In this document: in pieces, positions 1 to 61,020 of the stretch | How the letters are laid out: every line of letters starts with the position of its first letter | Numbering within the stretch: position 1 is the first letter of the stretch | DNA from: a bacterium | Lineage (GTDB): Bacteria > Patescibacteriota > Patescibacteriia > 2-01-FULL-39-33 | Assembly: GCA_029558735.1 (NCBI GenBank) | Contig: JAKQDP010000054.1 | Coordinates: 1-61,020, forward strand | Reading direction: 5' to 3' | Length of the DNA: 61,020 bases | The notes under the pieces: generated by a model | Told to the model about the DNA's origin: nothing | Database searches by the model: none | Seen by the model: only the letters and a program-made list of their open reading frames with translations | Made by a program: the position numbers and the translations under genes

Positions 1-2
1 AC

Positions 3-650
3 TTCATCATACTGTGATTGAATGTGTATCGAATCACCAGTATAATTAAATGTGCCGGAATGATCATGAACACTATCCCAACCACTGCAGTCACCCTGTG
101 TATACCCATCCCCGGCGCCGGCATAATAAGTGGCGGCAAATGCCGGCCGGCCAAAAATAGTTTTGACCTGGTCTAAAATAGTGGCTTTGGTTTGAAGCAA
201 AAAAGCCGTTTTAGTGGTGGTGGCAGTTTCTATCTGATACCAGTCACTGCCGCGCTGATAAAACTGATCGCCACTATAAAACTTCCCGACATAAACAGTT
301 TTGTCCGCGGTCGCTTCCTGGATAAATGCTTGGGAATTATTAGTTCGGCGCGACAAATCTTCCGGCCAACCTTGATAAGTTTGTGGCGGAACTACTTGGT
401 CAGAAACATAAGTGTATTTAATAATTGACTCATTACCGACTGCCTTATCCGAATAATCAGTGTAACGAAGAATCTTGTCCGGCGACGCTTGGAGCCGCTG
501 ATTTATGGGCAATTGATTAACAGCGACAACTTGCTTGTTTTCTTGATAAAAAATGATCATTAACAACACCCCAATCGCCACGCCCAGCCCGGCGACTAGG
601 ATTAACCGGCTATTACTGATTAACCGCTGAAATTTTGATACTTTTTTCAT
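3..650 (-). CDS. hypothetical membrane-anchored protein; 3' end runs off the window (partial)
   Basis: Checked by hand: the frame from ATG (648-650) to the window edge has no in-frame stop. N-terminus MKKVSKFQRLISNSRLILVAGLGVAIGVLLMIIF looks like a signal anchor. It is absent from the ORF track, presumably because no stop lies in the window. The ATG lies 4 nt after the stop of the upstream HTH gene. Confidence 0.55.
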   Translation of the reverse strand, partial: MKKVSKFQRLISNSRLILVAGLGVAIGVLLMIIFYQENKQVVAVNQLPINQRLQASPDKILRYTDYSDKAVGNESIIKYTYVSDQVVPPQTYQGWPEDLSRRTNNSQAFIQEATADKTVYVGKFYSGDQFYQRGSDWYQIETATTTKTAFLLQTKATILDQVKTIFGRPAFAATYYAGAGDGYTQGDCSGWDSVHDHSGTFNYTGDSIHIQSQYDE

Positions 651-653
651 ATT

Positions 654-845
654 TTAATGGCTTTTTTTGCTTATGCGCCGACCATAAACAAAACGAATAA
701 AATCGCGCTCAAAAATTCGGTAAGTTCTTCGACCGACCAAACTTACCGGCAATTCGCCAGAATCTATCCAACGATAAACTGTCTTGCGGGAAACCCCAAG
801 ACGTCTAGCCACCTGTTCCATTGTTAGCAGATCATAATCTGCCAT
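654..845 (-). CDS. small helix-turn-helix DNA-binding protein (excisionase/MerR-like HTH)
   Basis: 63 aa. LTMEQVARRLGVSRKTVYRWIDSGELP is a typical excisionase-family HTH signature. Confidence 0.7.
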   Translation of the reverse strand: MADYDLLTMEQVARRLGVSRKTVYRWIDSGELPVSLVGRRTYRIFERDFIRFVYGRRISKKSH

Positions 846-930
846 ATTTTGGTCAAATATTTATCCACAAGAAGTTGTGAATTCATCTTTATTATATCAA
901 AAAATGTCTGCCTACGTCAATTTATAATAC

Positions 931-990
931 CTAATTTATTCTTATTTCTATTTATAATCTCTTATTTATTCTTATTTCTATTTATGTCCT
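931..990. repeat. 2 x 30 bp tandem direct repeat in an AT-rich intergenic region
   Basis: 931-960 and 961-990 align at a 30-nt offset and share the core ATTTATTCTTATTTCTATTTAT, about 25/30 identical. They lie upstream of the HTH gene. Confidence 0.8.
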
Positions 991-1155
991 ATTAAGTCTC
1001 ATATATTAACAAAGTATAATCTAAATTTAGCTATTTTTTATAAAATTAAAAACCTACCTATTTATCAACCCCTTATTTAGCCCGAAAAAGACCATTTATA
1101 CCCACCCCCTATCAAATCCTGCCCACCAATTTTAACAACGCTATTTTTTCCCACT

Positions 1156-1184
1156 AAAAAAAGCGGGGTTTTCCCGCTTTTTTT
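1156..1184 (-). terminator. intrinsic terminator downstream of rpoC (symmetric A/T flanks)
   Basis: AAAAAAGCGGGGTTTTCCCGCTTTTTTT: GC stem with flanking A and T runs. Confidence 0.75.
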
Positions 1185-1225
1185 ATAAATCCTCACTTAT
1201 TGATCAGTCGGCGATAACCGACTAT

Positions 1226-4200
1226 TTATTTTTTTCGCGCCTTATGAAAGCCGGTGCCAGCCGGTATTAATCGGCCAATAATAATATTTTCTTTGAGGCC
1301 GGATAAATCATCAGCTTTGCCGGTCATGGCGGCGTCGATTAAAACCTTGGCCGTTTCCTGAAACGAAGCCGCCGCCAACCAGCTCCTGGTAGACAAAGAC
1401 ACTTTTGTGATGCCCAGTAATAATCGTTCAAATTCAGCCAATTGTTTTTTGTCTTTTTTGAGTTGTCGATTGGCCTCCATCACATCAACATATTCCACCA
1501 CCTCACCGGGCATAAAATCACTGTCGCCGGATTCCTTAATATAAACCTTGGAAAAAATCTGACGGACGATTACCTCCACATGCTTGTCGTTAAGTTTTTG
1601 ACCCTGCGAGGAATAAATATGCTGAATTTCCCGCATGATATATTTCTGGGTAAACTCCTGACCCTTAAGACGATAAATTTGATGCAAATCCAGACTGCCT
1701 TCAGTTAGTTGGTCGCCGATTTCCACTTTATCGCCGTCTTTAATCATTAATGATCGAACACTGGGTACGATAAATTCTTTAATCGCCAATTCCTGACCAA
1801 TCAACAAAACGCCGTCTTTTTCGATTTTGACCTGGCCGTCAATATTGCTAACGGCTTTTTCCTCGCTGCCGACAGTAAACAACACCTGGCCGACTTTCAC
1901 TGCCTGGCCGTCTTTCACCGCCAGCTTGACCTCCTGTTTGCCACCGGGAAAATTGATTTTATTTTTAGCTTCCTGGTCATAGGCAATCTCCAGTATCCGT
2001 TGTTTGCCTGAAGTAATAATTGTTTTACCCGACTGGTCTTTGATTTCGCGCTTGCCTTCTTTAATGTGGGCCACTCCGGCCACATCAGCCACAATCGCCT
2101 TGATCTTGGGGGAACGCGCCTCAAAAATTTCCTCCACTCGCGGCAAACCCTGAGTAATATCGCCTTCCGAGGCCACGCCACCAGTATGGAAAGTTCTCAT
2201 CGTCAATTGAGTGCCGGGTTCGCCGACGCTTTGGGCGGCAATAATGCCGACCGCCGTGCCGATTTTGACCGGCTGATTATAAGCCAAATCATAGCCATAA
2301 CATTTTTGACACACCCCTCTGATATTCTTACAAGTCAAAGCCGACCGAATCACCGCCTGAGCGATGTCCGCTTCTTTTAATTTTTGACCAACTTCTTCGG
2401 TAATAATTTCTCCGGCCGCAACCAGTACTTTGCCATTTTGGGGATGAGTAATATCCTGAGCGGCATACCGGCCAATAATTCGGTCAACCAAATTCTCACC
2501 CATAATCTCGCTTTCCTCTTTAGTAACCAATAGGCCTTCTTTGTCTTTACAATCTTCCGCGTTAACCACCATATCTTGAGCCACATCAACCAACCGCCTA
2601 GTCAAATAACCGGCCGAGGAAGTTCTGAGCGCCGTATCGGTCAAGCCTTTGCGGGCGCCATGAGTGGAAATGAAGAATTCCAAGACATCAAACCCTTTTT
2701 TGAAATTACCTTTGACCGGCAATTCAATAACCTCATAAGCCGGGTTGACTACCGGCCCCTTCATCCCGATCATTTGGCTCAATTGCCCCCACGAACCGCG
2801 AGCGCCGGAATCAATCATTGATAAGACTGAATTGCCTTCCTCTAATGCCCCCTTGACCCGACTGAGAATCTCATTATTAATACCTAGCCACATTTCCACG
2901 ATTTTTTCGTGACGCTCATCATCGGTCAATAGACCAATTTGATATTGTTGTTCAATGGAATCCAGTTCTTGATTGCCCTTGGCCACCAATTCCTCGCGGC
3001 CGGCCACGTTTTTCAAATCATCCATCCCCAGCGATTGAGCCGAATTGGTCAAATATTTAAAACCCAATACTTTTAGATTGTCCAACAAGTCAACGGTAGT
3101 TTCCGGACCGAATTGACGGAGAATATCACCCAAAATTCTACCCAACTCTTTTTTGCCAACCCGATAGTTGATAAACTGATAATCTGGCGGCAAAATTGAA
3201 TTGAATAAAATCGCGCCTAAAGTCGTTTCCAATAATTCTTCCTGACTCTTGGGAGATTTCTTAAATAAAATTTTAATTTTATCCTGAATCCCGATTAGTC
3301 CGCGATCTTTAGCCAAAAAAGCCTCATTAACCGAAGCAAAATATTTAATCGCCGCTGGCTCTTTGACGGTGGTCAGATAATAACAACCCCAGACAATGTC
3401 TTGGTTGGGGGTGACAATCGGCTGGCCGTGCGCCGGCTTGAGCAAATTATGCCGCGACAACATCAATTCTGCCGCTTCCTTAACTGCGCCGGCAGTTAAC
3501 GGCACATGAACCGCCATTTGGTCGCCGTCAAAATCGGCGTTAAAAGCGCTACAGACTAATGGATGAATTTGAATCGCCTTGCCTTCAATTAATATCGGCT
3601 TGAAGGCCTGAATGCCCAATCGATGCAGAGTGGGAGCCCGATTTAATAACACGTAAGCGCCCTTAACCACTTCCTCCAAGATATCCCAAATATCATCATG
3701 GCCGGCTTCAATATAACGATTGGCGCTCCGAACATTATGGACCGTGCCTCGCTTGATCAACTTGGAAATAATAAATGGCTTAAATAATTCCAACGCCATG
3801 ATCTTGGGCAAACCGCATTCATCAATTTTTAGTTGCGGACCGACCACAATCACGCTCCGGCCAGAATAGTCGATCCGTTTACCCAACAAGTTCTGTCGAA
3901 AGCGTCCTTGTTTGCCCTTGAGCATATCAGCGATACTTTTGAGCATCCGTTTTTGGCCGGTCGAAGCCACTACTGTCTTGCCATGGCGAGCATTATTGTC
4001 AATTAAAGCGTCAACCGCCTCTTGGAGCATCCGTTTTTCATTTCGAGTAATCACTTCCGGCGCGTTCAAATCCAATAACTGTTTGAGCCGATTATTGCGA
4101 TTAATGACTCGACGATACAAATCATTCAAATCAGAGGTGGCAAACCGGCCGCCATCTAATGGCACCATTGGCCGCAAATCCGGCGGAATCACCGGCACGG

Positions 4201-5116
4201 TTGTCAAAATCATCCATTCGGGCCGAATATTATTTTTGATCAATTGATTAAAAAATTTGGCTCGCCGAATCAGCTTGTCCCGTTTGGCGCCAGTCGCGCT
4301 TTCAATTTGGCTCTCCAATTCCTTAACTGTTTTATCCAGATCAATATTGGCCAACAACTCGCGAACCGACTCGGCGCCGGTATTAGCCTCAAAAACATGG
4401 CCATATTTCAGAGACAGGTCATGAAAGGTGTGCTCAGAAATAATTTTCAACGGTTTCAAATCCTTTATCTCGCTTTCGGCAAAAGTCATGGTGTTTTCCA
4501 ATTCACCCAATTTTTCTTCTTTGTGCCGAATGATCTCCACTATGGCCGGATCGCTATCCTTAGCCTCTTTGTTGTCGGCTTTATATTTTTCTATCTTACG
4601 ATTATAATCATTTTCAATTTGCTTGCGATATTGCTTGTATTCAGTCTTGATTTGTTCCAGAGTTTGCTTCTTTAATTCCTCATTGACTTTGGTAATAATA
4701 AAGCTGGCAAAATAAACCACCTTCTCCAAAGACTGAACCGACAAATCCAAGGCCAGACCGATTCGCGAGGGAACACCCCGCAAAAACCAAATATGCGACA
4801 CCGGCGCCGCCAGATCAATATGCCCCATTCGTTCCCGCCGGACAATCGACCTGGTCACTTCAACACCACACTTGTCGCAGACAATGCCTTTGTATCTGAT
4901 TTTTTTATATTTGCCACAATAGCACTCCCAATCTTTGACCGGCCCAAAAATACGTTCACAAAACAACCCGTCTTTCTCCGGTTTTTGGGTACGATAATTG
5001 ATCGTCTCCGGCTTAGTCACCTCGCCATGAGACCAATTATGAATATCATCAGGAGAGGCCAACCGTAATCTGATCACCTCAAACTGCAGATTATTTGTCT
5101 CTTGATTGAAAGCCAT
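1226..5116 (-). CDS. rpoC: DNA-directed RNA polymerase subunit beta'
   Basis: 1296 aa. Zinc motif CYCGKYKKIRYKGIVCDKCGVEV and catalytic NADFDGDQMAVH. Confidence 0.97.
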   Translation of the reverse strand: MAFNQETNNLQFEVIRLRLASPDDIHNWSHGEVTKPETINYRTQKPEKDGLFCERIFGPVKDWECYCGKYKKIRYKGIVCDKCGVEVTRSIVRRERMGHIDLAAPVSHIWFLRGVPSRIGLALDLSVQSLEKVVYFASFIITKVNEELKKQTLEQIKTEYKQYRKQIENDYNRKIEKYKADNKEAKDSDPAIVEIIRHKEEKLGELENTMTFAESEIKDLKPLKIISEHTFHDLSLKYGHVFEANTGAESVRELLANIDLDKTVKELESQIESATGAKRDKLIRRAKFFNQLIKNNIRPEWMILTTVPVIPPDLRPMVPLDGGRFATSDLNDLYRRVINRNNRLKQLLDLNAPEVITRNEKRMLQEAVDALIDNNARHGKTVVASTGQKRMLKSIADMLKGKQGRFRQNLLGKRIDYSGRSVIVVGPQLKIDECGLPKIMALELFKPFIISKLIKRGTVHNVRSANRYIEAGHDDIWDILEEVVKGAYVLLNRAPTLHRLGIQAFKPILIEGKAIQIHPLVCSAFNADFDGDQMAVHVPLTAGAVKEAAELMLSRHNLLKPAHGQPIVTPNQDIVWGCYYLTTVKEPAAIKYFASVNEAFLAKDRGLIGIQDKIKILFKKSPKSQEELLETTLGAILFNSILPPDYQFINYRVGKKELGRILGDILRQFGPETTVDLLDNLKVLGFKYLTNSAQSLGMDDLKNVAGREELVAKGNQELDSIEQQYQIGLLTDDERHEKIVEMWLGINNEILSRVKGALEEGNSVLSMIDSGARGSWGQLSQMIGMKGPVVNPAYEVIELPVKGNFKKGFDVLEFFISTHGARKGLTDTALRTSSAGYLTRRLVDVAQDMVVNAEDCKDKEGLLVTKEESEIMGENLVDRIIGRYAAQDITHPQNGKVLVAAGEIITEEVGQKLKEADIAQAVIRSALTCKNIRGVCQKCYGYDLAYNQPVKIGTAVGIIAAQSVGEPGTQLTMRTFHTGGVASEGDITQGLPRVEEIFEARSPKIKAIVADVAGVAHIKEGKREIKDQSGKTIITSGKQRILEIAYDQEAKNKINFPGGKQEVKLAVKDGQAVKVGQVLFTVGSEEKAVSNIDGQVKIEKDGVLLIGQELAIKEFIVPSVRSLMIKDGDKVEIGDQLTEGSLDLHQIYRLKGQEFTQKYIMREIQHIYSSQGQKLNDKHVEVIVRQIFSKVYIKESGDSDFMPGEVVEYVDVMEANRQLKKDKKQLAEFERLLLGITKVSLSTRSWLAAASFQETAKVLIDAAMTGKADDLSGLKENIIIGRLIPAGTGFHKARKK

Positions 5117-5150
5117 ATCTAAAAATTAATTTATCGGATTTATTAATTAA

Positions 5151-8100
5151 TTAATCTTCCTTGATTTTTTCTTCCCCAATAGAATTATCAACCAATTGGC
5201 CGTTCTCATCGAGTAACTCCACATTCAACGACAAACCTTTGAGCTCGCGGACCAACACATTAAAGCTTTCGGGAATATTCAAATTATTAATCGGTTCGCC
5301 TTTGATAATTGATTCATAGGTCTTGGATCGGCCAACCACATCATCCGATTTGATGGTCAACACTTCCTGCAAAGTATGGGCGGCGCCATAAGCTTCCAGC
5401 GCCCAGACTTCCATTTCACCAAAACGTTGACCGCCGAATTGGGCCTTGCCGCCGAGCGGCTGCTGGGTAATCAAAGAGTAGGGCCCAATTGACCGTTGAT
5501 GAATTTTATCTTCCACCAAATGATTCAATTTCAGCATATAAATATAACCAACCGTGCTCTGCTTATCAAATGGCTCGCCACTGCGACCGTCATAAAGCTG
5601 AATCCGGCCATCGCGATTAAAACCGGCCTCTGCCAATTGGTCACGAATAATCTCTTCATTAATACCATTAAATACCGGGGTGACCGCTTTATAGCCCAAA
5701 GTCTTGGCGGCTAAACCCAGGTGAGTCTCCAAAACTTGGCCTAAATTCATCCGCGACACCACGCCTAACGGCGACAAAATAATATCCACTGGCCTGCCGT
5801 CAGCCAAATGAGGCAGGTCTTCCACCGGCACCACTCGAGAAATTACTCCCTTATTGCCGTGGCGGCCGGCCATTTTATCACCAATTTGAATTTTTCGCAA
5901 AGAAGCAACTGTCACTTGAATCATCTTAATCATGCCCGAAGACAATTTATCGCCGTTTTCGCGGGAAAAGATTTTAATATCAATCACTTTGCCGGACGAG
6001 CCATGCTCCAAGTACAATGAAGAATCGCGGACATCTCTGGCTTTTTCGCCAAAAATAGCGCGCAATAATTTCTCTTCCGCCGATAACTCCGTCTCTCCCT
6101 TGGGAGTGATTTTACCCACCAAAATATCACCCGAGCGGACATTAGCGCCGATTCTGACAATGCCCTCTTCATCCAGATCTTTTAATTTCTCTTCGGAGAC
6201 ATTGGGAATGTCGGAAGTCACCACCTCCGGTCCCAATTTGGTCTCGCGAACTTCGCAAACATAATTTTCAATATGAATGGAAGAATAGCGATCTTGCTGA
6301 ATTAACCGCTCGGAAACAATAATTGCGTCTTCATAGTTGTAGCCCTGCCAAGGCATAAAAGCGACCAAAATATTCTTACCCAGGGCCAATTCGCCACGGT
6401 CAGTCGCCGGACCGTCGGCAAGCACTTCTCCTGACTTAACTTGTTGTCCTTTTTTGACAATTGGCGTCTGATTGATGCAGGTAGAATTATTAGACCGGAC
6501 AAATTTATTCAATCGATAAACATCAATTTTTTTATCTTTATTTAAAACTTCTATTTTATCACCGCTTAAACCAATCACTTCGCCGCCTTCGCGGGCAATA
6601 ATCAAATGGCCGGAATTATAAGCGGCTTTGCGTTCCACGCCAGTGCCGACTAGGGGCGCTTCCGGATTGATACAAGAGACGGCTTGACGTTGCATATTGG
6701 TGCCCATTAGGGCCCGCACCGCGTCATCATGCTCCAAAAACGGAATTAATGATGTGGCTACCGATACAATTTGATTGGGAGCGACATCCATGTAATCAAC
6801 ATTTTCCACATTAATAATGGTCGGATTTAATTTGACCCGGGCGCCAATTTTTTCGTCAATAAAATAGCCCTGCTCGTCAATCCGCGTGGTAAACGGCGTT
6901 GTCGTCATCTGGCTTTCTTCAAAAGCGTCCAAATAAACAATCTCACTGGTTACCCGAGCCCGGTTCCCTTCCTTAACCACCTTATAATATGGCGTCTCAA
7001 TAAAACCATAATCATTAACTTTGGCAAAAGAGGATAAATGTCCAACCAAGCCAATATTCGGACCTTCCGGCGTGGCAATCGGACAAATGCGGCCATAGTG
7101 AGTCTGGTGGACATCACGAACTTCAAAGCCGGCTCGATCGCGGGATAAACCGCCCGGGCCCATGGCTGACAACCGCCGCTTATGCTCCAATTCCGCCAGT
7201 GGATTGACCTGGTCCATAAATTGCGACAATTGACTGGACATAAAAAACTCTTTAACGGCGCTGATAACGGGCCGGGCATTAATCAATTTGCCTGGTGTTA
7301 AATTGGTGATATCCAGAGTGCTCATCCGATCCTTAATAATTCGCTCCATTCGAGCCAAACCGATCCGGAATTTATTTTGGACCAATTCACCCACCGCGCG
7401 AATCCGACGATTACCCAAGTGATCAATATCGTCAGCTTCTTCCTGGCTATTGTTGTATTTAATTATTTTCCTCAAAATATTAACAATGTCCTCTTTTAGC
7501 AATACTCTGGTCTCTTTATTAATCGGCAAATCCTGACCAAAACGCTGATTGAGCTTATAACGACCGACCCGATCAAAATCATAGCGGGAAAAATTGAAAA
7601 ACATATTATCAATCAACTGTTTGGCATTATCCGGAGTGGCCAAATCGCCTGGCCGAATTCTTTTATAAACTTCAATCAATCCTTCCGCTTCATTTTTGGA
7701 CACATCTTTATTAATGGTCGCTTCAATATATTTTCGGTTGGGGTCAGTATCAATATCCCTGAATAATTCCCTAATTTCATCATTGTTGGAATAACCAAAC
7801 GCCCGCAGCAACGCGGTCGCCGCCACTTTTCGTTTGCGGTCAATCTTGACCCAAATAACATTGTTATTGTCGGTTTCAAATTCCAACCACGAACCGCGGT
7901 TAGGAATTACTTTAGCACCATAAAGATCGCGACCAATTCCCGGCTGACTAGTAAAAAAAACACCAGCCGATCTGATTAGCTGGGAAACCACTACCCGTTC
8001 AATGCCATTAATAACAAAAGTGCCGCGGTCGGTCATCACCGGAAAATCACCCAAATAAATTTCTTGCTCAATTTCTTGGCTGGTCTTTTTATTCACCAAT

Positions 8101-8399
8101 TTAACACTGACTCTGAGCGGCGCCTCATAAGTGATATTCTTCTCCCGACTGGTTACCTCGTCGAATTTCGGTTCATCCAAAAAAAATTCGCCAAAAGACA
8201 ACTCTAAATCGCGACCGATAAAATCGACAATCGGCGAAATTTCTTCAAACAACTCTTTTAATCCCTCTTGCCAAAACCACTGATAAGCTTTTTTCTGTAA
8301 TTCAATTAAATCCGGCAAATCCACCATCTGACCGATATTAGAGAAGCTTTTGCGGTCTCCAAAATTAACTAAATTGTTTTTTTTATTGTTTTGAGACAT
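5151..8399 (-). CDS. rpoB: DNA-directed RNA polymerase subunit beta
   Basis: 1082 aa with conserved [15 protein letters not shown] and [19 protein letters not shown]. Sits immediately upstream of rpoC. Confidence 0.97.
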
Positions 8400-8680
8400 A
8401 AAAAACTCTCACCTCTCCTTTATTTCTCGCTTATTTCAGGCTCGGCGAGAAAACAGAGATGAGTTTTATTTAATAAAATTAATTGTGGTTTTTTTGGACA
8501 CTGGATACTTAAAGGCTAATTTATAATGCCTCTACCCCTGATTATGACTTAGGGGGTTAGCCACAGTTCACAAAATGCTCCAGATTTGTTGGGTTTTTGT
8601 AGATAATCTTATATTAACACAAATAATCCAAAAAAGTCAAGAGATAAAAATACATTTAACAGACGAACCTTAGCACAAAA

Positions 8681-8712
8681 AAATAAAACAATCAAGTCTT
8701 GATTGTTTTTTA
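8681..8712 (-). terminator. hairpin terminator downstream of the Mur ligase gene
   Basis: AACAATCAAG/CTTGATTGTT perfect 10-nt inverted repeat (8687-8707) with A/T runs on both sides. Confidence 0.5.
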
Positions 8713-8869
8713 TTTAATTTTAGATAAAAAATAATTTTAAAATTAAAAAAATAAACCATTCTTCCATCAAATAAATAACTTTGACCGGCCCTCAAAACCA
8801 TAAAATCTAAATATTGATTTAACAACTTATCCACAGATAAACTATTAACCTCCAAAATAATTCCAAAAT

Positions 8870-10210
8870 TTACTTATTTATCTGGTTTTTCTGGGCAAGC
8901 CTTGACCTGATTTCCTCCCGAACCACTTGACGCTCGTCCCAAGGTATTTTCTTGCCGCCAGCCACACAAATGGCTTGTTCGCAGCCTTTACCGGTTAATA
9001 ACACCAGATCGCCGGCCCCGGCCAAATTCAGTGCCTTAATAATCGCCTCCCGCCGTTCCCAAATCTTAAACAAATTTTTATCCAAAGTTTTCCCAACAGC
9101 CAAAGCGCCGTCGGCCACCGCGTCAATAATTTCCACCGGGTCATCGTCATAAGGATCTTCATTGGTAACAATAACATAATCCGCCCGATCACCGGCCAAG
9201 CGGCCCAACACCGGCCGACGACTTTTATCGCGGCCGCCGCCGCAGGAACCCAATACCTGAATAATTTTTTGATTCGGACCGACCAGCTGATGGTCGCTAA
9301 TAGTCTGATAAAGCTGACGCAAGCTTTCCGGCTCCGGCGCATAATCAACCATGACTTGAAAGTTCTGCCCCTCCTCAATAAATTCCAAGCGACCGGGAAT
9401 ACCTTCAGTTGCCTTTAACGCTCGCTGACAAACCGCCCAATCAATTCCCTGGGAACGAGCCGCGCTGATTGCCGCCAAACTGTTATAAATATTGAATCGC
9501 CCCAAGAGCGGCGCCACAAACCGATTGCCAGCCAGCTCAAAAGAAACACCGTCACTGGTGAATTTTATTTCTTCCGCCCTTAAATCCAAAATACTGTTGC
9601 CGAGGCCAAAACTAATTTTTTGGTCAGCGGGAAAAGCCAAGAATTCTTGACTGTATTGGTCATCGCCATTAACAATAATCGTTTTGGTAATTTTCCGACC
9701 GTCCAATTGTTTTTTCCGGCTGCGACCAATTTTGGCAAATAACTTCAGCTTGGCTTGTTTATATTGATCAAAACTGCCGTGCGCTTCCAAATGCTCTGGC
9801 GTCAAATTAGTAAAAATCGCTACGTCATAGTTAATGCCCCAATGCCGATGTTGTTTGATCCCCTCCGACGAAGTTTCAACCACTGCATACTGACAGCCGG
9901 CTTTCAGCATTTGCTTGAGTATTTTTTGTAAGGCCAGGCGGCCCAGCATGGTCATTTTCTGGTCGTTGAGCCATTCTCTGTCGGCGATTTTAAACATCGC
10001 CGTAGAAGTGGCGCCAACTTTATACCCGGCTGCTTCCAAAATCTTGGCGATCAACCAGACTGTGCTGGATTTGCCATTAGTGCCGGTAACGCCAATCACT
10101 ATCATTTTTTCCGATGGCCGACCGTAAAGCCAGTTAGCCGCTATCGCCATTACTTGGTGATAGCGATTTAAAGCGCCCGGGGGAATAATTTTTTTTAACC
10201 GCGATTTCAT
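8870..10210 (-). CDS. murE: Mur ligase family protein, MurE-like (UDP-MurNAc-tripeptide synthetase)
   Basis: 446 aa. P-loop GVTGTNGKSST, Mur ligase middle and C-terminal domain pattern (TNLTPEHLEAHG, DYAPEP). Short N-terminus, so substrate specificity is not resolvable by eye. Confidence 0.7.
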   Translation of the reverse strand: MKSRLKKIIPPGALNRYHQVMAIAANWLYGRPSEKMIVIGVTGTNGKSSTVWLIAKILEAAGYKVGATSTAMFKIADREWLNDQKMTMLGRLALQKILKQMLKAGCQYAVVETSSEGIKQHRHWGINYDVAIFTNLTPEHLEAHGSFDQYKQAKLKLFAKIGRSRKKQLDGRKITKTIIVNGDDQYSQEFLAFPADQKISFGLGNSILDLRAEEIKFTSDGVSFELAGNRFVAPLLGRFNIYNSLAAISAARSQGIDWAVCQRALKATEGIPGRLEFIEEGQNFQVMVDYAPEPESLRQLYQTISDHQLVGPNQKIIQVLGSCGGGRDKSRRPVLGRLAGDRADYVIVTNEDPYDDDPVEIIDAVADGALAVGKTLDKNLFKIWERREAIIKALNLAGAGDLVLLTGKGCEQAICVAGGKKIPWDERQVVREEIRSRLAQKNQINK

Positions 10211-10222
10211 TTTTGATAAAAA

Positions 10223-10813
10223 TTATTTTTTTGACCCGGCCAAATACTTCAGAGCTTCTTTGATTTTTTCATCCGACTCCTGGCTCTGACATTTAGCCAA
10301 AGCGTCCCGGGCCTGGCTGGCGCCATAACCCAAGCCGACTAGAGCCTCTAAAGCATCGCCGAAATCTTCCGACCAGGTGACCGGACTGTCGCTCGCTAGC
10401 GCTCCCAATTTGTCTTTTAAGCCGGTGACAATTTTCTCCGCCGTCTTCGGGCCAATGCCGGAAATCGTATTCAATGCCGCGGCGCTGCCACTCTGAGCCG
10501 CCGCCCGCAAATCTTCAATCTTAGCTTTCTGCAGAATACCCAAAGCGCTTTTGGGTCCGACACCGGAAATGGAAATCAGCAGTTCGAAAAAATTCAATTC
10601 CGGCGAGGTTTTAAAACCATACAAATCCAACACAGTTTCTGCTACCTGAGTATAAATGTAAAGCTCCAATTCATCGCCGATTTTGATTTCATTTATTAGT
10701 TTATCCAACACAAACACTTTATAGCCGACGCCATTAACATCAATCACCACGAAATTATCTTTCTTGGGAATAACGCTCTTGTGTTTAATTTGCCCCCGCA
10801 GATAGCTAATCAT
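10223..10813 (-). CDS. ruvA: Holliday junction branch migration complex subunit RuvA
   Basis: 196 aa. MISYLRGQI start, HhH motifs ISGVGPKSALGIL and ISGIGPKTAEKI. Confidence 0.9.
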   Translation of the reverse strand: MISYLRGQIKHKSVIPKKDNFVVIDVNGVGYKVFVLDKLINEIKIGDELELYIYTQVAETVLDLYGFKTSPELNFFELLISISGVGPKSALGILQKAKIEDLRAAAQSGSAAALNTISGIGPKTAEKIVTGLKDKLGALASDSPVTWSEDFGDALEALVGLGYGASQARDALAKCQSQESDEKIKEALKYLAGSKK

Positions 10814-10821
10814 TAAAAAAT

Positions 10822-10950
10822 AATTGTTAAATTGTTATATTGTCCGCCACCCTGTCTGCCCTGCCTACCGGCAGGCAGGCGGTAGGCGCCGCGACAGATT
10901 GTTAAATACCAGCACATTTTGAGTTACAAGTTACGAGTTTAGTTACCGTT
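10822..10950. repeat. modular word-like intergenic repeat block
   Basis: TAAATTGTTATATTGTCCGCC (10828-10848) is identical to 16442-16462. It is followed by the GC hairpin GCCTACCG..CGGTAGGC and then CAAGTTACGAGTT words also present at 16541-16575. Confidence 0.7.
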
Positions 10951-10956
10951 TACTGA

Positions 10957-12234
10957 TTACTCATTACTGGTTACTATCTTCTTCCTGATTATACTTCTCT
11001 CGCCCACCAACCAGCCAGCCGGAACCTCCAACCTAAAAATTTCCGTTGTTCCGCCATGGGCCGCTTTAACAATTTTCAAATTCTCATCGCGCAGCTCCAA
11101 TATCTTCATTTTATAACAATTTTCCGGCGTTACCAACTCCAATTGGTCATCGGGCGTTAAAACGTTATGAACTTTAATATAAATAAACTGCTTTTTTGAA
11201 TTTTTCTCCTGCTTATTGACCCGAACCACTTCGCCGACAAACTGCCAATTACTGGCCACTTTGGCCGTATCAAACTCTTGACGGCCCGACTCTTCAGTGC
11301 CCAATAAAAATCCGGTTGTGTATCCGCGATTATCTATTTTCTCCAGCTCCGCCTTAGCTTGGCGAATAACCTTAGGATCATAACCGCTGTCAATCGCCCG
11401 ACGATAGGCTTTAACCGCGATTGCTAAATAATAAGCGCTCTTAGTCCGACCTTCAATCTTAAAGGAAGTCACGCCGGCGCGCTGTAAATCAGCCAAACAT
11501 TCAATCAAGCGCAAATCCTTGGAATTCATAATATAAGTACCGTGACTATCAGCCTCTATCGGCAACCGCTGAGCCGGCCTCAGGGGCTCTTCCAAATAAA
11601 CTCGGTACTGCCAACGGCAGGGCTGAGTGCAGGCTCCCAAATTGGCGCTGCGACTGTTAAACCAAGCTGACAAATAACACCGGCCGGAATAACTCAAACA
11701 CATCGCTCCGTGAACAAACACCTCCAATTCCATTTTAGGCGCTTGCCGCCGGATATGTTTGATATCGGCCAAGCTGATTTCTCGACCAAGAATAATCCGC
11801 GCCACCCCCTGTTGTTGCCAAAATTTTACCGCTTCATAATTCAAGGTATTGGCTTGAGTAGAAAGATAAATCTTAACTCGGGGCATAATTTTTTTTACCA
11901 AAGACAATACGCCCGGATCAGACACAATCACCGCGTCCGGAGCAATTTTTTTCAATCGTTTCAAATGAGCCGGCAATGCTTCTATCTGCCGATTATGAGC
12001 GAAGATATTAACGGTCACATAAACTTTTTTTTCTCGCTGCTGGGCGAATTTAATACCGGCGGCCAACGATGAGAAATCAAAACCAGTCTGAGCGCGCAAA
12101 GAAAAATCGGGCAAGCCGCAATAAACCGCGTCTGCGCCGTAGGCTAAAGCATATTTTAATTTTTCCAAATTGCCGGCCGGCGCTAACAATTCCGGCTTGA
12201 CCCGCCGACCGAATTTTTTACTCGCTCTTGACAT
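10957..12234 (-). CDS. peptidase U32 family protein
   Basis: 425 aa. Overall U32/collagenase-like pattern (ELLAPAGNLEKLKYALAYGADAVY, EVFVHGAMC.SYSGRC). Confidence 0.85.
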   Translation of the reverse strand: MSRASKKFGRRVKPELLAPAGNLEKLKYALAYGADAVYCGLPDFSLRAQTGFDFSSLAAGIKFAQQREKKVYVTVNIFAHNRQIEALPAHLKRLKKIAPDAVIVSDPGVLSLVKKIMPRVKIYLSTQANTLNYEAVKFWQQQGVARIILGREISLADIKHIRRQAPKMELEVFVHGAMCLSYSGRCYLSAWFNSRSANLGACTQPCRWQYRVYLEEPLRPAQRLPIEADSHGTYIMNSKDLRLIECLADLQRAGVTSFKIEGRTKSAYYLAIAVKAYRRAIDSGYDPKVIRQAKAELEKIDNRGYTTGFLLGTEESGRQEFDTAKVASNWQFVGEVVRVNKQEKNSKKQFIYIKVHNVLTPDDQLELVTPENCYKMKILELRDENLKIVKAAHGGTTEIFRLEVPAGWLVGERSIIRKKIVTSNE

Positions 12235-12256
12235 AAATTGATTGATATGACATAAT
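12228..12256 (+). promoter_or_regulatory. sigma70-like promoter for the small plus-strand ORF
   Basis: TTGACA (12228-12233), 17-nt spacer, CATAAT (12251-12256) preceded by TGa. The -35 overlaps the U32 start codon on the other strand. Confidence 0.45.
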
Positions 12257-12293
12257 CATTGTTACCACACCCAAATAAGGAGGGAAGCAAAGG

Positions 12294-12446
12294 ATGAAAA
12301 AAGGGGTTCTAATTGGGGAGAAACATCGGGAAAAAACCTTGCAAGAAATCTTGCAGAACAGCCCGATGATTCTGGCGGTTATTAAAGACCGCCAAAAACA
12401 GGCAGCAACGGAAGAAAAAAACCTTCCGACCAACGGCGGCGATTAG
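12294..12446 (+). CDS. untracked 50-aa hypothetical protein
   Basis: ATG 12294 preceded by AGGAGG (12278-12283). Translation: MKKGVLIGEKHREKTLQEILQNSPMILAVIKDRQKQAATEEKNLPTNGGD. TAG at 12444-12446, then a terminator. Below the 60-aa track cutoff. Confidence 0.45.
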   Translation: MKKGVLIGEKHREKTLQEILQNSPMILAVIKDRQKQAATEEKNLPTNGGD

Positions 12447-12465
12447 CCGCTTTATCTTGCCTTTC

Positions 12466-12500
12466 GCTCGAGTGCGGGTTCGCCGGCTCGAGCTTTTTTT
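12466..12500 (+). terminator. intrinsic terminator after the 50-aa ORF
   Basis: GCTCGAG (12466-12472) pairs with CTCGAGC (12487-12493), followed by TTTTTTT. Confidence 0.6.
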
Positions 12501-12542
12501 ATTCCTTAAATTTAACATTGATAGCCGATTTAGACAAGCCAC

Positions 12543-12576
12543 AAAAAATCCCGTTTTGAATATTCAAGACGGGATT
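12543..12576 (-). terminator. intrinsic terminator downstream of ileS
   Basis: Minus strand reads ATCCCGTCTTGAATATTCAAAACGGGAT followed by TTTTTT. Confidence 0.65.
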
Positions 12577-12591
12577 TTATCTAATATCGCC

Positions 12592-15471
12592 TTAAATTTT
12601 TTCCAGCTTCAATTTTATTGTTTCGCCATTAACTGCTTCGGCTTCGCCATCATTAATCTGATTGACAATCTCACCGGCAATGGTCAACCGCTTTAGCTCC
12701 TCAATCCTTTCTGGAGCAGCCAAAACCTGATTGACCAATGGTCCGCTGCTCTCCCAGCTTATTTTAATCCGGTCACTAATGGTCAGTCCGGCTCGTTTGC
12801 GTCGGGCATTTATTGTCCGGACCAATTCTCTCGTCAAGCCTTCAGCCGCCAATTCCGGCGTAATCGCCGTATCCAATTCCACCCCGAGCTCATCAGCTGA
12901 TAAAAATTCTACCTGTTTGACATTGAGCTCTTCGGCCACTAAAGCGAAAAATTCTTCCGTCAACTTATTGGCTTTTTGATCTTTGGTTATCAACTTATTT
13001 AAGGGCTGGCGGATTTTGATGTTGGCTTGGGCCCGAGCCGCCAATCCCAGCTCGGCGATTTTGCGCGCCTGCTCCATCTGCCAAAGCAATTTTTTATCAA
13101 GCGCCTTCTGCTCCGCCTCCGGCCACTGCTCCAGATGGACTGATTCTTTCTTCCCGCCGACCGCCTGATAAATCCGCTCAGCGATAAACGGGGTAAACGG
13201 CGCCATCACTTGGGACAACTGAATCAGGGTGTGCCGGAAAGTGGCTAACGCTTGTCGCTTGTCGGCTTCGTCTGGCGATTTGAACCGATCGCGCGACCGC
13301 CGTAGCCACCAGGTGGAAAATTCATCAATAAACTGGGCGATCGGCCGTACCGCTCTAACCAACTCATAGCTATCCATTGCTTCGGTCACTTCTTGAATTA
13401 ATCCATTTAATTTCGCCACCAACCAGCGGTCCAAAATATTTTCCGGCTTGACCGCTATTGGCTCGCCCGGTTGTTCATATAGCTTGTAAAACTGCAAAAT
13501 ATTACCGGCCAGCATCACCACTTTCTGGAACGCTTCTTTCACTCCGGCTTCGGAAAAATTGAGATTTTCCGCCGCCATTACCGGCGAAGACAATAAATAA
13601 TAACGCAAAGCATCAGCGCCGTATTTATCCATAATCAATTCCGGCTCCGGATAATTTTTGAGCCGCTTAGCCATTTTTTTGCCATCCTCGGCTAGCACAA
13701 TGCCATTGGCAATAACATTATCAAAGGCCCGGCTTTGGTTGAGCGCCACTGCCAAGACATGCAAGTAATAAAACCAGGCTCGCGTCTGATCGACGCCCTC
13801 GGCGATAAATTCCGCCGGAAAACTTTCCTCAAATTTTTTCTCATTTTCAAAGGGATAATGGAACTGAGCATAAGGCATTGAGCCGGATTCGAACCAGCAA
13901 TCCAACACATCGGGAATGCGCTTCATGGCCTCGCCGCAGCCGCAAGGCACTGCGATTTTATCAATAAAATGTTTGTGCAAATCTTCAATTTTATCACCGC
14001 TGGCCTGTTCCAATTCCGCCACCGAGCCAAACACTTTCTGCTCGCCGCAGGAACTGCACACCCAAATCGGCATCACCGAGCCCCAAAACCGTTGACGGGA
14101 AATCGACCAATCGCGCGCCCCTTCCAGCCAGTTGCCAAATCGCCCATCCTTGATATGGCCGGGCACCCAATTAATCGGCTTGGCTTCTTTGAGCATCTTA
14201 TCTTTCAGCTCGGTCACTTTGACAAACCAAGACGAAGTGGCGTAATTGAGTAGCGGACTGTCGCAACGCCAGCAATGCGGATAAGCATGGCTGAATTTTT
14301 CCGCTTTGAACACCAGTCCTCGCTTGTCCAAAAATTCTACGACTTTCCGGTCGGTGGCCGAAGAATCTTTTTTCGGCTTCACTTCTTCGCCGGCAAAATC
14401 AATCACCTCGGATTTAAACTTTCCATCCATTCCGACATGCTGGATAAACGGCAAAGCTTGGGCTAACCCGAGATTCATATCTTCTTCGCCAAACGCCGGC
14501 GCAATATGGACTATGCCAGTGCCGTCTTCCACGGTGACAAACTCGGCCGCTACAATCGTATAAAAATTTTCTTTATTTTTTAAATTCTGCTCGAGATAAT
14601 AATCAAACAACGGCCGATATTTTTTCCCCACCAAATCTTTGACCTTGACCGGCCCAATAATTTCATATTGTTTGCCGGCAAAAATCGCTTCAAGATTTTG
14701 TCTAGCCAAAATATATTTTTTTTCTTCTGCTTTCACTTCAACATAATCAATCTTCTCGCCAATCGCCAACGCCACATTGCCAACCAGCGTCCATGGCGTT
14801 GTTGTCCAAGCCAAAACAAATCGGCCCGGCTCATCAACCAGCTCAAAGCTGGCGATAACCGACAAATCTTCAATGTCTTTATAGCCTTCGGTCACTTCCG
14901 ATTGCGATAAGGTCGTCTCGCAACGCGGACAAATATGCATTGACTTATAGCCCTGATAAATCAAACCCTTGTCCCACAACTGCTTGAATACCCACCAAAC
15001 GGTTTCCATAAAATCCTTGTCCATGGTTTTGTAGTCGTTGTCCATATCCACAAAACGTCCCAATCGCTCCACTACTCGCCGCCATTCCCGGGCGTAAGTC
15101 AGCACCTTGCTTCGGCAAGTCTCATTAAATTCGTCCACGCCAATTTCTTCTTCAATTTGTTTCTTGTTTTTTATTTTCAATTCTTCTTCAACAATATTTT
15201 CAATCGGCAGTCCGTGGCAATCCCAGCCCCACCGTCGCTCCACAAATCGCCCCTTCATTGTCTGATATCTGGGCACCGCGTCCTTCATCAAGCTGGCGAC
15301 AATGTGGCCGTAATGAGGCGTGCCAGTGGCAAACGGCGGCCCGTCATAAAAACTATAGCGCTTGCCGTCCTTGGTCGCTGCCAGTGTTTTCTCAAAAATT
15401 TTATTGTCTTGCCAAAATTTTTGTACTTTTTTCTCCTCCTCCACTAAAGGATTTAATTTTTGTTCCACCAT
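12592..15471 (-). CDS. ileS: isoleucine--tRNA ligase (type 2, eukaryote-like form)
   Basis: 959 aa. HYGH motif (PPFATGTPHYGH), KMSKS-type KMAKRLKNYPEP, CP1 editing domain. The N-terminal pattern is typical of the IleRS2 class. Confidence 0.93.
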   Translation of the reverse strand: MVEQKLNPLVEEEKKVQKFWQDNKIFEKTLAATKDGKRYSFYDGPPFATGTPHYGHIVASLMKDAVPRYQTMKGRFVERRWGWDCHGLPIENIVEEELKIKNKKQIEEEIGVDEFNETCRSKVLTYAREWRRVVERLGRFVDMDNDYKTMDKDFMETVWWVFKQLWDKGLIYQGYKSMHICPRCETTLSQSEVTEGYKDIEDLSVIASFELVDEPGRFVLAWTTTPWTLVGNVALAIGEKIDYVEVKAEEKKYILARQNLEAIFAGKQYEIIGPVKVKDLVGKKYRPLFDYYLEQNLKNKENFYTIVAAEFVTVEDGTGIVHIAPAFGEEDMNLGLAQALPFIQHVGMDGKFKSEVIDFAGEEVKPKKDSSATDRKVVEFLDKRGLVFKAEKFSHAYPHCWRCDSPLLNYATSSWFVKVTELKDKMLKEAKPINWVPGHIKDGRFGNWLEGARDWSISRQRFWGSVMPIWVCSSCGEQKVFGSVAELEQASGDKIEDLHKHFIDKIAVPCGCGEAMKRIPDVLDCWFESGSMPYAQFHYPFENEKKFEESFPAEFIAEGVDQTRAWFYYLHVLAVALNQSRAFDNVIANGIVLAEDGKKMAKRLKNYPEPELIMDKYGADALRYYLLSSPVMAAENLNFSEAGVKEAFQKVVMLAGNILQFYKLYEQPGEPIAVKPENILDRWLVAKLNGLIQEVTEAMDSYELVRAVRPIAQFIDEFSTWWLRRSRDRFKSPDEADKRQALATFRHTLIQLSQVMAPFTPFIAERIYQAVGGKKESVHLEQWPEAEQKALDKKLLWQMEQARKIAELGLAARAQANIKIRQPLNKLITKDQKANKLTEEFFALVAEELNVKQVEFLSADELGVELDTAITPELAAEGLTRELVRTINARRKRAGLTISDRIKISWESSGPLVNQVLAAPERIEELKRLTIAGEIVNQINDGEAEAVNGETIKLKLEKI

Positions 15472-15702
15472 ATTGTTTTGCTTATTGTTTTGATTATAAA
15501 TATAAAATAAAAAACCGACATGCCACCAAGAGCCCTCGCGGGCGGTACCATCTCGGAATTATACTTATTCAACAGCTGTTACGGGCCAACCCGGCCGAGT
15601 CTACTTTTTATAAAAATAAATTTCTTTCGGCAGCTTTCCCGCTGATAACGGGATCAGGCGCTGTTATGATTGTTATTAATAACCACGCTACTGTAATTAT
15701 TA
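15472..15702 (-). promoter_or_regulatory. T-box leader (tRNA-sensing riboswitch) upstream of ileS
   Basis: Minus strand reads AAUUCCGAGAUGGUACCGCCCGCGAGGGCUCUUGGUGGCAUGUCGGUUUUUU. The UGGUACCGC core matches the T-box consensus GGUGGUACCGCG. It is embedded in the 5' arm of a terminator hairpin (plus-strand coordinates 15515-15556) followed by a U-run. Leader length of about 230 nt is typical. AUC followed by A at 15668-15670 is a possible Ile specifier. Confidence 0.55.
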
Positions 15703-15708
15703 TTAATT

Positions 15709-15737
15709 ACTATACAAAAAATTACTATTGGCGTCAA
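15709..15737 (-). promoter_or_regulatory. sigma70-like promoter of the ileS leader
   Basis: Minus strand: TTGACG (15732-15737), 17 nt, TATAGT (15709-15714). Confidence 0.45.
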
Positions 15738-15755
15738 ATTATCCTCAAATCAAAT

Positions 15756-15781
15756 AAAAAAAGATGTCCCCCACGGACACC
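15756..15781 (-). terminator. intrinsic terminator downstream of the ferredoxin gene
   Basis: Minus strand: GGUGUCC GUGGG GGACAUC followed by UUUUUUU. Confidence 0.6.
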
Positions 15782-15795
15782 TTTATCAAACCGCT

Positions 15796-15978
15796 CTATT
15801 CTTCCCAACTAATCGCCTGAACCGGACAAGCGCTGATCGCCTCGTCTATTTTTTCCTGCTGGGCCTGGTAATCGGCCGCCAACACTTGCGTTTTGCCACT
15901 ATCCACCTTAAAGACTTCCGGACAAATGGCTTCACAACTGCCGCAACTGATGCAGCTGTCGCTGACTACTGGCTTCAT
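15796..15978 (-). CDS. ferredoxin (small 4Fe-4S protein)
   Basis: 60 aa with CISCGSCEAICP plus a distal CP (ISACPVQAI). Confidence 0.85.
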   Translation of the reverse strand: MKPVVSDSCISCGSCEAICPEVFKVDSGKTQVLAADYQAQQEKIDEAISACPVQAISWEE

Positions 15979-15991
15979 AATTATATCTTTA

Positions 15992-16375
15992 TTATTTAGC
16001 GTTTAACAATTCTATCACCTTGGCCAATAATTTTGAAGGCGTATAATCGGATTTGACCAAATAACCATCGGCGCCCAGCCGCTTAGCCAGGGCGACTTCA
16101 TTTTTCTGAGTTAAATTGCTCCAGACATAAATCGACACCTGCTTATACTTGGGGTCCTGCTTAATTTCTTTCAGCGTCTGATAACCGTCCACTTCCGGCA
16201 TCAATAAATCCAACAACACCAAATCCGGATTAATCCGCCGAATTTTTTCAATCGCTTCGGCGCCGTCTCGAGCCACATCCACCTTAAGACCGGCATGATC
16301 CATCATCATGCTGTAAATCGAGGCCAATTCCGGCTCGTCCTCGACAATTAAGATTTTTTTGCCTTCAATGCCCAT
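15992..16375 (-). CDS. stand-alone response regulator receiver domain
   Basis: 127 aa. KILIVEDE, phospho-acceptor context LVLLDLLMPEVDG, conserved K (YLVKS). No output domain. Confidence 0.9.
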   Translation of the reverse strand: MGIEGKKILIVEDEPELASIYSMMMDHAGLKVDVARDGAEAIEKIRRINPDLVLLDLLMPEVDGYQTLKEIKQDPKYKQVSIYVWSNLTQKNEVALAKRLGADGYLVKSDYTPSKLLAKVIELLNAK

Positions 16376-16440
16376 GTCTTTATTATAGATATTTAACCAT
16401 GATTATTCAAGCTTATAACATATGCTATTAATTAAACAGC

Positions 16441-16660
16441 ATAAATTGTTATATTGTCCGCCTAGGGCGGTTTATTTCTAATTTTCAATTTAAAATTTAC
16501 AATGAATTTACAATGATTAAATTTTCAAATCCCCTTAATTCCAAGTTACGAATTACGAGTTACGAGTTCCGTTACTATTTCCCCTCTCCTTTAGAAGGAG
16601 GGGGCGGGGGGAGGTTATTTTTAAACCCCCTCCTAACCTCCCCCTTCGTAAGGGGGAGGA
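16441..16660. repeat. modular word-like intergenic repeat block with serial GC hairpins
   Basis: Shares the 21-nt TAAATTGTTATATTGTCCGCC and the GTTACGAGTT words with 10822-10950. Contains hairpins CCGCC-TAG-GGCGG, GGAGGGGG..CCCCCTCC and CCTCCCCC-TTCGTAA-GGGGGAGG. Confidence 0.7.
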
Positions 16661-16702
16661 ATTCATATATTAAAAAACAATTCCTCATTTCCATTTTCTA
16701 TT

Positions 16703-18409
16703 TTACATCTCCTCCATTGTCTCCAGACCCAAAATTTCCAAGCCGTTGGTAATCACTTGCTTGACCGCTTTAATTAAGGCCAGTCTGGCTTTTTGAGTGC
16801 CAAGCGGCGAATGCAAAATCGGCACGCTCTGATAAAAAGTGGAAAACAGCTTGGCCAACTCAAACAAATATCTGGCGATATTGCTCGGCTGATAGATCTC
16901 TGCCGATTCTTTTACTATTTCCGGATATTCGGCCAGCTTCAAAATCAACTCGCGCTCCACTTCCCCGGTCAACTTGGCCCAATCAGTTTCGCCACCCAAT
17001 CCCGGTTTGACTTTCTTTAAAACGCTGTTAATCCGGCTCACTGTATATTGGAGATAGGGTCCGGAAAAGCCGTCAAAGCTCAACGCTTCATCAACATCAA
17101 ACACAATCACGCTATCATTACCGACTTTGAGCATATTAAATTTAATGGCCGCCAAAGCGATTTTTCGGCCGGTCTCCTGAATTTTTTTATTATCCCAGTT
17201 CCGATGGCGTTTTTCAGTCTCGGCCGCCGCCCGCTCTAAAATCTGATGATAAAAATCTTCAAAAACAATGATATTACCCTTTCTGGAAGACATCGCCCCG
17301 TCTTTTAAAGTAACAAAATCATAAGGGATATGAACCATCGTCTTATCAAAACCCATCAGCTCCATCGTCTTGAAATACTGCTGAAAATAAAAGCTCTGCC
17401 TATTATCAACCACCACAAAACTTTTATCAATTTTATATTTTTTGAATTTCAATTCAGCTAGTGCCAGCTCTTTGGTGGAATATAGCGACGAACCGTCTGA
17501 TTTGAGTAATAAAAAATTTTTCAATTTATATTTTTCCAGATTGATAATCACCGCCCCGTCCGATTTCTCGGCTAGGCCTTTGTCCAACAACGCTTGGACG
17601 ATTTTTTTTCCCGGCTTCTCTACTTCGCTTTCATAAAAGATATGATCAAATTTGCAATCCAAAATTTTATGAATCTGGGCAAACTCATCCAGGCTCCATT
17701 GTCTGGTCTTTTTCCATAGCGCCAGCCATTTTTTATCGCCGTTCTCCAATTTCTGCTGGATTTCATCCACTTCTTTTTTAAAATCAGGGTTGGCCTCCAC
17801 CTTCTGCGACGCTTCCGTATATATTTTTCCCAAATATTTGCCTTTATTCTCCGGCAATTTATCATGCTGATGAAACTTTTCCAGCGCCCACAAGCATTTG
17901 GCGACATGCGCCCCAATATCTCCCATGTAGCTAACTGGCACCACTTTATGGCCAACTGTTCTAAACAGTCTTACCAGGGCGCTACCCAATAGCGCGTTTC
18001 GGGCATGACCGATATGAAATTCCTTATGTGTGTTGGGCTGGGAATATTCCAACATTATTTTTTCTTTGGTTGGTTTTCTGGACCCGTATTTTTCCTTGTC
18101 TTTAGCGATTTCCATAAGCACCTTTTTGCCAAACACCGCCGGATTGACAAAAAAATTCAAATACGGCCCGATATTCTGGACTGATTTGATATTGCCGGAC
18201 GGATGAATCTTGCTATGCAAATCATCAGCGATTTGATTGGGTGACCGTCGTAATAATTTAGCCAAATAAAAGCAAGCCACAGCAAAATCACCCATTTCCG
18301 CATCCGGCGGGACCTCAATCTCCAACTTTTTTCTGTCCACCTCCTGACCGACCGCGCCGATAACGATATTAATAATCTCCTCTTTAATCTTTTCAATGCT
18401 ATATTTCAT
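16703..18409 (-). CDS. argS: arginine--tRNA ligase
   Basis: 568 aa. HIGH motif (KEFHIGHARNA), ArgRS N-terminal and DALR anticodon-binding pattern. Confidence 0.95.
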   Translation of the reverse strand: MKYSIEKIKEEIINIVIGAVGQEVDRKKLEIEVPPDAEMGDFAVACFYLAKLLRRSPNQIADDLHSKIHPSGNIKSVQNIGPYLNFFVNPAVFGKKVLMEIAKDKEKYGSRKPTKEKIMLEYSQPNTHKEFHIGHARNALLGSALVRLFRTVGHKVVPVSYMGDIGAHVAKCLWALEKFHQHDKLPENKGKYLGKIYTEASQKVEANPDFKKEVDEIQQKLENGDKKWLALWKKTRQWSLDEFAQIHKILDCKFDHIFYESEVEKPGKKIVQALLDKGLAEKSDGAVIINLEKYKLKNFLLLKSDGSSLYSTKELALAELKFKKYKIDKSFVVVDNRQSFYFQQYFKTMELMGFDKTMVHIPYDFVTLKDGAMSSRKGNIIVFEDFYHQILERAAAETEKRHRNWDNKKIQETGRKIALAAIKFNMLKVGNDSVIVFDVDEALSFDGFSGPYLQYTVSRINSVLKKVKPGLGGETDWAKLTGEVERELILKLAEYPEIVKESAEIYQPSNIARYLFELAKLFSTFYQSVPILHSPLGTQKARLALIKAVKQVITNGLEILGLETMEEM

Positions 18410-18587
18410 ATACGATTATTTTAGCGGAAAAAGGCAAATTGGGCAATAAACAATCAAAAGGACGCTTACCAAAAAACAACCGAAAACAAAAAAGTCTCCA
18501 TCCAATGATAAATCAAGACGAAGACTCCAATCTGCCCTTGGCGGGCAATAATTCAAATTAAAAAATTGTTTCTATCCCTAATATATA

Positions 18588-18616
18588 ATTATATCATATT
18601 TTGTAGTTTTTGTCAA
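18588..18616 (-). promoter_or_regulatory. consensus sigma70 promoter for argS
   Basis: Minus strand: TTGACA (18611-18616), 17 nt, TATAAT (18588-18593) preceded by TGa. Confidence 0.5.
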
Positions 18617-18618
18617 TA

Positions 18619-18647
18619 TTGGCAAAAACACCTCATTATTATATAAT
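18619..18647 (+). promoter_or_regulatory. sigma70-like promoter of the thrS T-box leader
   Basis: TTGGCA (18619-18624), 17 nt, TATAAT (18642-18647). Lies back to back with the argS promoter. Confidence 0.5.
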
Positions 18648-18653
18648 AACACT

Positions 18654-18862
18654 AACGATTGAGGCGGCTACCAACCGCCTGTCCCCTCTAGTACATGAGC
18701 GGGGACGGCAACTCCGTAAAGATTGCCCCAAGTTGATCAAATTGAGCGTCCCGTCCCGAATATTTAGGGCCGGGAAACCCGGGTGGAACCGCGGGAGACA
18801 AAACTCTCGTCCCGAAGACATATTTTTTGATGAATGTGTCACTTCGGGAGGAGAGTTTTTTG
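18654..18862 (+). promoter_or_regulatory. T-box leader (tRNA-sensing riboswitch) upstream of thrS
   Basis: GGGTGGAACCGCG at 18781-18793 matches 12 of 13 positions of the T-box consensus GGGUGGUACCGCG. A terminator follows immediately: AAACTCTC-G-TCCCGAAG (18801-18817) pairs with CTTCGGGA-G-GAGAGTTT (18842-18858), then TTTTTT. Thr codons ACC followed by A (18670-18673) and ACU (18711-18713) lie in the upstream stem region. Confidence 0.75.
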
Positions 18863-18879
18863 ATAAATCATAAATAGAT

Positions 18880-19015
18880 AAATCTCAAATCCAAAATCAT
18901 AAAAAACAAATAAATTTTAAATCTCAAATTACAAAACAATCATAAAAAGTTATTTGATATTTATTATTTATAATTTATTTGGAGCTTGTAATTTTGAATT
19001 TGTAATTTCATATTT
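18880..19015. repeat. AT-rich palindromic IVS-like element (no cargo) between the T-box terminator and the thrS start
   Basis: Left arm is rich in AAATCTCAAAT/ATTACAAA words. The right arm ATTTATTTGGAGCTTGTAATTTTGAATTTGTAATTT is their approximate reverse complement. It shares 16-29-nt exact strings with 28829-28945 and with the flanks of the four-helix-bundle gene. Confidence 0.6.
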
Positions 19016-19045
19016 TAAAAACCAACATCAATTAATACAACCCAT

Positions 19046-20776
19046 ATGAAAAAACACGAAAACATTTCCCTAGACCTTATCCGCCACTCCACTTCCCACC
19101 TGTTGGCCTGGGCGGTCAAGAAGCTTTTTCCCGAAGCCAAGCTGGCTATCGGCCCGACTATAGAAAACGGCTTTTACTATGACTTTGACCTTGGCGACAA
19201 AACATTTTCTCCGGAAGACCTCAAAACCATTGAGAGCAAGATGAAAGAATTGTTAAAAACCAAAGCCGAATTTTCCCAGACCGAATTAAACATCAAAGAC
19301 GCTCTGGCAAAAACCGAAAACGAGCCATACAAACAAGAGCTGATAAAAGACTTGGAAAAAGAAGGCGAGAAAAAAGTCTCGTTCTATGCTTTCGGCGATT
19401 TTGAAGACCTCTGCCGCGGTCCGCATGTCAAATCCGCCAAAGAGCTCGGCCATTTCAAACTGCTAAAAATCGCCGGCGCTTATTGGCGGGGTGATTCCAA
19501 CAACAAAATGCTCCAACGGATTTACGGCACCGCCTTTGCCACTAAGGAAGAATTGGCGCAATACTTAAATATGTTGGCCGAAGCGGAAAAGCGCGACCAC
19601 AAAAAACTTGGCCGCGAATTGGACCTGTTTTCTTTCCGTGATGAAGGGCCAGGCTTTCCATTTTTTCATAATAAAGGCACCATCATTTGGAACGAGCTGG
19701 TCAGTTTTATGCGCGAGGAGATGAAAAAAAGAAATTATGAAGAAAATAAAACGCCGATTATTTTGAACAAAGCGCTCTGGCTCCAATCCGGACACTGGGA
19801 TCACTATCAAAATAATATGTATTTCACACAGATTGACGAACAAGATTTTGCCGTCAAACCAATGAACTGCCCGGGTAATCTGCTGGTCTACAAAACCCAA
19901 AAACATTCCTACCGCGATCTGCCTATCCGCGCCGGCGAATTCGGCTTGGTCCATCGCCATGAGCTGTCCGGAGTGCTCAACGGCCTCTTTCGCGTCCGTT
20001 CTTTCACTCAAGACGATGCTCATGTTTTTTGTACCGAAGATCAACTGGCAGATGAAATAAAAAACCTGATTGATTTCATCGGCTTTATTTACCGAACATT
20101 TAATTTTACCTATAAAGTAGAATTGAGCACCAAGCCGGAAAAGGCCCTGGGTGATAAAAAAATTTGGGATAAAGCGGAAAAAATTCTGGCCAAAGTTCTT
20201 CAAGATGAAAAAATTGATTTCAAAATAAATCCCGGCGACGGCGCTTTCTACGGGCCGAAGATTGATTTTCACTTGACTGACAGTATCGGCCGGAGCTGGC
20301 AATGCGGCACCATTCAATTGGACTTCTCTATGCCGGAAAAATTTGATTTGGTCTACACCGATGCCGACGGCAAAGAAAAACGACCAGTAATGCTACATCG
20401 CGCCATTTACGGCTCGGTAGAAAGGTTTCTGGGAATGCTGGTTGAGCACTACGCCGGCGCTTTCCCCACTTGGCTGTCGCCAGTACAAGCTATCATCATA
20501 CCGGTATCGGAAAAATTCAACGGTTGGGGCGAAAAGGTCTTGGCTGAATTAAAAGATAATGGCTTGCGGGCCGAACTTAACGCTAGCGACGAGTCGCTGG
20601 GCAAGCGCATCAGAAACGCTGAAAAACAAAAAACGCCGTACATCTTGGTTGTCGGCGAAAAGGAAAAAAAGAATGAGACGGTAGCAGTGCGAAAACGAAG
20701 CGAAGGCGACCTTGGCGCTAAAAAGCTCGACCAGTTCATAGACCAAATTAAACAAGAAATCAAAAACAAAAAATAA
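19046..20776 (+). CDS. thrS: threonine--tRNA ligase (lacks the N-terminal TGS domain)
   Basis: 576 aa. Starts at the editing-domain motif LIRHSTSHLLAWAV (E. coli IIRHSCAHLLGHAI, about residue 70). Has class II catalytic and anticodon-binding domains. Confidence 0.95.
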   Translation: MKKHENISLDLIRHSTSHLLAWAVKKLFPEAKLAIGPTIENGFYYDFDLGDKTFSPEDLKTIESKMKELLKTKAEFSQTELNIKDALAKTENEPYKQELIKDLEKEGEKKVSFYAFGDFEDLCRGPHVKSAKELGHFKLLKIAGAYWRGDSNNKMLQRIYGTAFATKEELAQYLNMLAEAEKRDHKKLGRELDLFSFRDEGPGFPFFHNKGTIIWNELVSFMREEMKKRNYEENKTPIILNKALWLQSGHWDHYQNNMYFTQIDEQDFAVKPMNCPGNLLVYKTQKHSYRDLPIRAGEFGLVHRHELSGVLNGLFRVRSFTQDDAHVFCTEDQLADEIKNLIDFIGFIYRTFNFTYKVELSTKPEKALGDKKIWDKAEKILAKVLQDEKIDFKINPGDGAFYGPKIDFHLTDSIGRSWQCGTIQLDFSMPEKFDLVYTDADGKEKRPVMLHRAIYGSVERFLGMLVEHYAGAFPTWLSPVQAIIIPVSEKFNGWGEKVLAELKDNGLRAELNASDESLGKRIRNAEKQKTPYILVVGEKEKKNETVAVRKRSEGDLGAKKLDQFIDQIKQEIKNKK

Positions 20777-20793
20777 CTCCATTGAATAAAAAA

Positions 20794-20822
20794 ATCCGCT
20801 ATAATAATCTCAGCGGATTTTT
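20794..20822. terminator. bidirectional intrinsic terminator between convergent thrS and the HExxH gene
   Basis: AAAAATCCGCT-ATAATAATCTC-AGCGGATTTTT. Confidence 0.7.
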
Positions 20823-20836
20823 GATTATAATTTTTA

Positions 20837-21358
20837 TTATTTTATTAATATAAAATTCAATTTATCTTCCTTAAATAAATCCAACAAGTTCCTAAAATAA
20901 CCAAAGCTTATCTTGTCTTCAATCATTTTTTTATCATAGCCCCCGGCCCAAGCAATGTCCGCGTCATTTCCGGATTCGCCCAATTTTTTTAAAAATTTTT
21001 TTTGGATTTTCATCGCCGCCGATTCCAGCCGATTCAAGGGCAAAATATATTTCCCTTTCTTAAATTGAGTGGCATGATAAGCCTCATGAATAATCAACGA
21101 AGCCAACCAATTAACATCGTTCTTCAAAATAACCGACTTATTGGCAAACCAAATTTTTTCCGGCATAAAAAACTCATTGGTAAAACCGAAACGGTTGGTC
21201 ACAAAAATAATTTTTAATCTTTCGGGCAACTTCTTATATTCCATTTTATCCACCCTTTTGATTAATTCCACCGCCGCAACCACCAGACGAATAATTTCTT
21301 TATTCGGAGCAATAATAGTCAAAAAATCTTTTTTTTGACGATAAAATTTTTTTCTCAT
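20837..21358 (-). CDS. hypothetical protein with HExxH zinc-metallopeptidase-like motif
   Basis: The track ORF extends to 21430, but that extension overlaps a terminator hairpin. ATG at 21358 (MRKKFYRQKK...) is the likely start. Motif LIIHEAYHATQF. Confidence 0.6.
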   Translation of the reverse strand: MRKKFYRQKKDFLTIIAPNKEIIRLVVAAVELIKRVDKMEYKKLPERLKIIFVTNRFGFTNEFFMPEKIWFANKSVILKNDVNWLASLIIHEAYHATQFKKGKYILPLNRLESAAMKIQKKFLKKLGESGNDADIAWAGGYDKKMIEDKISFGYFRNLLDLFKEDKLNFILIK

Positions 21359-21360
21359 AA

Positions 21361-21405
21361 GGCAAATAAAATAAGGTTGTGTTACTCTTAGTATACAACA
21401 CAACC
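21361..21405 (-). terminator. intrinsic terminator/attenuator hairpin between the Pro-rich ORF and the HExxH gene
   Basis: Minus strand: GGTTGTGTT (21397-21405) pairs with AACACAACC (21375-21383), a perfect 9 bp stem, followed by TTATTTTATTT. Confidence 0.55.
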
Positions 21406-21426
21406 TCGGGGGGAGTAAATCGGCCA

Positions 21427-21528
21427 TCACTTGGGCCGTGGCATCGGCGGCGATGGCGGACGCGGAGTCGGTCTCGGCCGATTAGGACCGCGCGGTCCCG
21501 GCGGATGCGGTCCCGGCTTATCCGGCAT
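21427..21528 (-). CDS. untracked 33-aa proline/arginine-rich peptide
   Basis: AAAGGAGGTG lies 7 nt upstream of ATG (21526-21528). Translation: MPDKPGPHPPGPRGPNRPRPTPRPPSPPMPRPK, TGA at 21427-21429. The ORF is a GC-rich patch in AT-rich surroundings. Confidence 0.5.
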   Translation of the reverse strand: MPDKPGPHPPGPRGPNRPRPTPRPPSPPMPRPK

Positions 21529-21592
21529 TTTCAACACCTCCTTTCACGGACAGATCTATTCGGCTCTATTTTAGTTATCAAGACTAAATATG

Positions 21593-22019
21593 TCAAATAC
21601 CCTTTACAATACTATCAACCGCATCTTCATTTTTCCGATGATTTTGATTATATTCTTCCGGTTTTAATAGATGAGCTATCTCATGTAGGATTACGTGCTT
21701 CCACCAACCGTTATTATTAATATCAGTTATTCTAAGAAAAATAGCCTTCATTGATTTGTCATATCCGCCACCCGAACCAAAAGGAGTTATGATTAATATT
21801 ATAAATATTCGGCTCTTTAACGCCAATTGCTCTTGCTATTTTTTTTGATAAATGCCGGCCATCTTTTTGCCACCAATTGTTTATTTTTGGTATTACTCTC
21901 TGCATCTCATCTTTCCAATCTGACGTAAGATAGTATCTTTTAGCAGCGGATAAATAACTTTCTGCCTTTTTTTTTCGCCGGCAATATTGGCTTAAGTCCC
22001 CAACGCCTAAAATTACCAT
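21593..22019 (-). pseudogene. frameshifted HExxH metallopeptidase-like gene (ImmA/SprT-like)
   Basis: Two overlapping ORFs in different frames, 21759-22019 and 21593-21826. The second carries WWKHVILHEIAHLL. Joining them near the A/T run around 21800 would give one protein of about 140 aa. Alternatively a sequencing error or two separate genes. Confidence 0.4.
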
Positions 22020-22128
22020 TACGATAATTCTTTAACGTCAAAGAAAATTCCCTCTTTATTCCCTCCCAAGAGATAATAATTTTTATTTTAGACATAAAAT
22101 AATACCCAAATAAAAGCATACCAATTAT

Positions 22129-24366
22129 CTAACCGGACTTCACTCTCCTCGCCTTTGACTTATCCGCCATGGGCAGAGAAAAGGAAAACTTGGCGCCCTT
22201 GTTTTTGCCCGGACTTTCCGCCCAAATCCGGCCACCCATGCTCTCCACTAGCAGCCGCGCATAGTATATGCCCAAGCCCGTGCCTTCGGTGTGGACCTGC
22301 ATCATGCCCTTGCCCCGGACGAATTTGTTGAATAGTCTAGGCAAATCATCCGGCTCAATGCCGAGACCTGTATCCTGACAAGCAAAGACGATTGACTGGC
22401 TCTCCTGATGCAGGTTGACCATAATCTCGCCCTCGTTGGTGTATTTGAGAGAATTGTCTATGATATTGGAAACGACTTCCTTGATCTTGCTGACATCACC
22501 GGCCGCTTTGGGCAGGCGCGGCTCCACCTCCATAATTAATTTCAATTTTTTCTCTTTGGCTTTGATTTTAAAATCTTCAATAATCGGCTTGACAATTGCC
22601 GCCATATCCACCGGCTTGATATCCAAATCCTCCCGGCCGGCTTCAATGCGGGAAATATTGAGCAGGCTCTCCACCAGATTGAGCAGGCGCTCGTTGGCCC
22701 AAAAAACCTTTTCCACGCCCTCTTTGACCGGCTTGGAAATTTTGCCGAAACTGCCTTCCAAAATCATGGAAGTATAGCCTTTGACCGCGGTGGACGGCGT
22801 GCGCAACTGATGGGAGGCGATGGACAAAAATTCCGATTTCGCGTCATCCAGTCGCATCAGCTCTTTGTTGGCGGCCGCCAAGTCCTTGGTAGCTTTTCTG
22901 ACTTCATTCTTCAAATGAATATTAAACTTCCTTTGTTCCTCATACAGCCGGGCGTTTTCAATGGCAATCGCCGCCTGGCCGGCAATAATATTTATCACTT
23001 TCAAATCCTGGCCGGTGTACAAATCACCGGATTTTTTCACTCCCAAAACCGCGGCGCCGATAAGCTGTTTCTTGATATACAGTGGCACTACTAGAGCAAT
23101 ATCGTTGCGGTAGAGCAATTCCAAAAGCTCGGGACTCTCGGGAATAAATTCCTTGTTTTCATAACGAGCTTTTATTTCCTCCATCACCAAAGTACCCTTG
23201 ATTTTGCGAAGCTCGTTTTTCAAAATCTTTTCGATATTCTTGAAATTGATCAATTGCGAAGCGACTTGCTCTTCAAAGCCGATTTGACAACCGATTTTAA
23301 GCTTTCCATTCTCAAAAAGGACAATGCTGAATTTTTCCAAATTAAACGCCCGAGACAAAATCGCCGCCAATGCTGCCAATAATTTGTCCAAGTTCAGAAT
23401 GGACAAAATAGTTTCATTTATTTTGTCCAACAATTCGTCGGCATTATATGACTTTTTGTACAAAAAAGAATTAGTCAGCCGCTCAAGAGCCCGATGAAGC
23501 GGATGATAAAAAGCGACTAAGAAAGTTACCACTAAAACACTGGAAATAACATCCGACTTAAGCCCGGCGACATTAGTGAAGGAATAAGCGATAAGAGCGG
23601 AGATAGCCGAAAAAGCGGCTGTCACGATTAAAACCAAAAAGCTGAAAGTAATAGAGCGAACAATAATAAGACGAATGTCCATCAAGCGAAGCTTGAATAT
23701 GGCATAGGCCATGGTAAAAATATGAAGTGGAACCATAAAAACAAAAACAGGATTGATGGGAATATTATAAATCAAAGGTACGACCGAGTTGCCGCCAATG
23801 AAGCCGAAAAAAGATGACATGATAATATATCTTAATTGTGCTTTCAAAATACCTGCTGATTTTTTATAAGCGGTTAATAATTCAAAAAAAGCCCAGATTG
23901 GAATTACTATCTCATTTATAAGATGTAAATTATATAAACCAATTGGCACCTCTACCCATGGGAATACCATCTTTGGCGCCAAATTTGATAGAAAAAAATT
24001 AGTATTGAATAACATGTCACATAAATTCAGAGAAAATATAAATAGAGAATTTATATAAAAAAATAGTAATGGATTTTTTCTATCTTTATCTTTTTTTGTA
24101 AATATTAAAACCGTATGTAGGAAAAAAAGATGTACTAAAATAGAACCAATATGCAAAAAACGACCCCAAAATAGGGCACTATCAAAACTATCAGCAAATA
24201 AAAGAGCATATCTCCCAACTGACCAAAACACCAACGATATGTTTGTAAGTGCATATAATAAATTAAATCTTTTCTTTACCCCCTTAGAAAATATAAAAAT
24301 CGCGATAAAGGTGCCGCCGACAGCAGTCAATAAATAAGATGTTTTATATAATAAAAGCAAGTCCAT
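22129..24366 (-). CDS. sensor histidine kinase, multi-TM N-terminus plus GAF-like region plus HisKA/HATPase
   Basis: 745 aa. About 7-8 hydrophobic helices in the first 290 aa. H-box FLSIASHQLRTP. ATPase boxes NIIDNSLKYT, DTGLGI, GTGLGIYYA. Confidence 0.9.
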   Translation of the reverse strand: MDLLLLYKTSYLLTAVGGTFIAIFIFSKGVKKRFNLLYALTNISLVFWSVGRYALLFADSFDSALFWGRFLHIGSILVHLFFLHTVLIFTKKDKDRKNPLLFFYINSLFIFSLNLCDMLFNTNFFLSNLAPKMVFPWVEVPIGLYNLHLINEIVIPIWAFFELLTAYKKSAGILKAQLRYIIMSSFFGFIGGNSVVPLIYNIPINPVFVFMVPLHIFTMAYAIFKLRLMDIRLIIVRSITFSFLVLIVTAAFSAISALIAYSFTNVAGLKSDVISSVLVVTFLVAFYHPLHRALERLTNSFLYKKSYNADELLDKINETILSILNLDKLLAALAAILSRAFNLEKFSIVLFENGKLKIGCQIGFEEQVASQLINFKNIEKILKNELRKIKGTLVMEEIKARYENKEFIPESPELLELLYRNDIALVVPLYIKKQLIGAAVLGVKKSGDLYTGQDLKVINIIAGQAAIAIENARLYEEQRKFNIHLKNEVRKATKDLAAANKELMRLDDAKSEFLSIASHQLRTPSTAVKGYTSMILEGSFGKISKPVKEGVEKVFWANERLLNLVESLLNISRIEAGREDLDIKPVDMAAIVKPIIEDFKIKAKEKKLKLIMEVEPRLPKAAGDVSKIKEVVSNIIDNSLKYTNEGEIMVNLHQESQSIVFACQDTGLGIEPDDLPRLFNKFVRGKGMMQVHTEGTGLGIYYARLLVESMGGRIWAESPGKNKGAKFSFSLPMADKSKARRVKSG

Positions 24367-24368
24367 AT

Positions 24369-25019
24369 TTAGAGTTTTTTAATTAAACGATATTGGCCAT
24401 GCAAACCATGCTTGTCTTCTGTTTTGGGATTTCTTATCTCTTTAAAAATTTTAAAACCGTATTTTTCATAAAACTTTATGGCTAATTTATTATTGATCGA
24501 AACATCTAAAAAACAATTATTATAATTTTTTAATTTTGCTTTTTTAAAAGCGTTTTCTAGCAACATACCCCCGATTCCTTTGCCTTGCATTTCTGGCATG
24601 ACAGCCAAATTGGCTATGTAGTAAGAATCCGGCTGTAGTTTCTTAATGAATTTATCTATTTGATAATTTCTATAAATCATTTTTGCAACTTGTATAGGGT
24701 TATGTCGCTTGATTATATAGGCATCGTTAAAAAATTGATGCACCTTTTTATCCTTTAGGGCATATCCAACTTCTAAGCCAACAATTTTACCATCAAACTC
24801 TGCCACCTCTGCAAATTTATGGGAAAAAATACCTTTGTTTTTTTCAAATAATATTTTTAATAACTGAAAAATTTTCTCTTGTTCATAGGAAAAGAGATAG
24901 TCAAAAAAATAATCACCAGTAGAATAAATCAGCTTATTCGCCGGATCAGAATGACTCGGCGAAGCAGGTTTGATAATAATCTCCTGACCCATAGAATTAT
25001 AGAATAAATAGTAATTCAA
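24369..25019 (-). CDS. GNAT family N-acetyltransferase
   Basis: 216 aa. Acetyl-CoA motif MPEMQGKGIGGMLLENAFKKAK. The track start is TTG, so ATG at 24992 is an alternative. The stop abuts the HK start. Confidence 0.8.
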   Translation of the reverse strand: MNYYLFYNSMGQEIIIKPASPSHSDPANKLIYSTGDYFFDYLFSYEQEKIFQLLKILFEKNKGIFSHKFAEVAEFDGKIVGLEVGYALKDKKVHQFFNDAYIIKRHNPIQVAKMIYRNYQIDKFIKKLQPDSYYIANLAVMPEMQGKGIGGMLLENAFKKAKLKNYNNCFLDVSINNKLAIKFYEKYGFKIFKEIRNPKTEDKHGLHGQYRLIKKL

Positions 25020-25177
25020 CTTGTTTTTAACTTATTTATATTATACCATAAAAACAAGAATACAAATAAATATAACAAAAAGATACCTCCCGCCACCGAG
25101 CTTGCTTTGGGATAATTCCTTTATAATTTAGTTGAGCAATTTCAAAAATTCTTTAATGTTAAAAAACCACAAAATAC

Positions 25178-25206
25178 TTGACTTGATATTTGAAATATAT
25201 TAATAT
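25178..25206 (+). promoter_or_regulatory. sigma70-like promoter of the radical SAM locus
   Basis: TTGACT (25178-25183), 17 nt, TAATAT (25201-25206). Confidence 0.5.
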
Positions 25207-25255
25207 CTGCTATGAAACTGGTACTTTTTAAACAAAGAAAGGCAGGGATGATATC

Positions 25256-26656
25256 ATGTCTCTTTGCATGGATAAAATCTACAAAAAAACTCGTTTCCTC
25301 CAAACTGTTCGCGAAGACAATCTCGTGGCCATTTGGCACTCTCTTTTTGGCAACCCAAAAACTGTATCGCCTGAGACCATGGACTTCATTGAAAAATTTT
25401 CAATACCCAAAACATTGCGCTCGGTTGTTGGAGACTCAATAAATGCAGAAACAATAAATGTGTTAAATGAGCTGGTTGATTGCTATTTTCTCACTCTGGA
25501 AGACTTTGACGACAGGACTTTACTGAAAGACAAGATAAAACAGCGTGAAGAAAAAATTATCAACGGTTCACTAATAGATTACCTAGAATTGATTATGAGC
25601 GAAACTTGCAACTTCGCTTGTGATTACTGCATTCACTTCAAAAACCTTGGAGGATCTGACCGCATGAATAGCCACCAAAAATTCATGCGACTTAAAATAG
25701 CCAAACAGGCGATCGACTGGTATCTGGCCATACTTCGTCAAAATGGAAAACAAAAGGCTACGATTAATTTCGGCGGTGGCGAACCTCTATTAGTTTGGGA
25801 TACTATCCTACAGGTTATTAAATATTGCGATGAAACATACGGCAATGAATTTGAATTCAGCTTTTCGATCAACACAAATGCTTCTCTCATAACCCAACAA
25901 ATTGCAATGGTGTTAAAGAAGTATCGTGTAAATGTTGCCTCAAGTCTGGATGGGTTGCGTGAAGGAAACGACAAAGTCAGATTAACTAAATCCGGTGGTG
26001 GCACATTTTCTCAGGTGATCCGTGGATTTGAGACCTTGGCATTAGTGGGCCATCCGATTGACGGGATTGCAGTTACCGTAACCGAGAAAAATTTTTATGA
26101 TATCGATGAATCGATTATCGATTGGGCAATTGATCACGATATGACAAATGTAAGAATCGATATTGATGTAATCGGCTTGGTGGATATACCAATCGATCTC
26201 ATCGTGAGAAAACTAATAAGAATCCGCAGATATGCAGCATCCCGAAAAATTGATGTACCAGGTTTTTGGTCCCGCCCAGCCGAAAATCTCGGTCTATCAA
26301 CTCTTAATGAGCCCGTCGCATTTTGTGGCGGAATTCGAGGAAACAGTGTATGTGTAAATCCATCTGGCAATATTTATGCGTGCGGTTATAGCGCCAATAA
26401 GCTCGGAAATATATCAGATGGTAGATTATTTTACGCCCCTGGCAGTTTTTATCATTCTTTGATTAGACAGCATCTAACTGGTATGACAAAAATGTGTCAA
26501 GGGTGTATGATTGAGGGGCAATGTGGCGGAGGCTGCATGATCACACATGAGTTTTCTTTAAAGGCTGAGAATGCTAAAATTGAACGCATGTGCGACTTCT
26601 ATATTCGCATGACTGAGGAGATAATCCGAGATCAATTGCGAAGTGCAGCAGTCTGA
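25256..26656 (+). CDS. radical SAM/SPASM-domain peptide-modifying enzyme (putative RiPP maturase)
   Basis: 466 aa. CxxxCxxC cluster CNFACDYC about 110 aa from the N-terminus. C-terminal SPASM signature read directly: C..GNIYAC (G-x4-C), then CQGCMIEGQCGGGC (C-x2-C-x5-C-x3-C). Confidence 0.9.
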   Translation: MSLCMDKIYKKTRFLQTVREDNLVAIWHSLFGNPKTVSPETMDFIEKFSIPKTLRSVVGDSINAETINVLNELVDCYFLTLEDFDDRTLLKDKIKQREEKIINGSLIDYLELIMSETCNFACDYCIHFKNLGGSDRMNSHQKFMRLKIAKQAIDWYLAILRQNGKQKATINFGGGEPLLVWDTILQVIKYCDETYGNEFEFSFSINTNASLITQQIAMVLKKYRVNVASSLDGLREGNDKVRLTKSGGGTFSQVIRGFETLALVGHPIDGIAVTVTEKNFYDIDESIIDWAIDHDMTNVRIDIDVIGLVDIPIDLIVRKLIRIRRYAASRKIDVPGFWSRPAENLGLSTLNEPVAFCGGIRGNSVCVNPSGNIYACGYSANKLGNISDGRLFYAPGSFYHSLIRQHLTGMTKMCQGCMIEGQCGGGCMITHEFSLKAENAKIERMCDFYIRMTEEIIRDQLRSAAV

Positions 26657-26696
26657 TTTTCATTCTCAATTTGCACTGGAGAGGAGGTGATGCCAA

Positions 26697-26801
26697 ATGC
26701 GCGATCAGACAAGCAGTCAGCGATTGACGGGCCTGAGCATTAAGGCACTGACGATGCCCAAGTCTCTTGCGACCTGCAAGGCACCAAGCAACTGCCATTA
26801 A
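26697..26801 (+). CDS. untracked 34-aa candidate precursor peptide
   Basis: GGAGG (26683-26687) lies 9 nt before ATG 26697. Translation: MRDQTSSQRLTGLSIKALTMPKSLATCKAPSNCH, TAA at 26799-26801. It starts 41 nt after the rSAM stop and is followed by a terminator. Confidence 0.5.
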   Translation: MRDQTSSQRLTGLSIKALTMPKSLATCKAPSNCH

Positions 26802-26815
26802 TGCAAGCAAGCATC

Positions 26816-26855
26816 GGAGGCTGGAAAAAAGAATTTTCAGCCTCCCTTTTATTTT
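26816..26855 (+). terminator. intrinsic terminator after the small peptide ORF
   Basis: GGAGGCTG (26816-26823) pairs with CAGCCTCC (26838-26845), then CTTTTATTTT. Confidence 0.75.
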
Positions 26856-26881
26856 CTAAAACATTAATATAGAATAAAAGT

Positions 26882-27364
26882 ATGACTGGGATTTTATTAA
26901 GAAAAATCAGCACTAAAGACAAAAAGTATTTTGCCAAATGGTGGCGGGACGCAGATTTAATCAAGTTAACAAGCGGTTGCCTTGATCCTATCTCAGATAA
27001 AGACGTCGATAAATACTTTTCATCAATGATTGACAGCAAGGTTGATCATCATTTTATGATTATTATTGATAAAAAAGTAATTGGCCATATAGTTCTCAGC
27101 CAAAGAAAAAATGGCTGGTATGAAACCCAGATTATAATTGGCGACAAGAATTGTTGGGGTAGGGGCTATGGCACGGAGGCAATTAAAAAACTGCTTCGTA
27201 AAGCGAAAAACATGGGTATTTCAAAAGTATATCTTGAAGTCAGGCCAACCAATGTCAGGGCAATTACCGCTTATAAAAAGAGTGGATTTTTAGAGAAAGG
27301 CATTATTAAATACCCAGACAACCCCTACTTGCCAGAAACACTTAGAATGGAGATAAATCAATGA
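26882..27364 (+). CDS. GNAT family N-acetyltransferase (RimJ/RimL-like)
   Basis: 160 aa. WGRGYGTEAIKKLLRKAK acetyl-CoA-binding motif and YKKSGF tail. Confidence 0.85.
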   Translation: MTGILLRKISTKDKKYFAKWWRDADLIKLTSGCLDPISDKDVDKYFSSMIDSKVDHHFMIIIDKKVIGHIVLSQRKNGWYETQIIIGDKNCWGRGYGTEAIKKLLRKAKNMGISKVYLEVRPTNVRAITAYKKSGFLEKGIIKYPDNPYLPETLRMEINQ

Positions 27365-27382
27365 TTTTTGTATAGTCGCTTC

Positions 27383-28603
27383 CTAAATAATCTTCAAATC
27401 CTTGCCTATCTTTTCCATATTTTCCAATAAATAATCGATCTGCTTTCTGGTGTGGGTGGCCAAGGTGGTAAGGCGAAGGCGTTCTTGGCCTTCAGCAACT
27501 GCCGGCCGCCTGACAGCCGGAGCCAAAATGCCGGCGGCAAGCAACTTGTCTGAAAAAACAATGGCATTCTTTTCCGAGTGTAGAAGCGGTGGCACAATCG
27601 GCATAAAATCAGCTCCCAAAACTTCAAAACCCATTCTTTTTAATTCGCTTCTTAAGTATGAAGCGTTTTCTTTTGTTTTTTCTCGCAAACTATCGCCATT
27701 TTTTATCAGCTCCAATGACTTTATCAATCCGGCGACAACACAGGGAAGAATCGGATCGGAAAAAATATAACTCCTAGCTGTCACCCGCAAATATTCCGAC
27801 AAGTCAGATGTGGTGGTCGTCACAAACCCGCCGATACTGCCCCAGGCCTTAGTAAAGCTACCCATAATCACATCAACATCCTTATTAACGCCGAGATGAT
27901 GACACAATCCCTCTCCATGGGGACCAAGAACGCCAGTACCATGCGAATCGTCAACATAAACCAAAGCATCATATTCTCCGGCTAGTTTTACAATTGTCTT
28001 CAAATCGGCAAAATCGCCGTCCATACTGAAAACGCCATCAGTAATAATCAACTTCCGTTTTTTCTTATGTTCAGCTAGTAATCTCTCTAAATCTTTCATA
28101 TCATTGTGCTTATATATCTCCCTTTCCGCGCGCGATAAACGAACAGAATCAATAATACTGGCGTGATTGATTTCATCGCTCAAAATAACACCGGCCTGAT
28201 TGCCAAAAGGCAATGGCATTTTATAAGGAAATGGGTCAACAAGCATCCTAATCACACCGGCGTTGGCCAAAAAACCGGAAGAAAAAGTGATGGAGTCGGC
28301 CACTTCCATAAATTCAGCAATCTTTTTCTCTAGCTCAACCTGGACATCGAGAGTGCCGGACAGCATACGAGTACTGCCGGAACCGACGCCATATTTCCTA
28401 ACTCCGTCAATTACCGCTTCCGCCATTTCCTTGTTGCCTGCCAAGCCCAGATAATTATTTGAACAAAAAGTCAAATATTTCTTGCCATTAATGAGAACCT
28501 CGGGGTGATGCGATGGTCCGGAGACGATATTGATCTTGGGATACAATTTGCCTAATTTTAAAATTTTGACAATCCTGCCAAAGTATTTTAATGAATTTTT
28601 CAT
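27383..28603 (-). CDS. alpha-oxoamine synthase family PLP enzyme (BioF/Kbl/Spt/CqsA family)
   Basis: 406 aa. NNYLGL, HASIIDS, DDSHGTG and PLP lysine SFTKAWG. The subfamily cannot be assigned by eye. Confidence 0.9.
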   Translation of the reverse strand: MKNSLKYFGRIVKILKLGKLYPKINIVSGPSHHPEVLINGKKYLTFCSNNYLGLAGNKEMAEAVIDGVRKYGVGSGSTRMLSGTLDVQVELEKKIAEFMEVADSITFSSGFLANAGVIRMLVDPFPYKMPLPFGNQAGVILSDEINHASIIDSVRLSRAEREIYKHNDMKDLERLLAEHKKKRKLIITDGVFSMDGDFADLKTIVKLAGEYDALVYVDDSHGTGVLGPHGEGLCHHLGVNKDVDVIMGSFTKAWGSIGGFVTTTTSDLSEYLRVTARSYIFSDPILPCVVAGLIKSLELIKNGDSLREKTKENASYLRSELKRMGFEVLGADFMPIVPPLLHSEKNAIVFSDKLLAAGILAPAVRRPAVAEGQERLRLTTLATHTRKQIDYLLENMEKIGKDLKII

Positions 28604-28607
28604 TTGT

Positions 28608-28789
28608 TTATCTGATTAATTGTAAATTTATAATTTTTTTGTGCCTCCCGGTGCCGGAGCCGGCGTCAAAAATCCGGTCGCCGTCTTTCACGCTCGTAGC
28701 CTCAACGATATCCCGCAATAATTCTTGATAAGGAATGGCTTTGTTTAAAATGTCATAACTTTTAAAATACTTTCACCAAAATTTTTCAT
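28608..28789 (-). pseudogene. remnant of a class I SAM-dependent methyltransferase (frameshifted, truncated after motif I)
   Basis: Minus strand reads ..KSYDILNKAIPYQELLRDIVEATSVKDGDRIFDAGSGTGRHKKIINLQLIR*. The MKNFGESILK start is in another frame across a T4A4 run. Only about 58 codons remain, versus about 200-250 for intact family members. Confidence 0.5.
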
Positions 28790-28828
28790 CTAACATATCT
28801 TAAGATAATTTTTAATTTTCAAACAGAT

Positions 28829-28945
28829 AAATTCCAAATTTAAAATCTCAAGCTCCAAATAAATCACAATTTTACAAATCCTAAATGATCATTTTTAAAA
28901 TTTGAAATTTATTTGTTATTTGTAATTTTGAATTTATGATTTCAC
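28829..28945. repeat. AT-rich palindromic IVS-like element (no cargo)
   Basis: The right arm contains ATTTATTTGTTATTTGTAATTTTGAATTT, an exact 29-nt match to the reverse complement of 30760-30800. The left arm contains CAAGCTCCAAATAAAT, the reverse complement of 18977-18992. Confidence 0.6.
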
Positions 28946-29006
28946 TATCAGGTTCCGAAGCCAGGCGGGGGCAAGCCCCGCCCCTACAGGCGAGGAGACC
29001 TCGCCC

Positions 29007-30752
29007 CTACACGTACATCCCCTCAATCTCTTTTTGATAATGACCTTCTATCACCTGACGGCGAAGCTTCAAGGTCGGAGTGAGCTCGTCCCGTTCTTGA
29101 GAAAATTCATCAGTCAGTAAAACAAATTTTCTTATCCGCTCATAATCAGCCAAATCCTGATTGATTTTATCCAACCGCTGGCCAAACAGCTCCAAAATAT
29201 CCGGCCGATTGGCCAATTTGCTTGGCACACCCAAGGGCAATCCTTTTTCCTTGAGAAAAATCCCCACTTCCTGCCAATCCGGCACAATCAACGCCGAAAC
29301 AAATTTGCGCCGATGGGCTATTGCCATTGATTGAGCCACAAATCGGTCGATATTAATTTTTTGCTCTAGTGCTTCCGGCCAAATATTTTTGCCACCACTG
29401 GTCAGCATCATTTCTTTTTTCCGGCCGATGATTACCAATCGATTGTCCCGGCCAATAAAGCCGAGGTCGCCGGTCTTAAACCAGCCGTCATCAGTAAAAG
29501 CTTCTTTGGTCGCCTCCTGGTCGTTAAAATAACCTCGGAAAACATTTGGTCCCTTGACCAAAATTTCCTTGTCGCCGGAAATTTTTATTTCCACCCCGTC
29601 AACTGCATAGCCGACCGTGCCGAATTTGACAGCTTCGGCCCGATTGACCGCCACCACCGGCGCCGTTTCGGTCAAGCCGTAGCCCTCGACAATCAAAATC
29701 CCCAACTTTTGGAAAAACTTGGCAATCTTCGGGTCCAGACTGGCACCGCCCGACACTGTCAGCCGAAGACGGCCGCCAAGCTGGGCGCGTATTTTTTTAA
29801 ATACCAATAAATCACCAAGCTTATAACCCGGACTGCCCTGACGCTGGCGCAAGGCCCAATGAAATATATTTTTCTTAATCTTTGATCCGCTAGAAACTTT
29901 GTCCCAAATGATATCATAGAATTTTTCAAATACCCGCGGCACGGCAATCATCACTGTCGGCCGGACTTCTTTCAAATTTTGAGCCAATTGCTTAAAGCCC
30001 TCACCATAGGCAATGGTGGCGCCAAATAGTAGCGGCGTATAATATCCGGCGGTTCGCTCCAAAACATGGGACAAGGGTAGAAAAGACAAAAAAACATCGC
30101 CCTTTTTGACCGGCACCATATCATTAATCGCCGCCACATTGCTCAAAAAATTACCATGGCTAAGCGCTACTCCCTTGGGCAGGCCGGTAGTGCCCGAAGT
30201 ATAAATAATACTGGCAATGTCGTCGGATTTGACTGCCGGCAAAGACAAATCGTCAGCCGGATTTGTGCCACTGGCAATAAATTCATCCCAACTCAAACAC
30301 AATCCGCTACAGGAATCGATCGTTTCCCGGTTGACTTTTTCCATAACGATAATTTTCTCCGGCTTAGCCAAACCAGCTTGACCGATTAATACTTTATTGA
30401 GTAGAGACTCGTCAGATACGAATAAAATCTTAGCTCGGCAATGATCCAAAATATAATTGATGCTCTTGGCGCTCAAAGTGGTATGGATAGGCACGCTGAT
30501 GGCGCCAAGCGCCATCGCCGCCAAATCCGCCATCACCCACTCCGGCCGGCCATTAGATAAAATCGCCACCCGATCGCGCCGCTTGACGCCCAAGACATTC
30601 AAGGCCGAAACCACTCGCCTGATCTCTTGCGCCAATTCCTTGTAACTAAGGGAAAAATAAACTCCGTCTTGCTTGTATTTTAAAACCGGCCGATTAGCTT
30701 TCTGTTCGGCCAGGGCGAAAAAATTTGCGGGAATAGTTTTTTGTAAATCCAT
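29007..30752 (-). CDS. long-chain fatty acid--CoA ligase (AMP-binding enzyme, FadD-like)
   Basis: 581 aa. AMP-binding motif YTSGTTGLPKGV, plus GYGLTET and TGDLG..D motifs. Confidence 0.9.
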   Translation of the reverse strand: MDLQKTIPANFFALAEQKANRPVLKYKQDGVYFSLSYKELAQEIRRVVSALNVLGVKRRDRVAILSNGRPEWVMADLAAMALGAISVPIHTTLSAKSINYILDHCRAKILFVSDESLLNKVLIGQAGLAKPEKIIVMEKVNRETIDSCSGLCLSWDEFIASGTNPADDLSLPAVKSDDIASIIYTSGTTGLPKGVALSHGNFLSNVAAINDMVPVKKGDVFLSFLPLSHVLERTAGYYTPLLFGATIAYGEGFKQLAQNLKEVRPTVMIAVPRVFEKFYDIIWDKVSSGSKIKKNIFHWALRQRQGSPGYKLGDLLVFKKIRAQLGGRLRLTVSGGASLDPKIAKFFQKLGILIVEGYGLTETAPVVAVNRAEAVKFGTVGYAVDGVEIKISGDKEILVKGPNVFRGYFNDQEATKEAFTDDGWFKTGDLGFIGRDNRLVIIGRKKEMMLTSGGKNIWPEALEQKINIDRFVAQSMAIAHRRKFVSALIVPDWQEVGIFLKEKGLPLGVPSKLANRPDILELFGQRLDKINQDLADYERIRKFVLLTDEFSQERDELTPTLKLRRQVIEGHYQKEIEGMYV

Positions 30753-31251
30753 ATTTATTAAATTACAAATTCAAAATTACAAATAACAAATAAATCTCAA
30801 ATAAAAAATATCAAAAATTATTTTTCTCTTGATTTTTCCACGATAGAGGCAAATATTTTTAATAATTCTTCAGTTTCCCTTATTAAAGGTCGCATCCTTA
30901 AATCAAGCTCTGGATTTGCTTCAATAATTAAATAAAGCCAATAAATTGTTTCCTTTGCTTCCTTACGGCAAATTCTCATTCTAAACAAAAAATCCTTTTT
31001 TGTTTCCGTTTCGTTAGCTTCCCTATAGTTTGCCCCCAAAGATGTTCCCGATCTGACAACCTGATTTATTAAATTATTATTTACAATATCGTATTTGAAT
31101 GATCGCGCCATCTTAATAATTCTTTTGCCATATTCCAGCGTCCTATCTTCCAAATCATAATGCTTGTTTTTATTTTTATCAACATCCTCCATTGAATCTT
31201 ATTTGGATTTGTAATTTATTTGGAACTTGAAATTTGGAATTTGTGGTTTTT
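30753..31251. mobile_element. IVS-like inverted-repeat element carrying the four-helix-bundle protein gene
   Basis: The 30753-30815 and 31196-31251 flanks are approximate reverse complements built from ATTTGTAATTT/GAATTTG words. The same arms occur without cargo at 18880-19015 and 28829-28945. Confidence 0.45.
30818..31192 (-). CDS. four-helix-bundle protein (23S rRNA intervening-sequence protein family)
   Basis: 124 aa. VRSGTSLGANYREA...KKDFLFRMRICRKEAKETIYWLYLI matches the family signature. Confidence 0.85.
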   Translation of the reverse strand: MEDVDKNKNKHYDLEDRTLEYGKRIIKMARSFKYDIVNNNLINQVVRSGTSLGANYREANETETKKDFLFRMRICRKEAKETIYWLYLIIEANPELDLRMRPLIRETEELLKIFASIVEKSREK

Positions 31252-31287
31252 AAAATCGGCTTCTCGTGAGGGCAAAAAAAGCCGATT

Positions 31288-32079
31288 TTATTTGCTTGGT
31301 TCGTCAATAAATTCCGTAATTTTGGAAAAAAGCTCTTCTTTCAAATTTTCATCAACGATAGTATGGAGGTTGCTTTCAAACCAATATATCAATTTGTAGC
31401 TGGAGCCCAAATTTTCATGGAGGTACTGGGCGCTTTTGGGGTTGACCACCGGATCATTGGTGGCGTGCATAATCATCGCCGGCGTCTTCACCTGACCCAA
31501 ATTGGCGACTGTCTCGTACTTGATAAATTTGAAAAACTGGCGCAATGCCTTTATTGGCACCACCGGATAGGACATTTCGTCGGCCATATCGATATAATCG
31601 GTCCGATAAACCCGCCGCGGCTTACTATAATAAGGTTTAAGCCAGCCATAAAGGCAGACGCGCAACTTGATCAGCCGCTGAAACCGCAAGCGAATCGGCG
31701 TCCCCAAAGATATTACGCCGGCGGTTGTCTCGGGAAATTTACGCGCTAAATAAAAAGCGACATTGCCCCCGAAAGACACGCCGATAATAAAAATTTTCTC
31801 CACCCGGCGCTTCAATTCTTGATAATCAGCTTCAGCTTTGTCTTGCCAATCGGAAACTGTCGTCTGCTGCAAATCGGCCGGCGAGGCGCCATGTCCGGCC
31901 AGCGTCGGAGCGTAGACCGTCAGTCCTCGGTCTGACAGTGCCTGACTCAATTCCTTGAATTGGCGCGGCGTGGAAGTAAATCCATGGAACATCAAAACGC
32001 CCACTCGCGAATTATTGTCCAACAAAATCGGGTCGGCGCCAGTGATATTCTTTTTGATCATTTCTGTTTTGCCTGTCAT
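31288..32079 (-). CDS. alpha/beta hydrolase (carboxylesterase/lysophospholipase-like)
   Basis: 263 aa. HGFTSTP oxyanion region, nucleophile elbow GVSFGG, distal D and H. Confidence 0.85.
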   Translation of the reverse strand: MTGKTEMIKKNITGADPILLDNNSRVGVLMFHGFTSTPRQFKELSQALSDRGLTVYAPTLAGHGASPADLQQTTVSDWQDKAEADYQELKRRVEKIFIIGVSFGGNVAFYLARKFPETTAGVISLGTPIRLRFQRLIKLRVCLYGWLKPYYSKPRRVYRTDYIDMADEMSYPVVPIKALRQFFKFIKYETVANLGQVKTPAMIMHATNDPVVNPKSAQYLHENLGSSYKLIYWFESNLHTIVDENLKEELFSKITEFIDEPSK

Positions 32080-32080
32080 A

Positions 32081-32452
32081 TCAGCTGATTATTTTCTGCA
32101 CCCGAGTGATAATTTCCTGGGGCATTACTTCGGTCTTGGCCCAAAAATCCAACGCCCCCAAATTTTCCGCTTCCACATACAAGCTTTTTTTGTTCAGATT
32201 GGTCAGCATCACCGTCGGGATATTTTTAGTGGCCGAGTCGGCTTTGAGTCGCTTCAATACTTCCATGCCATCCATACCATCCATCACCAGATCGCACAAA
32301 ATCAAATCCGGCTTGTTTTTTTTAGCCGCTGCCAAGCCCTTGCTGCCGTTGGTCGCTTCCAATAATTTAAGACCCGCCAATTTAAAAACAGTCCGATACA
32401 GACTAATCTGATCCGGATCATCTTCAATTAATAATACTTTTGGGGTCTTCAT
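32081..32452 (-). CDS. stand-alone response regulator receiver domain
   Basis: 123 aa. VLLIEDD, LILCDLVMDGMDG, and the conserved T and K. The stop sits 1 nt from the hydrolase start. Confidence 0.9.
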   Translation of the reverse strand: MKTPKVLLIEDDPDQISLYRTVFKLAGLKLLEATNGSKGLAAAKKNKPDLILCDLVMDGMDGMEVLKRLKADSATKNIPTVMLTNLNKKSLYVEAENLGALDFWAKTEVMPQEIITRVQKIIS

Positions 32453-32455
32453 ATT

Positions 32456-34186
32456 TTATGATTGAGATTCGTTTATTTTATATCTCAGTAATTTGGTATA
32501 ATCCTTCTCCGTCTTGATGGTTCTGATTTTTTTATTCAGCGGCAAAAAAATAGTAAAAGTGGTGCCCTGATTTTCTTGGCTGGTAAAGCTGATTTTTCCA
32601 CCATGGGCATCAATGATCTTTTTGACGATAAACAGCCCCAGGCCCGAGCCGTCGGCATACATATTGACCGCATTTTTGGCGCGGGAAAATTTGTCAAACA
32701 TCTTGGCCTGGTCGGCCGCCGGAATGCCGATGCCATCATCAGCTACCGTCAGTTTAACGCCTAATACATCTTGCGACAAGCCGATAGCCACCTTGCCCTT
32801 TTTGGTATATTTAATGGCATTGTCCACCAGATTAAAAATTGCATGACGCAAAAAATCACCGTCCGCCATTACCGGCTTAACCGGCTTGGCCGGCCGCTTG
32901 AATAGCAATTTGATTTTCTTCTCTTTGGCCAAGGGCGACAGGTCTTCCACCACCGAGTCAATAATCGCCTCCACTTGAACTGGTTTGACATTCTCCTTGA
33001 CTAGTTTGAATTCTTCCGTATCCATCTCCGAGGCTTTTAGAATATCGTTGATAATAGCGCTAAGCTTTTTGGCCTTCTGAAAAATATTATCAATAAAATG
33101 GAGCTGTTTATCTCTAGGAAGCTTGTCCATGGCGCCTTCTTTGAACATTGAGGAGGTACCTAAAATGACGGAGACCGGCGTCTTGAGCTGGTGCGAAGCG
33201 ATATCCAAAAATTCCGAACGCATTTCCAATAGCTTCTTTAAATGCTCGTTGTTTTTCTGAATCGCTTTGTTGGCATTAACCAATTTTTCAGTCGTTTTTT
33301 TCAACTCATTGGTCAATTTTTCCATTTGTTCGCGCCGACTAATTTCCCGGCGCACCGACTGAACCAATAAAAGAGCAAAAACCAAAGTAATGAGAAAAAT
33401 TACCGTACGATAAAAAATCTGAATCGCGGAAGATGACAAAAATATTTCTATAAAAGTCACCAAAATAATAAACACGACGAATATTTGAGTCGCCACCAAT
33501 TTAACATCTAAAAAATTAAATTTGATAATGTTATAAGCAATTATCGCCACCATCACAAACAAAGCAATCGGACCGGTCCAGGCATAACGAAAATTTCCCA
33601 ACGCGACAAAAACCATATTAATTATCGCCGAATACATTAGGGGCGGAATAACACTGAACAAAAGCAAAAAAACTCTTTTTCGCTGAATACCGGTTGAAGA
33701 TAAAAATTTTACCAATAAAGCCAGCACCCCGATTCCCATAAACACAAAAAAGTAAATAAAATAAAAGGGATACCAATTGCCATAAATCAAGTTTCTAACG
33801 CCGCCGACAAATTCCAAATCAACAATGATTTGGCGATTGAAAAACAAAAAATAACCGATTACCGCCAGCGGCAAATACAAAGCCGGCCGAAATATTTTTT
33901 TTACCGGCATAGTTTCTCCCGGATAGACCAAGGTGAAATAAAAAAAGCTGTGAGCAATGCAAGCGCCGGCAAAATGCAAAACCAAAGACCAGCCATAAAC
34001 AATTTGCCAATTTTCAGCCACATTTTCATACATCATCATCGCAAAAGACCACGCCGCCAGTGAAGCGGAGAAAATAAAAAACCAGCGATTCACAATATTG
34101 CGCTTATTTTGAAGAATAATAGTCACCCCCAAAGCCAGATTCAAAAAAGCAACCGAAACCAAAATTATTATTTTTAATTCAGTCAT
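32456..34186 (-). CDS. sensor histidine kinase with 7TM-type N-terminal membrane domain
   Basis: 576 aa. About 7-8 TM helices in the first 280 aa. H-box FLDIASHQLKTP. ATPase boxes NLVDNAIKYT, DDGIGI, GSGLGLF. Confidence 0.9.
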   Translation of the reverse strand: MTELKIIILVSVAFLNLALGVTIILQNKRNIVNRWFFIFSASLAAWSFAMMMYENVAENWQIVYGWSLVLHFAGACIAHSFFYFTLVYPGETMPVKKIFRPALYLPLAVIGYFLFFNRQIIVDLEFVGGVRNLIYGNWYPFYFIYFFVFMGIGVLALLVKFLSSTGIQRKRVFLLLFSVIPPLMYSAIINMVFVALGNFRYAWTGPIALFVMVAIIAYNIIKFNFLDVKLVATQIFVVFIILVTFIEIFLSSSAIQIFYRTVIFLITLVFALLLVQSVRREISRREQMEKLTNELKKTTEKLVNANKAIQKNNEHLKKLLEMRSEFLDIASHQLKTPVSVILGTSSMFKEGAMDKLPRDKQLHFIDNIFQKAKKLSAIINDILKASEMDTEEFKLVKENVKPVQVEAIIDSVVEDLSPLAKEKKIKLLFKRPAKPVKPVMADGDFLRHAIFNLVDNAIKYTKKGKVAIGLSQDVLGVKLTVADDGIGIPAADQAKMFDKFSRAKNAVNMYADGSGLGLFIVKKIIDAHGGKISFTSQENQGTTFTIFLPLNKKIRTIKTEKDYTKLLRYKINESQS

Positions 34187-34232
34187 AAATTATAATTTGA
34201 ATATATATATTATAACAGTTTTCACGCCAATT

Positions 34233-34263
34233 AAAAAGCTCCCGCTAAATTACTAACGGGAGC
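34233..34263 (-). terminator. intrinsic terminator after the methyltransferase gene
   Basis: Minus strand: GCTCCCG-TTAGTAATTTAG-CGGGAGC followed by TTTTT. Confidence 0.65.
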
Positions 34264-34270
34264 AGAACGA

Positions 34271-35224
34271 TCAAGCTTTCCTGGCAACAATCACCACGCC
34301 TTGCTTGGCATAGCATTCGCCAAAGCTGGAGCTGATTATCTCGAATCCGGTTTGCTCGAGGAGCGCCTGCCACTCCTCAACGCAGAGGTAATGAGCATAG
34401 CCGGCCCGCTCCACTCTGTTCATAAACGCCGACAATTTTTTCGCCGGCACGCCATAACGAATGGCTTTATACAATTCTGTTAGCCGGCCGGTCTTAATCA
34501 ACCAACCAACAGAATCTCTCAAAATCGCCCCCCAATCAGGCTCGGGCTTGGGGGCGGAAAAGGCCAAGCAACCATTGGGCCGCAAAACTCGATTGATGTC
34601 TTGCAGACAGTTAATGAGGGCGAGCCGCTTTTGGGCGACCAATTTGCCGCCCTCAAACCACCAGCCGGCATACATCAAGCCGCCCAAGCTGGAAACAACC
34701 GAATCAACACTACCATCCCAAATGGGCAACCGAGACATCGACGACCCCTGAATCAAGGCGACCTTGCCGCAATAATTGGCTTGCCGCAAAGCCTCGGGCA
34801 CTTCGACCAGGGCCTTCCAGTCGATATCAATGGCAAAAATCTTTCTGATTGCTTTGCCATCGACTTGCAACAATTGCGAGCAAAAACCGCCGGTACCGCA
34901 GCCAAGATCAACCAGCACTTCGCCGATATGGGAATCAGCTTGCCTGGCTAAAGTCTGCTGCATAGAAATGTAGGGATGGGAGGTCGAGTTGACCAGCCAG
35001 AGAACTTCTTTGTTCCAGCGATAAAAATCCAAAATAAAATTCTTGATTTCCGGGTGCTTCCTGATTTGCCGAAATTCTTCATCACTGAAGAATTGCGGCG
35101 CCTCCGGCAAAAACTCCTCATCAATTTCGTAAAAATTCACTTTGTGGGATCTTTCCCACTTGATTTTCTGCCGTTCCTGCAGCGGCAAATATCGCAATTT
35201 CTTGGCAATATGACTGTGCGACAT
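34271..35224 (-). CDS. class I SAM-dependent methyltransferase
   Basis: 317 aa. Motif I VLVDLGCGTGGF, with an N-terminal extension of about 100 aa of unknown function. Confidence 0.8.
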   Translation of the reverse strand: MSHSHIAKKLRYLPLQERQKIKWERSHKVNFYEIDEEFLPEAPQFFSDEEFRQIRKHPEIKNFILDFYRWNKEVLWLVNSTSHPYISMQQTLARQADSHIGEVLVDLGCGTGGFCSQLLQVDGKAIRKIFAIDIDWKALVEVPEALRQANYCGKVALIQGSSMSRLPIWDGSVDSVVSSLGGLMYAGWWFEGGKLVAQKRLALINCLQDINRVLRPNGCLAFSAPKPEPDWGAILRDSVGWLIKTGRLTELYKAIRYGVPAKKLSAFMNRVERAGYAHYLCVEEWQALLEQTGFEIISSSFGECYAKQGVVIVARKA

Positions 35225-35342
35225 CTTTGCTACCTCCTCTTGTTCCTGTTTGGCGTTTGATTATTAAGGTCCAATTAAATCAACCAAACTGATTAACTTA
35301 ATTGGAACGGCAAACCGATAAAAATCAGTTTGCCGAAAAAAA

Positions 35343-36155
35343 TTAATACTGGTAAAATCCTTCACCGGTTTTGCGACCGAGTTTGCCGGCTTCGACCAGC
35401 TCAACCAGACACTGGGGCGGTTGTTCGTGGTGCTGCTGAAAAACCGACAACACCACATCCAGACCGACCATGTCCATGGTCTGGCATGGTCCGACCGACA
35501 TATTCATGGCAATCCGCCAGGCCAAGTCGATATCCGCCGGAACAGACACCCCTCGGTCAATCAATTCCAGAGCGGCGCGTTTGATCGCCTGCCAAATAAA
35601 ATTGAAGACCAGTCCCGGATTTTCCGCTCGGGCGATAATCGGCGTCAATCCCAGCGACCAGACAAAATGTTCAGCCTCGGCCAAAGTCTGCTCGGTAGTG
35701 CCAGTGCCACGCATCAATTCAACCAGCGGCCGCTGTTTGATCGGCGGATAGAAATGCATATTGACCAGCCGCGACTTAAACTGCGAATTAGTCAAATAGG
35801 CCTCCAGTTCAGAAACACAGATTGCCGAACTGTTACTGGCCAAGATTGTGGCCGTCGGAGAAAAACAGCTACTGAGCTGCTTAAAAACCTCTCCTTTTAT
35901 TTCCCGGTCTTCGTTGACCGTCTCAATCACGATCAGTTTCCGACCAGCCCACTGGTTGGCCGCCGACTCAATATTAGTAAACAATTGAATCTGATAAGCA
36001 GCCAGTTTATCGGCGACCACGGCCAAACGCGATTGGTCCCGATCGACAATGGCAGTCAAATAATTATTTGCTGCCACCCAACTGGCGATGTCACAGCCCA
36101 TCATGCCGGCGCCGACAATTAAAACTCCGCCTTGGTATTCTTGATTCTTTTCCAT
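35343..36155 (-). CDS. 3-hydroxyacyl-CoA (3-hydroxybutyryl-CoA) dehydrogenase family protein
   Basis: 270 aa. Rossmann VLIVGAGMMG, C-terminal GRKTGEGFYQY typical of the family. Strong SD (TAGGAGGGG). Confidence 0.9.
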   Translation of the reverse strand: MEKNQEYQGGVLIVGAGMMGCDIASWVAANNYLTAIVDRDQSRLAVVADKLAAYQIQLFTNIESAANQWAGRKLIVIETVNEDREIKGEVFKQLSSCFSPTATILASNSSAICVSELEAYLTNSQFKSRLVNMHFYPPIKQRPLVELMRGTGTTEQTLAEAEHFVWSLGLTPIIARAENPGLVFNFIWQAIKRAALELIDRGVSVPADIDLAWRIAMNMSVGPCQTMDMVGLDVVLSVFQQHHEQPPQCLVELVEAGKLGRKTGEGFYQY

Positions 36156-36243
36156 TTTAGCCCCTCCTAAGTGGTTGAAAAGAACAAATCTTATTTCAAT
36201 TTATTTTATCATAATTTATAAATTATGTCAAACCCCATTTGCC

Positions 36244-36474
36244 AATAAATAAAAAGTGGAGAGACTTTGACCCGATTGATCAAAAATCTCTCCACTATAG
36301 TAACGCCATCTCCTCTTTCAAGGGTTTCGTTTTGGTCGCGACTCCAGTCCTATTGATGCTAGTCGAGTCGGCCTCACGACTTTTCTCCTCTCCGATAACT
36401 CGGGAGGTCCCCTTCGATCGAGGAAATGGCGAAGAGACCAGAAGAAACCAATAGAGACTAAAGTTCTGTTCACT
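36244..36474 (-). ncRNA. structured leader RNA or sRNA of unknown class, ending in an intrinsic terminator, upstream of the dehydrogenase gene
   Basis: Its own promoter is at 36481-36509. A long-range helix, CGCCAUUUCCUC (plus-strand coordinates 36420-36431) with GAGGAGAUGGCG (36304-36315), is fully paired only on the minus strand (one G-U). Nested hairpins are present. The terminator AGUGGAGAGA..UCUCUCCACU plus UUUUAUUUAUU lies at 36244-36296. Confidence 0.5.
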
Positions 36475-36480
36475 ATCTAA

Positions 36481-36509
36481 AGTTTATCATAAAATAATCA
36501 AATTGTCAA
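36481..36509 (-). promoter_or_regulatory. sigma70-like promoter of the leader RNA/dehydrogenase unit
   Basis: Minus strand: TTGACA (36504-36509), 17 nt, TAAACT (36481-36486). Confidence 0.55.
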
Positions 36510-36518
36510 ATTTCTGTC

Positions 36519-36547
36519 TTGACTTAAAAGCCGGTTAGTGGTAAACT
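36519..36547 (+). promoter_or_regulatory. sigma70-like promoter of the FadL-like gene (divergent)
   Basis: TTGACT (36519-36524), 17 nt, TAAACT (36542-36547). Confidence 0.5.
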
Positions 36548-36597
36548 TTTAAGTTGAAGCTCTTTAACAAAAACCCTGAACAAAAAGGAGAAACCAG

Positions 36598-37773
36598 ATG
36601 AAACAAACTGCTCTTTTTATTATCGGTTTAACAATTGTCGCTTTCCCGGCCGCCGGCGGCGGTCTGAATCGAATCGGCGGAATGGGCCCAAGGCATGGCG
36701 CCTTAAGTGGCAGTTATGCGGATGACTCGGCCTTGTTCTGCTACAATCCAGCCGGTCTGGCCAATTTTCAAAGAAGTTATGCTGATTTAAGCGTCGAAGT
36801 ATTCACGCCTCACTTCCGCCTCAAAAATCGCCTAACCGGCCGAAGCAACGCTTCGGCGCAAAACGTTTATCATCTAATACCACTGGCGGGGGTGATAGAG
36901 CCAGTTAATGACCATTGGGTCTGGGGCGTGGGAATAACCACACCTTACGGCTTTGGCGCCAAATTTGATTCAGATTGGCTTAGCGGCATTTACGAAAGCG
37001 AGACCTTGCTTGGCTTGGTTAATTTAACGCCGGCTGTGGCCTTCAAATTAACTGACAACTTGTCTTTAGGAGTTGGTCTTAATATCGGCTATGGACAATT
37101 CAAATATCGAGCGCCGTTTGACATTCAGGGCTGGGAAACGCCGATTAAAAGCGACAGTGAAGGCGATGGTTGGGGGCTGGGCGCTATTGCCGGCTTAAAT
37201 TACCGACCAACCCCCAAACTGGAGATAGGAATTTCTTATCTTAGCGAAATGAAAGTCCGCTTGTCGGGTGAAACAAAAATCAACGACCCGACCTCTTTAT
37301 TCGAACTAACCGACCGCTTTGATAGCGCGTTCACCTTTCCTGACAGACTGAGTGGAACCATCGCCTATCATGGCCGGCGAACACTGGTGGCTTTTAGCGC
37401 CAATTGGTATGGCTACAGCCAACAGGTTAATTCCCTGACACTTGATTTTGAGAAATTGCCGCTAACAAAAACCACCATCCTGGATTGGCGCGACAACTAT
37501 AGCCTTCATCTGGGCGCCAGGCTAAACATCAATCACTGCTGGTCCACTAGTTTTGGCCTCGGCTACCAAACAGCCGCCATCCCCCCTCAAACCATCAGTC
37601 AATACACCCCCGACGCTGATGGCTGGGATCTGGCTTGGGGGCTGAATTTTTCCCGAGGAAGTTTCCACTGTCAACTCCACGCTATTTACGGCTGGGGAGA
37701 AATGGAAACCAGAACGAGAAAATATTCCGCCCAAACCTGGACAATCGGCGCCGGCATTGGCTGGCTATTCTAA
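36598..37773 (+). CDS. FadL/TodX-family outer-membrane hydrophobic-compound channel (beta-barrel)
   Basis: 391 aa. Signal peptide MKQTALFIIGLTIVAFPAAG, N-terminal hatch-like NPAGLA, alternating beta-strand pattern, C-terminal GIGWLF aromatic terminus. Confidence 0.75.
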   Translation: MKQTALFIIGLTIVAFPAAGGGLNRIGGMGPRHGALSGSYADDSALFCYNPAGLANFQRSYADLSVEVFTPHFRLKNRLTGRSNASAQNVYHLIPLAGVIEPVNDHWVWGVGITTPYGFGAKFDSDWLSGIYESETLLGLVNLTPAVAFKLTDNLSLGVGLNIGYGQFKYRAPFDIQGWETPIKSDSEGDGWGLGAIAGLNYRPTPKLEIGISYLSEMKVRLSGETKINDPTSLFELTDRFDSAFTFPDRLSGTIAYHGRRTLVAFSANWYGYSQQVNSLTLDFEKLPLTKTTILDWRDNYSLHLGARLNINHCWSTSFGLGYQTAAIPPQTISQYTPDADGWDLAWGLNFSRGSFHCQLHAIYGWGEMETRTRKYSAQTWTIGAGIGWLF

Positions 37774-37784
37774 TCGCTTTACTT

Positions 37785-37825
37785 CCCCTCGATTATTAAC
37801 TAATAACCGAGGGGATTATTTTTTT
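37785..37825 (+). terminator. intrinsic terminator after the FadL-like gene
   Basis: CCCCTCG (37785-37791) pairs with CGAGGGG (37808-37814), then ATTATTTTTTT. Confidence 0.7.
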
Positions 37826-38030
37826 AACCAACTAATCAATATCAACCTGAGATGGGGGCGATGATTGGCATATTTAGTGGTATGTTCAATGGTATGTTCA
37901 TTAACAATCTAATTAATCGGCAATAAAGACTCACCGGCCCGACCCTGGCTGGAGCCATAAAAAAATTCCCCCCTTCGCCCAAAAAAATCCGACTTAATTA
38001 TTCAAGTCGGGGGTTTTAAATTTAAATAAA

Positions 38031-38345
38031 TTAACCTTTGACTTTTTTGTCATTAATCTGCCGCTCCAGACGAATCACTTCGTCAAAATCGTCTTCGGGC
38101 GTTATTTTTTTACGCCGCCTTTCTCCGCACTTCTGGCACTCATGAACCACCACCCATTCTCCCGACTGATAAAAAACATCTATAGGCGCCATCAGCCCGC
38201 CGCAAGACTGGGCCCGATCGCCAGGCTCAATATCAAAATGTTTGGACCACAGGCATTTGGGGCAATGGTTGGTATAGCCGGTGCCCTCGACTTGGTGGCC
38301 ACAATGCTCACAAACAAAGTTTTCTTTTTTTCTGGTAAAACTCAT
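38031..38345 (-). CDS. RNHCP domain-containing protein
   Basis: 104 aa. FVCEHCGH...YTNHCPKCLWSKH...CQKCG zinc-ribbon pattern of the RNHCP family. Confidence 0.8.
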   Translation of the reverse strand: MSFTRKKENFVCEHCGHQVEGTGYTNHCPKCLWSKHFDIEPGDRAQSCGGLMAPIDVFYQSGEWVVVHECQKCGERRRKKITPEDDFDEVIRLERQINDKKVKG

Positions 38346-38624
38346 ACTGGTAAAAATTGTTAAATTGTTCCATTGTTTTTACATCCCCAATACCAATCCA
38401 TCAAGCCGACCCAATAACAATTTGACGATATAATAATGTAACTATTATTACACCTAAAAAAGAAAAATACAAACGCCCATTCTTGCAGAGTTGACTTTTC
38501 CCGACTATTTTGCTATGCTAATGAAAGCTAATTAACAACCTGCAACTTGCCCCTGAGGGGCCAAATTAATTCACTAAAAAGCAGGGCTAAGGCGCTAATT
38601 GGCGCCACGGCTAAAACAATTATT

Positions 38625-39908
38625 ATGACTACCAAAGAACAGAATTCTCCGAAGGAATCAGAAATGCAAAGACTGCTTGAAGACAAGCAGTATTTTAATT
38701 TGCCAAAAGTCGGCGATCTGGTTAAGGGCACCATCATTTCCTCCGACAAAAGCGAGGTCCATATTGATTTGGGCGGTGTGGCCACCGGCATCGTTCGCGG
38801 TCGGGAACGATATGGCGAAGCGGAAGAATATCGCAATCTCAAACCGGGCGACGAAGTGGAAGCAACCGTGATGGAACTGGAAAATGAAACCGGTGAATTG
38901 GAACTGTCTTTCCGTTATGCCGGCCGACAGAAAGCTTGGCAAAATATCAGCCAATTTGAAAAGGACGGCACCATTATCGAGGCCTTAATTATTGATGCCA
39001 ATAAAGGCGGCCTAATGATTAGAGTGGAAAACACTCCCGGCTTTTTGCCTGTCTCCCAATTGGCGCCCGAACATTATCCCCGCGTGCCTGGCGGTGATAA
39101 AAACCGTATTCTGGAAATATTAAAAAGTTATGTCGGCAATAAATTTGAAGTCAAAATCATTGATGCCAAAGAAGGAGAGGATAAGCTGATTGTCTCGGAA
39201 AAAGCCGCTTGGGAAGAAACCCAAAAAGAAACCATCAACAAATACAAGGTCGACAATATTGTTGAGGGCACAGTCACCGCGATTACCGACTTCGGTGTGT
39301 TTGTCGAATTCAGCGATAAATTGGAAGGCTTGATCCATATTTCCGAAATCGCCTGGCAAAGAATCGATGACCCCAATGATTTTGTCAAAGTCGGCCAAAA
39401 AATCAAAGCGGAAATCATTGATATTCAGAACTCCAAAATCTTCTTGTCAATGAAAAAATTGGCCAAAGACCCTTGGGATGGCCTGGATAAAAAATTTACC
39501 ATCGGCGACAAGGTGAAAGGCAAAGTCATTAAGGCCAATCCTTTCGGCCTGTTTGTGGAAATTGCCGCTGACATTCAAGGCTTGGCTCACATTTCCCAAT
39601 TAAGCGACAAAGAGGTGGATAAAGCGGAGGCCATCGCCAAACCCGGCGAAGAAAAAGATTTCTACATCGTCTCCATGGATATCAAAAACCATCGGCTGGG
39701 ATTAAGCTTGGTCAAACCAAAAAAAGAAGAGGTTAAACCGGCCGCTGAACCAACCGAAGAAAAGAAAACCGCCCCGGCCGCCGACCAAGTTGAAAAAGAA
39801 AAAGAAGAAAAGACCGAAAATACAAAAGAAGAACCAAAAGAAAAGAAAGTAAAAAAAGAAAAGAAAGATAAGCCAGAAAAGAAAAACAAAAAAAAGAAAG
39901 AAAATTAG
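38625..39908 (+). CDS. rpsA: 30S ribosomal protein S1 with a long Lys/Glu-rich C-terminal tail
   Basis: Repeated S1 domains (VGDLVKGTII, VEGTVTAITDFGVFVEF, VKGKVIKANPFGLFVEI). The track ORF starts at 38547. ATG at 38625 (MTTKEQ...) is preferred because a promoter-like TTGACT-17-TATGCT lies upstream. Confidence 0.88.
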   Translation: MTTKEQNSPKESEMQRLLEDKQYFNLPKVGDLVKGTIISSDKSEVHIDLGGVATGIVRGRERYGEAEEYRNLKPGDEVEATVMELENETGELELSFRYAGRQKAWQNISQFEKDGTIIEALIIDANKGGLMIRVENTPGFLPVSQLAPEHYPRVPGGDKNRILEILKSYVGNKFEVKIIDAKEGEDKLIVSEKAAWEETQKETINKYKVDNIVEGTVTAITDFGVFVEFSDKLEGLIHISEIAWQRIDDPNDFVKVGQKIKAEIIDIQNSKIFLSMKKLAKDPWDGLDKKFTIGDKVKGKVIKANPFGLFVEIAADIQGLAHISQLSDKEVDKAEAIAKPGEEKDFYIVSMDIKNHRLGLSLVKPKKEEVKPAAEPTEEKKTAPAADQVEKEKEEKTENTKEEPKEKKVKKEKKDKPEKKNKKKKEN

Positions 39909-40149
39909 GATATAAAAATACTCCCAATAAATCGGGAGTATTTTTTGTATAATTTTTATAGAAATTTCCAATTTTCAATTTAAAAATAAATAATTGCTGC
40001 ATTGCTAAATTGTTATACTGCTGAATTGTTGTATTGTTATGTTGTTACATTATTTTTGTCACTATTATAGAGATAGCGCCCAACAATTTTACAATTTAAC
40101 AATATAATAATTCGTCAATTCAACTTTATAGACTTTATAGACTTCTAAC

Positions 40150-40740
40150 TTATTTATAAACCTCCCAAATATAACCCAAAATACTAAAATATCCCAAAAG
40201 CGCCGCGGCTGCCAAGAATACGGCGCTAACAACTAATAGCAGCTGGCCGCCGACCAATAGCCAAATCAACACGGCAACAATCGCCGCCACTTCCACTACC
40301 ATTTTTGCTTTACCCACTATGTTGGCTGAGGGGATGGTCCGGTCCCTAAAAACCACCAAAAAACCCAAGCCCAAAGCGCCGGTCAAAAAATCAAAAAACA
40401 ACACAAAAAATAGCAACAACGGCCAGGGATAATAATACATTAGGAACATCGCCAACAGAATGATAAGAAATTTATCGGCAATTGGATCCAAAAACGCCCC
40501 CCAATCCGAAAGCTGACCGGTCTTTCGGGCCAATGAGCCGTCCAGTGCATCACACAGCGCCGCCAAAATAAAACTAATCAATGCAAAACTAAAATTAGCG
40601 ACAGCGATAAAATATAAAATCACCGGAATCAAAGCCAGGCGGATAAAAGTAAAAATATTGGGACTAAAGTTTTTTGGTAAAAACCGTAACCCCAGCCCAT
40701 ACCACAAATCGTCCATTTTTTTCTGCCCCCATATTGACAT
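40150..40740 (-). CDS. pgsA: CDP-alcohol phosphatidyltransferase (PgsA-like)
   Basis: Motif DALDGSLARKTGQLSDWGAFLDPIADK (D-x2-DG-x2-AR...G-x3-D-x3-D). The track start at 40749 is TTG. ATGs at 40740 or 40716 are alternatives. Confidence 0.85.
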   Translation of the reverse strand: MSIWGQKKMDDLWYGLGLRFLPKNFSPNIFTFIRLALIPVILYFIAVANFSFALISFILAALCDALDGSLARKTGQLSDWGAFLDPIADKFLIILLAMFLMYYYPWPLLLFFVLFFDFLTGALGLGFLVVFRDRTIPSANIVGKAKMVVEVAAIVAVLIWLLVGGQLLLVVSAVFLAAAALLGYFSILGYIWEVYK

Positions 40741-40811
40741 AATAGACAAAAATGTTATATTGTATTATACTTTAATAATACCAAATATTAACCAAAAAGA
40801 AAAATATCCTT

Positions 40812-42644
40812 ATGAAAAATTTGACTAAAAATTTTCTTATTGCTTTTGTTGTTTTTCTGGCTTTCGCCAGTCTGCTGAGTTTGTATAATTTGCCCAACGG
40901 ACAACCCCAAGAAATAGACCTTGCCACCCTAATCAATCAAATTGAAACCGACCAGGTCAAAACTATCACGGTCCAAGACGATAAATTAAATATTACCCTC
41001 AATAACGACGAAGAACAAATTGCTTATAAAGAACCAAACGAAAGTTTAAGCGCGCTATTTGACCACTATGGCGTCAATCCGGACAAAACCAAACAAATAT
41101 CAATCACAATAAAAAAAGAAAGCGAGCTGATTTTTTGGCTGGCTACAATTCTGCCTTTTTTAATTCCTTTATTGTTTGTGGTTGGCTTTTTCTTGTTTAT
41201 GATGCGCCAAGCCCAAGGCGCCAATAGCAAAGCCATGAGTTTCGGTCAAAGCGGCGTTAAAGAATTTAATCCCAACAAAAAAATAAAGACTACCTTTAAT
41301 GATGTTGCTGGCGTCAAAGAAGCCAAAAAAGAATTGGAAGAGGTGGTAGAATTTTTGAAAAATCCCAAAAAATTCACTTCGTTGGGAGCGACTATTCCCA
41401 AAGGCGTCCTGCTCTTGGGCGCGCCCGGCACTGGCAAAACCCTATTAGCCAAAGCCGTGGCCGGTGAAGCCAATGTGCCCTTTTTTAGTATTTCCGGTTC
41501 AGAGTTTGTTGAAATGTTTGTCGGCGTCGGCGCTTCCCGGGTCCGCGACTTGTTCCGCCGGGCCAAAAAAAATGCTCCCTGCATCGTTTTCATTGACGAA
41601 ATCGACGCTGTGGGCCGACAACGCGGCGCCGGACTGGGCGGCTCCCACGACGAACGAGAGCAAACCCTCAACCAAATTCTAGTCGAAATGGACGGCTTTG
41701 AACCGAACACTAATGTGATTGTGATGGCGGCCACCAACCGACCGGATGTCTTGGATTCAGCCCTATTGCGACCGGGCCGCTTTGACCGCCGCGTTACCTT
41801 GGATTTGCCGGACATCAATGACCGAGAAATGATTTTGAAAGTCCACAGACGGAAAAAACCGATGGCAGCCGATGTTAATTTGCGCCAAATCGGCGAACGC
41901 ACTCCGGGTTTTTCCGGCGCTGATTTGTCCAACCTGCTCAATGAAGCGGCGATTTTAGCGGCGCTCAATAATAAAAAACAAATCAATCAATTAGACATTA
42001 TTAATAGTATTGATAAAATTTTGCTCGGCCCGGAAAGAAAGAGTCATATTCTCAATAAAGCCGAAAAGGAAATTACCGCCTATCATGAAGCCGGCCACGC
42101 TTTGGTCGCCCACTTGCTACCCAATACCGACCCGGTCAGAAAAGTATCCATTATTGCTCGCGGCATGGCCGCCGGCTTTACTCTCAAATTACCCAGCGAA
42201 GATAAAAAACTGCACAGTCGCTCAGAATTTATTGAAGAATTGGCTGTGCTCTTGGCCGGTCGAATCACCGAAAAAAAAGTTTTTGACGAGGTGACTACTG
42301 GCGCCCAAAGCGATCTGCGTGAAGCGACCAAGCTAGCCAAACGGCTGATTACCGAATACGGTATGAGCGATAAGCTTGGCCTGCGGACTTTTGGGGAACG
42401 CGAAGAACTAGTCTTTTTGGGACGCGAGCTCCACGAACAACGCGACTATTCGGAAAAAACCGCACAAGACATTGACGAAGAGATTTACCGCTTGACCAGC
42501 GACGCGGCCAAAACCGCGGAAAAAATCATTACCGAACATAAAACCGACTTGGATAAAATTGCCCAGGAATTGTTAATCAAAGAAACCATTGAAGCCGAAG
42601 AATTTGAAAAACTCTTAGGCAAAAAAAAGACCACCACCGATTAA
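40812..42644 (+). CDS. ftsH: ATP-dependent zinc metalloprotease FtsH
   Basis: 610 aa. Walker [17 protein letters not shown] region, zinc site HEAGHA. Confidence 0.97.
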
Positions 42645-42658
42645 CAACCAAAAAACAC

Positions 42659-42703
42659 AACTAGAACAGCAGCGTCTAAATAGACGCTGCTGTTCTAGTT
42701 TTA
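42659..42703 (+). terminator. intrinsic terminator after ftsH
   Basis: Perfect 19-bp stem AACTAGAACAGCAGCGTCT/AGACGCTGCTGTTCTAGTT with an AAAT loop, followed by TTT. Confidence 0.85.
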
Positions 42704-42787
42704 ATTAAATCATTCCCCCTTGTGGACTTAGCAGATTAACCTGTGTTATAATATATTTAATCAGTTTTAAAAAAATAACCAAACTAT

Positions 42788-43810
42788 ATGGAAGGGACTG
42801 CTCTTTACCGGCCAATTCTGAAAAAGGCTTGGCTGATGACCAAAAAATTTAAGTATTTATGGTTTTTTGGTTTTTTCGCCACTATTTTAGGCAGTAGCGG
42901 CGAATATGAAATGTTAATAAGAATAACACCCCAAACCGGAAAAAACAACAGCGTCATCGGAGCCACTTGGGCCAGCTTTAAAGCCGGCCTGGAAAACAGC
43001 CTTGCGTCTGATAGCGGACTATTGACTAGTCTATTTAGCGCCATCAAAGCCAACCCTCAATCAATTGTGCTGGTGGTGTTTATTTTTATGCTGGCTCTAA
43101 CGATTGCTCTTTTTGTGCTCTGGCTGGCCATCATATCAGAAATCGGCTTGATTAGAGGGACGGTTTGGGCCGGCAAAAACAAAAAACTAACCATCACTAA
43201 CGGGGTTGATTTTGCCGTAACTAAATTTTGGCCGGTCTTAGCGGCCAACGCCCTGATGAAACTGGCGGTTTTTATTTTGTTTATTATTGTCGGCTGGGAA
43301 ATATCATTTCTCAGCACCCAGGGACCTATCGGCACAATCATTTATTATGTGTCTTTCGTGATTTTTGCCTTAATTGTTTTTGCCATCTCTTTTGTTTCCC
43401 GTTATCAACTTTATTATATTGTCATCGGCAAACAAAAAGTGTTTCCCGCTCTTAAATCTGGCTGGCAATTATTCAAAAAAAATTGGTTGATTTCCTATGA
43501 GATGGCTTTTATTTTGCTGGTCCTTTCTCTGCTTATTACCGCTATTGGCGTCTTTGCCGGTTTGGCTATTTTATCCATTCCCATTAATTTGCCAGTCTTC
43601 TTTCCGCTCGAACCGTGGCTGGGCATGATTATCGCCCTAATTTCCGTTCTTGCTGTGCTGGCGCTGAATTTCTTTATTGCTGCCGTTTTGACCACTTTTC
43701 AATGGAGCTGCTGGACTCTGTTGTTCGACAATATTGACAAGGGTCAATCAATCAGCAAAATTACCCGAACCGCCCAAGACCTGCCGACTTATATTCTTAA
43801 CAAAAAATAA
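42788..43810 (+). CDS. hypothetical polytopic membrane protein
   Basis: 340 aa with about 6-7 hydrophobic helices. No recognisable motif. Confidence 0.6.
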   Translation: MEGTALYRPILKKAWLMTKKFKYLWFFGFFATILGSSGEYEMLIRITPQTGKNNSVIGATWASFKAGLENSLASDSGLLTSLFSAIKANPQSIVLVVFIFMLALTIALFVLWLAIISEIGLIRGTVWAGKNKKLTITNGVDFAVTKFWPVLAANALMKLAVFILFIIVGWEISFLSTQGPIGTIIYYVSFVIFALIVFAISFVSRYQLYYIVIGKQKVFPALKSGWQLFKKNWLISYEMAFILLVLSLLITAIGVFAGLAILSIPINLPVFFPLEPWLGMIIALISVLAVLALNFFIAAVLTTFQWSCWTLLFDNIDKGQSISKITRTAQDLPTYILNKK

Positions 43811-43922
43811 ACACCTCAATCAATAAAACCATCCTCGCCGTCCGATTTTTGCCGGGGATGGTTTTAAACTTGAAAAAAAATCATAAAAAAAGTATAATAA
43901 ATAAAAAAATAATTACCCTGCT

Positions 43923-45623
43923 ATGCCTCTCGAACCATCATTGGATGACCTAATAAACAAAAAATCGGCTGACGAAGATTCAACTGAAGAAAAATTGCAA
44001 AAAAAGATTATAGAAATCACTCGGCGAGAAAAAGAGGAAGAAATAAAACAACAGGCCGACAGTCAGGGCTTACCCTACATCAACTTGTCCGGATTCGCCA
44101 TTGGTCCCGATGCGATTTCCCTGATTGATCCACAGACGGCAACCACCAATCAGGTGGTAAGCTTCTTTTATAACGGCACCGAAATTCGATTGGCCACCAC
44201 TAATTATACCGACTCAATAAAAGAGCTGGAACAAACCTTGGCCGAGGAATATCATGCTAATGTCTCTACTTATTTAATCTCCCAATATAGTTTGAATCTG
44301 GCGCTCAAAATTTATGATACCTTGCCGAAAATAAAAAAGAGTGTGGCCGGCATTGAAATTAAAGCCGAAGAGTTGAAGCAATATGAAACAGAAATCAAAA
44401 CTTTTAAAGATTTGGATAATAAAATCAAGCAAGTTTCCACGACCGAATTGATTACCCTGTTGATGGCCGGCGCGATCAAATCGCGCGCCTCCGATATTCA
44501 TATTGAAGCGGAAGAAAAGGGAATAAAAATTCGTTACCGAATAGACGGCGTTTTAAATGATGTCGCCACGATTGAAAAAAGAGATTGGCCGAAAATCGCT
44601 TCGCGCATTAAACACTTGGCTAAGCTCAAAATCAATATCTCCGACCGCCCCCAGGATGGCCGGTTTTCCGTTTTTCTGACCAACGACCGAATCGATTTGC
44701 GTGTTTCGGCGCTGCCCACCGCTTTTGGTGAAAGCATTGTCATCCGCCTGTTAATGTCTTCGGCGGTTAACTTGAGTTTTGAGGATTTGGGTTTAAGGGG
44801 GGGCGCCTTCCAAATTTTGGAAAAAGAAATTCAACGCCCCAATGGCATGATTGTTACGACCGGCCCGACCGGTTCCGGCAAAACCACCACTCTTTACGCT
44901 ATTTTAAAAAAACTAAACAAGTCGGAAACAAAAATTATCACCATTGAAGACCCGATTGAATATGAGCTCAAGGGCATCAATCAAAGCCAGGTCAACAAAG
45001 ATTATACTTTTGCCAAAGGATTGCGCTCAATTGTTCGCCAAGATCCGGATATTATTATGGTCGGCGAAATTCGCGATTTAGACACTGCCGAAATTGCCAT
45101 TCAGGCGGCTTTAACCGGCCATTTAGTCTTGTCCACCATTCATACTAATGACGCTTTTGGCGCCATTCCGCGCTTTTTATCCATGGGAGTCAAACCGTTC
45201 TTGCTGGCGCCGGCCCTAAACGTGGCGATTGGCCAACGGCTAGTGCGGCGAATTTGCGATAAATGCAAAACCGAAATTGAATTATCCGCTGAGCTCAAAG
45301 AGCGAGTAAGCAAATTATTAAGTGAGTTGCCCAACAAGCCGGAATATGAACCTTATAAAAAAGATATTGAGCAATTAAAATTCTATCAGGGCGCCGGTTG
45401 TGAAAACTGCCAAGGGCTGGGCTATAAGGGACGCATTGGTATTTATGAAATAATGCCCATCGACGGCGAGATAGAAAACAAAATCACCAAAGGTGATCTG
45501 TCGGAATATGAAATAAAAGCCCTGGCCAAAGAAAAGGGCGTGGTCACTATGGCCCAGGACGGCCTCTTAAAAGCGCTCGACGGCATCACTTCGGTAGAGG
45601 AGGTGTTTAGGGTGTCAGAATAA
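43923..45623 (+). CDS. pilB: type II/IV secretion system ATPase (GspE/PilB family)
   Basis: 566 aa. Walker A GPTGSGKTTT, Asp and His boxes, tetracysteine CDKC...CENC. Confidence 0.9.
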   Translation: MPLEPSLDDLINKKSADEDSTEEKLQKKIIEITRREKEEEIKQQADSQGLPYINLSGFAIGPDAISLIDPQTATTNQVVSFFYNGTEIRLATTNYTDSIKELEQTLAEEYHANVSTYLISQYSLNLALKIYDTLPKIKKSVAGIEIKAEELKQYETEIKTFKDLDNKIKQVSTTELITLLMAGAIKSRASDIHIEAEEKGIKIRYRIDGVLNDVATIEKRDWPKIASRIKHLAKLKINISDRPQDGRFSVFLTNDRIDLRVSALPTAFGESIVIRLLMSSAVNLSFEDLGLRGGAFQILEKEIQRPNGMIVTTGPTGSGKTTTLYAILKKLNKSETKIITIEDPIEYELKGINQSQVNKDYTFAKGLRSIVRQDPDIIMVGEIRDLDTAEIAIQAALTGHLVLSTIHTNDAFGAIPRFLSMGVKPFLLAPALNVAIGQRLVRRICDKCKTEIELSAELKERVSKLLSELPNKPEYEPYKKDIEQLKFYQGAGCENCQGLGYKGRIGIYEIMPIDGEIENKITKGDLSEYEIKALAKEKGVVTMAQDGLLKALDGITSVEEVFRVSE

Positions 45624-45685
45624 ATTTCTCTTGCTGACACTAATAAAATATCAACTATCAACCACCCACCTAAATTAGGGTAACA

Positions 45686-45719
45686 GATCAATGAACATAC
45701 CAAGGTATGTTCATTGATC
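45686..45719. repeat. 34-nt perfect palindrome downstream of pilB
   Basis: GATCAATGAACATACC-AA-GGTATGTTCATTGATC (16-nt arms). Confidence 0.85.
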
Positions 45720-45821
45720 AAAATAAAAACCGTCCTCAGCCGGGCGGATTTTATTTTTTTGCCTCCTTAATAAATCCTCCAACCACCCGTTCGCTTCCCT
45801 TGATGATACTCATCATAATTT

Positions 45822-45849
45822 AAAAAGCACCCCTCACGGGGTGCTTTTT
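45822..45849 (-). terminator. intrinsic terminator downstream of tRNA-Glu (symmetric)
   Basis: AAAAAGCACCCC-TCAC-GGGGTGCTTTTT. Confidence 0.8.
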
Positions 45850-45857
45850 AAATTACG

Positions 45858-45932
45858 TGGTACCGCCACGGGGAATCGAACCCCGGTTGCCAGGATGAAA
45901 ACCTGATGTCCTAACCACTAGACGATGGCGGC
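45858..45932 (-). tRNA. tRNA-Glu (anticodon UUC), CCA encoded
   Basis: Minus strand: GCCGCCATCGTCTAGTGGTTAGGACATCAGGTTTTCATCCTGGCAACCGGGGTTCGATTCCCCGTGGCGGTACCA. Folds as a cloverleaf with anticodon loop TTTTCAT and T-loop GGTTCGATTCC. Promoter-like TTGACT-17-TACAAT lies upstream. Confidence 0.9.
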
Positions 45933-46037
45933 CTAGATCTAATTAACCAAAACAACAATCACAAAAAATATTGTACACCCTTATCAACCAAAAGTCAATC
46001 TCGCCAAAGAAAAAAAAATTTAGTATGATAAGGGGGT

Positions 46038-46739
46038 ATGGGAAAACTACAAGAAATAAAAAAAGCGCTCAAAGAGTCGGCAAATAAAAACCAAGCCAAA
46101 ATACTATCGAGCTTCTTCAAAACCGGCCCAGGCCAATACGGCGAGGGCGATATATTTTGGGGCATTAAAGTGCCCCAGCAAAGAAAAATTGCCAAAAAAT
46201 ATTCGACTCTTGGTCTAACGGAAATCACAACGCTCCTTTCCAGCCCTATCCATGAACAGCGCCTGACCGCTCTATTCATTTTAGTCGACCAATATAAAAA
46301 AGCGACTGACGCTAACAAGAAAAAAATTTTTGATTTATACTTGAAAAACTACCGCCAGATCAATAACTGGGATTTGGTCGATTTGTCGGCGCCGAACATA
46401 GTTGGCGAATACCTGACCGACAAGCCGAGAGACATTCTCTACCGATTAGCCAAATCAAAAAATCTCTGGCAAAACCGAATCGCTATTTTAGCCACTTATG
46501 CCTTGATCAGAAATAATGATTTTAAAGACGCTTTGGCAATAATAGAAATGAACCTAAAACATCAGCACGACCTGATACACAAAGCCGCCGGCTGGATGCT
46601 CAGAGAAATTGGCAAACGAAACCAAAAACTTGAAGAACAATTTTTAAAAAAACACTATCGACAAATGCCTCGAACTATGCTAAGATACGCGATTGAAAAA
46701 TTCCCCGAAACAAAAAGACAAATTTATCTAAAAAAATGA
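46038..46739 (+). CDS. DNA alkylation repair protein (AlkD/AlkC-like HEAT-repeat glycosylase family)
   Basis: 233 aa. FFKTGPGQYGEGDIFWGIKVPQQRKIAK and NNWDLVD motifs typical of the family. Confidence 0.85.
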   Translation: MGKLQEIKKALKESANKNQAKILSSFFKTGPGQYGEGDIFWGIKVPQQRKIAKKYSTLGLTEITTLLSSPIHEQRLTALFILVDQYKKATDANKKKIFDLYLKNYRQINNWDLVDLSAPNIVGEYLTDKPRDILYRLAKSKNLWQNRIAILATYALIRNNDFKDALAIIEMNLKHQHDLIHKAAGWMLREIGKRNQKLEEQFLKKHYRQMPRTMLRYAIEKFPETKRQIYLKK

Positions 46740-47755
46740 ATATATTAGCGATTGAAACTTCGTGCGATGAAACCGCGGCGGCTATCTTGAAAGCCAAGCG
46801 CGGCCGGCTTGAGCTGGCGGCCAACGTTGTTTCCTCGCAAATCAATATCCATAAAAAATACGGCGGCGTCGTGCCGGAAGTGGCGGCTCGTCACCATTTG
46901 GAAAATATCATACCGGTTATTGATGAGGCTGTTCAGGCAGCCCAAATAAAACCGGCGGCGATAGACTTTATTGCCACGACTGCCGGACCAGGTCTAGTCA
47001 CCGCCTTGTTAGTCGGCATTGAAACAGCCAAAGCCCTAAGCTACGCCTGGAACAAACCGCTAATTCCGGTCAACCATATGTATGCCCACCTGGCGGCCAA
47101 TTTTTTCAATCAGTCAATACAATTTCCGGCCCTCGCCCTAATCGTCTCCGGCGGACATACCGAAATAGTGCTACTAAAAAATCATCACCACTACAACAAA
47201 ATCGGCCAAACTGTTGATGACGCTGTTGGCGAAGCTTATGACAAGGCAGCCAAACTGCTCAATCTGGGCTACCCGGGCGGACCAATCATCGCCCGACTGG
47301 CCGATAAATTTTCCGGCCTAAGCCCTATCAATCTCCCCCGGCCAATGATCAATTCCCGGGACTTTAATTTTTCCTTTTCCGGACTAAAAACCGCTCTTTT
47401 GTATACCGTCCAAAAAATGACTAAGAAAGAAATTAAAACCAGAACGCCGGAAATCTGTCGGGCGTTTCAAAACGCGGCCGTGGAGGTATTAGTATCCAAA
47501 ACCATTAAGGCCGCCAAAAAATATCAGGTGCAATCAATTCTATTGGCCGGCGGCGTGGCCGCTAATAAAAAACTGAGGGCAGACTTAAAAGCAGCGGCGG
47601 AAAAAAATAATTTCCAATTCCGGGTACCAGAATTTAAATTATGCACCGATAATGCCGCCATGATTGCTATTGCCGGATATTATTTATCAAGAAAACACCA
47701 CCCCCAAAAAGACGGCTGGCAAAAAATATCCGCTGACCCGAATTGGGAATTGTAA
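46736..47755 (+). CDS. tsaD: tRNA N6-adenosine threonylcarbamoyltransferase
   Basis: 339 aa. ILAIETSCDETAAA, VAARHH, SGGHTE motifs. Has a 4-nt start/stop overlap with the upstream gene. Confidence 0.95.
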   Translation: MNILAIETSCDETAAAILKAKRGRLELAANVVSSQINIHKKYGGVVPEVAARHHLENIIPVIDEAVQAAQIKPAAIDFIATTAGPGLVTALLVGIETAKALSYAWNKPLIPVNHMYAHLAANFFNQSIQFPALALIVSGGHTEIVLLKNHHHYNKIGQTVDDAVGEAYDKAAKLLNLGYPGGPIIARLADKFSGLSPINLPRPMINSRDFNFSFSGLKTALLYTVQKMTKKEIKTRTPEICRAFQNAAVEVLVSKTIKAAKKYQVQSILLAGGVAANKKLRADLKAAAEKNNFQFRVPEFKLCTDNAAMIAIAGYYLSRKHHPQKDGWQKISADPNWEL

Positions 47756-47816
47756 CCCCGGCCCATCAACCAAAACTCGCAACCTAAAAAACATCTCCCA
47801 ATAAATTGGCACTGCA

Positions 47817-48263
47817 ATGAAAATTATTACTAACAGCGAAAAAGAAACAATAAAGTTTGCCGAAAAATTTTCCCGATCACTCAAGGGCGGCGAAGTGCTG
47901 GCTCTTTTTGGCGACTTGGGTAGTGGTAAAACCGCTTTTACCAAGGGATTAGCTAGAGGACTGGGAGTGAAAAACATTATCACCAGTCCGACTTTTGTAT
48001 TGATGAAAAATTATAAAACTTCAGCCCAGGCGCCGATAAAAACCCTGACGCACATCGACGCTTACCGCCTAAAAAGCGGCGAAGATCTGGAAGCGATAGG
48101 CGCAATGGAATTTTTCAACGATAAAAAATGCATTACCGCCATTGAATGGGCTGATAATATAAAAAGCATTATTCCCAAAAATGCCATAAAAATTTATTTT
48201 CAAATAGGAGAGAATAATAAACGCCAAATAGAAATAAAAAAACCGCCCGTCGCGCTTAGATAG
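47817..48263 (+). CDS. tsaE: tRNA threonylcarbamoyladenosine biosynthesis ATPase TsaE
   Basis: 148 aa. P-loop GDLGSGKTAFTKG, SPTF, HIDAYRL. Confidence 0.9.
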   Translation: MKIITNSEKETIKFAEKFSRSLKGGEVLALFGDLGSGKTAFTKGLARGLGVKNIITSPTFVLMKNYKTSAQAPIKTLTHIDAYRLKSGEDLEAIGAMEFFNDKKCITAIEWADNIKSIIPKNAIKIYFQIGENNKRQIEIKKPPVALR

Positions 48264-48331
48264 TTTAGCGCGCCGGGCGGCAGAATTAATCAACCGACAA
48301 TAACAATACCGCTAACGCCGGCCAACTTTTT

Positions 48332-48811
48332 TTAAAGCACAGAAGCGCAGACCGGACAAACGCATTCATTCTGGTTTTGAGCATAAAGGACAATCTCGTC
48401 CCCGAACCGAGCAATGCCCGCCTGATCGTGACCGGCAACTTGCGGAAACGCCAGCTGCAATGAGGCAAAAAACAGATTCTGCAATGCCTCAAATTTGATG
48501 CTGGACAAACAAACCGCCATCGCCTGAGACGACGCCATCAGCGCTGCTCGTTCTTCTTGATTGGTCCGGTCATATTGCCAATTGAACTTTTCAAACAAAT
48601 CATTGTAGGCCAAGCCCAACTGCCGAGAGAAAAACAACAATCGCTTCAAATCCTCTCCCAATGAGCCAATAATGTTTGTTTTTTGTTCGTCGGTAATCTC
48701 CGGAATCGTGGCGAGAACAACGCTATTGTCAGCGTTCAAATCAACTGCCGCCACCCCCTGACAGGCCTCTTGTAAGAACATCCTTTTCTCCCTTCTGTCC
48801 TTTTTGGACAC
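48332..48811 (-). CDS. hypothetical protein
   Basis: 159 aa. No recognisable domain. C-terminal CVCPVC cysteine cluster. Confidence 0.5.
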   Translation of the reverse strand: MSKKDRREKRMFLQEACQGVAAVDLNADNSVVLATIPEITDEQKTNIIGSLGEDLKRLLFFSRQLGLAYNDLFEKFNWQYDRTNQEERAALMASSQAMAVCLSSIKFEALQNLFFASLQLAFPQVAGHDQAGIARFGDEIVLYAQNQNECVCPVCASVL

Positions 48812-48940
48812 AATCAGCTTCTGTTAAACCCTTTAGCTAAAGTACCTGACAGTTTAACAATTTATTCGTTTTTTGTCAAATATCCACAAGGCAAGACCAA
48901 GTTTAGTTATTCTCTATTTTTTATGCTATAATATATTCAT

Positions 48941-49390
48941 ATGGCCAAAACAAAAATAACCAACTCTGCCAAACTCAACTTTAAAAAAGACACTCGGTCA
49001 CCGGATTTTTTATTTGATCAAGATAAAACTCAAGATCAGGAAACAAACCTTTGGCAATCCGAGGGCCAATTGTCCTGCGATGTATTCCAGGATGAAAACT
49101 TCATTATCATCAAATCGGCTATTGCCGGCGTTGAGCCCAAAAATCTGGACATCTCGGTTAGTAATGATTTACTGACAATCCGCGGCTGGCGCGATATTGA
49201 TGAAACCATTAAAAATGAAGATTTTTACTGCCGGGAAATTTATTGGGGTTCCTTCAGTCGCTCCATTGTCTTGCCCCAAGAAGTCGACCCCAACCGAACC
49301 GAAGCAATCCTAAAAAATGGCATTCTGACCATTAAACTGCCCAAAAAATACAAAACCGCTTCTATTGCCGTGAAACATTTTGACGATTAA
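48941..49390 (+). CDS. Hsp20/alpha-crystallin family small heat-shock protein
   Basis: 149 aa. Alpha-crystallin domain ending in AILKNGILTIKLPK. Confidence 0.9.
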   Translation: MAKTKITNSAKLNFKKDTRSPDFLFDQDKTQDQETNLWQSEGQLSCDVFQDENFIIIKSAIAGVEPKNLDISVSNDLLTIRGWRDIDETIKNEDFYCREIYWGSFSRSIVLPQEVDPNRTEAILKNGILTIKLPKKYKTASIAVKHFDD

Positions 49391-49393
49391 TTT

Positions 49394-51304
49394 ATGGAAA
49401 AATTTAAAACTTGGTGGGAACAACCGTTCAAACAAATTCGAGACGGCCGAATTGATAAAAGGTGGCTAATTATCACAATTTTAGTCGCTTTTTTTATCAT
49501 GCTGACAATAGCCGCCGGTATTATTATCGCCTTTGAAATTCAGTACCGACAAAAATTTTTTCCCGGCAGCAAAATAGGCAATATCAGCCTGGGCGGACTG
49601 ACCCCGGTCCAAGCCTTGGAAAATCTGGAACAAATCACTGAAAACATTGAAAAGGAAGGAATAAAAATAATTTATCGTAATCACGACGACCTGTATTTAA
49701 AAGTGACGCCGATGCTTAGCGCCTTAACTGATCCGGACTTGTCGCGAGCGATAATTGATTTTGACAATCACAGCGCCGTTTATGATGCCTTTGCCTACGG
49801 TCGCAACGGCAATTGGTGGCAAAACATCAAACAACAAATGACTATGTTGTTTACGGACAAAAAGTTCAAAACCAAAGTGGAGATTGACGAACCAACTCTT
49901 AAAAAAAACTTACAAGAACAATTTTCCGACCTGGAGCAAACCGTCCAAAATGCCAAACCCCTCATAACTTGGCAAGGTGATAATTATCGCTTAGATATTC
50001 TCCCTGAACAATCGGGCCAATCATTTGATTTTGCCGGCGCCATCAATGAGCTTCGCGCCAATTTGGAACAGCTCAAAAACGATCAAATCGAATTAATCAG
50101 CGTTGCTGCCGAACCAACCGTGACAAAGAGTCAAGCCGAACAAGCCAAACAACTTATCGAACAAGTCTTGTCAACTACCAGCCCCCAATTCCAAGAAGAA
50201 AATCAAACTTGGATAATTAGTAAAGCCGACCTGTCAACCATGCTGGAATTCTATCGGGACGATAACGAAATAAAATTGGGTATTAACCAAGACGGTTTTT
50301 ATGAGTGGTTAGACAAAAACATCGGCACCACCCTCAATGTTGAACCCCAAGATGCCAACATTGAAATGAAAGACGGTAAAGTGACAAAACTAACCCCTCA
50401 TGTCGTCGGCAAACAAGTCAACAGATTAGCGGCCTATCAACAAATTAACCAAGGCCTGTTATCCGATAACCTGTCCTTCACTTTAACCGTTGATACCGCT
50501 CTACCCAAAATAGTTACTGGCGATATTAATGATTTGGGCATTAACGAGATAGTCGGCACCGGTCAATCAAATTTTGCCGGTAGCTCCCAAAATCGCCGCC
50601 ACAATATCAAAAACGGCGCCAGTCGGTTGCATGGCATTTTAATCAAACCCGACGAAGAATTTTCCTTAATTACTGCCCTGGGAAACATTGATGCGACGAC
50701 CGGTTATTTGCCGGAATTAGTCATCAAGGGGAGTAAAACAGTGCCGGAATACGGGGGCGGCTTGTGTCAAATCGGCACCACGATTTTCCGGGCGGCCATG
50801 GCTTCGGGCTTACCGATTACCGAAAGAAGAAATCACTCTTACAATGTTTCCTATTACCTGGAAAACGGCCTGCCCGGCACCGATGCCACGATTTACATTC
50901 CTCATCCGGATGTTCGCTTTATCAACAACACCGGCCATTATATTCTAATCCAATATCGTCTCGAGGGAGATAATTTGTATTTTGATTTTTGGGGCACAAA
51001 AGATGGCCGAACCGCCGAACGCACTACGCCCAAAGTCTGGGGCTGGACTTCGCCACCGCCCACCAAATACATTGAAACCACCAATTTGGCTCCCGGTCAA
51101 AAAAGATGCACTGAAAGCTCTCATCAAGGCGTCAGCGCCGCCTTTGATTATATCATCACTTACGCTGACGGCACTATCGATAAAACCACTTTTAGCTCTT
51201 ATTACCGACCGTGGCAGGCAGTTTGCTTAATCGGGGTGGAAAAATTACCCGAAGAGGAAACTGCTGATAACCCCGAGGTCGACGATGTGACCGCTAGCGA
51301 ATAA
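49394..51304 (+). CDS. VanW family protein with N-terminal membrane anchor
   Basis: 636 aa. TM helix WLIITILVAFFIMLTIAAGIII. VanW core YGGGLCQIGTTIFRAA...ERRNHS. Confidence 0.85.
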   Translation: MEKFKTWWEQPFKQIRDGRIDKRWLIITILVAFFIMLTIAAGIIIAFEIQYRQKFFPGSKIGNISLGGLTPVQALENLEQITENIEKEGIKIIYRNHDDLYLKVTPMLSALTDPDLSRAIIDFDNHSAVYDAFAYGRNGNWWQNIKQQMTMLFTDKKFKTKVEIDEPTLKKNLQEQFSDLEQTVQNAKPLITWQGDNYRLDILPEQSGQSFDFAGAINELRANLEQLKNDQIELISVAAEPTVTKSQAEQAKQLIEQVLSTTSPQFQEENQTWIISKADLSTMLEFYRDDNEIKLGINQDGFYEWLDKNIGTTLNVEPQDANIEMKDGKVTKLTPHVVGKQVNRLAAYQQINQGLLSDNLSFTLTVDTALPKIVTGDINDLGINEIVGTGQSNFAGSSQNRRHNIKNGASRLHGILIKPDEEFSLITALGNIDATTGYLPELVIKGSKTVPEYGGGLCQIGTTIFRAAMASGLPITERRNHSYNVSYYLENGLPGTDATIYIPHPDVRFINNTGHYILIQYRLEGDNLYFDFWGTKDGRTAERTTPKVWGWTSPPPTKYIETTNLAPGQKRCTESSHQGVSAAFDYIITYADGTIDKTTFSSYYRPWQAVCLIGVEKLPEEETADNPEVDDVTASE

Positions 51305-51336
51305 TCGACTTAAAGCGCTTTTAAAATACCAAACTG

Positions 51337-51368
51337 AAAACCCACCCCGAGTATTCGGGGTGGGTTTT
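51337..51368. terminator. bidirectional intrinsic terminator
   Basis: AAAACCCACCCCG-AGTATT-CGGGGTGGGTTTT. Confidence 0.85.
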
Positions 51369-51764
51369 CTTACTATCCAATAACCTGTAGATCCATAAAC
51401 GCCGTGACGAGCTAGTATGGCCAGGCAAGAAAATTTTTTGAAGCAATGTTCGAGCAAAAGCCCGAGCAGGGCTGTTAAAAAATTCCCATGCTTGTCGTGC
51501 CTAGCCATATCAGCTCGTCGCCGACGTTTGGTGTGAGATAAAAATTTTCTCAAATTTGATTGGAAGGTGACAAATTGCGCCTAGGGCGCTAAGGGATCTA
51601 CAGGTTGCTGGATACTACCAATAATACTGCAGACAAAGAAACTATTTCAAGGTAAAGCCCGAGTTTTTTGGAACCTGAACGATCCTTAAAAAAATAATTC
51701 CCATGCTTGTCGTGCCTGCAGAATGATTGGCGCTATCCTGCTTTGCCAGGGTAAAATGAACTGA
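51369..51764 (-). ncRNA. candidate orphan structured noncoding RNA (unknown class) between convergent genes
   Basis: Promoter at 51771-51799 and terminator at 51337-51368, both read on the minus strand. Nested inverted repeats: 51374-51394 with 51594-51614 (19/21), and 51406-51426 with 51499-51519. A 22-nt exact direct repeat AATTCCCATGCTTGTCGTGCCT occurs at 51481 and 51697. No credible ORF. Confidence 0.4.
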
Positions 51765-51770
51765 CACCCT

Positions 51771-51799
51771 ATCTTATCATATTAAACTTGAAATGTCAA
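51771..51799 (-). promoter_or_regulatory. sigma70-like promoter with extended -10
   Basis: Minus strand: TTGACA (51794-51799), 17 nt, TGaTAAGAT (-10 at 51771-51776). Confidence 0.5.
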
Positions 51800-51931
51800 G
51801 TTAATTTAACTAAAAATCAATAAAAAATAGCTAAATTTAGGAAAATTTAACTAAAAATAGTCTCTTCCTACCTTAAGCAAAGACATTATAACTCTTTTTT
51901 TTATTCGTGGCAACCGTAGTTTAGAAACAAT

Positions 51932-52156
51932 TTATCCATAAATTATCACCACCTTGTTTTTAGCGCTTTTACCTCGCTTTATTTCAACGCAGCTCTTGGC
52001 CACGCCAAAATAATCAGCCAACAATTCAACTAGTTGCTGATTGGCCTGGCCAGCGACCGGACGAGCCGTCAGCCAAACCTTGTAAACTTGCGGCGTGATT
52101 TGTTCAATTTTAGTTTGCGAAGCACCAGGCCGCGCCTCTACTAACAGTTGTCTCAT
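51932..52156 (-). CDS. DUF167 (YggU-like) family protein
   Basis: 74 aa. ARPGASQTKI...AGQANQQLVELLADYFGVAKSCVEIKRGKSAKNKVV matches the YggU pattern. Confidence 0.8.
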   Translation of the reverse strand: MRQLLVEARPGASQTKIEQITPQVYKVWLTARPVAGQANQQLVELLADYFGVAKSCVEIKRGKSAKNKVVIIYG

Positions 52157-52671
52157 AAATCTTCCAATATTTTTAAAACCAAATTATCATCAGTCGAATC
52201 ATAAACGGCAAAAGTCGGTTTTTGAAATAAGCCGCCCAAAGTGCCGGGATTAATCAATTGGCAATGATTGGCCAATGTCTCCAGCCAGGGTTTATGACTG
52301 TGGCCATAAAACACTAGCGCGTATTGGCCGCTGGCCGCCAAAGCTCTGGCTGTCTCGGGAAAGTGACAAAAAGCAATTTTAATTTTTCCGGACCGCTCCG
52401 AATCAATCATCAATTCGCCCTGATCACCGTGAAGTTTGACCTGAGTCAAACTACGACAGACTTCCGCCAGAGCCGCCCGATCAGAAACATTACCGTGAAC
52501 TAAATGAATTGGACCAGAAAAATTCGGCGCCAACAATTTTGAAACCATAGCTGGCGCGGCAATATCACCACAATGAATAAGCATTTCTATCTGATTGATT
52601 TTGGCCCAAGCTAAAAATTTTTCTATATTCGGTATATTGTCATGACTATCAGAAATAATGGCGATTTTCAT
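52153..52671 (-). CDS. metallophosphoesterase (YfcE/MJ0936-like phosphodiesterase)
   Basis: 172 aa. MKIAIISDSHDN, GDI, GNVSD and GHSH motifs. Confidence 0.85.
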   Translation of the reverse strand: MKIAIISDSHDNIPNIEKFLAWAKINQIEMLIHCGDIAAPAMVSKLLAPNFSGPIHLVHGNVSDRAALAEVCRSLTQVKLHGDQGELMIDSERSGKIKIAFCHFPETARALAASGQYALVFYGHSHKPWLETLANHCQLINPGTLGGLFQKPTFAVYDSTDDNLVLKILEDL

Positions 52672-52828
52672 ATAAAAAATTTTATATCAAAAAACTAAAT
52701 TATCCCCGCCACAGGCGGGCAGGCGCCACGGCGGATTATCAAATTGTTTGATGTTTACTTTATAATTGAGGTTTAATAACAATTTGACAATATAACAATA
52801 AAACCATTAATTCACTAGGAAATTAAGA

Positions 52829-53698
52829 TTAAGAAGTTTTTCCGTCCCTAATTTTCTTCAATATCTTAATATCCTCAATCTCTTGTCCGTCTTTGGGTGT
52901 CTCAATTATCAAATCAATGGCATGCTTCTTGGCCAAAGCCACTATTTCTTTAAATCCGGCCAACCCGATTTTGCCCTGACCGATATGCTGGTGGCGATCC
53001 TTTTTTGAGCCCAATTCGGCCTGGCTGTCATTGGCGTGAATTAAGAGCAAATTTTTTAAGCCCAAAATTTTATCAAACTGACGAAAAGTCCGACCGACTG
53101 ACCGGCGATCGCGCAAATCATAACCGGAAGCAAAGGCATGGGCGGTGTCAAAACAAAAACCGATCTTGCGCCGCAAAACCATTGGCAACCTAACAACTAT
53201 CTCGGCCATTTCTTCAAACCGATCGCCAATAATCTGACCGGCGCCGGCGGAAATCTCCAATAACAACTGAGTCCGGCCGGTGTAACCATTTAAAATATCC
53301 TTAAGACCGGCAATCACCTTTCGAATTGCCTCTCTTCGATTCAACTCCCGGGCACTGCCCGGATGAAACATCATTGCCCGAGCTGTCAATAATTCCCCCC
53401 GCTCCAATTCTTGCCGCAAGACACTGATAGAGCCATGATAAATCCGACTATTGGCCGAGGCCAGATTGATATAATATGGCGCATGAATATAGCAAGCTGT
53501 CTGTTTAAACTCCTTGAGCTTGGCTTGAAACTCCGCCGCCAGAGCTGCTTCAATCGGCTTGGCACGGCCGCCTTGCGGCGGTCGAGAAAAAAACTGAAAA
53601 CACTCCGCGCCCAGTTCCTGCGCGCGCTGCGGCGCCAAAGATAAATCACCCGCCGCTGAAACATGAGCACCAATGCTAATTTTTTTTGTTTTGCTCAT
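52829..53698 (-). CDS. nfo: deoxyribonuclease IV (endonuclease IV, AP endonuclease family 2)
   Basis: 289 aa. IGAHVS start region, HAPYYINLAS, CFDTAHAFASGYD, HANDS and DRH motifs. Confidence 0.9.
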   Translation of the reverse strand: MSKTKKISIGAHVSAAGDLSLAPQRAQELGAECFQFFSRPPQGGRAKPIEAALAAEFQAKLKEFKQTACYIHAPYYINLASANSRIYHGSISVLRQELERGELLTARAMMFHPGSARELNRREAIRKVIAGLKDILNGYTGRTQLLLEISAGAGQIIGDRFEEMAEIVVRLPMVLRRKIGFCFDTAHAFASGYDLRDRRSVGRTFRQFDKILGLKNLLLIHANDSQAELGSKKDRHQHIGQGKIGLAGFKEIVALAKKHAIDLIIETPKDGQEIEDIKILKKIRDGKTS

Positions 53699-54650
53699 AA
53701 GCCCTGAAGGTGGTTTTTACTATTGTCGCCATATCACTAAAAACCGGCTGCCAGCCCAATACTGCGCCCGCTTTGTCGGCGCTGGCAAATATTTGAGCCG
53801 GATCACCAGGTCGGGGGGGACCGATTTCAACTTTAAAATCAACCCCAGATTCTTGTTTAACAGCTTTAATTATTTCCGCAACGCTAGTCCCTTGACCGGT
53901 AGCCAAATTAACCGTCAGACTGTTATTATTTTTATCCAAATATTCCAACGCCTTAAGATGGCCGCTGGCCAAATCCGACACGTGGATATAATCTCTAACG
54001 CCGGTACCGTCAGCGGTCGGATAATTATCGCCAAAAATCGTCACCTTATCGCGCCAACCCATCACTGCTTCAAAAATAATAGGCAATAAATTCTGCGGCG
54101 CCCGCTCCAACCCCTTAATATCTCCATCCGGATCATAACCAACGGCGTTAAAATAACGAAAAACCACAAACTTAATGCCCGACAGCTGATCATACCAAGC
54201 TAACAGCTTTTCCACTTCTAGCTTAGTGTGACCATAAAAACTGAGCGGCTTGGTTGGATGGTCTTCCTTCATCGGCAACTCTATTGGTTCACCATAAACA
54301 GCGGCACTGGAAGAAAAAATTATTTTCTTAACACCAGCCTCAATCATTGCATTTAACAAAGTAATACTGCCGACAAGATTATTCCAAGCGTATTTAGCGG
54401 GGTGGGTCATAGATTCGCCAACCGCCTTTAATCCCGCCAAATGAATAACCACTTCAATACCCTCAAGGGCGGCTAGCACTTGAGTCGGCGATAGTATATC
54501 TCCCTCAATAAACTCAGCCCCAGTAATGACATTGTCCAGCGTTCCGACGCTGAGATTGTCAAATACCACCGGCTGATGACCGGCCCGCAATAGCTGTTTG
54601 ACAACATGGCTGCCAATATACCCGGCGCCACCGGTTACTAATATTCTCAT
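53676..54650 (-). CDS. galE: UDP-glucose 4-epimerase
   Basis: MRILVTGGAGYIGSH Rossmann start (the track start at 54677 is GTG, so ATG 54650 is preferred). YGHTK catalytic motif. Has a 23-nt overlap with nfo. Confidence 0.9.
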   Translation of the reverse strand: MRILVTGGAGYIGSHVVKQLLRAGHQPVVFDNLSVGTLDNVITGAEFIEGDILSPTQVLAALEGIEVVIHLAGLKAVGESMTHPAKYAWNNLVGSITLLNAMIEAGVKKIIFSSSAAVYGEPIELPMKEDHPTKPLSFYGHTKLEVEKLLAWYDQLSGIKFVVFRYFNAVGYDPDGDIKGLERAPQNLLPIIFEAVMGWRDKVTIFGDNYPTADGTGVRDYIHVSDLASGHLKALEYLDKNNNSLTVNLATGQGTSVAEIIKAVKQESGVDFKVEIGPPRPGDPAQIFASADKAGAVLGWQPVFSDMATIVKTTFRAYEQNKKN

Positions 54651-54788
54651 AACAATTGCCTTGTTATTAATTATCACTGATCATAACGATCACTAATACT
54701 TCCCTCTATGCTTAATAGTAATAAATTTAACGGCCAAAATCAAACAAAAACGGGCCCCGTCAACCGGAGCCCGCGATACACTTACTGG

Positions 54789-55658
54789 CTAAAAAATAAA
54801 CAGCTTGTTTATTTTGATGAAGCGCCTAACCGTCGCAACTGCCTCTGCTCCATCACTACCTGCCTGTTGCGCCAATCGGCCAATACTGTCCAGTGCCTCC
54901 CTTTTGCCCCGCGCCCAATAGGCATAAGCATCAGCCGTCTCCGCAAACAAAAAATCAGTTGACTGAAGGGCAAAAATCAACAGCAGCCAAGTCAAGCAAT
55001 CGGCTCGCTCTTTTTCATTGACTGCCAGATTAAACCGAGTCGCATCAGGAATATTCGGATCAAAAAATACACTCTGATAGCGTTTGGACGTCTGCCAATA
55101 GCGCTCGACTTCTTCAACTGGAGAAACCGAAGTTTTGTCCGCCAACCGAAACAATTCTGCCAAGGGATAAGCTTGAGTGTCTAAAGGCAAATCGCCGTTG
55201 ACCACCTGGCCAAAATAATCGTGCTGATAAAGCACTGCCCGAATTTCAGACTGAATCATTTCTTTGCCCATCACCCGACAAGCGGCTACCGCTAAATCAG
55301 CGCCATAAGTCTGATGATTGCTGAAATGACAACCGCAAAAACGGCTAAAGTCATGAAAAATCGACGACCACAACAATAAGTCGCGCAAATATTTTTCCGC
55401 CTGATTAAAAATCCACCGACGACCCCACAAAAAAGAGGCGCAGAGATTAGGACAATGGTTTATGAGAGTCTGACACCGGCGCCAGACTTTGACCGAATGG
55501 GCAAAACCATGGTCTTGGTTGGCAAAAAAATCCTCAACCGCCTGAACCGAACCGGTTGGAAGATTGAGACGCGTCAGCTCCAAAACAACAGACAATAAAT
55601 CGGGCGTAATCTCGCCAATTTCCTGACAATCCACCCAACCGGCTTTAACGGTGGCCAT
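54789..55658 (-). CDS. hypothetical protein with HD-domain-like metal-binding motifs
   Basis: 289 aa. HGFAHSVKV followed by SSIFHDFSR (H...HD pattern). Function unknown. Confidence 0.5.
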   Translation of the reverse strand: MATVKAGWVDCQEIGEITPDLLSVVLELTRLNLPTGSVQAVEDFFANQDHGFAHSVKVWRRCQTLINHCPNLCASFLWGRRWIFNQAEKYLRDLLLWSSIFHDFSRFCGCHFSNHQTYGADLAVAACRVMGKEMIQSEIRAVLYQHDYFGQVVNGDLPLDTQAYPLAELFRLADKTSVSPVEEVERYWQTSKRYQSVFFDPNIPDATRFNLAVNEKERADCLTWLLLIFALQSTDFLFAETADAYAYWARGKREALDSIGRLAQQAGSDGAEAVATVRRFIKINKLFIF

Positions 55659-55788
55659 AATCTACCCTCCTATTAATCATCGCCAAACACTCTCTAGAAA
55701 GAACTACTGCCCCAGAGATTAACAATAAAAAACAAAAAAGTCAAGAATAAAAACAGTCCCGAGGACTCGGGACTGCAGTCGTAAATAT

Positions 55789-57078
55789 CTACAAGCCAAT
55801 CTCTTTTTTTAAAAATTCTATCACCTTCCGATTACCCAGCATATTCCTCAAATATTCCCGATAGGACTCGGCCATAAATTGTTTCTTGGCTTCCGGATTA
55901 GCCGGATAGCGTTTGAGCAGTTCATCAATTTCTTGATCAATATCTTTTTCTTCAACCGACAGTTTTTGACTTTGGAAAATCTCTCGGGCAAGAATTGCCG
56001 ACTTGACTCGTTGCTCGGCCTGTGGTCGAAATTCTTGCTTTATTTGATCTAAGGTTTTATTCAAACTCTTTAAATAGTCCTCCAAAGAAACACCTTGACC
56101 GGCAATCGTGTGCTCTATCTCGTGAATCATCCGTTCAGTTTCAGTAACCAGAAGAATCTCCGGCAATTCATCAAATTTGGACAATTGAACCAACTGATCC
56201 AACAATTGGACTTCCAGACGTTGCTCCTCTTTATTTTTCTCTTCTTCGCCTAAATTATCTTTGATGCCCGATGTTAATTCAGCAGCCGTCTTGTATTGCC
56301 CGCCAGACACTGTCTTGGCAAACTCATCATCAATCTCCGGCAATTCCACTTCATAAACCGCATTGCATTTCACTTGAAAGGTGGCTTTCTGACCGGCTAA
56401 ATCTTTTTGATAATATTTTTCCGGAAAAACAAGCTCAAACTCCTTGGTGTCCCCGGCCTTCAGGCCAATCAACTGCTCTTCAAAACCGGGAATAAACCGG
56501 CCCTCACCAATGGTAATCGGGTATTTTGCCTGTTTGCCATTTTCTATGGCAACATTGTCTCTTAAAACATCAAAATCAATTTCCAAGCGATCGCCCGTCT
56601 TAGCCGGCCGCTCGACTATTTTTTCTTTAGAACGCAACTTCTTGATATCAGCAATCACCTTATCCACCTGTTCGGACTTAATCTCAATTTTTTTTCTTGC
56701 CAATTTTATTTTTTTCCAATCGCCCAATTCCACTGACGGCAACACCGGCGCTGTCGCTTTGTAAATAAGCGCGTTGCCGGGCGCTAATTTTTCCACCTCT
56801 ATTTTCGGTTGGCCGATAGTAGTCAACTGATTGTCAACAATCGCCTGATAATAAGTCTTGGACACAATACTGTCTAGCGCTTCTTCCAAAATCGCCGCCT
56901 CGCCCACTTTTTTTACCACCATATCATAAGGCGCCTTGCCCGGTCGAAAACCGTCAATCTTTACCTGCTGAGAAATCTGGGCGGCCGCCTTCTCTAAAAA
57001 CGGTTTTAATTCTTCTGGAGAAAGCTCGACAGTTATTACTACTTCCGACTGGGGCAATTTTTTTATGTCTGTTTTCAT
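55789..57078 (-). CDS. tig: trigger factor
   Basis: MKTDIKKLPQSEVVITVEL start (the track ORF begins 16 codons upstream). GFRPGKAP ribosome-binding motif and FKBP-type middle domain. Confidence 0.9.
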   Translation of the reverse strand: MKTDIKKLPQSEVVITVELSPEELKPFLEKAAAQISQQVKIDGFRPGKAPYDMVVKKVGEAAILEEALDSIVSKTYYQAIVDNQLTTIGQPKIEVEKLAPGNALIYKATAPVLPSVELGDWKKIKLARKKIEIKSEQVDKVIADIKKLRSKEKIVERPAKTGDRLEIDFDVLRDNVAIENGKQAKYPITIGEGRFIPGFEEQLIGLKAGDTKEFELVFPEKYYQKDLAGQKATFQVKCNAVYEVELPEIDDEFAKTVSGGQYKTAAELTSGIKDNLGEEEKNKEEQRLEVQLLDQLVQLSKFDELPEILLVTETERMIHEIEHTIAGQGVSLEDYLKSLNKTLDQIKQEFRPQAEQRVKSAILAREIFQSQKLSVEEKDIDQEIDELLKRYPANPEAKKQFMAESYREYLRNMLGNRKVIEFLKKEIGL

Positions 57079-57221
57079 AATTAATTTAATATGATTAAAA
57101 TTCAATAACCTTGCTAAGTCTAACATAAAAAAAGAGCTTAGTCAAAAGCCCATAGAATTTATTTTATAAAAACAAACTTAAAGACGCCTGGGTAGGGCGT
57201 CTTTAGAGAACATTATATGAC

Positions 57222-59195
57222 TTAGATTATCAGTAGCGGCGCAATAATAATAGAAACTATGGCCATCAACTTAATCAAAATATTCAAGGCCGGACCGGCA
57301 GCATCCTTAAGGGGATCGCCGACCATATCACCAACTATTGACGCCCTGTGAGCAGCGCTGCCCTTTCCGCCATGATTACCCGCTTCAATATATTTCTTGG
57401 CGTTGTCCCAGGCACCGCCGGCATTAGCCATAAAAACCGCCAACAAAAATCCGCTAACAATTGAACCGGCCAATAAACCGGCCAAACTAGCCGCCCCCAA
57501 CCAGCGACCAACTACCACTGGCGCCAAGACCGCCAACAGTCCGGGTAAAATCATCTGACGCAGAGCCGAACTGGTGGAAATAGCAATGCAACGATTGTAA
57601 TCCGGTTCAACTGTGCCTTCCATTATCCCGACCGTCTCTCGAAATTGCCGTCGCACTTCCTCAACCATTTGGCCAGCCGCCCGGCCAATTGCCTTAATAA
57701 CTAAGGCGCTAAAAATAAACGGTAACAAGCCACCAATAAATAACCCCGCTATCGTGTTAACATCCAATAAATTGATAAATTGCAAATTAACCGCTTGGCC
57801 GAAAGAAATCATTAACACCAGGGCAGTCAAAGCGGCGCTACCAATAGAAAAACCCTTGCCGATAGCAGCCGTAGTATTGCCAACCGCATCTAATTCTTCA
57901 GCCCGCAAACGAATCTCCGGTCCCAGCTTGGCCATTTCAGCCAAACCGGCGGCGTTGTCCGCCACCGGACCATAGCTGTCCGTGGCCAAGGTAATGCCTA
58001 AAGTTGACAACAGCCCCACAGCGGCAACCGCTACTCCATAAATACCGCCAAATTTATAAGCCAGTATAATCGCCGCCACCACCGTTAAAACCGGCCCAGT
58101 CGTACTCATTAAACCTAGAGAAAATCCGGAAATAATATTAGTCGCCGAACCAGTCTTGGACGACTGCGCCACCTCCCGAACCGGCCGCCGGGCATCAGAG
58201 GTATAATACTCAGTGGTCAAACCAATTATTAAACCAGCCAGCAAACCAACCAAAAGTGCCCAGAAAATATCAATTTGCTTAACAGTTAGTTTAACCGCTA
58301 CCCAAGAAAACACGACCATTACCATGGTGGCCGACCAGATGCCATAATTAAGGATTCTCCGGGGCGGCTGATTTTTGATTAAAAATACCACCCCCATGCC
58401 GACTAAAGCGGCGATAATACCCAAAGCTGATAATATTAACGGCAAAACAATCGCCTTCGAGCCCAACAGTGGCAAAACAGCCAGGCCTAAAACCATGGCG
58501 GCAATTATGCTCTCGGTATAGCTTTCAAATAAATCCGCACCCAGTCCGGCCACATCGCCAACATTATCACCAACATTGTCGGCAATCGTCGCCGGATTTC
58601 GCAAATCATCTTCCGGAATGCCCGTTTCCATTTTACCTACCAAATCAGCGCCAATATCCGCTGCCTTGGTATAAATACCACCACCCACCCGAGCAAACAA
58701 AGCGACCAGCGAGGCACCAAAGCCAAAGCCGTAAATAATTTCCGGGCTGCCAAAAATCAAATACAACAATGAGATGCCCAACAGGCCCAAGCCGACCACC
58801 ACCAACCCCATTACCGAACCGGAGGCAAAAGCCACTCTCAAACCGGGAATCAGCTGGTGACGGCAGGCCTCTGCTGTCCGGACATTGGCGCTGGTCGCAA
58901 TTGTCATCCCGACAAATCCGGCAGCAGCGGAAAAAATTGCTCCGACTAAAAAAGCGATGCCAGTTTTCCAAGATAAGCTCGGCATAATAAAAATAACCAA
59001 AGTGACTAGAACCGTAAAAACAGCCAAAATCTTATATTCCCGGATTAAAAAAGTTTTCGCCCCTGAACGGATGTAACCAGAAATAATTTCCGCTCGGGGC
59101 TCTTCCACCTTCTCCTGGTTGAGCCGATAAGCCAAAACCCCGGCCCCGCCCAAAGCAACCAGAGAACAGAGGAGACAAAACCAAATTAATAACAT
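57222..59195 (-). CDS. hppA: membrane-bound pyrophosphatase (pyrophosphate-energized ion pump)
   Basis: 657 aa polytopic protein. [26 protein letters not shown] and [12 protein letters not shown] motifs. Confidence 0.95.
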
Positions 59196-59380
59196 AGTCT
59201 TAGGCAGTTATTAATAAAATTGCTATTAATAACAATTTTAATAAAAAAACCACAAAAAGACAATCCACGGCTAATAGGTTGTCGGCTATAAACCACCCCA
59301 AAAACTAAAGGTAATAATCAAATTAAAAATTATTCCCAATAAAAAACGGGCGGCTTTAGGCCGCCCGGACAAATAAAAAT

Positions 59381-60739
59381 TTATTCTGCTTTTTTCTTGG
59401 CTTTCTTAGCAGTTTTCTTTATTGTTGCTTTTTTCGGTTTTTCAATCAGCTCTTCATTATCAGCCGCGTCACCCGCCAATTTAACTTCTTCGTCTGCTAC
59501 TGGTGATTCTGCTTCGCCCGCTTCAACCGCTGACTCGGCTAATTGATCAGTCTCAACCGATTCATCGGCGTTTTGACTGTTAACCGAAATAATATCCAGC
59601 TTCCAACCGGTCAAGCGGGAAGCCAAGCGAACATTCTGGCCGCCCCGACCAATCGCCAGGGATAACTGATCATCCTTAACTGTCACTATTGCCAATTTTT
59701 CTTCCTCGCTTTCTTTTAGCGCCACCGAGACCACCTTAGCCGGCGATAAAGCGTTAGTAATAAATTGAATTGGATTTTCGTCCCAAAGAATAATATCAAT
59801 TTTTTCTCCGTTTAATTCGCTAATAATCGTCTGAATCCGACTGCCGCGCTGACCAACACAAGAACCGACCGGGTCAATGCTCTCATCATTGCTGGCAATG
59901 GCTACCTTAGACCGATTGCCCGGTTCGCGGGCGATGGATTTGATTTCAATGGCGCCAGTGGCAATTTCCGGCACTTCCGACTCAAATATTCGCCGAACAA
60001 TTTCCTCACTTACTCGAGAAACCAATAATTGAGGACCGCGGGTCGTCTGATCAACTATCTTTAAATAAAATTTCATTCGGTTGCCGATATTGTAACGCTC
60101 TCGCTCAATCTGCTCCTCAGGGGGCATCACTGCCACGGCCCGACCCAAATCCACCAACACATTCCGACCTTCACGGCGTTGAATTGTGCCATTAACCACT
60201 TGGCCTTCCATAGTTTTGAATTCTTCAAAAATATTCTGCCGTTCCTGCTCGCGCAGTTTCTGAATAATCACCTGTTTGGCCGTCTGGGCAGCCATCCGGC
60301 CAAATTCCCCCGGCACTTCCAATTCAGTTTTAATAATATCGCCAATTTGATATTTTTTATCCAATTCTTTGGCGTCTTTAAGTTGGATTTCTGTTTTAGG
60401 ATTGAATTTTCTAAAGCCTTCCTCAACTTCGTCATCCTCACTGACAAAAGCCTGGACATCTTCTTCAACAAGTCCGGCCTCTTCCCGCTTTGCCTTTTCC
60501 GCCAACAACTGTTCTTCATAATCTTCGGGCAAATCCTCCACAACGGTTTTCACATCAAACACCTTGACCAGGCCGGCCTTAATATCAAACTCCGTCACAA
60601 TGTTTTGAAGCTTATTGCCAAAATCTTTACGAAAAGCGGCGGCCAAAGCTAATTCAATGGTCGTCAACACAGACTCTTCGGATAAATTTTTTTCTTGGCA
60701 AATCTGCTGAATTGCCGCCTGAATGGCTGATTGAGACAT
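59381..60739 (-). CDS. nusA: transcription termination/antitermination factor NusA (with acidic/basic C-terminal extension)
   Basis: 452 aa. NusA N-terminal domain, S1 domain (GQVVNGTIQR), two KH domains (GSCVGQRGSRIQ, AIGRGGQNVRLAS). Confidence 0.95.
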   Translation of the reverse strand: MSQSAIQAAIQQICQEKNLSEESVLTTIELALAAAFRKDFGNKLQNIVTEFDIKAGLVKVFDVKTVVEDLPEDYEEQLLAEKAKREEAGLVEEDVQAFVSEDDEVEEGFRKFNPKTEIQLKDAKELDKKYQIGDIIKTELEVPGEFGRMAAQTAKQVIIQKLREQERQNIFEEFKTMEGQVVNGTIQRREGRNVLVDLGRAVAVMPPEEQIERERYNIGNRMKFYLKIVDQTTRGPQLLVSRVSEEIVRRIFESEVPEIATGAIEIKSIAREPGNRSKVAIASNDESIDPVGSCVGQRGSRIQTIISELNGEKIDIILWDENPIQFITNALSPAKVVSVALKESEEEKLAIVTVKDDQLSLAIGRGGQNVRLASRLTGWKLDIISVNSQNADESVETDQLAESAVEAGEAESPVADEEVKLAGDAADNEELIEKPKKATIKKTAKKAKKKAE

Positions 60740-60766
60740 AACTATTTTTTAATTTGATTATTTAAG

Positions 60767-60794
60767 AAAAAATGACAGCCCAAAGTGCTGTCAT
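60767..60794 (-). terminator. terminator-like hairpin in the nusA leader (possible attenuator)
   Basis: Minus strand: AUGACAGC-ACUUUGG-GCUGUCAU followed by UUUUU. It lies between the promoter and the nusA ATG. Confidence 0.5.
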
Positions 60795-60805
60795 CTCTAT
60801 AAATA

Positions 60806-60833
60806 ATTATAGCATACCAATATAAAATGTCAA
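60806..60833 (-). promoter_or_regulatory. consensus sigma70 promoter of nusA
   Basis: Minus strand: TTGACA (60828-60833), 16 nt, TATAAT (60806-60811). Confidence 0.5.
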
Positions 60834-60918
60834 GCTGATTATAATAAAAACAAAAAAATAATTACCAGTCAACACCAACAGGTAATGTGCACATACATAT
60901 GGCGGTTTTTGAGGAAAT

Positions 60919-61020
60919 ATGGCACGATATGCTAATATGTGTACAAGATTACCAAAAGACGCTCTGGAAGAGCGCCTAAGATGGGTGATGCCCATAATCA
61001 ATAAGGAGATTAAACTCAAA
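60919..61020 (+). CDS. possible 5' end of a gene running off the window (unknown function)
   Basis: ATG 60919, open to the window edge. Translation: MARYANMCTRLPKDALEERLRWVMPIINKEIKLK. GAGG lies 4 nt upstream. Only 34 codons are visible. Confidence 0.25.
   Translation, partial: MARYANMCTRLPKDALEERLRWVMPIINKEIKLK

What the first reader, a model, noticed from the sequence alone, without database searches (positions are those of the whole stretch)
21361..21528. GC-rich 33-aa ORF with 17 prolines and a perfect Shine-Dalgarno, followed by a terminator hairpin
AAAGGAGGTG-N7-ATG opens MPDKPGPHPPGPRGPNRPRPTPRPPSPPMPRPK. The ORF is a strongly GC-rich 100-bp patch in AT-rich DNA and contains an internal direct repeat (CCGGGACCGC twice). 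It stops 21 nt before a perfect 9-bp hairpin plus T-tract, which sits immediately upstream of the HExxH gene start.

There are two non-exclusive readings:
- (a) A leader peptide or ribosome-arrest sensor. PPG, PPS and PPM motifs are known EF-P-dependent stalling sequences, so stalling could control the terminator in a classical attenuation layout.
- (b) A secreted Pro/Arg-rich peptide. RPRPTPRPP resembles the PRP repeats of animal ribosome-targeting proline-rich antimicrobial peptides (drosocin, Bac7, oncocin), which would be unusual for a bacterial gene.

The neighbours on both sides are putative zinc metallopeptidases.
Basis: partly seen in the sequence, partly recalled or inferred. Interest (0 to 1): 0.65.

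Follow-up and report, generated by a model that had tools for sequence, protein, structure and literature searches.

The report
Conserved proline-rich microprotein gene beside zincin
The GC-rich patch is a real small gene for a conserved, positively charged, proline-rich 33-residue peptide, apparently well expressed, that candidate-phyla-radiation bacteria keep directly upstream of an uncharacterised zinc-protease-like gene; both families are undescribed, and the peptide looks like a product in its own right, not a regulatory leader.

Summary
On the minus strand, a consensus-like promoter and the SD AAAGGAGGTG (6 nt before the ATG) open a 33-codon ORF at 21528..21427. It has 16 prolines, not 17. 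A 10-12 bp hairpin plus T-tract follows, then the ATG of a 173-aa HExxH gene.

The ORF is a conserved gene. In 21 of 25 distinct loci carrying a homologue of the HExxH protein (44-88% identical), a 21-35 aa ORF lies just upstream. All share the core DK-xx-PH-x-PGP-[KR]-GPNRP-x-P and a variable Pro/Lys/Arg tail. All 18 third codon positions of the core vary, and dN/dS is about 0.03. This excludes an RNA element.

Promoter and SD recur in most loci. A terminator hairpin of unrelated sequence recurs in 20 of 21. RNA-type runs show depth peaking on the ORF.

The attenuation reading is poorly supported:
- no antiterminator structure;
- stop-to-hairpin distance varies from 6 to 19 nt;
- PPG is not conserved;
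- several downstream genes have their own leaderless TATAAT.

Resemblance to animal PrAMPs is compositional only. The HExxH protein models confidently as a minimal gluzincin-like fold.

Best reading: an abundant peptide paired with a low-level peptidase that acts on it. Function is untested.

The parts
21568..21596 (-). Promoter-like site TTGACA-17-TAAAAT. The -35 hexamer overlaps the stop codon of the upstream pseudogene.
   Evidence: 11 of 12 matches. Related loci: 10 of 18 score at least 10 of 12, against 4.5% of shuffles, and 11 of 18 have an exact TTGACA. The strain variant L010/L016 has different upstream DNA but a perfect TTGACA/TATAAT pair.
21535..21544 (-). Shine-Dalgarno AAAGGAGGTG, 6 nt before the ATG.
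   Evidence: GGAGG is kept at the same in-frame spacing in 16 of 18 loci. Only about 6 of 41 genes in the window have any SD.
21427..21528 (-). 33-codon ORF plus stop: MPDKPGPHPPGPRGPNRPRPTPRPPSPPMPRPK. The conserved core DKPGPHPPGPRGPNRPRP is followed by a variable Pro/Arg/Lys tail.
   Evidence: Family alignment. Codon table. Core dN/dS 0.034, with 18 of 18 third positions variable. RNA-type contigs peak here.
21492..21517 (-). Direct repeat GCCGGGACCGC x2, encoding PGP twice (21517..21507 and 21502..21492). Overlapping it, the palindrome GGACCGCGCGGTCC lies at 21498..21485.
   Evidence: The codons differ in relatives, so the repeat follows from the PGP..PGP coding in this lineage and is not a conserved DNA element.
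21359..21407 (-). Intrinsic-terminator-like hairpin (21407..21373; 12 bp including 2 G-U pairs; 11-nt loop; dG -13.3) plus tail ATTTTATTTGCCTT.
   Evidence: A hairpin plus T-rich tail of unrelated sequence lies at the same place in 20 of 21 peptide-bearing loci. Depth in RNA-type run X10 drops from 50 to 2.6 across 21379/21373.
20837..21358 (-). 173-aa HExxH protein with no SD. Invariant residues are H91, E92, H95, E112 and the motif NEFFMPEKIWF. It is the conserved partner gene.
   Evidence: 64 homologues, all unnamed; named sources are Patescibacteria. AF2 pLDDT 90.4. Foldseek best matches are selecase and the M1 aminopeptidase catalytic domain, E about 0.01, probability 0.97-0.99. No Pfam, NCBIfam, PADLOC or PDB-sequence hit.

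Best explanation
This is a stand-alone small gene. It has its own strong promoter, one of the few true Shine-Dalgarno sites in this genome, and its own intrinsic terminator. It encodes a conserved, cationic, proline-rich microprotein.

It forms a two-gene module with the next gene, an uncharacterised cytoplasmic minimal gluzincin-like HExxH...E protein. The module is found in Patescibacteria (CPR).

The signals imply that the peptide is made in large excess and the enzyme at a low level. The enzyme would be expressed by terminator read-through, or in several lineages from its own leaderless promoter.

The most likely working relation is substrate (or ligand) and peptidase: the HExxH protein trims, matures or clears the peptide. 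This resembles precursor-peptide/processing-enzyme cassettes, in which a hairpin after the structural gene sets the stoichiometry.

Shown:
- the ORF is coding and under purifying selection;
- promoter, SD and terminator are conserved;
- linkage to the HExxH gene is conserved;
- RNA depth peaks on the ORF;
- the partner has a zincin-like fold.

Inferred:
- the peptide acts in trans;
- the enzyme acts on it;
- the enzyme is a hydrolase.
For: Coding and selection:
- The frame is kept in 21 of 25 loci, while the HExxH partner diverges to about 40-60% identity.
- pS is 0.75 (saturated) against pN 0.13; dN/dS is 0.034.

Expression signals:
- Promoter and SD are conserved.
- SD use is rare in this genome.
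- Terminators have unrelated sequences but the same position, and they fold independently of the ORF.

RNA:
- Runs X3, X5 and X10 show depth 5-50 on 21357..21546, with about 0-3 on the flanking genes.
- The DNA-like run X7 is flat.

Linkage:
- Genes outside the pair differ from locus to locus.
- Peptide variants track HExxH subclades; for example, PHGPGP goes with the MNI.FF clade in L013, L027 and L041.

Independent transcription of the partner:
- A perfect TATAAT lies 6-7 nt before the ATG in L011, L028, L029, L031 and L040.

Partner fold:
- pLDDT is 90. HExxH and a Glu 17 residues later are invariant. The best matches are minigluzincin and M1 catalytic domains.

Analogy within the same window:
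- A second SD-led mini-ORF plus terminator sits right after a radical-SAM gene. This suggests the layout marks peptide-product genes in this organism.
Against: - No biochemical or proteomic evidence shows that the peptide accumulates or that the HExxH protein cleaves it.
- The fold match is weak (E about 0.01, TM 0.3-0.55), and HExxH proteins can be non-hydrolytic (PMC12636437).
- Terminated leader transcripts of attenuators are also abundant, so the RNA peak does not by itself exclude a cis role.
- Logan contigs break at strain variants, and their depth is a poor measure of expression.
- The peptide always lies upstream, on the same strand and within 27-71 nt of the HExxH start. A leader would show the same arrangement.
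- Four HExxH homologues lack an adjacent peptide, so the enzyme does not strictly need a neighbouring peptide gene.
- In three loci the tail after the core is only RPK, too short for a typical RiPP core.
Confidence: 0.5

Rival explanations
1. Cis-acting leader peptide. Translation of the proline-rich ORF is slow or stalled without enough EF-P or Pro-tRNA. This sets how closely the ribosome follows RNA polymerase, and so whether the terminator in front of the HExxH gene forms. The peptide itself would have no function.
For: - The ORF, terminator and gene lie in fixed order on one strand in 20 of 21 peptide-bearing loci.
- The HExxH gene has no SD when the peptide is present, but has its own SD in L034 and L035 where the peptide is absent.
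- PPG, a strong EF-P-dependent motif, is present in most members.
- There is a precedent that polyproline stalling increases intrinsic termination when EF-P is missing (PMC5021804).
- In about half of the loci the stop codon is 10 nt or less from the stem, so a terminating ribosome could touch it.
Against: - There is no antiterminator: terminator pairs keep P > 0.9 in the full transcript in 15 of 17 loci.
- In the other half of the loci, this window included, the stem starts 12-19 nt after the stop, probably beyond the reach of a terminating ribosome.
- The distance from the conserved core to the hairpin varies by more than 40 nt.
- PPG is not conserved (GPG, SPG, PRG, GPASAP), while non-proline residues D, K, H, N and R are invariant.
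- Perfect leaderless promoters for the HExxH gene occur in five peptide-bearing loci.
- L041 has no terminator at all.
- Lack of an SD is the rule in this genome, so it is not a sign of coupling.
- In the published precedent the hairpin lies inside the translated region. Here it lies after the stop.
Confidence: 0.2
2. A bacterial counterpart of proline-rich antimicrobial peptides. The peptide would bind the ribosomal exit tunnel or A-site and inhibit translation, either in a host or competitor cell or in the producer as a dormancy switch. The HExxH peptidase would be the antidote or immunity factor.
For: - The peptide is 48% Pro, has net charge about +6, is unstructured and is 21-35 aa long.
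- The N-terminus after Met removal reads X-D-K-(P/G)-(G/S/P). Hemipteran PrAMPs start VDKPP or VDKGS (sequences checked in PMC11678341).
- RPRPTPRP lies in this window's tail.
- The producers are CPR bacteria, generally regarded as episymbionts (background knowledge).
- A cytoplasmic peptidase next door would fit an immunity role.
Against: - Similarity to five PrAMPs is mostly no better than composition-matched shuffles. Only a few of 40 tests give p < 0.03, and none is consistent across members.
- The Y-L-P-R-P pharmacophore is absent.
- PRP repeats lie in the non-conserved tail and are missing in L033.
- There is no signal peptide, leader or nearby exporter.
- Very strong constitutive-looking expression of a self-toxic peptide, with a weakly expressed antidote, is hard to reconcile.
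Confidence: 0.1
3. A small protein of independent function, for example a nucleic-acid- or ribosome-binding basic microprotein. The HExxH gene would be only a long-standing neighbour, with no biochemical link.
For: - The two genes appear to be separate transcription units in several loci: terminator plus leaderless promoter.
- The HExxH gene exists without the peptide in 4 loci.
Against: Adjacency, order and orientation are kept in 21 of 25 loci, while every other neighbour changes. The most divergent pair, L033, keeps the arrangement. Conserved gene pairs in otherwise scrambled neighbourhoods usually mark a functional link.
Confidence: 0.12
4. A non-coding GC-rich RNA or DNA element, with the ORF being fortuitous.
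For: - The GC-rich patch can form local hairpins, for example the palindrome GGACCGCGCGGTCC.
- The short transcript is abundant in RNA-type runs.
Against: - Rfam finds nothing here.
- Nucleotides vary at all 18 third positions, while amino acids are kept.
- The palindrome and direct repeat are not conserved.
- SD and ATG are conserved at fixed spacing.
Confidence: 0.01

Closest known systems
Precursor-peptide/processing-enzyme cassettes of RiPPs and bacteriocins, with a terminator hairpin after the structural gene
   Same: - A short, strongly expressed peptide gene is followed by a hairpin and then an enzyme gene.
- The peptide has a conserved N-terminal part and a hypervariable C-terminal part.
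- The partner has a metallopeptidase-like fold.
- In some loci the pair sits near radical-SAM, ThiF-like, SagB-like and M16 genes.
   Different: - No class-defining RiPP enzyme is consistently adjacent.
- The radical-SAM genes nearby have their own Cys-rich or YGD-repeat mini-ORFs.
- The variable tail can be as short as 3 residues.
- There is no exporter.
- Neither gene matches any described family.
Hemipteran and other animal proline-rich antimicrobial peptides (oncocin, pyrrhocoricin, drosocin, apidaecin)
   Same: - Length, Pro content and cationic charge are similar.
- The N-terminus reads X-D-K-(P/G).
- PRP repeats occur in some tails.
   Different: - The peptide is encoded by a bacterium without a signal or pro-region.
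- The conserved core (PH.PGP[KR]GPNRP) has no counterpart in PrAMPs.
- Similarity is not above composition.
- Ribosome binding is untested.
Ribosome-coupled transcription attenuators (pyrBI, trp and his leaders; polyproline/EF-P uncoupling, PMC5021804; proline-codon leaders mgtL and mgtP of Salmonella, from background knowledge)
   Same: A short ORF with proline codons lies upstream of an intrinsic terminator and a downstream gene on the same strand.
   Different: - The hairpin lies after the stop codon at a variable distance.
- There is no antiterminator.
- Selection acts on specific non-proline residues.
- The peptide is far longer and more conserved than those leaders.
- The downstream gene often has its own promoter.
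Minigluzincins (selecase, projannalysin) and the catalytic domain of M1 aminopeptidases: the closest folds of the partner protein
   Same: - HExxH lies on the active-site helix, with a Glu on the following helix.
- There is a mixed beta-sheet upper subdomain.
- The protein is small and soluble.
   Different: - No sequence-level membership: Pfam, NCBIfam and PDB profile searches are all negative.
- It has an extra N-terminal beta-hairpin and C-terminal helices.
- Catalytic activity is untested.
alpha-Ketoglutarate-dependent HExxH oxygenases of RiPP pathways (ChlBH, BpmH, PflC/PosC; PMC12636437)
   Same: An HExxH protein is encoded next to a short peptide gene. There is a distant structural match to 8s5f (rank 38).
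   Different: - There is no NCBIfam hit to that domain family.
- The protein is about half the size.
- The organisms come from biogas, wastewater and groundwater samples, where an O2-dependent enzyme is less likely.

Membership tests
Ribosome-mediated transcription attenuator (leader peptide) | A short translated ORF upstream of, and on the same strand as, the regulated gene, with an intrinsic terminator between them | tested here: met
   20 of 21 peptide-bearing loci.
Ribosome-mediated transcription attenuator (leader peptide) | Ribosome position decides terminator formation: either an alternative antiterminator pairing, or an ORF that overlaps or abuts the hairpin | tested here: not met
   terminator pairs have P > 0.9 in 15 of 17 full transcripts and there is no shared competitor; the stop-to-stem distance is 6-19 nt (19 nt in the window).
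Ribosome-mediated transcription attenuator (leader peptide) | The sensing codons or motif (here the polyproline PPG/PPP) are the conserved feature | tested here: not met
   PPG is replaced by GPG, SPG, PRG or GPASAP, while D, K, PH and GPNRP are invariant.
Ribosome-mediated transcription attenuator (leader peptide) | Stalling and read-through respond to EF-P or Pro-tRNA | not testable with these tools
   Needs toeprinting, Ribo-seq or reporter assays.
Proline-rich antimicrobial peptides (oncocin or apidaecin type) | Cationic, at least 25% Pro, 15-40 aa | tested here: met
   16 of 33 residues are Pro, with 5 Arg, 2 Lys and 1 Asp.
Proline-rich antimicrobial peptides (oncocin or apidaecin type) | Conserved PRP or YLPRP-type pharmacophore, and sequence similarity beyond composition | tested here: not met
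   shuffle-controlled local alignments are mostly non-significant. PRP occurs only in the variable tail.
Proline-rich antimicrobial peptides (oncocin or apidaecin type) | Made as a secreted pre-pro-peptide | tested here: not met
   The ORF starts 1-5 residues before the conserved DK. There is no hydrophobic signal and no exporter gene in the conserved neighbourhood.
Proline-rich antimicrobial peptides (oncocin or apidaecin type) | Binds the ribosomal exit tunnel and inhibits translation | not testable with these tools
   Needs an in vitro translation assay or a structure.
RiPP precursor plus tailoring-enzyme cluster | A short precursor gene adjacent to an enzyme gene, with a conserved recognition part and a variable part | tested here: met
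   alignment: an 18-residue conserved N-terminal core and a 3-17 residue variable tail. Adjacency.
RiPP precursor plus tailoring-enzyme cluster | A class-defining modifying enzyme (radical SAM, YcaO, LanB/M and so on) consistently linked | tested here: not met
   Radical-SAM genes lie within about 5 kb only in the window, L007, L010, L029, L036, L037 and L042, and they carry their own mini-ORFs. None was found in L011, L013, L015, L019 or L040.
RiPP precursor plus tailoring-enzyme cluster | Post-translational modification of the peptide | not testable with these tools
   Needs mass spectrometry.
Gluzincin metallopeptidase (for the 173-aa partner) | An HExxH motif, plus a third-ligand Glu on the next helix | tested here: met
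   H91, E92, H95 and E112 are invariant in 23 sequences; they lie on helices 82-98 and 108-125. The ligand role is inferred.
Gluzincin metallopeptidase (for the 173-aa partner) | Zincin fold | tested here: inconclusive
   the best matches are selecase and the catalytic domains of LTA4H and IRAP, with E 0.01-0.1, probability 0.97-0.99 and TM 0.3-0.56.
Gluzincin metallopeptidase (for the 173-aa partner) | Membership of a curated peptidase family by sequence | tested here: not met
   There is no Pfam, NCBIfam, PADLOC or PDB-profile hit.
alpha-KG-dependent HExxH oxygenases | A match to the HEXXH beta-hydroxylase domain family | tested here: not met
   One search gives no NCBIfam hit. The structural match to 8s5f has only E about 1.
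Pro-Pro endopeptidases (M34) | A match to the M34/ATLF peptidase family | tested here: not met
   One search gives no Pfam hit. No PPEP structure appears among the top 50 fold matches.

The most novel reading that the evidence does not exclude
CPR bacteria encode their own ribosome-targeting proline-rich peptide, a prokaryotic analogue of animal PrAMPs. It would be made without a leader and at high level, and kept in check or matured by a dedicated minimal zinc peptidase. It could be used to throttle translation in the host cell they live on, or to switch their own ribosomes off. The X-D-K-(P/G) N-terminus would then be convergent with oncocin and pyrrhocoricin.
Probability: 0.08. Interest if true: 0.9.

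Novelty: new variant of a known kind. Interest (0 to 1): 0.6.

Why it matters
Gene callers almost never annotate this ORF. It was called in one public contig; every other relative of the peptide was found here by six-frame translation (one more came from a called 61-aa ORF containing a divergent member). Yet it carries some of the strongest expression signals in its genome and is under strong purifying selection across divergent Patescibacteria.

It defines a new microprotein family and gives a first functional handle on a family of about 64 clusters of 'hypothetical' HExxH proteins.

- If the peptide is a substrate of the peptidase, this is a very small and experimentally tractable peptide/enzyme pair from organisms that cannot be cultured.
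- If the peptide acts on ribosomes, or is a stalling sensor, it would bear on how ultra-small symbionts control translation.

Either way, the conserved motif DK..PH.PGP[KR]GPNRP is a concrete target for synthesis and assay.

Tried and rejected
- Rfam scan of the whole window: only one tRNA and nothing at the locus.
- Pfam, NCBIfam and PADLOC on the peptide, the HExxH protein and the upstream gene: nothing.
- PDB sequence profile: nothing meaningful.
- phmmer of the 33-aa peptide against 1.8 billion representatives: no hit.
- Profile search with a padded alignment: one further member, P0065.
- Degenerate DNA pattern in viral contigs: two chance matches inside unrelated ORFs.
- Antiterminator search: none found.
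- PrAMP homology: compositional only.
- Relation between the upstream HExxH gene and the 173-aa family: limited to the HExxH helix.
- Programmed frameshift or read-through joining the peptide to the HExxH protein: rejected. The frames differ and a terminator lies between them.
- Antisense ORFs on the plus strand (21379..21720 and 21431..21574): rejected. The variable third positions of the minus-strand frame would change their amino acids.

Full report
**1. What is there**

The feature lies on the minus strand. Reading 5' to 3':
- A promoter-like TTGACA-17-TAAAAT at 21596..21568, with 11 of 12 matches.
- AAAGGAGGTG at 21544..21535.
- A 6-nt spacer.
- An ATG at 21528 opening MPDKPGPHPPGPRGPNRPRPTPRPPSPPMPRPK.
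- A TGA stop at 21429..21427.
- 19 nt of spacer.
- A hairpin at 21407..21373: 10 perfect pairs, or 12 with terminal G-U pairs, dG -13.3.
- The tail ATTTTATTTGCCTT.
- The ATG at 21358 of a 173-aa HExxH protein.

The peptide has 16 prolines, not 17. Its DNA is 72% GC in a 43% GC window. It is the only one of 1043 ORFs of at least 30 aa in the window with this proline density. The direct repeat is real, but it is simply PGP encoded twice. Relatives use other codons.

**2. It is a conserved protein-coding gene**

The identical locus occurs in many biogas and wastewater assemblies. A strain variant (L010, L016) carries the same peptide with one synonymous change. It sits behind entirely different upstream DNA, which nevertheless provides a perfect TTGACA/TATAAT promoter.

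The 173-aa protein was used as a handle:
- 25 distinct loci were examined, with the partner protein 44-88% identical to the window's copy.
- 21 of them have a 21-35 aa ORF immediately upstream, on the same strand.
- These ORFs share the core DK-xx-PH-x-PGP-[KR]-GPNRP-x-P and a variable Pro/Lys/Arg tail.

In the 18-codon core:
- All 18 third positions vary, against 6-7 first or second positions.
- pS is 0.75 (saturated) and pN is 0.13, giving dN/dS of about 0.03.

The frame, the SD and the start are conserved, so this is not an RNA element. Rfam also finds nothing here.

**3. Expression signals**

- GGAGG at the same in-frame spacing is kept in 16 of 18 loci.
- 10 of 18 loci have a promoter-like site scoring at least 10 of 12, against 4.5% of shuffles.
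- Only about 6 of 41 genes in this window have any SD, so the perfect SD is exceptional for this organism.
- Twenty of 21 peptide genes are followed by a hairpin of 8-14 bp (dG -11 to -26). It starts 6-19 nt after the stop and has a T-rich tail.
- The hairpin sequences are unrelated between lineages. L041 has lost the hairpin.

Contigs of three RNA-type runs (wastewater and activated sludge) cover 21357..21546 at depth 5-50. The flanking genes are at 0-3, and a DNA-like run is flat. In X10 the depth falls from 50 to 2.6 across the 3' arm of the hairpin. Two caveats apply: these are assembler contigs that break at strain variants, and terminated leaders are also abundant.

**4. The partner**

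- The 173-aa protein has no Pfam, NCBIfam, PADLOC or PDB-sequence match.
- Its 64 homologue clusters are all unnamed. The named sources are Tagabacteria, a 'Patescibacteria group' bacterium and a Saccharibacteria MAG.
- AlphaFold2 gives pLDDT 90.4.
- Foldseek's best PDB matches are the minigluzincin selecase and the catalytic domains of M1 aminopeptidases, with E about 0.01 and probability 0.97-0.99.
- H91, E92, H95 and E112 are invariant, as is the strand motif NEFFMPEKIWF.
- It has no signal peptide or membrane segment.

I read it as a cytoplasmic minimal gluzincin-like enzyme. Hydrolase activity is inferred. HExxH proteins can also be alpha-KG oxygenases (PMC12636437). That is less likely here, because there is no family match and the habitats are largely anoxic.

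**5. Leader peptide or product?**

Against an attenuator:
- The terminator folds on its own, with pair probability above 0.9 in 15 of 17 full transcripts and no shared competing helix.
- The stop-to-stem distance varies from 6 to 19 nt, and is 19 nt in the window, probably out of reach of a terminating ribosome.
- The distance from the conserved core to the hairpin varies by more than 40 nt.
- The polyproline motif is not what is conserved. PPG becomes GPG, SPG, PRG or GPASAP, whereas D, K, PH and GPNRP are fixed.
- Five peptide-bearing loci have a perfect TATAAT 6-7 nt before the HExxH ATG. These are leaderless promoters, and L012, which lacks the peptide, has the same arrangement.
- Four homologues have no peptide upstream.
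- Lack of an SD on the HExxH gene is normal for this genome.

For an attenuator:
- The order and orientation are invariant.
- In about half of the loci the stop lies within 10 nt of the stem.
- There is a published precedent that polyproline stalling without EF-P increases intrinsic termination (PMC5021804). In that case, however, the hairpin is inside the translated region.

I put the pure-leader reading at about 0.2.

**6. PrAMP resemblance**

After Met removal, most members begin X-D-K-(P/G)-(G/S). This recalls VDKPP in oncocin and VDKGS in pyrrhocoricin (sequences verified in PMC11678341). Local alignments to five PrAMPs are mostly no better than composition-matched shuffles. The PRP repeats lie in the variable tail, and there is no secretion signal or exporter. 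The resemblance is one of composition and charge. The mode of action remains possible but unsupported (about 0.1).

**7. Context**

Outside the pair, the neighbourhood is not conserved. Some loci, this window included, lie in islands containing:
- a HisKA_7TM histidine kinase;
- radical-SAM/SPASM enzymes;
- GNAT or FeeM-like acyltransferases;
- ThiF-like and SagB-like proteins;
- M16 peptidases.

The radical-SAM genes have their own Cys-rich or YGD-repeat mini-ORFs. In this window there is a second SD-led mini-ORF plus terminator at 26697..26801. The layout 'SD-led mini-ORF plus terminator' therefore seems to mark peptide-product genes in this organism. This supports reading the proline-rich ORF the same way.

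It is absent in sister strains and is unrelated to the 173-aa family. It is not part of the unit.

**8. Verdict**

This is a real small gene for a conserved proline-rich cationic microprotein, with strong expression signals, unannotated in almost all the assemblies examined. It is tightly linked to a new minimal gluzincin-like family in CPR bacteria.

The most likely mechanism is that the peptide is produced in excess and is the substrate or ligand of the low-abundance peptidase (confidence about 0.5). The cis-leader, PrAMP-like and independent-neighbour readings remain open.

Neither gene belongs to a described family, and the architecture resembles precursor/processing-enzyme cassettes. I therefore rate it a new variant of a known kind, with interest 0.6.

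Noticed in passing
window 26697..26801 (+): A second SD-led mini-ORF (GGAGGTG-N7-ATG; MRDQTSSQRLTGLSIKALTMPKSLATCKAPSNCH) is followed by a strong terminator hairpin. It lies directly after the radical-SAM gene at 25256..26656 and is probably that enzyme's precursor peptide.
   Followed up: partly
window 21593..22095 (-): The upstream HExxH gene (HEIAH motif) is split by two 1-nt insertions, in an A-run near 21967 and near 21793, relative to the intact 166-aa copy in L007 and run X7. It has no Pfam or PADLOC match, and its stop codon overlaps the -35 of the peptide promoter.
   Followed up: partly
L010 and L016, against window 21546..22138: A strain-level variant replaces the 591 bases holding the upstream HExxH gene with 71 unrelated bases that carry a perfect TTGACA/TATAAT promoter. 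The peptide gene then directly follows the histidine kinase. The same joint is seen in runs X3 and X7.
   Followed up: partly
window, all gene starts: Only about 6 of 41 predicted genes have a Shine-Dalgarno sequence. Several have TATAAT a few bases before the ATG (for example 15992..16375), which suggests frequent leaderless or SD-independent initiation in this organism.
   Followed up: partly
window 22129..26656; L007, L036, L037, L041, L042, L013: A recurring but not constant island lies around the pair. It includes a HisKA_7TM histidine kinase, GNAT or FeeM-like acyltransferase, radical-SAM/SPASM enzymes with Cys-rich or YGD-repeat mini-ORFs, ThiF-like and SagB-like nitroreductase genes, a PaaK-like enzyme, a transglutaminase-core protein and M16 peptidases.
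   Followed up: partly
window 13874..13953 (-): ARAGORN calls an 80-nt tRNA-Gly(CCC) inside the 959-aa ORF at 12592..15471, whose homologue in the related loci carries class-I tRNA-synthetase domains. Rfam does not report it, so it is probably a false positive.
   Followed up: no
L041 5755..5875: This is the only peptide-bearing locus without a terminator. The spacer is 27 nt and keeps the tail of the hairpin region seen in L027, which looks like a deletion of the stem. Peptide and HExxH gene are presumably co-transcribed there.
   Followed up: partly
window 21485..21498 (-): A perfect 14-nt palindrome, GGACCGCGCGGTCC, lies inside the ORF and encodes GPRGP. It is not conserved in relatives, so it is probably incidental.
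   Followed up: yes

Follow-up and report, generated by a model that had tools for sequence, protein, structure and literature searches.

A 61,020-nucleotide stretch of a Patescibacteria genome (assembly GCA_029558735.1, contig JAKQDP010000054.1; hereafter, the window) carries what is probably a three-gene, RiPP-type cassette that moves horizontally among genomes. It consists of a gene for a radical SAM/SPASM enzyme, a gene for a 34-amino-acid peptide, and a third gene encoding a transferase. We put the probability of this explanation as a whole at about 0.7, and the peptide is likely the substrate of the enzyme. The cassette recurs in more than 50 genomes, mostly from the candidate phyla radiation (CPR; Patescibacteria). 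These organisms have tiny genomes and are generally assumed to have little secondary metabolism, and their interactions with hosts and competitors are largely unknown. Neither the enzyme nor the peptide has a description in NCBIfam or in the searchable literature, in agreement with an earlier interpretation of the same DNA (the sequence-only reading), which had assigned the peptide to no described RiPP family. Namely, six diverse peptides of the family gave no match in NCBIfam at E <= 10, and the paper mapping TvgB (main text and supplements) and an RRE survey paper hold nothing on the cassette. We consider it a solid lead to a new family of modified peptides.

Features of the enzyme

The enzyme gene (25256..26656, + strand) encodes a predicted radical SAM/SPASM peptide maturase of 466 amino acids, according to Pfam, NCBIfam, an alignment with TigE, and an AF2 model. 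The sequence-only reading had pointed to a CNFACDYC motif and a SPASM C terminus, and both are present. The first, C118-N-F-A-C122-D-Y-C125, is a CX3CX2C motif whose three cysteines are invariant across 20 homologues, and the protein matches the Pfam Radical_SAM model (PF04055) with 53.9 bits (cut-off, 29.5; E=3e-14), which places it in the radical SAM superfamily. The second has the cysteine layout of a SPASM domain (C357-x13-G371-x4-C376, then C414-x2-C417-x5-C423-x3-C427, and C446), again invariant in the 20 homologues. Since the Pfam SPASM model gave no match to the enzyme at E <= 0.1, the SPASM assignment relies on this motif and on the alignment of the region with its counterparts in TigE and CteB. 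Approximate domain limits are residues 1-100 for an RRE-like domain, 110-330 for the radical SAM core, and 350-450 for the SPASM region, which holds eight cysteines.

TigE, a cyclopropylglycine synthase with an RRE at residues 3-85 (PMC10878394), is the closest solved structure (8VPO; profile E=1e-46, TM 0.73-0.76), followed by CteB. Identity to TigE is only about 20%, yet the alignment is full-length, starting at residue 10. AF2 models residues 1-100, with pLDDT values of 82-94, as strands (E8-11, E15-20, E23-28, E32-37) followed by helices (H39-49, H54-58, H64-75), a predicted beta-beta-beta/alpha-alpha-alpha winged helix. The model and the alignment favor the earlier suggestion that the N-terminal extension has an RRE-like fold. 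Overall, an RRE/radical SAM/SPASM architecture is largely supported by sequence comparison and structure prediction.

The best NCBIfam match is PapB (NF047865), at 138.7 bits against a cut-off of 340. PapB was also the top NCBIfam HMM for 20/20 homologues tested, with scores of a similar order and a best E value of 2.8e-43. The anaerobic sulfatase maturase (anSME) HMM (TIGR03942) ranks second, scoring 100.6 bits where 349 are required, and the SCIFF maturase HMM (TIGR03974) gives 87.1 bits against a cut-off of 425. The enzyme reaches the cut-off of no curated NCBIfam family, those for ranthipeptides and sactipeptides included; thus, no chemistry can be transferred to it by homology. Its best NCBIfam matches are all peptide maturases, and its nearest relatives are TigE, CteB, and PapB-type HMMs, not sulfatase maturases, which would have counted against the sequence-only reading. 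A sulfatase maturase was considered and rejected, given the score below the anSME cut-off, the absence of a sulfatase gene among the neighbors, and the RRE-like domain.

Upstream of the enzyme gene, a sigma-70-like promoter match, TTGACT-N17-TAATAT (25178..25206, + strand), agrees with the consensus at 9/12 positions; such matches occur in the region about as often as expected from shuffled sequence. Its first position, 25178, is also where the interval delimited by the sequence-only reading begins.

Signature residues around Aux I

Cyclopropyl synthases (TvgB/TigE; RadicalSAM.org cluster 1-1-201) strictly conserve a GYW motif, in which the Tyr is a ligand of Aux I, and a Y339F variant is reported to be inactive (PMC10878394). 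In the window enzyme, and in all but one of the readable peptide-linked orthologues, this motif reads GFW. A further cysteine, Cys366 in our enzyme, occurs within the pattern NS-x-C-[VI]-x-P in all but four of the peptide-linked enzymes with a readable motif, the pattern search having failed in those four. TigE has a Ser at this position, and the alignment places Cys366 in the same loop as C261/C263 of anSME. The nearest outgroup enzyme (L060; 32% identity) has GYW and an Asp at the position of the extra cysteine and is not accompanied by such a peptide; in a search of representative genomes, the extra cysteine disappears below about 440 bits.

CteB leaves an iron site of Aux I open for the substrate thiolate (Aux I ligation, PMC10878394). 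From the position of Cys366, this residue may complete the ligation of Aux I, as in anSME, and such ligation may remove the open site that CteB uses for its substrate cysteine.

A conserved cysteine-containing peptide gene

The peptide gene (26697..26801, + strand) starts 40 nt after the enzyme stop codon and encodes MRDQTSSQRLTGLSIKALTMPKSLATCKAPSNCH, 34 amino acids in length. A Shine-Dalgarno sequence, GGAGG, read from the sequence at 26683..26687 (+ strand), lies 9 nt before its ATG, and an intrinsic terminator follows the gene directly (26816..26855, + strand), with a 12-bp stem (6 GC pairs) at 26816-26845 and then the T-rich CTTTTATTTT. Its GC content is 0.54-0.56, versus about 0.41 for the enzyme gene. 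The small ORF, its ribosome-binding site, the strong terminator, and the higher GC content had all been claimed beforehand, and each was confirmed.

Orthologous loci were searched for a comparable ORF downstream of the enzyme gene. Counting loci with DNA downstream of that gene, 54/54 encode a small basic peptide of 24-38 amino acids, with 2-3 cysteines, that ends in T-C-x-x-P-S-N-C-(H). A short putative precursor gene adjacent to, and conserved together with, a modifying enzyme is what a RiPP cassette calls for, and it is found at every one of these loci. In nearly all of them, the peptide starts 5-60 nt 3' of the enzyme stop codon, while three predicted starts overlap the 3' end of the enzyme gene. 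Equivalent AGGAG or GAGGTGA sequences precede the ATG in other loci, where the translated upstream context reads RKEVNAM. The window peptide has a basic, leader-like part with the motif h-K-h-K-x-L/M-P and a core, T26-C27-K-A-P30-S31-N32-C33-H34, in which both Cys, the Ser, and the Asn do not vary across the family and the Thr and Pro hardly do.

The conserved residues are encoded by varied synonymous codons (four for Thr, four for Pro, and AGC, AGT, or TCT for Ser), and all three stop codons occur. This variation under an invariant amino acid sequence shows selection at the protein level. A chance ORF or an RNA element can be set aside, since Rfam is empty at the site and the codons vary synonymously. 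By these sequence criteria, the small unannotated ORF is a real gene. It may also be highly expressed. The C-ending fraction of NNY codons is 0.73 in the peptide gene versus 0.42 in the enzyme gene, and for most of the 54 loci the folding energy of the 70 nt 3' of the peptide stop codon is about -20 to -30 kcal/mol (-10 to -42 over all loci); high expression of a small gene would fit both the biased codon usage and the recurring terminator hairpin. The JGI gene calls for this contig omit the 34-amino-acid ORF, and only 1/10 peptide sequences tested was present among 15 billion predicted proteins; the family is therefore invisible to protein-based mining.

The third gene and the gene neighborhood

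The peptide gene is followed in the window by a gene for a GNAT N-acetyltransferase of 160 amino acids (26882..27364, + strand; Acetyltransf_3/Acetyltransf_1). It scores 65 bits with PF13302 (cut-off, 25.4) and 62.8 with PF00583 (cut-off, 20.7), as a member of the GNAT superfamily does, and reaches the cut-off of no specific NCBIfam equivalog (RimI, 55 versus 86.4). Among solved structures, it comes closest to AAC(6') and polyamine acetyltransferases. About 23 loci, that of the window included, carry a GNAT gene in this slot, and about 31 carry an ANT/Lnu-like nucleotidyltransferase, a two-domain Pol-beta protein of about 238 amino acids, within the ANT/Lnu size class. Altogether, in about 52/54 loci the gene directly after the peptide, on the same strand, belongs to one of the two families, although the flanks are otherwise unrelated. 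The exceptions are L033, with neither family, and L025, with a methyltransferase in the slot. The cassette GNATs form one orthologous group, with 41-72% identity. The choice of third gene is independent of the core sequence and also varies inside a single clade whose members share 75% identity or more. At the superfamily level, both types resemble enzymes that inactivate cationic antibiotics.

According to the sequence-only reading, the GNAT genes on both sides could belong to the system. Both are GNATs by Pfam, and the downstream one stands, with its counterparts in about 23 loci; the upstream one (24369-25019) was discarded because it lies beside no orthologue and is missing even in the closest relative (L001). 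Two other readings of the neighborhood found no support. The nucleotidyltransferase is unlikely to be an MntA/HEPN toxin-antitoxin element, as it is a two-domain protein of the size given above that shares a likeness in the core motif only, and anti-phage defense is unsupported, as PADLOC returns only generic similarities to a viperin core and a minimal nucleotidyltransferase. Around the enzyme gene lie genes for a histidine kinase, GNATs, an aminotransferase, and an acyl-CoA ligase. Within 5 kb of the cassette, neither a leader peptidase nor an exporter is conserved, which leaves leader removal and export without support.

Distribution and probable horizontal transfer

Orthologues of the enzyme, with 38-73% identity, occur in about 60 of 185,579 species-representative genomes, a patchy distribution. 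The genes that flank the cassette are unrelated from locus to locus. Members of the clade with at least 75% identity have a GC content of 0.45-0.53 in the enzyme gene (mostly 0.47-0.53) and of 0.33-0.51 in those flanks that are long enough to use. These comparisons of gene content and composition show signals of mobility, and horizontal movement of the cassette among CPR genomes is part of the explanation that we consider probable.

Proposed mechanism and alternatives

In the mechanism we propose, the RRE-like N-terminal domain would bind the basic leader of the peptide at its conserved h-K-h-K-x-L/M-P-x-x-K motif, the radical SAM core would remove a hydrogen atom, and the two auxiliary Fe-S clusters of the SPASM domain would complete the modification within T-C-x-x-P-S-N-C-(H). 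The likeliest product would be a small macrocycle with a cross-link centered on one or both invariant cysteines, either a thioether that joins Cys to Thr, Ser, Asn, or His, or the outcome of an oxidized cysteine that condenses further. Cysteine-centered cross-linking is our leading guess, held tentatively at clearly less than even odds, and naming thioether chemistry of the sacti- or ranthipeptide type is a guess. The product may be exported. The GNAT or ANT/Lnu-like nucleotidyltransferase would act on the cationic product, giving the producer self-immunity or tailoring the peptide; we see about an even chance that the third gene has either of these roles. A bolder proposal is that the system represents new radical SAM/SPASM chemistry, in which the Aux I Tyr ligand of cyclopropyl synthases has been exchanged for Cys to act on a Cys-Pro-Ser-Asn-Cys core, in a RiPP class largely specific to CPR that yields a cationic, bioactive product for interaction with hosts or competitors, with producers protected by interchangeable acetyl- or nucleotidyltransferases. 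Taken as a whole, this proposal is rather unlikely.

Other chemistries must be weighed against cysteine-centered cross-linking. The enzyme could act in the manner of anSME and oxidize Cys (or Ser) in the core. The resulting formylglycine or thioaldehyde would then condense with a neighboring nucleophile, so that no thioether would form by a direct radical route. The eight SPASM cysteines and the extra cysteine in the C261/C263 loop, suggestive of a fully Cys-ligated Aux I, fit this idea, as does the rank of the anSME HMM as second-best NCBIfam match; moreover, the core C-x-x-P-S resembles C-x-P-S-R, the sulfatase motif. However, the HMM score is far below the cut-off, the core spacing is one residue off from C/S-x-P/A-x-R and lacks the Arg, and anSME has no RRE and would call for a sulfatase gene nearby. 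We regard this route as unlikely. Still less probable by a wide margin is cyclopropyl synthesis, in which, as with TigE/TvgB, an aliphatic side chain of the peptide would acquire a C-C bond. TigE is the best match in both sequence and structure, but the GYW Tyr is Phe in nearly all members, the exchange made in the reportedly inactive Y339F variant (PMC10878394), and the precursors have neither repeats nor an invariant Val or Ile. With the altered motif and a single core without repeats, we exclude the enzyme from the cyclopropyl synthases.

The cassette as a whole invites a different reading, in which the peptide would serve as scaffold for a cofactor or small molecule used inside the cell, like PQQ or mycofactocin, instead of being exported as a bioactive peptide, and the GNAT or nucleotidyltransferase would be a biosynthetic step. 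The modified core would lie at the extreme C terminus, as in MftA, the cassette has no exporter or protease, and its two-gene core is compact and sits in reduced genomes. Yet a cofactor pathway is hard to reconcile with the patchy spread and signs of horizontal transfer, the lack of a conserved partner oxidoreductase or peptidase, and a third gene that swaps between two unrelated chemistries and is missing in L033; we deem it improbable. The third gene could also be unrelated to the peptide, an ordinary gene for antibiotic resistance or housekeeping that is carried along with the cassette. The strong terminator between the peptide and GNAT genes means that cotranscription of the latter is not assured, both enzyme types are common as stand-alone resistance genes, and L033 and L025 do without them. 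Against this, one of two families keeps the slot and the strand in nearly every locus despite the unrelated flanks, and the GNATs are orthologous. We doubt that the association is incidental and favor a role in immunity or tailoring for the third gene.

If the cassette does define a new RiPP class of CPR bacteria, it would rank with the earliest conserved secondary-metabolite systems linked to these episymbionts. It is compact, strongly conserved, and mobile, and because its product could be made from two coexpressed genes, it offers an experimentally tractable molecule from this lineage. An enzyme that sits next to the cyclopropyl synthases but has exchanged the Tyr ligand for Phe and gained a cysteine also lends itself to asking how the ligation of Aux I directs SPASM chemistry, and the alternation of GNAT and nucleotidyltransferase in one slot points to a possible logic of immunity or tailoring that can be tested in vitro.

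Comparison with known systems

The closest known enzymes are TigE and TvgB (PDB 8VPO; PMC10878394, PMC9062424), which have the same layout as the window enzyme, with an N-terminal RRE (in our enzyme a predicted RRE-like domain), a radical SAM barrel, a SPASM domain with two auxiliary clusters, and an aligned G-x-W motif. They differ in the Tyr of that motif, which is Phe in our enzyme, and in having Ser in place of the extra cysteine. What TigE makes on Val or Ile is a C-C bond and not a thioether (PMC10878394). TigE and TvgB substrates consist of TVGG/TIGSVS repeats, whereas the cassette peptide has a single, nonrepetitive, cysteine-containing core, and TigE clusters include a transporter, with none conserved in the cassette.

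PapB-type ranthipeptide maturases and CteB/SCIFF-type maturases are likewise radical SAM/SPASM enzymes that act on short, cysteine-containing peptides, and the SCIFF system, too, is a two-gene core spread through a single lineage that has neither a protease nor an exporter of its own. In contrast, the Cys/Asp-Glu patterns of PapB substrates are missing from the cassette core, the cassette peptides lack the six-Cys-in-45 pattern of SCIFF precursors, and the Aux I site, open in CteB, may be closed by the extra cysteine. The anSMEs share with the window enzyme an eight-Cys SPASM domain with an additional Cys in a hairpin loop, and their substrates a Cys followed by Pro-Ser; they differ in lacking an RRE, in the spacing of the substrate motif, and in their association with a sulfatase gene, which is not near the cassette.

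Finally, the third gene recalls the acetylation of processed microcin C by MccE/RimL-type enzymes and the AAC and ANT enzymes of aminoglycoside resistance, in that a GNAT or nucleotidyltransferase of the antibiotic-inactivating type lies beside biosynthetic genes. AAC and ANT are alternative chemistries of aminoglycoside resistance, and two alternative chemistries likewise share one slot here. This likeness to self-immunity holds at the superfamily level, and tailoring is equally compatible with it: lasso peptides, for example, occur in acetylated or nucleotidylylated form.

Organization of the cassette and conservation of the peptide gene

In the window, a radical SAM/SPASM enzyme gene (25256..26656, + strand; 466 aa) is followed 40 nt past its stop by a 34-aa peptide gene (MRDQTSSQRLTGLSIKALTMPKSLATCKAPSNCH; 26697..26801, + strand) and then by a GNAT gene (26882-27364). 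The enzyme contains C118-N-F-A-C122-D-Y-C125 and, in its C-terminal part, G371-x4-C376 and C414-x2-C417-x5-C423-x3-C427, together with C357, C366, and C446. A GGAGG (26683-26687) lies nine bases upstream of the peptide ATG, and a 12-bp hairpin with a T-rich tail (26816-26845) follows the gene. The GC content of the peptide ORF is 0.54-0.56 versus ~0.41 for the enzyme gene. On the other side, a divergent gene encodes a 216-aa protein (24369-25019, - strand) that, like the downstream one, is a GNAT by Pfam. Every feature described in the sequence-only reading was confirmed. The window is chromosomal, as it carries rpoB, rpoC, and several aminoacyl-tRNA synthetase genes. A tRNA-Gly(CCC) predicted by ARAGORN (13874-13953, - strand) is probably a false positive; it lies inside a 959-aa class I aminoacyl-tRNA synthetase ORF (12592-15471) and is absent from Rfam.

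Several hundred proteins are closely related to the enzyme (56-73% identity for the best 120), and those bearing a name come almost exclusively from CPR/Patescibacteria metagenome-assembled genomes (MAGs). In a scan of 185,579 species-representative genomes, ~60 loci proved orthologous, with 38-73% identity, before identity fell to 25% in the matches that came next. Small Cys-containing ORFs, which the earlier reading had proposed to seek downstream of orthologous enzymes, are consistently there: an ORF of 24-38 aa adjoins the enzyme gene in 54/54 loci for which downstream DNA was available. With few exceptions, its start lies 5-60 nt past the enzyme stop; in three cases, the predicted start overlaps the 3' end of the enzyme gene. 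In one locus (L023; 7296-7418, - strand), the peptide gene is inverted and located downstream of a nucleotidyltransferase gene rather than directly after the enzyme.

The consensus of the 54 peptides is h-K-h-K-x-[L/M]-P-x-x-K-x-[L/M]-x-T-C-[Q/K/R]-x-P-S-N-C-H-stop, with a net charge of +3 to +11; C, S, N, and C of the core are invariant, and T and P nearly so. These residues are encoded by synonymous codons (four for Thr, four for Pro, AGC/AGT/TCT for Ser, and both codons for Cys and for Asn), and all three stop codons occur, indicating selection on the protein and not on the RNA. An Rfam scan of the cassette region found no RNA family. The small ORF is thus a real gene tied to the enzyme. 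C-ending two-fold NNY codons make up 73% in peptide genes versus 42% in the adjacent enzyme genes, and the 70 nt past the peptide stop fold with ~-20 to -30 kcal/mol in most loci (full range, -10 to -42). Both features fit a short, highly expressed transcript end and explain the GC excess of the peptide gene noted in the sequence-only reading. Gene callers overlook the ORF: it was not called by JGI gene calling on the window's own contig, and just one of 10 peptide sequences tested was present, unnamed, among 15 billion predicted proteins. A 78-aa antisense ORF overlapping the peptide gene (26574-26810, - strand) was rejected as a gene, since its clustering with a counterpart in the closest relative (L001) simply reflects the conserved peptide sequence on the opposite strand.

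The enzyme as a probable peptide maturase

Pfam recognizes only the radical SAM core of the enzyme. Every good NCBIfam match is a peptide maturase, each far below its own cutoff, the best being the PapB-type ranthipeptide maturase (138.7 bits); 20 homologs gave the same outcome. By sequence, the closest solved structure is TigE (8VPO; profile E = 1e-46, residues 10-458), followed by CteB, ChlB, and anSME. The AlphaFold model (mean pLDDT, 70.5; 82-94 over residues 1-100) matches TigE over its full length in Foldseek (TM, 0.73-0.76), and its N-terminal domain is arranged as strand-strand-strand(-strand)-helix-helix-helix. TigE, which carries an RRE at residues 3-85, synthesizes methyl-cyclopropylglycine. 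A strictly conserved GYW defines its family; the Tyr of this motif ligates auxiliary cluster I (Aux I), and Y339F is inactive (PMC10878394).

This GYW aligns with an invariant G336-F337-W338 in our enzyme family; a further invariant residue of the family, Cys366, occupies a position that is Ser in TigE. Since anSME has a Cys in the same loop, Aux I may be fully Cys-ligated here. In CteB, by contrast, an Aux I site is left open for the substrate thiolate, an opening that the predicted Aux I of our enzyme may lack. Wherever the motif could be read, peptide-linked enzymes almost always combine GFW with NS-x-C-[VI]-x-P, and this signature tracks the presence of the peptide. Namely, the nearest outgroup enzyme (L060, 426-1898, from a Deltaproteobacteria MAG; 32% identity) has GYW and an Asp at the extra-Cys position, and its locus has no PSNC peptide; L060 may represent the step at which the substrate and the Aux I ligand changed in concert.

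When 1.84 billion representative proteins were searched exhaustively, 378 scored below E = 1e-30. Only about the top 20-25 of these, with more than ~440 bits, have the extra Cys; at lower scores it is lost, and the x of G-x-W becomes variable (T, M, Y, F, S). The enzyme thus forms a separate subfamily of a broader group of RRE-rSAM-SPASM maturases, adjacent to the cyclopropyl synthases but outside them. Membership tests placed the enzyme outside the cyclopropyl synthases, PapB, SCIFF, and anSME alike. In some distant relatives of 1,120-1,160 aa (P0158, P0163, P0175, P0181, P0183, and similar matches), the RRE-rSAM-SPASM unit makes up the C-terminal portion of a much larger fusion, with two or three matched stretches.

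Third genes and mobility of the cassette

All-against-all clustering of neighbors within 5 kb of the orthologous loci revealed only two recurrent families, both directly past the peptide gene on the same strand. One is a GNAT of ~160 aa, present in 23 loci including the window (41-72% mutual identity); among solved structures, it is closest to AAC(6') enzymes and polyamine/streptothricin acetyltransferases. The other is a Pol-beta nucleotidyltransferase of ~238 aa (31 loci) with invariant G-S and D-x-D, related at core-motif level only to kanamycin and lincosamide nucleotidyltransferases. The choice between them is independent of the peptide core and changes even among enzymes of one clade that share at least 75% identity. 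The downstream GNAT, earlier proposed to tailor the product or protect the producer, is a recurrent partner, albeit one of two alternatives. The upstream GNAT, assigned the same roles, was rejected: it has no counterpart beside any orthologous cassette, including that of L001, and probably bears no relation to the system. PADLOC matches it weakly to PDC-M11A (E = 1.5e-6).

A few loci have an additional class I SAM methyltransferase (Methyltransf_11/25, TehB-like) or a ~200-aa protein without a Pfam match, the latter past the nucleotidyltransferase (L004, 1915-2553; L010, between peptide and GNAT; L025, 6607-7242; L026, 7284-7892; L028; L035; L043, 4869-5495). One locus has only the methyltransferase, and another has no third gene. 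No conserved protease or transporter was found within 5 kb. In L016, L023, L026, L035, and L036, additional radical SAM/SPASM paralogs are encoded less than 5 kb from the cassette, accompanied by an uncharacterized ~232-aa protein family without a Pfam match (e.g., L037, 8245-8943); these genes may represent further peptide-modification loci in the same genomes. Next to the window's cassette, a class I/II aminotransferase (Aminotran_1_2) adjoins a long AMP-binding acyl-CoA ligase (27383-30752, - strand), a pairing that may reflect sphingolipid-type chemistry or lipid-linked amino acids, either of which would be unexpected in a reduced genome.

Flanking genes vary between loci. In the tight clade (enzymes at least 75% identical: L002-L018, L022, L024, and L025; cassette at ~5000-7300 in each), MAGs with unrelated flanks carry either the GNAT or the nucleotidyltransferase, and the GC content of the enzyme gene is 0.45-0.53 (mostly 0.47-0.53) versus 0.33-0.51 in flanks of usable length. 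Such differences indicate that the cassette was transferred horizontally in recent times and that its third gene was swapped. Together with the patchy presence of the family, in only ~60 of the 185,579 genomes, they suggest that the cassette is accessory and moves horizontally, and speak against a housekeeping function. In the window, cassette and flanks are equal in GC (0.41), suggesting that the cassette has long resided there.

Possible chemistry and relation to known systems

The best-supported reading is a RiPP-type enzyme and peptide pair, in which the RRE-like domain would bind the basic leader and the radical SAM/SPASM domains would modify the invariant C-terminal core. The sequence-only interpretation was essentially right apart from the roles given to the two GNATs, and the thioether chemistry it suggested is unproven. 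Homology does not reveal the reaction, since the nearest relative, the best HMM, and the Cys complement each point elsewhere. TigE forms cyclopropanes on Val or Ile, whereas the peptide core has neither; PapB forms thioethers; and the Cys complement resembles that of anSME. A Cys-centered cross-link is the most likely chemistry, at roughly one chance in three. Next comes an anSME-like oxidation of Cys followed by condensation, which we consider unlikely. As for the third slot, two unrelated group-transfer enzymes, both of an antibiotic-inactivating kind, would find their simplest explanation in a shared cationic product on which both act, for self-immunity or alternative tailoring; MccE, AAC, and ANT, which give self-immunity against their respective substrates, offer a possible parallel.

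Neither the enzyme nor the peptide is covered by an NCBIfam model, and we found no description of the cassette in openly searchable full-text literature. A new modified-peptide family in an under-explored lineage is a well-supported lead, experimentally easy to pursue, and poses the question of an Fe-S ligand swap. The cassette nevertheless fits the established RiPP scheme and would operate as other radical SAM RiPP systems do; SCIFF, too, is a two-gene core spread across a lineage and lacking both protease and exporter.

What the first reader, a model, noticed from the sequence alone, without database searches (positions are those of the whole stretch)
27383..37773. Fatty-acyl / alpha-oxoamine synthase neighbourhood with embedded two-component system, divergent FadL channel and a riboswitch-like leader
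The following genes are all co-oriented on the minus strand:
- 3-hydroxyacyl-CoA dehydrogenase
- SAM methyltransferase
- 7TM histidine kinase
- stand-alone receiver
- alpha/beta hydrolase
- the four-helix-bundle element
- FadD-type acyl-CoA ligase
- the methyltransferase stub
- alpha-oxoamine synthase (AOS)

A FadL-type hydrophobic-compound channel is transcribed divergently from the same promoter region. This is not one operon. I see a terminator after the methyltransferase (34233-34263) and repeat elements between later genes, so functional linkage is an inference.

Established chemistry supports two readings. AOS enzymes condense an acyl-CoA with an amino acid.
- (a) In Vibrio and Legionella, the AOS members CqsA/LqsA make alpha-hydroxyketone autoinducers. 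These are sensed by multi-TM histidine kinases (CqsS/LqsS) and, in Legionella, by a receiver-only regulator (LqsR) encoded alongside. A dehydrogenase step completes CAI-1.
- (b) Spt-type AOS enzymes, together with an acyl-CoA or acyl-ACP synthetase, a reductase and a GNAT-type ceramide synthase, make bacterial sphingolipids. A GNAT gene abuts the AOS gene here.

Either a lipid-derived signal with its own sensor, or scavenging of exogenous fatty acids (FadL to FadD) into an aminolipid, would be notable for a reduced genome that otherwise looks CPR-like.
Basis: inference. Interest (0 to 1): 0.75.

Follow-up and report, generated by a model that had tools for sequence, protein, structure and literature searches.

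The report
Oxoamine synthase–sensor kinase lipid cluster
A tiny-genome (CPR/Parcubacteria) bacterium keeps a lipase, a fatty-acid activating enzyme, an amino-ketone-forming enzyme and membrane-embedded sensor kinases together, as its distant relatives do; this looks like a lipid-derived signalling system that was already predicted in 2020, and the neighbouring fatty-acid channel, dehydrogenase and methyltransferase are a separate module.

Summary
The region is a mosaic, not one pathway.

- **Module 1 (conserved):** monoacylglycerol-lipase-like hydrolase, FadD-type ligase and alpha-oxoamine synthase (AOS), with polytopic HisKA_7TM histidine kinases and a single-domain receiver. In 10 of 11 relatives examined, the AOS lies within two genes of such a kinase or 7TM protein. 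The hydrolase–FadD–AOS order recurs in a Staskawiczbacteria contig.
- **The AOS:** it belongs to a monophyletic Parcubacteria clade carrying a unique 10-18 residue insertion. It reaches no NCBIfam cut-off for Kbl, BioF, Spt or CqsA, and it never has Tdh beside it.
- **Module 2 (separate):** FadL, 3-hydroxyacyl-CoA dehydrogenase and methyltransferase. None of 26 other FadL loci has AOS, FadD or the hydrolase.
- **The "riboswitch-like leader":** it is not a FadL leader. It is a candidate ~230-nt sRNA on the opposite strand, with its own promoter-like site and terminator, and it has no Rfam match.
- **The abutting GNAT:** it pairs with an inserted radical-SAM/SPASM gene. The syntenic GNAT and a second 7TM kinase lie outside the finding's coordinates (22129-25019).

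My best reading is a Cqs/Lqs-like, fatty-acid-fed signal synthase plus sensor (confidence about 0.45). Bernard et al. 2020 already predicted this for CPR. Aminolipid synthesis remains a live rival.

The parts
27383..28603 (-). Alpha-oxoamine synthase (406 aa) of a Parcubacteria-specific subfamily with an inserted loop at residues ~123-138 (DPFPYKMPLPFGNQAG)
   Evidence: PF00155 at 194.6 bits. Below every NCBIfam equivalog cut-off. The clade is monophyletic in 29/30 bootstraps. The insertion is seen only in this clade plus L009 and L020.
28604..29006 (-). 403-nt spacer holding a 36-aa ORF with a SAM-binding-like DAGSGTG motif (28608-28718) and AT-rich dispersed repeats (28815-28942)
   Evidence: The 'methyltransferase remnant' reading rests on the motif alone.
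29007..30752 (-). FadD/ACSL-type long-chain fatty-acid ligase (581 aa)
   Evidence: AMP-binding 279.5 bits plus AMP-binding_C_3. The best NCBIfam match is FadD11 at 349 bits, below its cut-off. A 57%-identical orthologue sits upstream of the AOS in L113.
30818..31192 (-). Four-helix-bundle (23S rRNA IVS-type) protein. It is probably an insertion between the hydrolase and FadD genes.
   Evidence: PF05635 and TIGR02436. Flanked by a 17-nt inverted repeat that is 94% complementary. Absent from L113, where the hydrolase and ligase genes overlap.
31288..32079 (-). Alpha/beta hydrolase of the monoacylglycerol-lipase / carboxylesterase type (263 aa)
   Evidence: Hydrolase_4 at 84.8 bits. The closest solved structures are LipS (123 bits) and bacterial monoacylglycerol lipases (100-110 bits). 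A 49%-identical orthologue precedes FadD in L113.
32081..32452 (-). Stand-alone receiver (123 aa), packed tightly between the kinase and the hydrolase (3-nt gap on one side, 1 nt on the other)
   Evidence: PF00072 at 81.6 bits and no output domain. Coordinates.
32456..34186 (-). Polytopic HisKA_7TM histidine kinase (576 aa), sensor group B
   Evidence: HisKA_7TM 54.9, HisKA 46.8, HATPase_c 105.5 bits. Seven hydrophobic segments in the first 275 aa. Its sensor is 56% identical to L004 HKa, which sits beside methyltransferase-3HCDH-FadL. It aligns over its full length (27-29% identity) with the kinases directly downstream of the AOS in L112-L114 and L009.
34238..34263 (-). Intrinsic-terminator-like hairpin between the methyltransferase and the kinase
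   Evidence: 11-bp stem with 6 GC pairs, followed by TTTTT.
34271..35224 (-). Class I SAM methyltransferase (317 aa). Belongs to module 2.
   Evidence: Methyltransf_31/11/25. Orthologues (39-62% identity) lie beside 7TM kinases and/or 3HCDH in L004, L088 and L105. The PDB search was uninformative.
35343..36155 (-). 3-hydroxyacyl-CoA dehydrogenase family protein (270 aa). Belongs to module 2.
   Evidence: 3HCDH_N at 101 bits and 3HCDH at 64.7 bits. Orthologues pair with the methyltransferase in L004 and L088.
36245..36474 (-). Candidate ~230-nt sRNA gene. It has a promoter-like TTGACA-17-TAAACT (36509->36481), a conserved core (AGUCGUGAGGC ... GCGACCAAAGCGAAA), and a terminator hairpin (36296->36257) followed by a U-run.
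   Evidence: Present in five genomes. No Rfam family.
36598..37773 (+). FadL/TodX-family outer-membrane-type beta-barrel (391 aa) with a signal peptide, an NPAG hatch motif and a C-terminal ...GWLF
   Evidence: PF03349 at 133 bits. Alignment. AlphaFold pLDDT 82.7; Foldseek TM 0.80 to E. coli FadL, E=5.7e-26. Belongs to a small CPR-only clade.
25256..27364 (+). Inserted pair on the opposite strand: a radical-SAM/SPASM peptide-maturase-like gene (25256-26656) and a small GNAT (26882-27364). The pair separates the AOS from its syntenic downstream partners.
   Evidence: PapB-family 138.7 bits, below its cut-off. GNAT. The same rSAM-GNAT pair occurs in L114. L001 lacks the insertion.
22129..25019 (-). 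The syntenic downstream partners of the AOS, outside the finding's coordinates: a GNAT (216 aa, 24369-25019) and a HisKA_7TM-GAF histidine kinase (745 aa, 22129-24366; sensor group C)
   Evidence: In L001 the order is AOS-GNAT(60% id)-kinase(55% id) with no interruption. AOS-GNAT-7TM kinase also occurs in L116.

Best explanation
The 10-kb neighbourhood juxtaposes two conserved Parcubacteria modules plus insertions.

**Module 1** is a fatty-acid-fed alpha-oxoamine synthase signalling unit, built like Cqs/Lqs quorum-sensing loci. It spans 27383-34186, and its displaced tail lies at 22129-25019. The proposed steps are:
1. The monoacylglycerol-lipase-like hydrolase frees fatty acids from scavenged (host) lipids.
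2. The FadD-type ligase makes acyl-CoA. This step is needed because such organisms are thought not to make fatty acids.
3. The PLP-dependent AOS condenses the acyl-CoA with an amino acid to give a lipophilic alpha-aminoketone.
4. The syntenic GNAT may N-acylate the product.
5. The product partitions into the membrane and is read by polytopic HisKA_7TM histidine kinases.
6. The kinases phosphorylate single-domain receivers.

**Module 2** is a separate fatty-acid handling or sensing unit: methyltransferase, 3-hydroxyacyl-CoA dehydrogenase, a candidate sRNA and FadL. It is tied to its own 7TM kinase in Falkowbacteria.

**Shown:** gene identities, conserved adjacency, AOS clade identity, and the independence of FadL from the AOS.

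**Inferred:** the substrates, that the product is a signal, and that the kinases are its receptors.
For: - **AOS-kinase adjacency.** 10 of 11 relatives have a HisKA_7TM kinase or 7TM protein within two genes of the AOS: P0013, L001, L112-L117, L009 (Saccharibacteria) and L020. The gaps are often -4 to +21 nt. The eleventh contig, L003, ends 3.7 kb after the AOS.
- **Background kinase density.** It is 2.3 kinases per 100 kb in 18 other CPR loci and 0.2 per 100 kb in 77 ordinary Kbl loci.
- **Kinase homology.** The AOS-adjacent kinases align over the full length of the window's 7TM kinase. All have 7-9 membrane segments and no large external domain.
- **Other arrangements.** L114 has AOS-kinase-receiver. 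L020 has AOS-7TM/DUF835-PAS kinase-sigma54 regulator.
- **Fatty-acid supply.** Hydrolase-FadD-AOS recurs in L113 at 49/57/63% identity. The hydrolase is closest to lipases and monoacylglycerol lipases.
- **Not Kbl.** The AOS forms its own clade with a unique insertion. It has no Tdh neighbour in the 12 CPR-type AOS loci held as DNA (the window and duplicate copies included), against 34 of 78 ordinary Kbl loci.
- **Literature (Bernard et al. 2020, Table S4).** Single Kerfeldbacteria genomes carry both a Tdh-linked AOS and a kinase-linked AOS. Kinases beside CPR AOS genes match a CqsS N-terminal sensory HMM at E=1e-17 to 1e-19. RpfB/FadD-type ligases lie within two genes of the AOS in Kaiserbacteria and Komeilibacteria.
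Against: - The AOS is not a CqsA/LqsA orthologue, and its substrates are unknown.
- In this window the AOS is not directly beside a kinase. The group C kinase is separated from it by a 2.4-kb insertion, and the group B kinase is five genes upstream.
- The group B kinase's closest orthologue (L004, 56% identical in the sensor) sits beside methyltransferase-3HCDH-FadL with no AOS nearby.
- The sensor groups beside the AOS differ between lineages.
- Recurrent PlsC-type acyltransferase and GNAT neighbours fit lipid assembly at least as well as signalling.
- The high sequence conservation of the AOS (55-77% across lineages) is more typical of a metabolic enzyme than of an autoinducer synthase.
- I could not test homology of the sensors to CqsS/LqsS myself.
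- No expression or chemical data exist.
Confidence: 0.45

Rival explanations
1. Aminolipid or sphingolipid-like synthesis from scavenged fatty acids. FadD (with or without a PlsC-type acyltransferase) and the AOS build a long-chain amino-ketone backbone. The syntenic GNAT N-acylates it, as bacterial ceramide synthase does. The 7TM kinases monitor membrane state rather than a diffusible signal.
For: - FadD lies directly upstream of the AOS here and in L113.
- A GNAT lies directly downstream of the AOS in L001 and L116 and is syntenic here.
- PlsC/Aas-like acyltransferases are immediately upstream of the AOS in L116 (8-nt overlap) and L117, and lie near it in L115, L112 and P0013.
- A CDP-alcohol phosphatidyltransferase lies nearby.
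- The S. multivorum Spt structure scores almost as well as Kbl (257 against 275 bits).
Against: - All three NCBIfam Spt models score far below their cut-offs: 328.6/640, 284.5/500 and 213.3/670.
- No acyl carrier protein or CerR-type reductase sits beside the AOS in any locus examined.
- I know of no precedent for a sphingolipid or aminolipid operon that invariably carries a histidine kinase.
- Homology of the GNAT to bacterial ceramide synthase was not tested.
- The library held no paper containing both 'serine palmitoyltransferase' and 'Candidate Phyla Radiation'.
Confidence: 0.25
2. The AOS is an ordinary Kbl-type (or broad BioF/Kbl-type) enzyme of glycine/threonine/acetyl-CoA metabolism. 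Its neighbours are unrelated or merely regulatory.
For: - The best solved relatives are Kbl (275 bits) and the Thermus BioF/Kbl enzyme (272 bits).
- The NCBIfam Kbl and BioF models are the top hits, at ~387 bits.
- Identity to Kbl-type enzymes is 38-42%.
- All catalytic residues are kept.
- Sequence conservation within the clade is high.
Against: - The scores are below every curated cut-off.
- The clade branches outside the Kbl group and carries a unique insertion.
- No Tdh lies beside it in the 12 CPR-type AOS loci held as DNA, against 34 of 78 Kbl loci.
- CPR genomes with a Tdh-Kbl pair carry the kinase-linked AOS as a second copy (Bernard et al. 2020 Table S4).
- A long-chain ligase sits upstream, not an acetyl-CoA source.
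Confidence: 0.08
3. No functional unit. 7TM kinases and lipid genes are simply common in this stretch of Parcubacteria chromosomes, and the adjacency is inherited synteny. Alternatively, the kinases respond to something else nearby, such as a radical-SAM-modified peptide.
For: - The window lies in a conserved housekeeping backbone (ArgRS, ThrRS ... S1, CDP-OH transferase, FtsH, PilB-like ATPase) shared with L001, L004, L007 and L089.
- Two 7TM kinases and two receivers occur within 20 kb.
- rSAM/SPASM genes recur near the AOS in the window, L003, L114 and P0013.
- FadL loci also often carry 7TM kinases.
Against: - Apart from the kinase, the flanking genes differ completely between AOS loci, yet the AOS-kinase pair persists from Parcubacteria to Saccharibacteria and to a sigma54-containing bacterium.
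- The intergenic gaps are operon-like.
- The kinase density elsewhere is far lower.
Confidence: 0.12

Closest known systems
Vibrio CqsA/CqsS and Legionella LqsA/LqsR/LqsS alpha-hydroxyketone quorum sensing
   Same: An alpha-oxoamine synthase that uses an acyl-CoA is encoded beside a polytopic membrane histidine kinase with no large external domain. In some loci a receiver-only regulator is present too (AOS-kinase-receiver in L114; the receiver at 32081-32452 here).
   Different: - The AOS belongs to another subfamily: NF005526 scores 193.6 against 428, CqsA structures score 90 bits, and the clade has its own insertion.
- The sensor is a HisKA_7TM domain with 7-9 segments, whereas CqsS/LqsS are described with six (my knowledge).
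- The kinase has no fused receiver.
- The receiver is 123 aa with no extra domain.
- A lipase-like hydrolase and a FadD ligase are part of the cluster, which would supply acyl-CoA from scavenged lipid.
CPR 'CqsA homologue / CqsS-like kinase' synteny reported by Bernard et al. 2020 (mSystems 5:e00414-20, PMC7567580)
   Same: This is the same kind of locus. The paper reports 362 CPR AOS homologues, 51 of them beside kinases matching CqsS HMMs, with HdtS-like (PlsC-type) and RpfB (FadD-type) neighbours in some.
   Different: - That study treated all AOS homologues as CqsA-like, including Tdh-linked Kbl genes.
- Here the kinase-linked genes are resolved as a distinct clade marked by an insertion.
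- The hydrolase-FadD-AOS order is shown to be conserved.
- In this window the unit is rearranged and interrupted.
Bacterial ceramide synthesis cluster (Spt, ACP, acyl-ACP synthetase, GNAT-type ceramide synthase, CerR; Caulobacter type)
   Same: An AOS with an AMP-forming fatty-acid ligase upstream and a GNAT acyltransferase downstream.
   Different: No ACP and no CerR-type reductase. The Spt models score far below their cut-offs. A histidine kinase is always present.
Kbl/Tdh threonine cleavage and the Thermus thermophilus BioF/Kbl enzyme (PDB 7POA)
   Same: These are the closest relatives in sequence (38-42% identity; 272-275 bits). The fold and the catalytic residues are the same.
   Different: No Tdh partner. 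The clade is separate. There is a 10-18 residue insertion after the PLP-phosphate helix. The neighbours are kinase and lipid genes.
E. coli FadL-FadD fatty-acid uptake, and Aas lysophospholipid re-acylation
   Same: - The FadL fold is present (TM 0.80 to E. coli FadL).
- A FadD-class ligase is present.
- The PlsC-type acyltransferases beside the AOS in relatives resemble the Aas acyltransferase domain.
   Different: FadL and FadD are not linked in relatives. FadL is 20% identical to the E. coli protein, and it sits in a lineage generally regarded as lacking an outer membrane.
Ralstonia PhcB/PhcS (methyltransferase-made 3-hydroxy fatty acid methyl ester signal with its sensor kinase). This is a resemblance recalled from memory and was not tested.
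   Same: In module 2 a SAM methyltransferase sits beside a membrane kinase in the window, L004, L006 and L105, with 3-hydroxyacyl-handling enzymes (3HCDH; a FabZ-like protein in L004).
   Different: No sequence test against PhcB or PhcS was possible. The methyltransferase has only generic class I matches.

Membership tests
Alpha-oxoamine synthase superfamily (PLP fold-type I) | PF00155 above the gathering score, and the catalytic Lys/His/Asp retained | tested here: met
   194.6 bits against a cut-off of 19.7. K252 in the S-F-T-K motif, H147, D218/D219 and H221 are invariant in the clade and align with Kbl and Spt.
CqsA/LqsA autoinducer synthases | Reaches the NCBIfam NF005526 cut-off (428 bits) | tested here: not met
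   193.6 bits. CqsA structures score 90 bits against 275 for Kbl.
CqsA/LqsA autoinducer synthases | The gene is encoded beside a polytopic sensor histidine kinase | tested here: met
   True in 10 of 11 relatives. In the window the kinases lie 4-5 genes away on either side.
CqsA/LqsA autoinducer synthases | The product is an alpha-hydroxyketone or amino-ketone autoinducer | not testable with these tools
   Needs enzymology and LC-MS.
CqsS/LqsS sensor kinases | A multi-pass N-terminal sensor without a periplasmic domain, followed by HisKA and HATPase_c | tested here: met
CqsS/LqsS sensor kinases | The sensor domain is homologous to the CqsS/LqsS N-terminal domain | not testable with these tools
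   No CqsS or LqsS sequence was available to me. Pfam assigns HisKA_7TM. Bernard et al. report matches to a CqsS_sensory_Nter HMM at E=1e-17 to 1e-19 for kinases beside CPR AOS genes.
CqsS (hybrid kinase) | A C-terminal receiver fused to the kinase | tested here: not met
   No Response_reg domain in either kinase.
Kbl (2-amino-3-ketobutyrate CoA ligase) | Reaches the NCBIfam NF005394 (460) or TIGR01822 (493) cut-off | tested here: not met
   386.6 and 311.4 bits.
Kbl (2-amino-3-ketobutyrate CoA ligase) | A threonine dehydrogenase partner lies beside it | tested here: not met
   None of the 12 CPR-type AOS loci held as DNA (the window and duplicate copies included) has one, against 34 of 78 ordinary Kbl loci. 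Only the MDR-type Tdh was searched for.
Kbl (2-amino-3-ketobutyrate CoA ligase) | Branches inside the Kbl clade | tested here: not met
   In a neighbour-joining tree of 103 sequences, the Parcubacteria clade is monophyletic (29/30 bootstraps) and falls outside the Kbl/Thermus/SmSpt group. The tree is distance-based only.
BioF (8-amino-7-oxononanoate synthase) | Reaches the TIGR00858 cut-off (426.45) and has biotin genes nearby | tested here: not met
   386.9 bits. It is 31-33% identical to E. coli BioF. No bio genes lie in the window.
Serine palmitoyltransferase / bacterial ceramide pathway | Reaches an NCBIfam Spt cut-off (NF047600/599/603) | tested here: not met
   328.6/640, 284.5/500 and 213.3/670.
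Serine palmitoyltransferase / bacterial ceramide pathway | An acyl-CoA/ACP synthetase and a GNAT N-acyltransferase lie beside the AOS | tested here: met
   FadD is upstream here and in L113. The GNAT is downstream in L001 and L116 and is syntenic here. Homology of the GNAT to bacterial ceramide synthase was not tested.
Serine palmitoyltransferase / bacterial ceramide pathway | A dedicated ACP and a CerR-type reductase are in the cluster | tested here: not met
   Neither is found in the window or in the 11 related loci.
FadL/TodX outer-membrane channels | PF03349 above the gathering score, the FadL fold, the NPA hatch motif, a signal peptide and a C-terminal aromatic residue | tested here: met
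   133 bits against 29.7. TM 0.80 and E=5.7e-26 to E. coli FadL. NPAG, the signal peptide and ...GWLF are seen. The E. coli FadL equivalog NF007988 scores 81.7 against 585, which is not met.
Riboswitch / cis-regulatory leader of FadL | Matches a known RNA family and lies in the FadL 5' UTR | tested here: not met
   No Rfam match. The element lies upstream of the FadL promoter-like site, and its terminator is on the other strand.

The most novel reading that the evidence does not exclude
The insertion-bearing AOS makes a previously unknown class of lipid-derived messenger (an alpha-aminoketone, possibly N-acylated by the syntenic GNAT) from fatty acids taken from the host. If so, HisKA_7TM would be its receptor family. 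I found no ligand reported for that sensor domain. CPR episymbionts would then have a dedicated chemical channel tied to host-lipid supply. In the Falkowbacteria-like lineage this would be combined with a genuine FadL-type barrel, implying either an outer-membrane-like layer in a supposedly monoderm group or a channel delivered into the host membrane.
Probability: 0.2. Interest if true: 0.8.

Novelty: new variant of a known kind. Interest (0 to 1): 0.5.

Why it matters
CPR/Patescibacteria bacteria are thought to live on other cells and to depend on them for lipids. How they sense hosts or one another is unknown, and almost nothing in their genomes has been tested.

This locus is a compact set of four or five genes: lipase-like hydrolase, fatty-acid ligase, AOS, GNAT and 7TM kinase. 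It can be expressed heterologously to find out what the AOS makes and whether the kinase responds. A positive result would turn a 2020 bioinformatic prediction into a testable signalling system.

This analysis adds several things:
- a clean marker (the inserted loop) that separates the kinase-linked AOS from ordinary Kbl;
- a link between that AOS and fatty-acid salvage;
- evidence that the FadL/dehydrogenase/methyltransferase genes should not be included in the pathway.

The presence of a bona fide FadL barrel in Falkowbacteria-like genomes is an unexplained envelope question in its own right.

Tried and rejected
- **Genome-contig scan.** I used its output as a reference set of 78 ordinary Kbl loci instead.
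- **Viral-contig scan.** It found no relative.
- **Rfam.** At the gathering and permissive thresholds it gave nothing beyond one tRNA and chance-level hits.
- **sRNA structure.** RNAalifold on five copies recovered only a 7-bp helix with no compensatory pair, and the single-sequence folds disagree with each other. I saw compensatory changes in an inner stem by eye only, so the sRNA structure is unresolved.
- **sRNA as a riboswitch.** I considered it as a minus-strand riboswitch for the dehydrogenase. I rejected this as the main reading because a strong promoter-like site (36231->36203, 11/12 matches) lies between its terminator and the gene, and because the downstream gene differs in L007 and L094.
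- **The 'methyltransferase stub'.** tblastx found no homologue. It remains a motif-level guess.
- **PDB search for the methyltransferase.** It was uninformative.
- **First tree script.** It timed out. I replaced it with a faster neighbour-joining analysis.
- **CqsA/CqsS/LqsS reference sequences.** I could not obtain them. Membership rests on NCBIfam and PDB scores, and the sensor homology rests on the literature.
- **Alternative origins.** I considered horizontal transfer or misassembly of the FadL block. I rejected both because the same backbone synteny (ThrRS ... FadL-S1-CDP-OH transferase-FtsH-PilB-like) recurs in independent assemblies, including contigs of 315 and 468 kb.
- **Unused resources.** The third word-index protein search and the HMMER representative search were not used, because no look-ups for genomic context remained.

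Full report
**1. The observation**

| Gene | Coordinates |
|---|---|
| AOS | 27383-28603(-) |
| FadD-type ligase | 29007-30752(-) |
| four-helix-bundle protein | 30818-31192(-) |
| alpha/beta hydrolase | 31288-32079(-) |
| receiver | 32081-32452(-) |
| HisKA_7TM kinase | 32456-34186(-) |
| methyltransferase | 34271-35224(-) |
| 3-hydroxyacyl-CoA dehydrogenase | 35343-36155(-) |
| FadL | 36598-37773(+), divergent |
| GNAT | 26882-27364(+), convergent on the AOS |

- The terminator-like hairpin after the methyltransferase is present (34263->34238).
- AT-rich repeats sit in the spacers around FadD and the four-helix-bundle gene.
- The 'methyltransferase stub' is a 36-aa ORF with a DAGSGTG motif and nothing more.
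- The rest of the window holds housekeeping genes: rpoB/C, three aminoacyl-tRNA synthetases, FtsH, a PilB-like ATPase, TsaD/E, trigger factor, NusA and H+-PPase.
- The closest relatives of the AOS and FadL proteins carry Parcubacteria or Falkowbacteria labels, so the CPR assignment is reasonable.

**2. The AOS is a distinct, CPR-centred subfamily**

- It falls below every curated NCBIfam cut-off:

| Model | Score | Cut-off |
|---|---|---|
| BioF | 386.9 | 426 |
| Kbl | 386.6 | 460 |
| TIGR01825 | 383 | 535 |
| Spt | 328.6 | 640 |
| CqsA-type | 193.6 | 428 |

- Solved structures rank Kbl (275 bits), Thermus BioF/Kbl (272) and S. multivorum Spt (257) close together. CqsA is far behind at 90 bits.
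- Its database relatives form a large Parcubacteria set at 55-77% identity.
- The genome-collection scan returned mostly ordinary Kbl genes, which I used as a reference set.
- In a 103-sequence neighbour-joining tree the Parcubacteria clade is monophyletic (29/30 bootstraps). It lies outside the group that holds all Kbl sequences, the Thermus enzyme and SmSpt.
- All clade members carry a 10-18-residue aromatic and proline-rich insertion, D(P)FPY(F)xL..., right after the helix that binds the PLP phosphate. In the window this is residues 123-138.
- A Saccharibacteria sequence (L009, 46% identity) and an unclassified bacterium (L020, 42% identity) have insertions at the same place. None of 76 Kbl, BioF or Spt sequences does.
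- A Zn-type threonine dehydrogenase lies beside the AOS in 34 of 78 ordinary Kbl loci, but in none of the 12 CPR-type AOS loci held as DNA.
- Bernard et al. (2020), Table S4, list single Kerfeldbacteria genomes with two AOS genes, one beside Tdh and one beside a kinase. They also list Falkowbacteria with canonical Tdh-Kbl pairs.
- The kinase-linked AOS is therefore not the housekeeping Kbl.

**3. What is conserved around the AOS**

I examined eleven related contexts.

| Locus | Lineage | AOS identity to window | Gene order |
|---|---|---|---|
| L112 | Taylorbacteria | 59% | 7TM protein <-> AOS-kinase |
| L113 | Staskawiczbacteria | 63% | hydrolase-FadD-(gap)-AOS-kinase |
| L114 | not named | 62% | AOS-kinase-receiver, with a 4-nt overlap |
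| L115 | not named | 58% | kinase <-> AOS-kinase |
| L116 | not named | 57% | PlsC-type acyltransferase-AOS-GNAT-7TM kinase |
| L117 | not named | 55% | 7TM protein <-> acyltransferase-AOS-kinase |
| L001 | Parcubacteria ARS52 | 73% | 7TM protein-AOS-GNAT-7TM/GAF kinase |
| P0013 | not named | 71% | AOS-formyltransferase-7TM/GAF kinase-x-7TM kinase |
| L009 | Saccharibacteria | 46% | AOS-amidohydrolase-kinase |
| L020 | unclassified bacterium | 42% | three receivers-x-AOS-7TM/DUF835-PAS kinase-sigma54 regulator |
| L003 | not named | 77% | contig ends 3.7 kb after the AOS |

- The kinase catalytic domain starts 0.9-2.6 kb from the AOS in 9 of the 10 relatives held as DNA.
- Kinase density is 2.3 per 100 kb in 18 other CPR loci and 0.2 per 100 kb in 77 Kbl loci.
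- The other flanking genes differ from locus to locus, so the pair itself is what is retained.
- The kinases downstream of the AOS in L112-L114 and L009 align with the window's 576-aa kinase over 92-95% of its length.
- All of them have 7-9 hydrophobic segments in the first ~280 residues and no large external domain.
- The L113 hydrolase and ligase are 49% and 57% identical to the window's, and they overlap by 8 nt.
- The hydrolase is closest to LipS and to bacterial monoacylglycerol lipases.

**4. How the window differs from its relatives**

- In the closest relative with an intact locus (L001), the AOS is followed directly by a 206-aa GNAT and a 7TM-GAF kinase.
- In the window those two genes (24369-25019 and 22129-24366; 60% and 55% identical to the L001 genes) are separated from the AOS. 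The separating block is a 2.4-kb opposite-strand pair: a radical-SAM/SPASM maturase-like gene plus a small GNAT.
The relevant partners lie outside the finding's coordinates.
- The four-helix-bundle gene, flanked by a short inverted repeat, splits the hydrolase-FadD pair.
- Sensor-domain comparison gives three groups:
  - group A is AOS-adjacent in L112, L113, L114 and L009;
  - group B is the window's 576-aa kinase and L004 HKa, 56% identical;
  - group C is the window's and L001's GAF kinases, 62% identical.
- The group B kinase is orthologous to a Falkowbacteria kinase that sits beside methyltransferase-3HCDH-FadL with no AOS within the 21-kb locus.
- Even so, in the window it is packed tightly with the receiver and the hydrolase.

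**5. FadL, dehydrogenase and methyltransferase form another module**

- The FadL protein is a real family member. It has a signal peptide, an NPAG hatch motif and a C-terminal ...GWLF.
- Its AlphaFold model (pLDDT 82.7) superposes on E. coli FadL with TM 0.80.
- It belongs to a small clade of about 15 clusters labelled Falkowbacteria or unlabelled. The next relatives are 27-28% identical.
- None of 26 other FadL loci contains AOS, FadD or the hydrolase.
- The recurrent FadL neighbours are the S1/CDP-alcohol transferase/FtsH/PilB-like backbone. In some lineages methyltransferase, 3HCDH and a 7TM kinase also recur (L004/L090, L088, L105, L006).
- L004 adds a FabZ-like hotdog protein.
- A methyltransferase beside a 7TM kinase recurs in four lineages. 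This recalls the Ralstonia PhcB/PhcS signal pair, but I could not test that resemblance.

**6. The 'riboswitch-like leader'**

- The 442-nt divergent spacer has a FadL promoter-like site at 36519-36547, which leaves about 45 nt of leader.
- Upstream of that site lies a block conserved in four other genomes (L004, L007, L088, L094) whose FadL proteins are only 41-49% identical.
- In the four copies I inspected for this (window, L004, L007, L088), the block ends on the strand opposite to FadL in a hairpin followed by a T-run.
- In the window and in L088 it is preceded by a sigma70-like promoter.
- In L088 it lies beside the dehydrogenase and a tRNA gene, 7 kb from FadL.
- It folds more stably than shuffled sequence (z = -3.7) and matches no Rfam family.
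- With five copies the structure cannot be settled.
- I treat it as a candidate independent sRNA of about 230 nt (36245-36474, minus strand), not as a FadL leader.

**7. Mechanism and prior art**

- The architecture is an AOS, a polytopic kinase and sometimes a receiver-only regulator. To my knowledge only the Cqs/Lqs/Jqs alpha-hydroxyketone systems are built this way.
- Bernard et al. (2020) already reported 362 CPR 'CqsA homologues', 51 of them beside kinases matching CqsS HMMs. The matches include an N-terminal sensory-domain HMM at E=1e-17 to 1e-19. Some loci have HdtS-like (PlsC-type) and RpfB (FadD-type) neighbours.
- My analysis agrees with that report and refines it:
  - the kinase-linked genes form a separate clade marked by an insertion;
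  - the clade is coupled to fatty-acid salvage genes;
  - their 'LuxI-like' neighbours may be the GNAT seen here (inference).
- I therefore favour a fatty-acid-fed signal synthase with its membrane sensor (0.45).
- Synthesis of an aminolipid from scavenged fatty acids is the main rival (0.25). Acyltransferases and a GNAT are equally regular neighbours, and the AOS is unusually well conserved for a signal synthase.
- Plain Kbl function (0.08) and inherited but meaningless synteny (0.12) are less likely.
- Nothing here identifies the substrates or the product.

**8. Verdict**

It is wrong to include FadL, the dehydrogenase, the methyltransferase, the abutting GNAT and a FadL leader.
- Relative to characterised systems this is a new variant of the Cqs/Lqs kind. 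As a prediction it has been in print since 2020, which lowers the surprise.
- The unexplained FadL barrel in a CPR lineage and the candidate sRNA are the freshest items.

Noticed in passing
window 36598-37773; L004, L007, L088-L106: A genuine FadL-fold beta-barrel with a signal peptide, NPAG hatch and C-terminal aromatic signal (TM 0.80 to E. coli FadL). It is resident in Falkowbacteria-like CPR genomes, a group generally regarded as having no outer membrane. Its backbone position next to S1/FtsH is conserved. L098 has two copies about 2.5 kb apart on the same strand. The literature search for FadL with Patescibacteria found nothing relevant.
   Followed up: partly
window 36245-36474 (minus strand); L004 ~9700-9830, L007 ~5735-5870, L088 ~2470-2690, L094 ~1790-1910: A candidate ~230-nt sRNA with a promoter-like site and an intrinsic terminator. 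Its conserved core is AGUCGUGAGGC...GCGACCAAAGCGAAA. No Rfam family matches, and it was found in only five genomes. By eye, compensatory changes appear in the inner stem, but the overall structure is unresolved.
   Followed up: partly
window AOS residues ~123-138 (DNA ~28190-28237); all clade members: A clade-specific aromatic and proline-rich insertion, D(P)FPY(F)xL..., after the PLP-phosphate-binding helix. It marks the kinase-linked AOS and is absent from 76 Kbl, BioF and Spt sequences. Its position in the 3D structure and its role are unknown.
   Followed up: partly
window 25256-27364 (+); L114 2628-4521; L003 12434-13888; the P0013 locus: A radical-SAM/SPASM peptide-maturase-like gene (PapB family, 139 bits, below its cut-off) is paired with a small RimI-like GNAT. 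rSAM genes recur near the AOS in 4 of 12 contexts. I found no obvious precursor-peptide ORF upstream. The surrounding DNA has the lowest GC in the window (0.326 at 24001-26000).
   Followed up: partly
window 28815-28942, 30757-30820, 31202-31256, ~18872-19010: A dispersed AT-rich intergenic repeat (CAAATTTAAAAT-like units). Copies in inverted orientation flank FadD and the four-helix-bundle gene, and another copy lies between ArgRS and ThrRS. It could be a MITE/REP-like element or a shared regulatory site.
   Followed up: no
L112 6945-7898, L117 3590-4567, L001 5392-6066, L020 11160-12335: Kinase-less HisKA_7TM proteins (224-391 aa; the L020 one is fused to DUF835) are encoded right beside the AOS, often divergently, in addition to the 7TM kinase. 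They weakly match the Leptospira LIC10906 membrane-protein family.
   Followed up: partly
L020 8151-15811: An unclassified bacterium (isolate STD1_36; lineage not determined) has the insertion-type AOS in a full signalling operon: three receivers, AOS, 7TM/DUF835, a PAS kinase and a sigma54-dependent regulator. A sigma54-dependent regulator is reminiscent of LuxO downstream of CqsS.
   Followed up: no
L004 3634-9591; L105 3197-6709; L006 3433-6291: A methyltransferase beside a 7TM kinase recurs next to FadL in several lineages. L004 adds a FabZ-like hotdog protein and 3HCDH. This may be a second fatty-acid-derived sensing module.
   Followed up: partly
window 15992-16375 and 16703-18409; L001 14616-17057: An ArgRS gene followed by a stand-alone receiver is conserved between the window and L001, downstream of the AOS-GNAT-kinase block. 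This is a possible cognate receiver for the GAF kinase.
   Followed up: no
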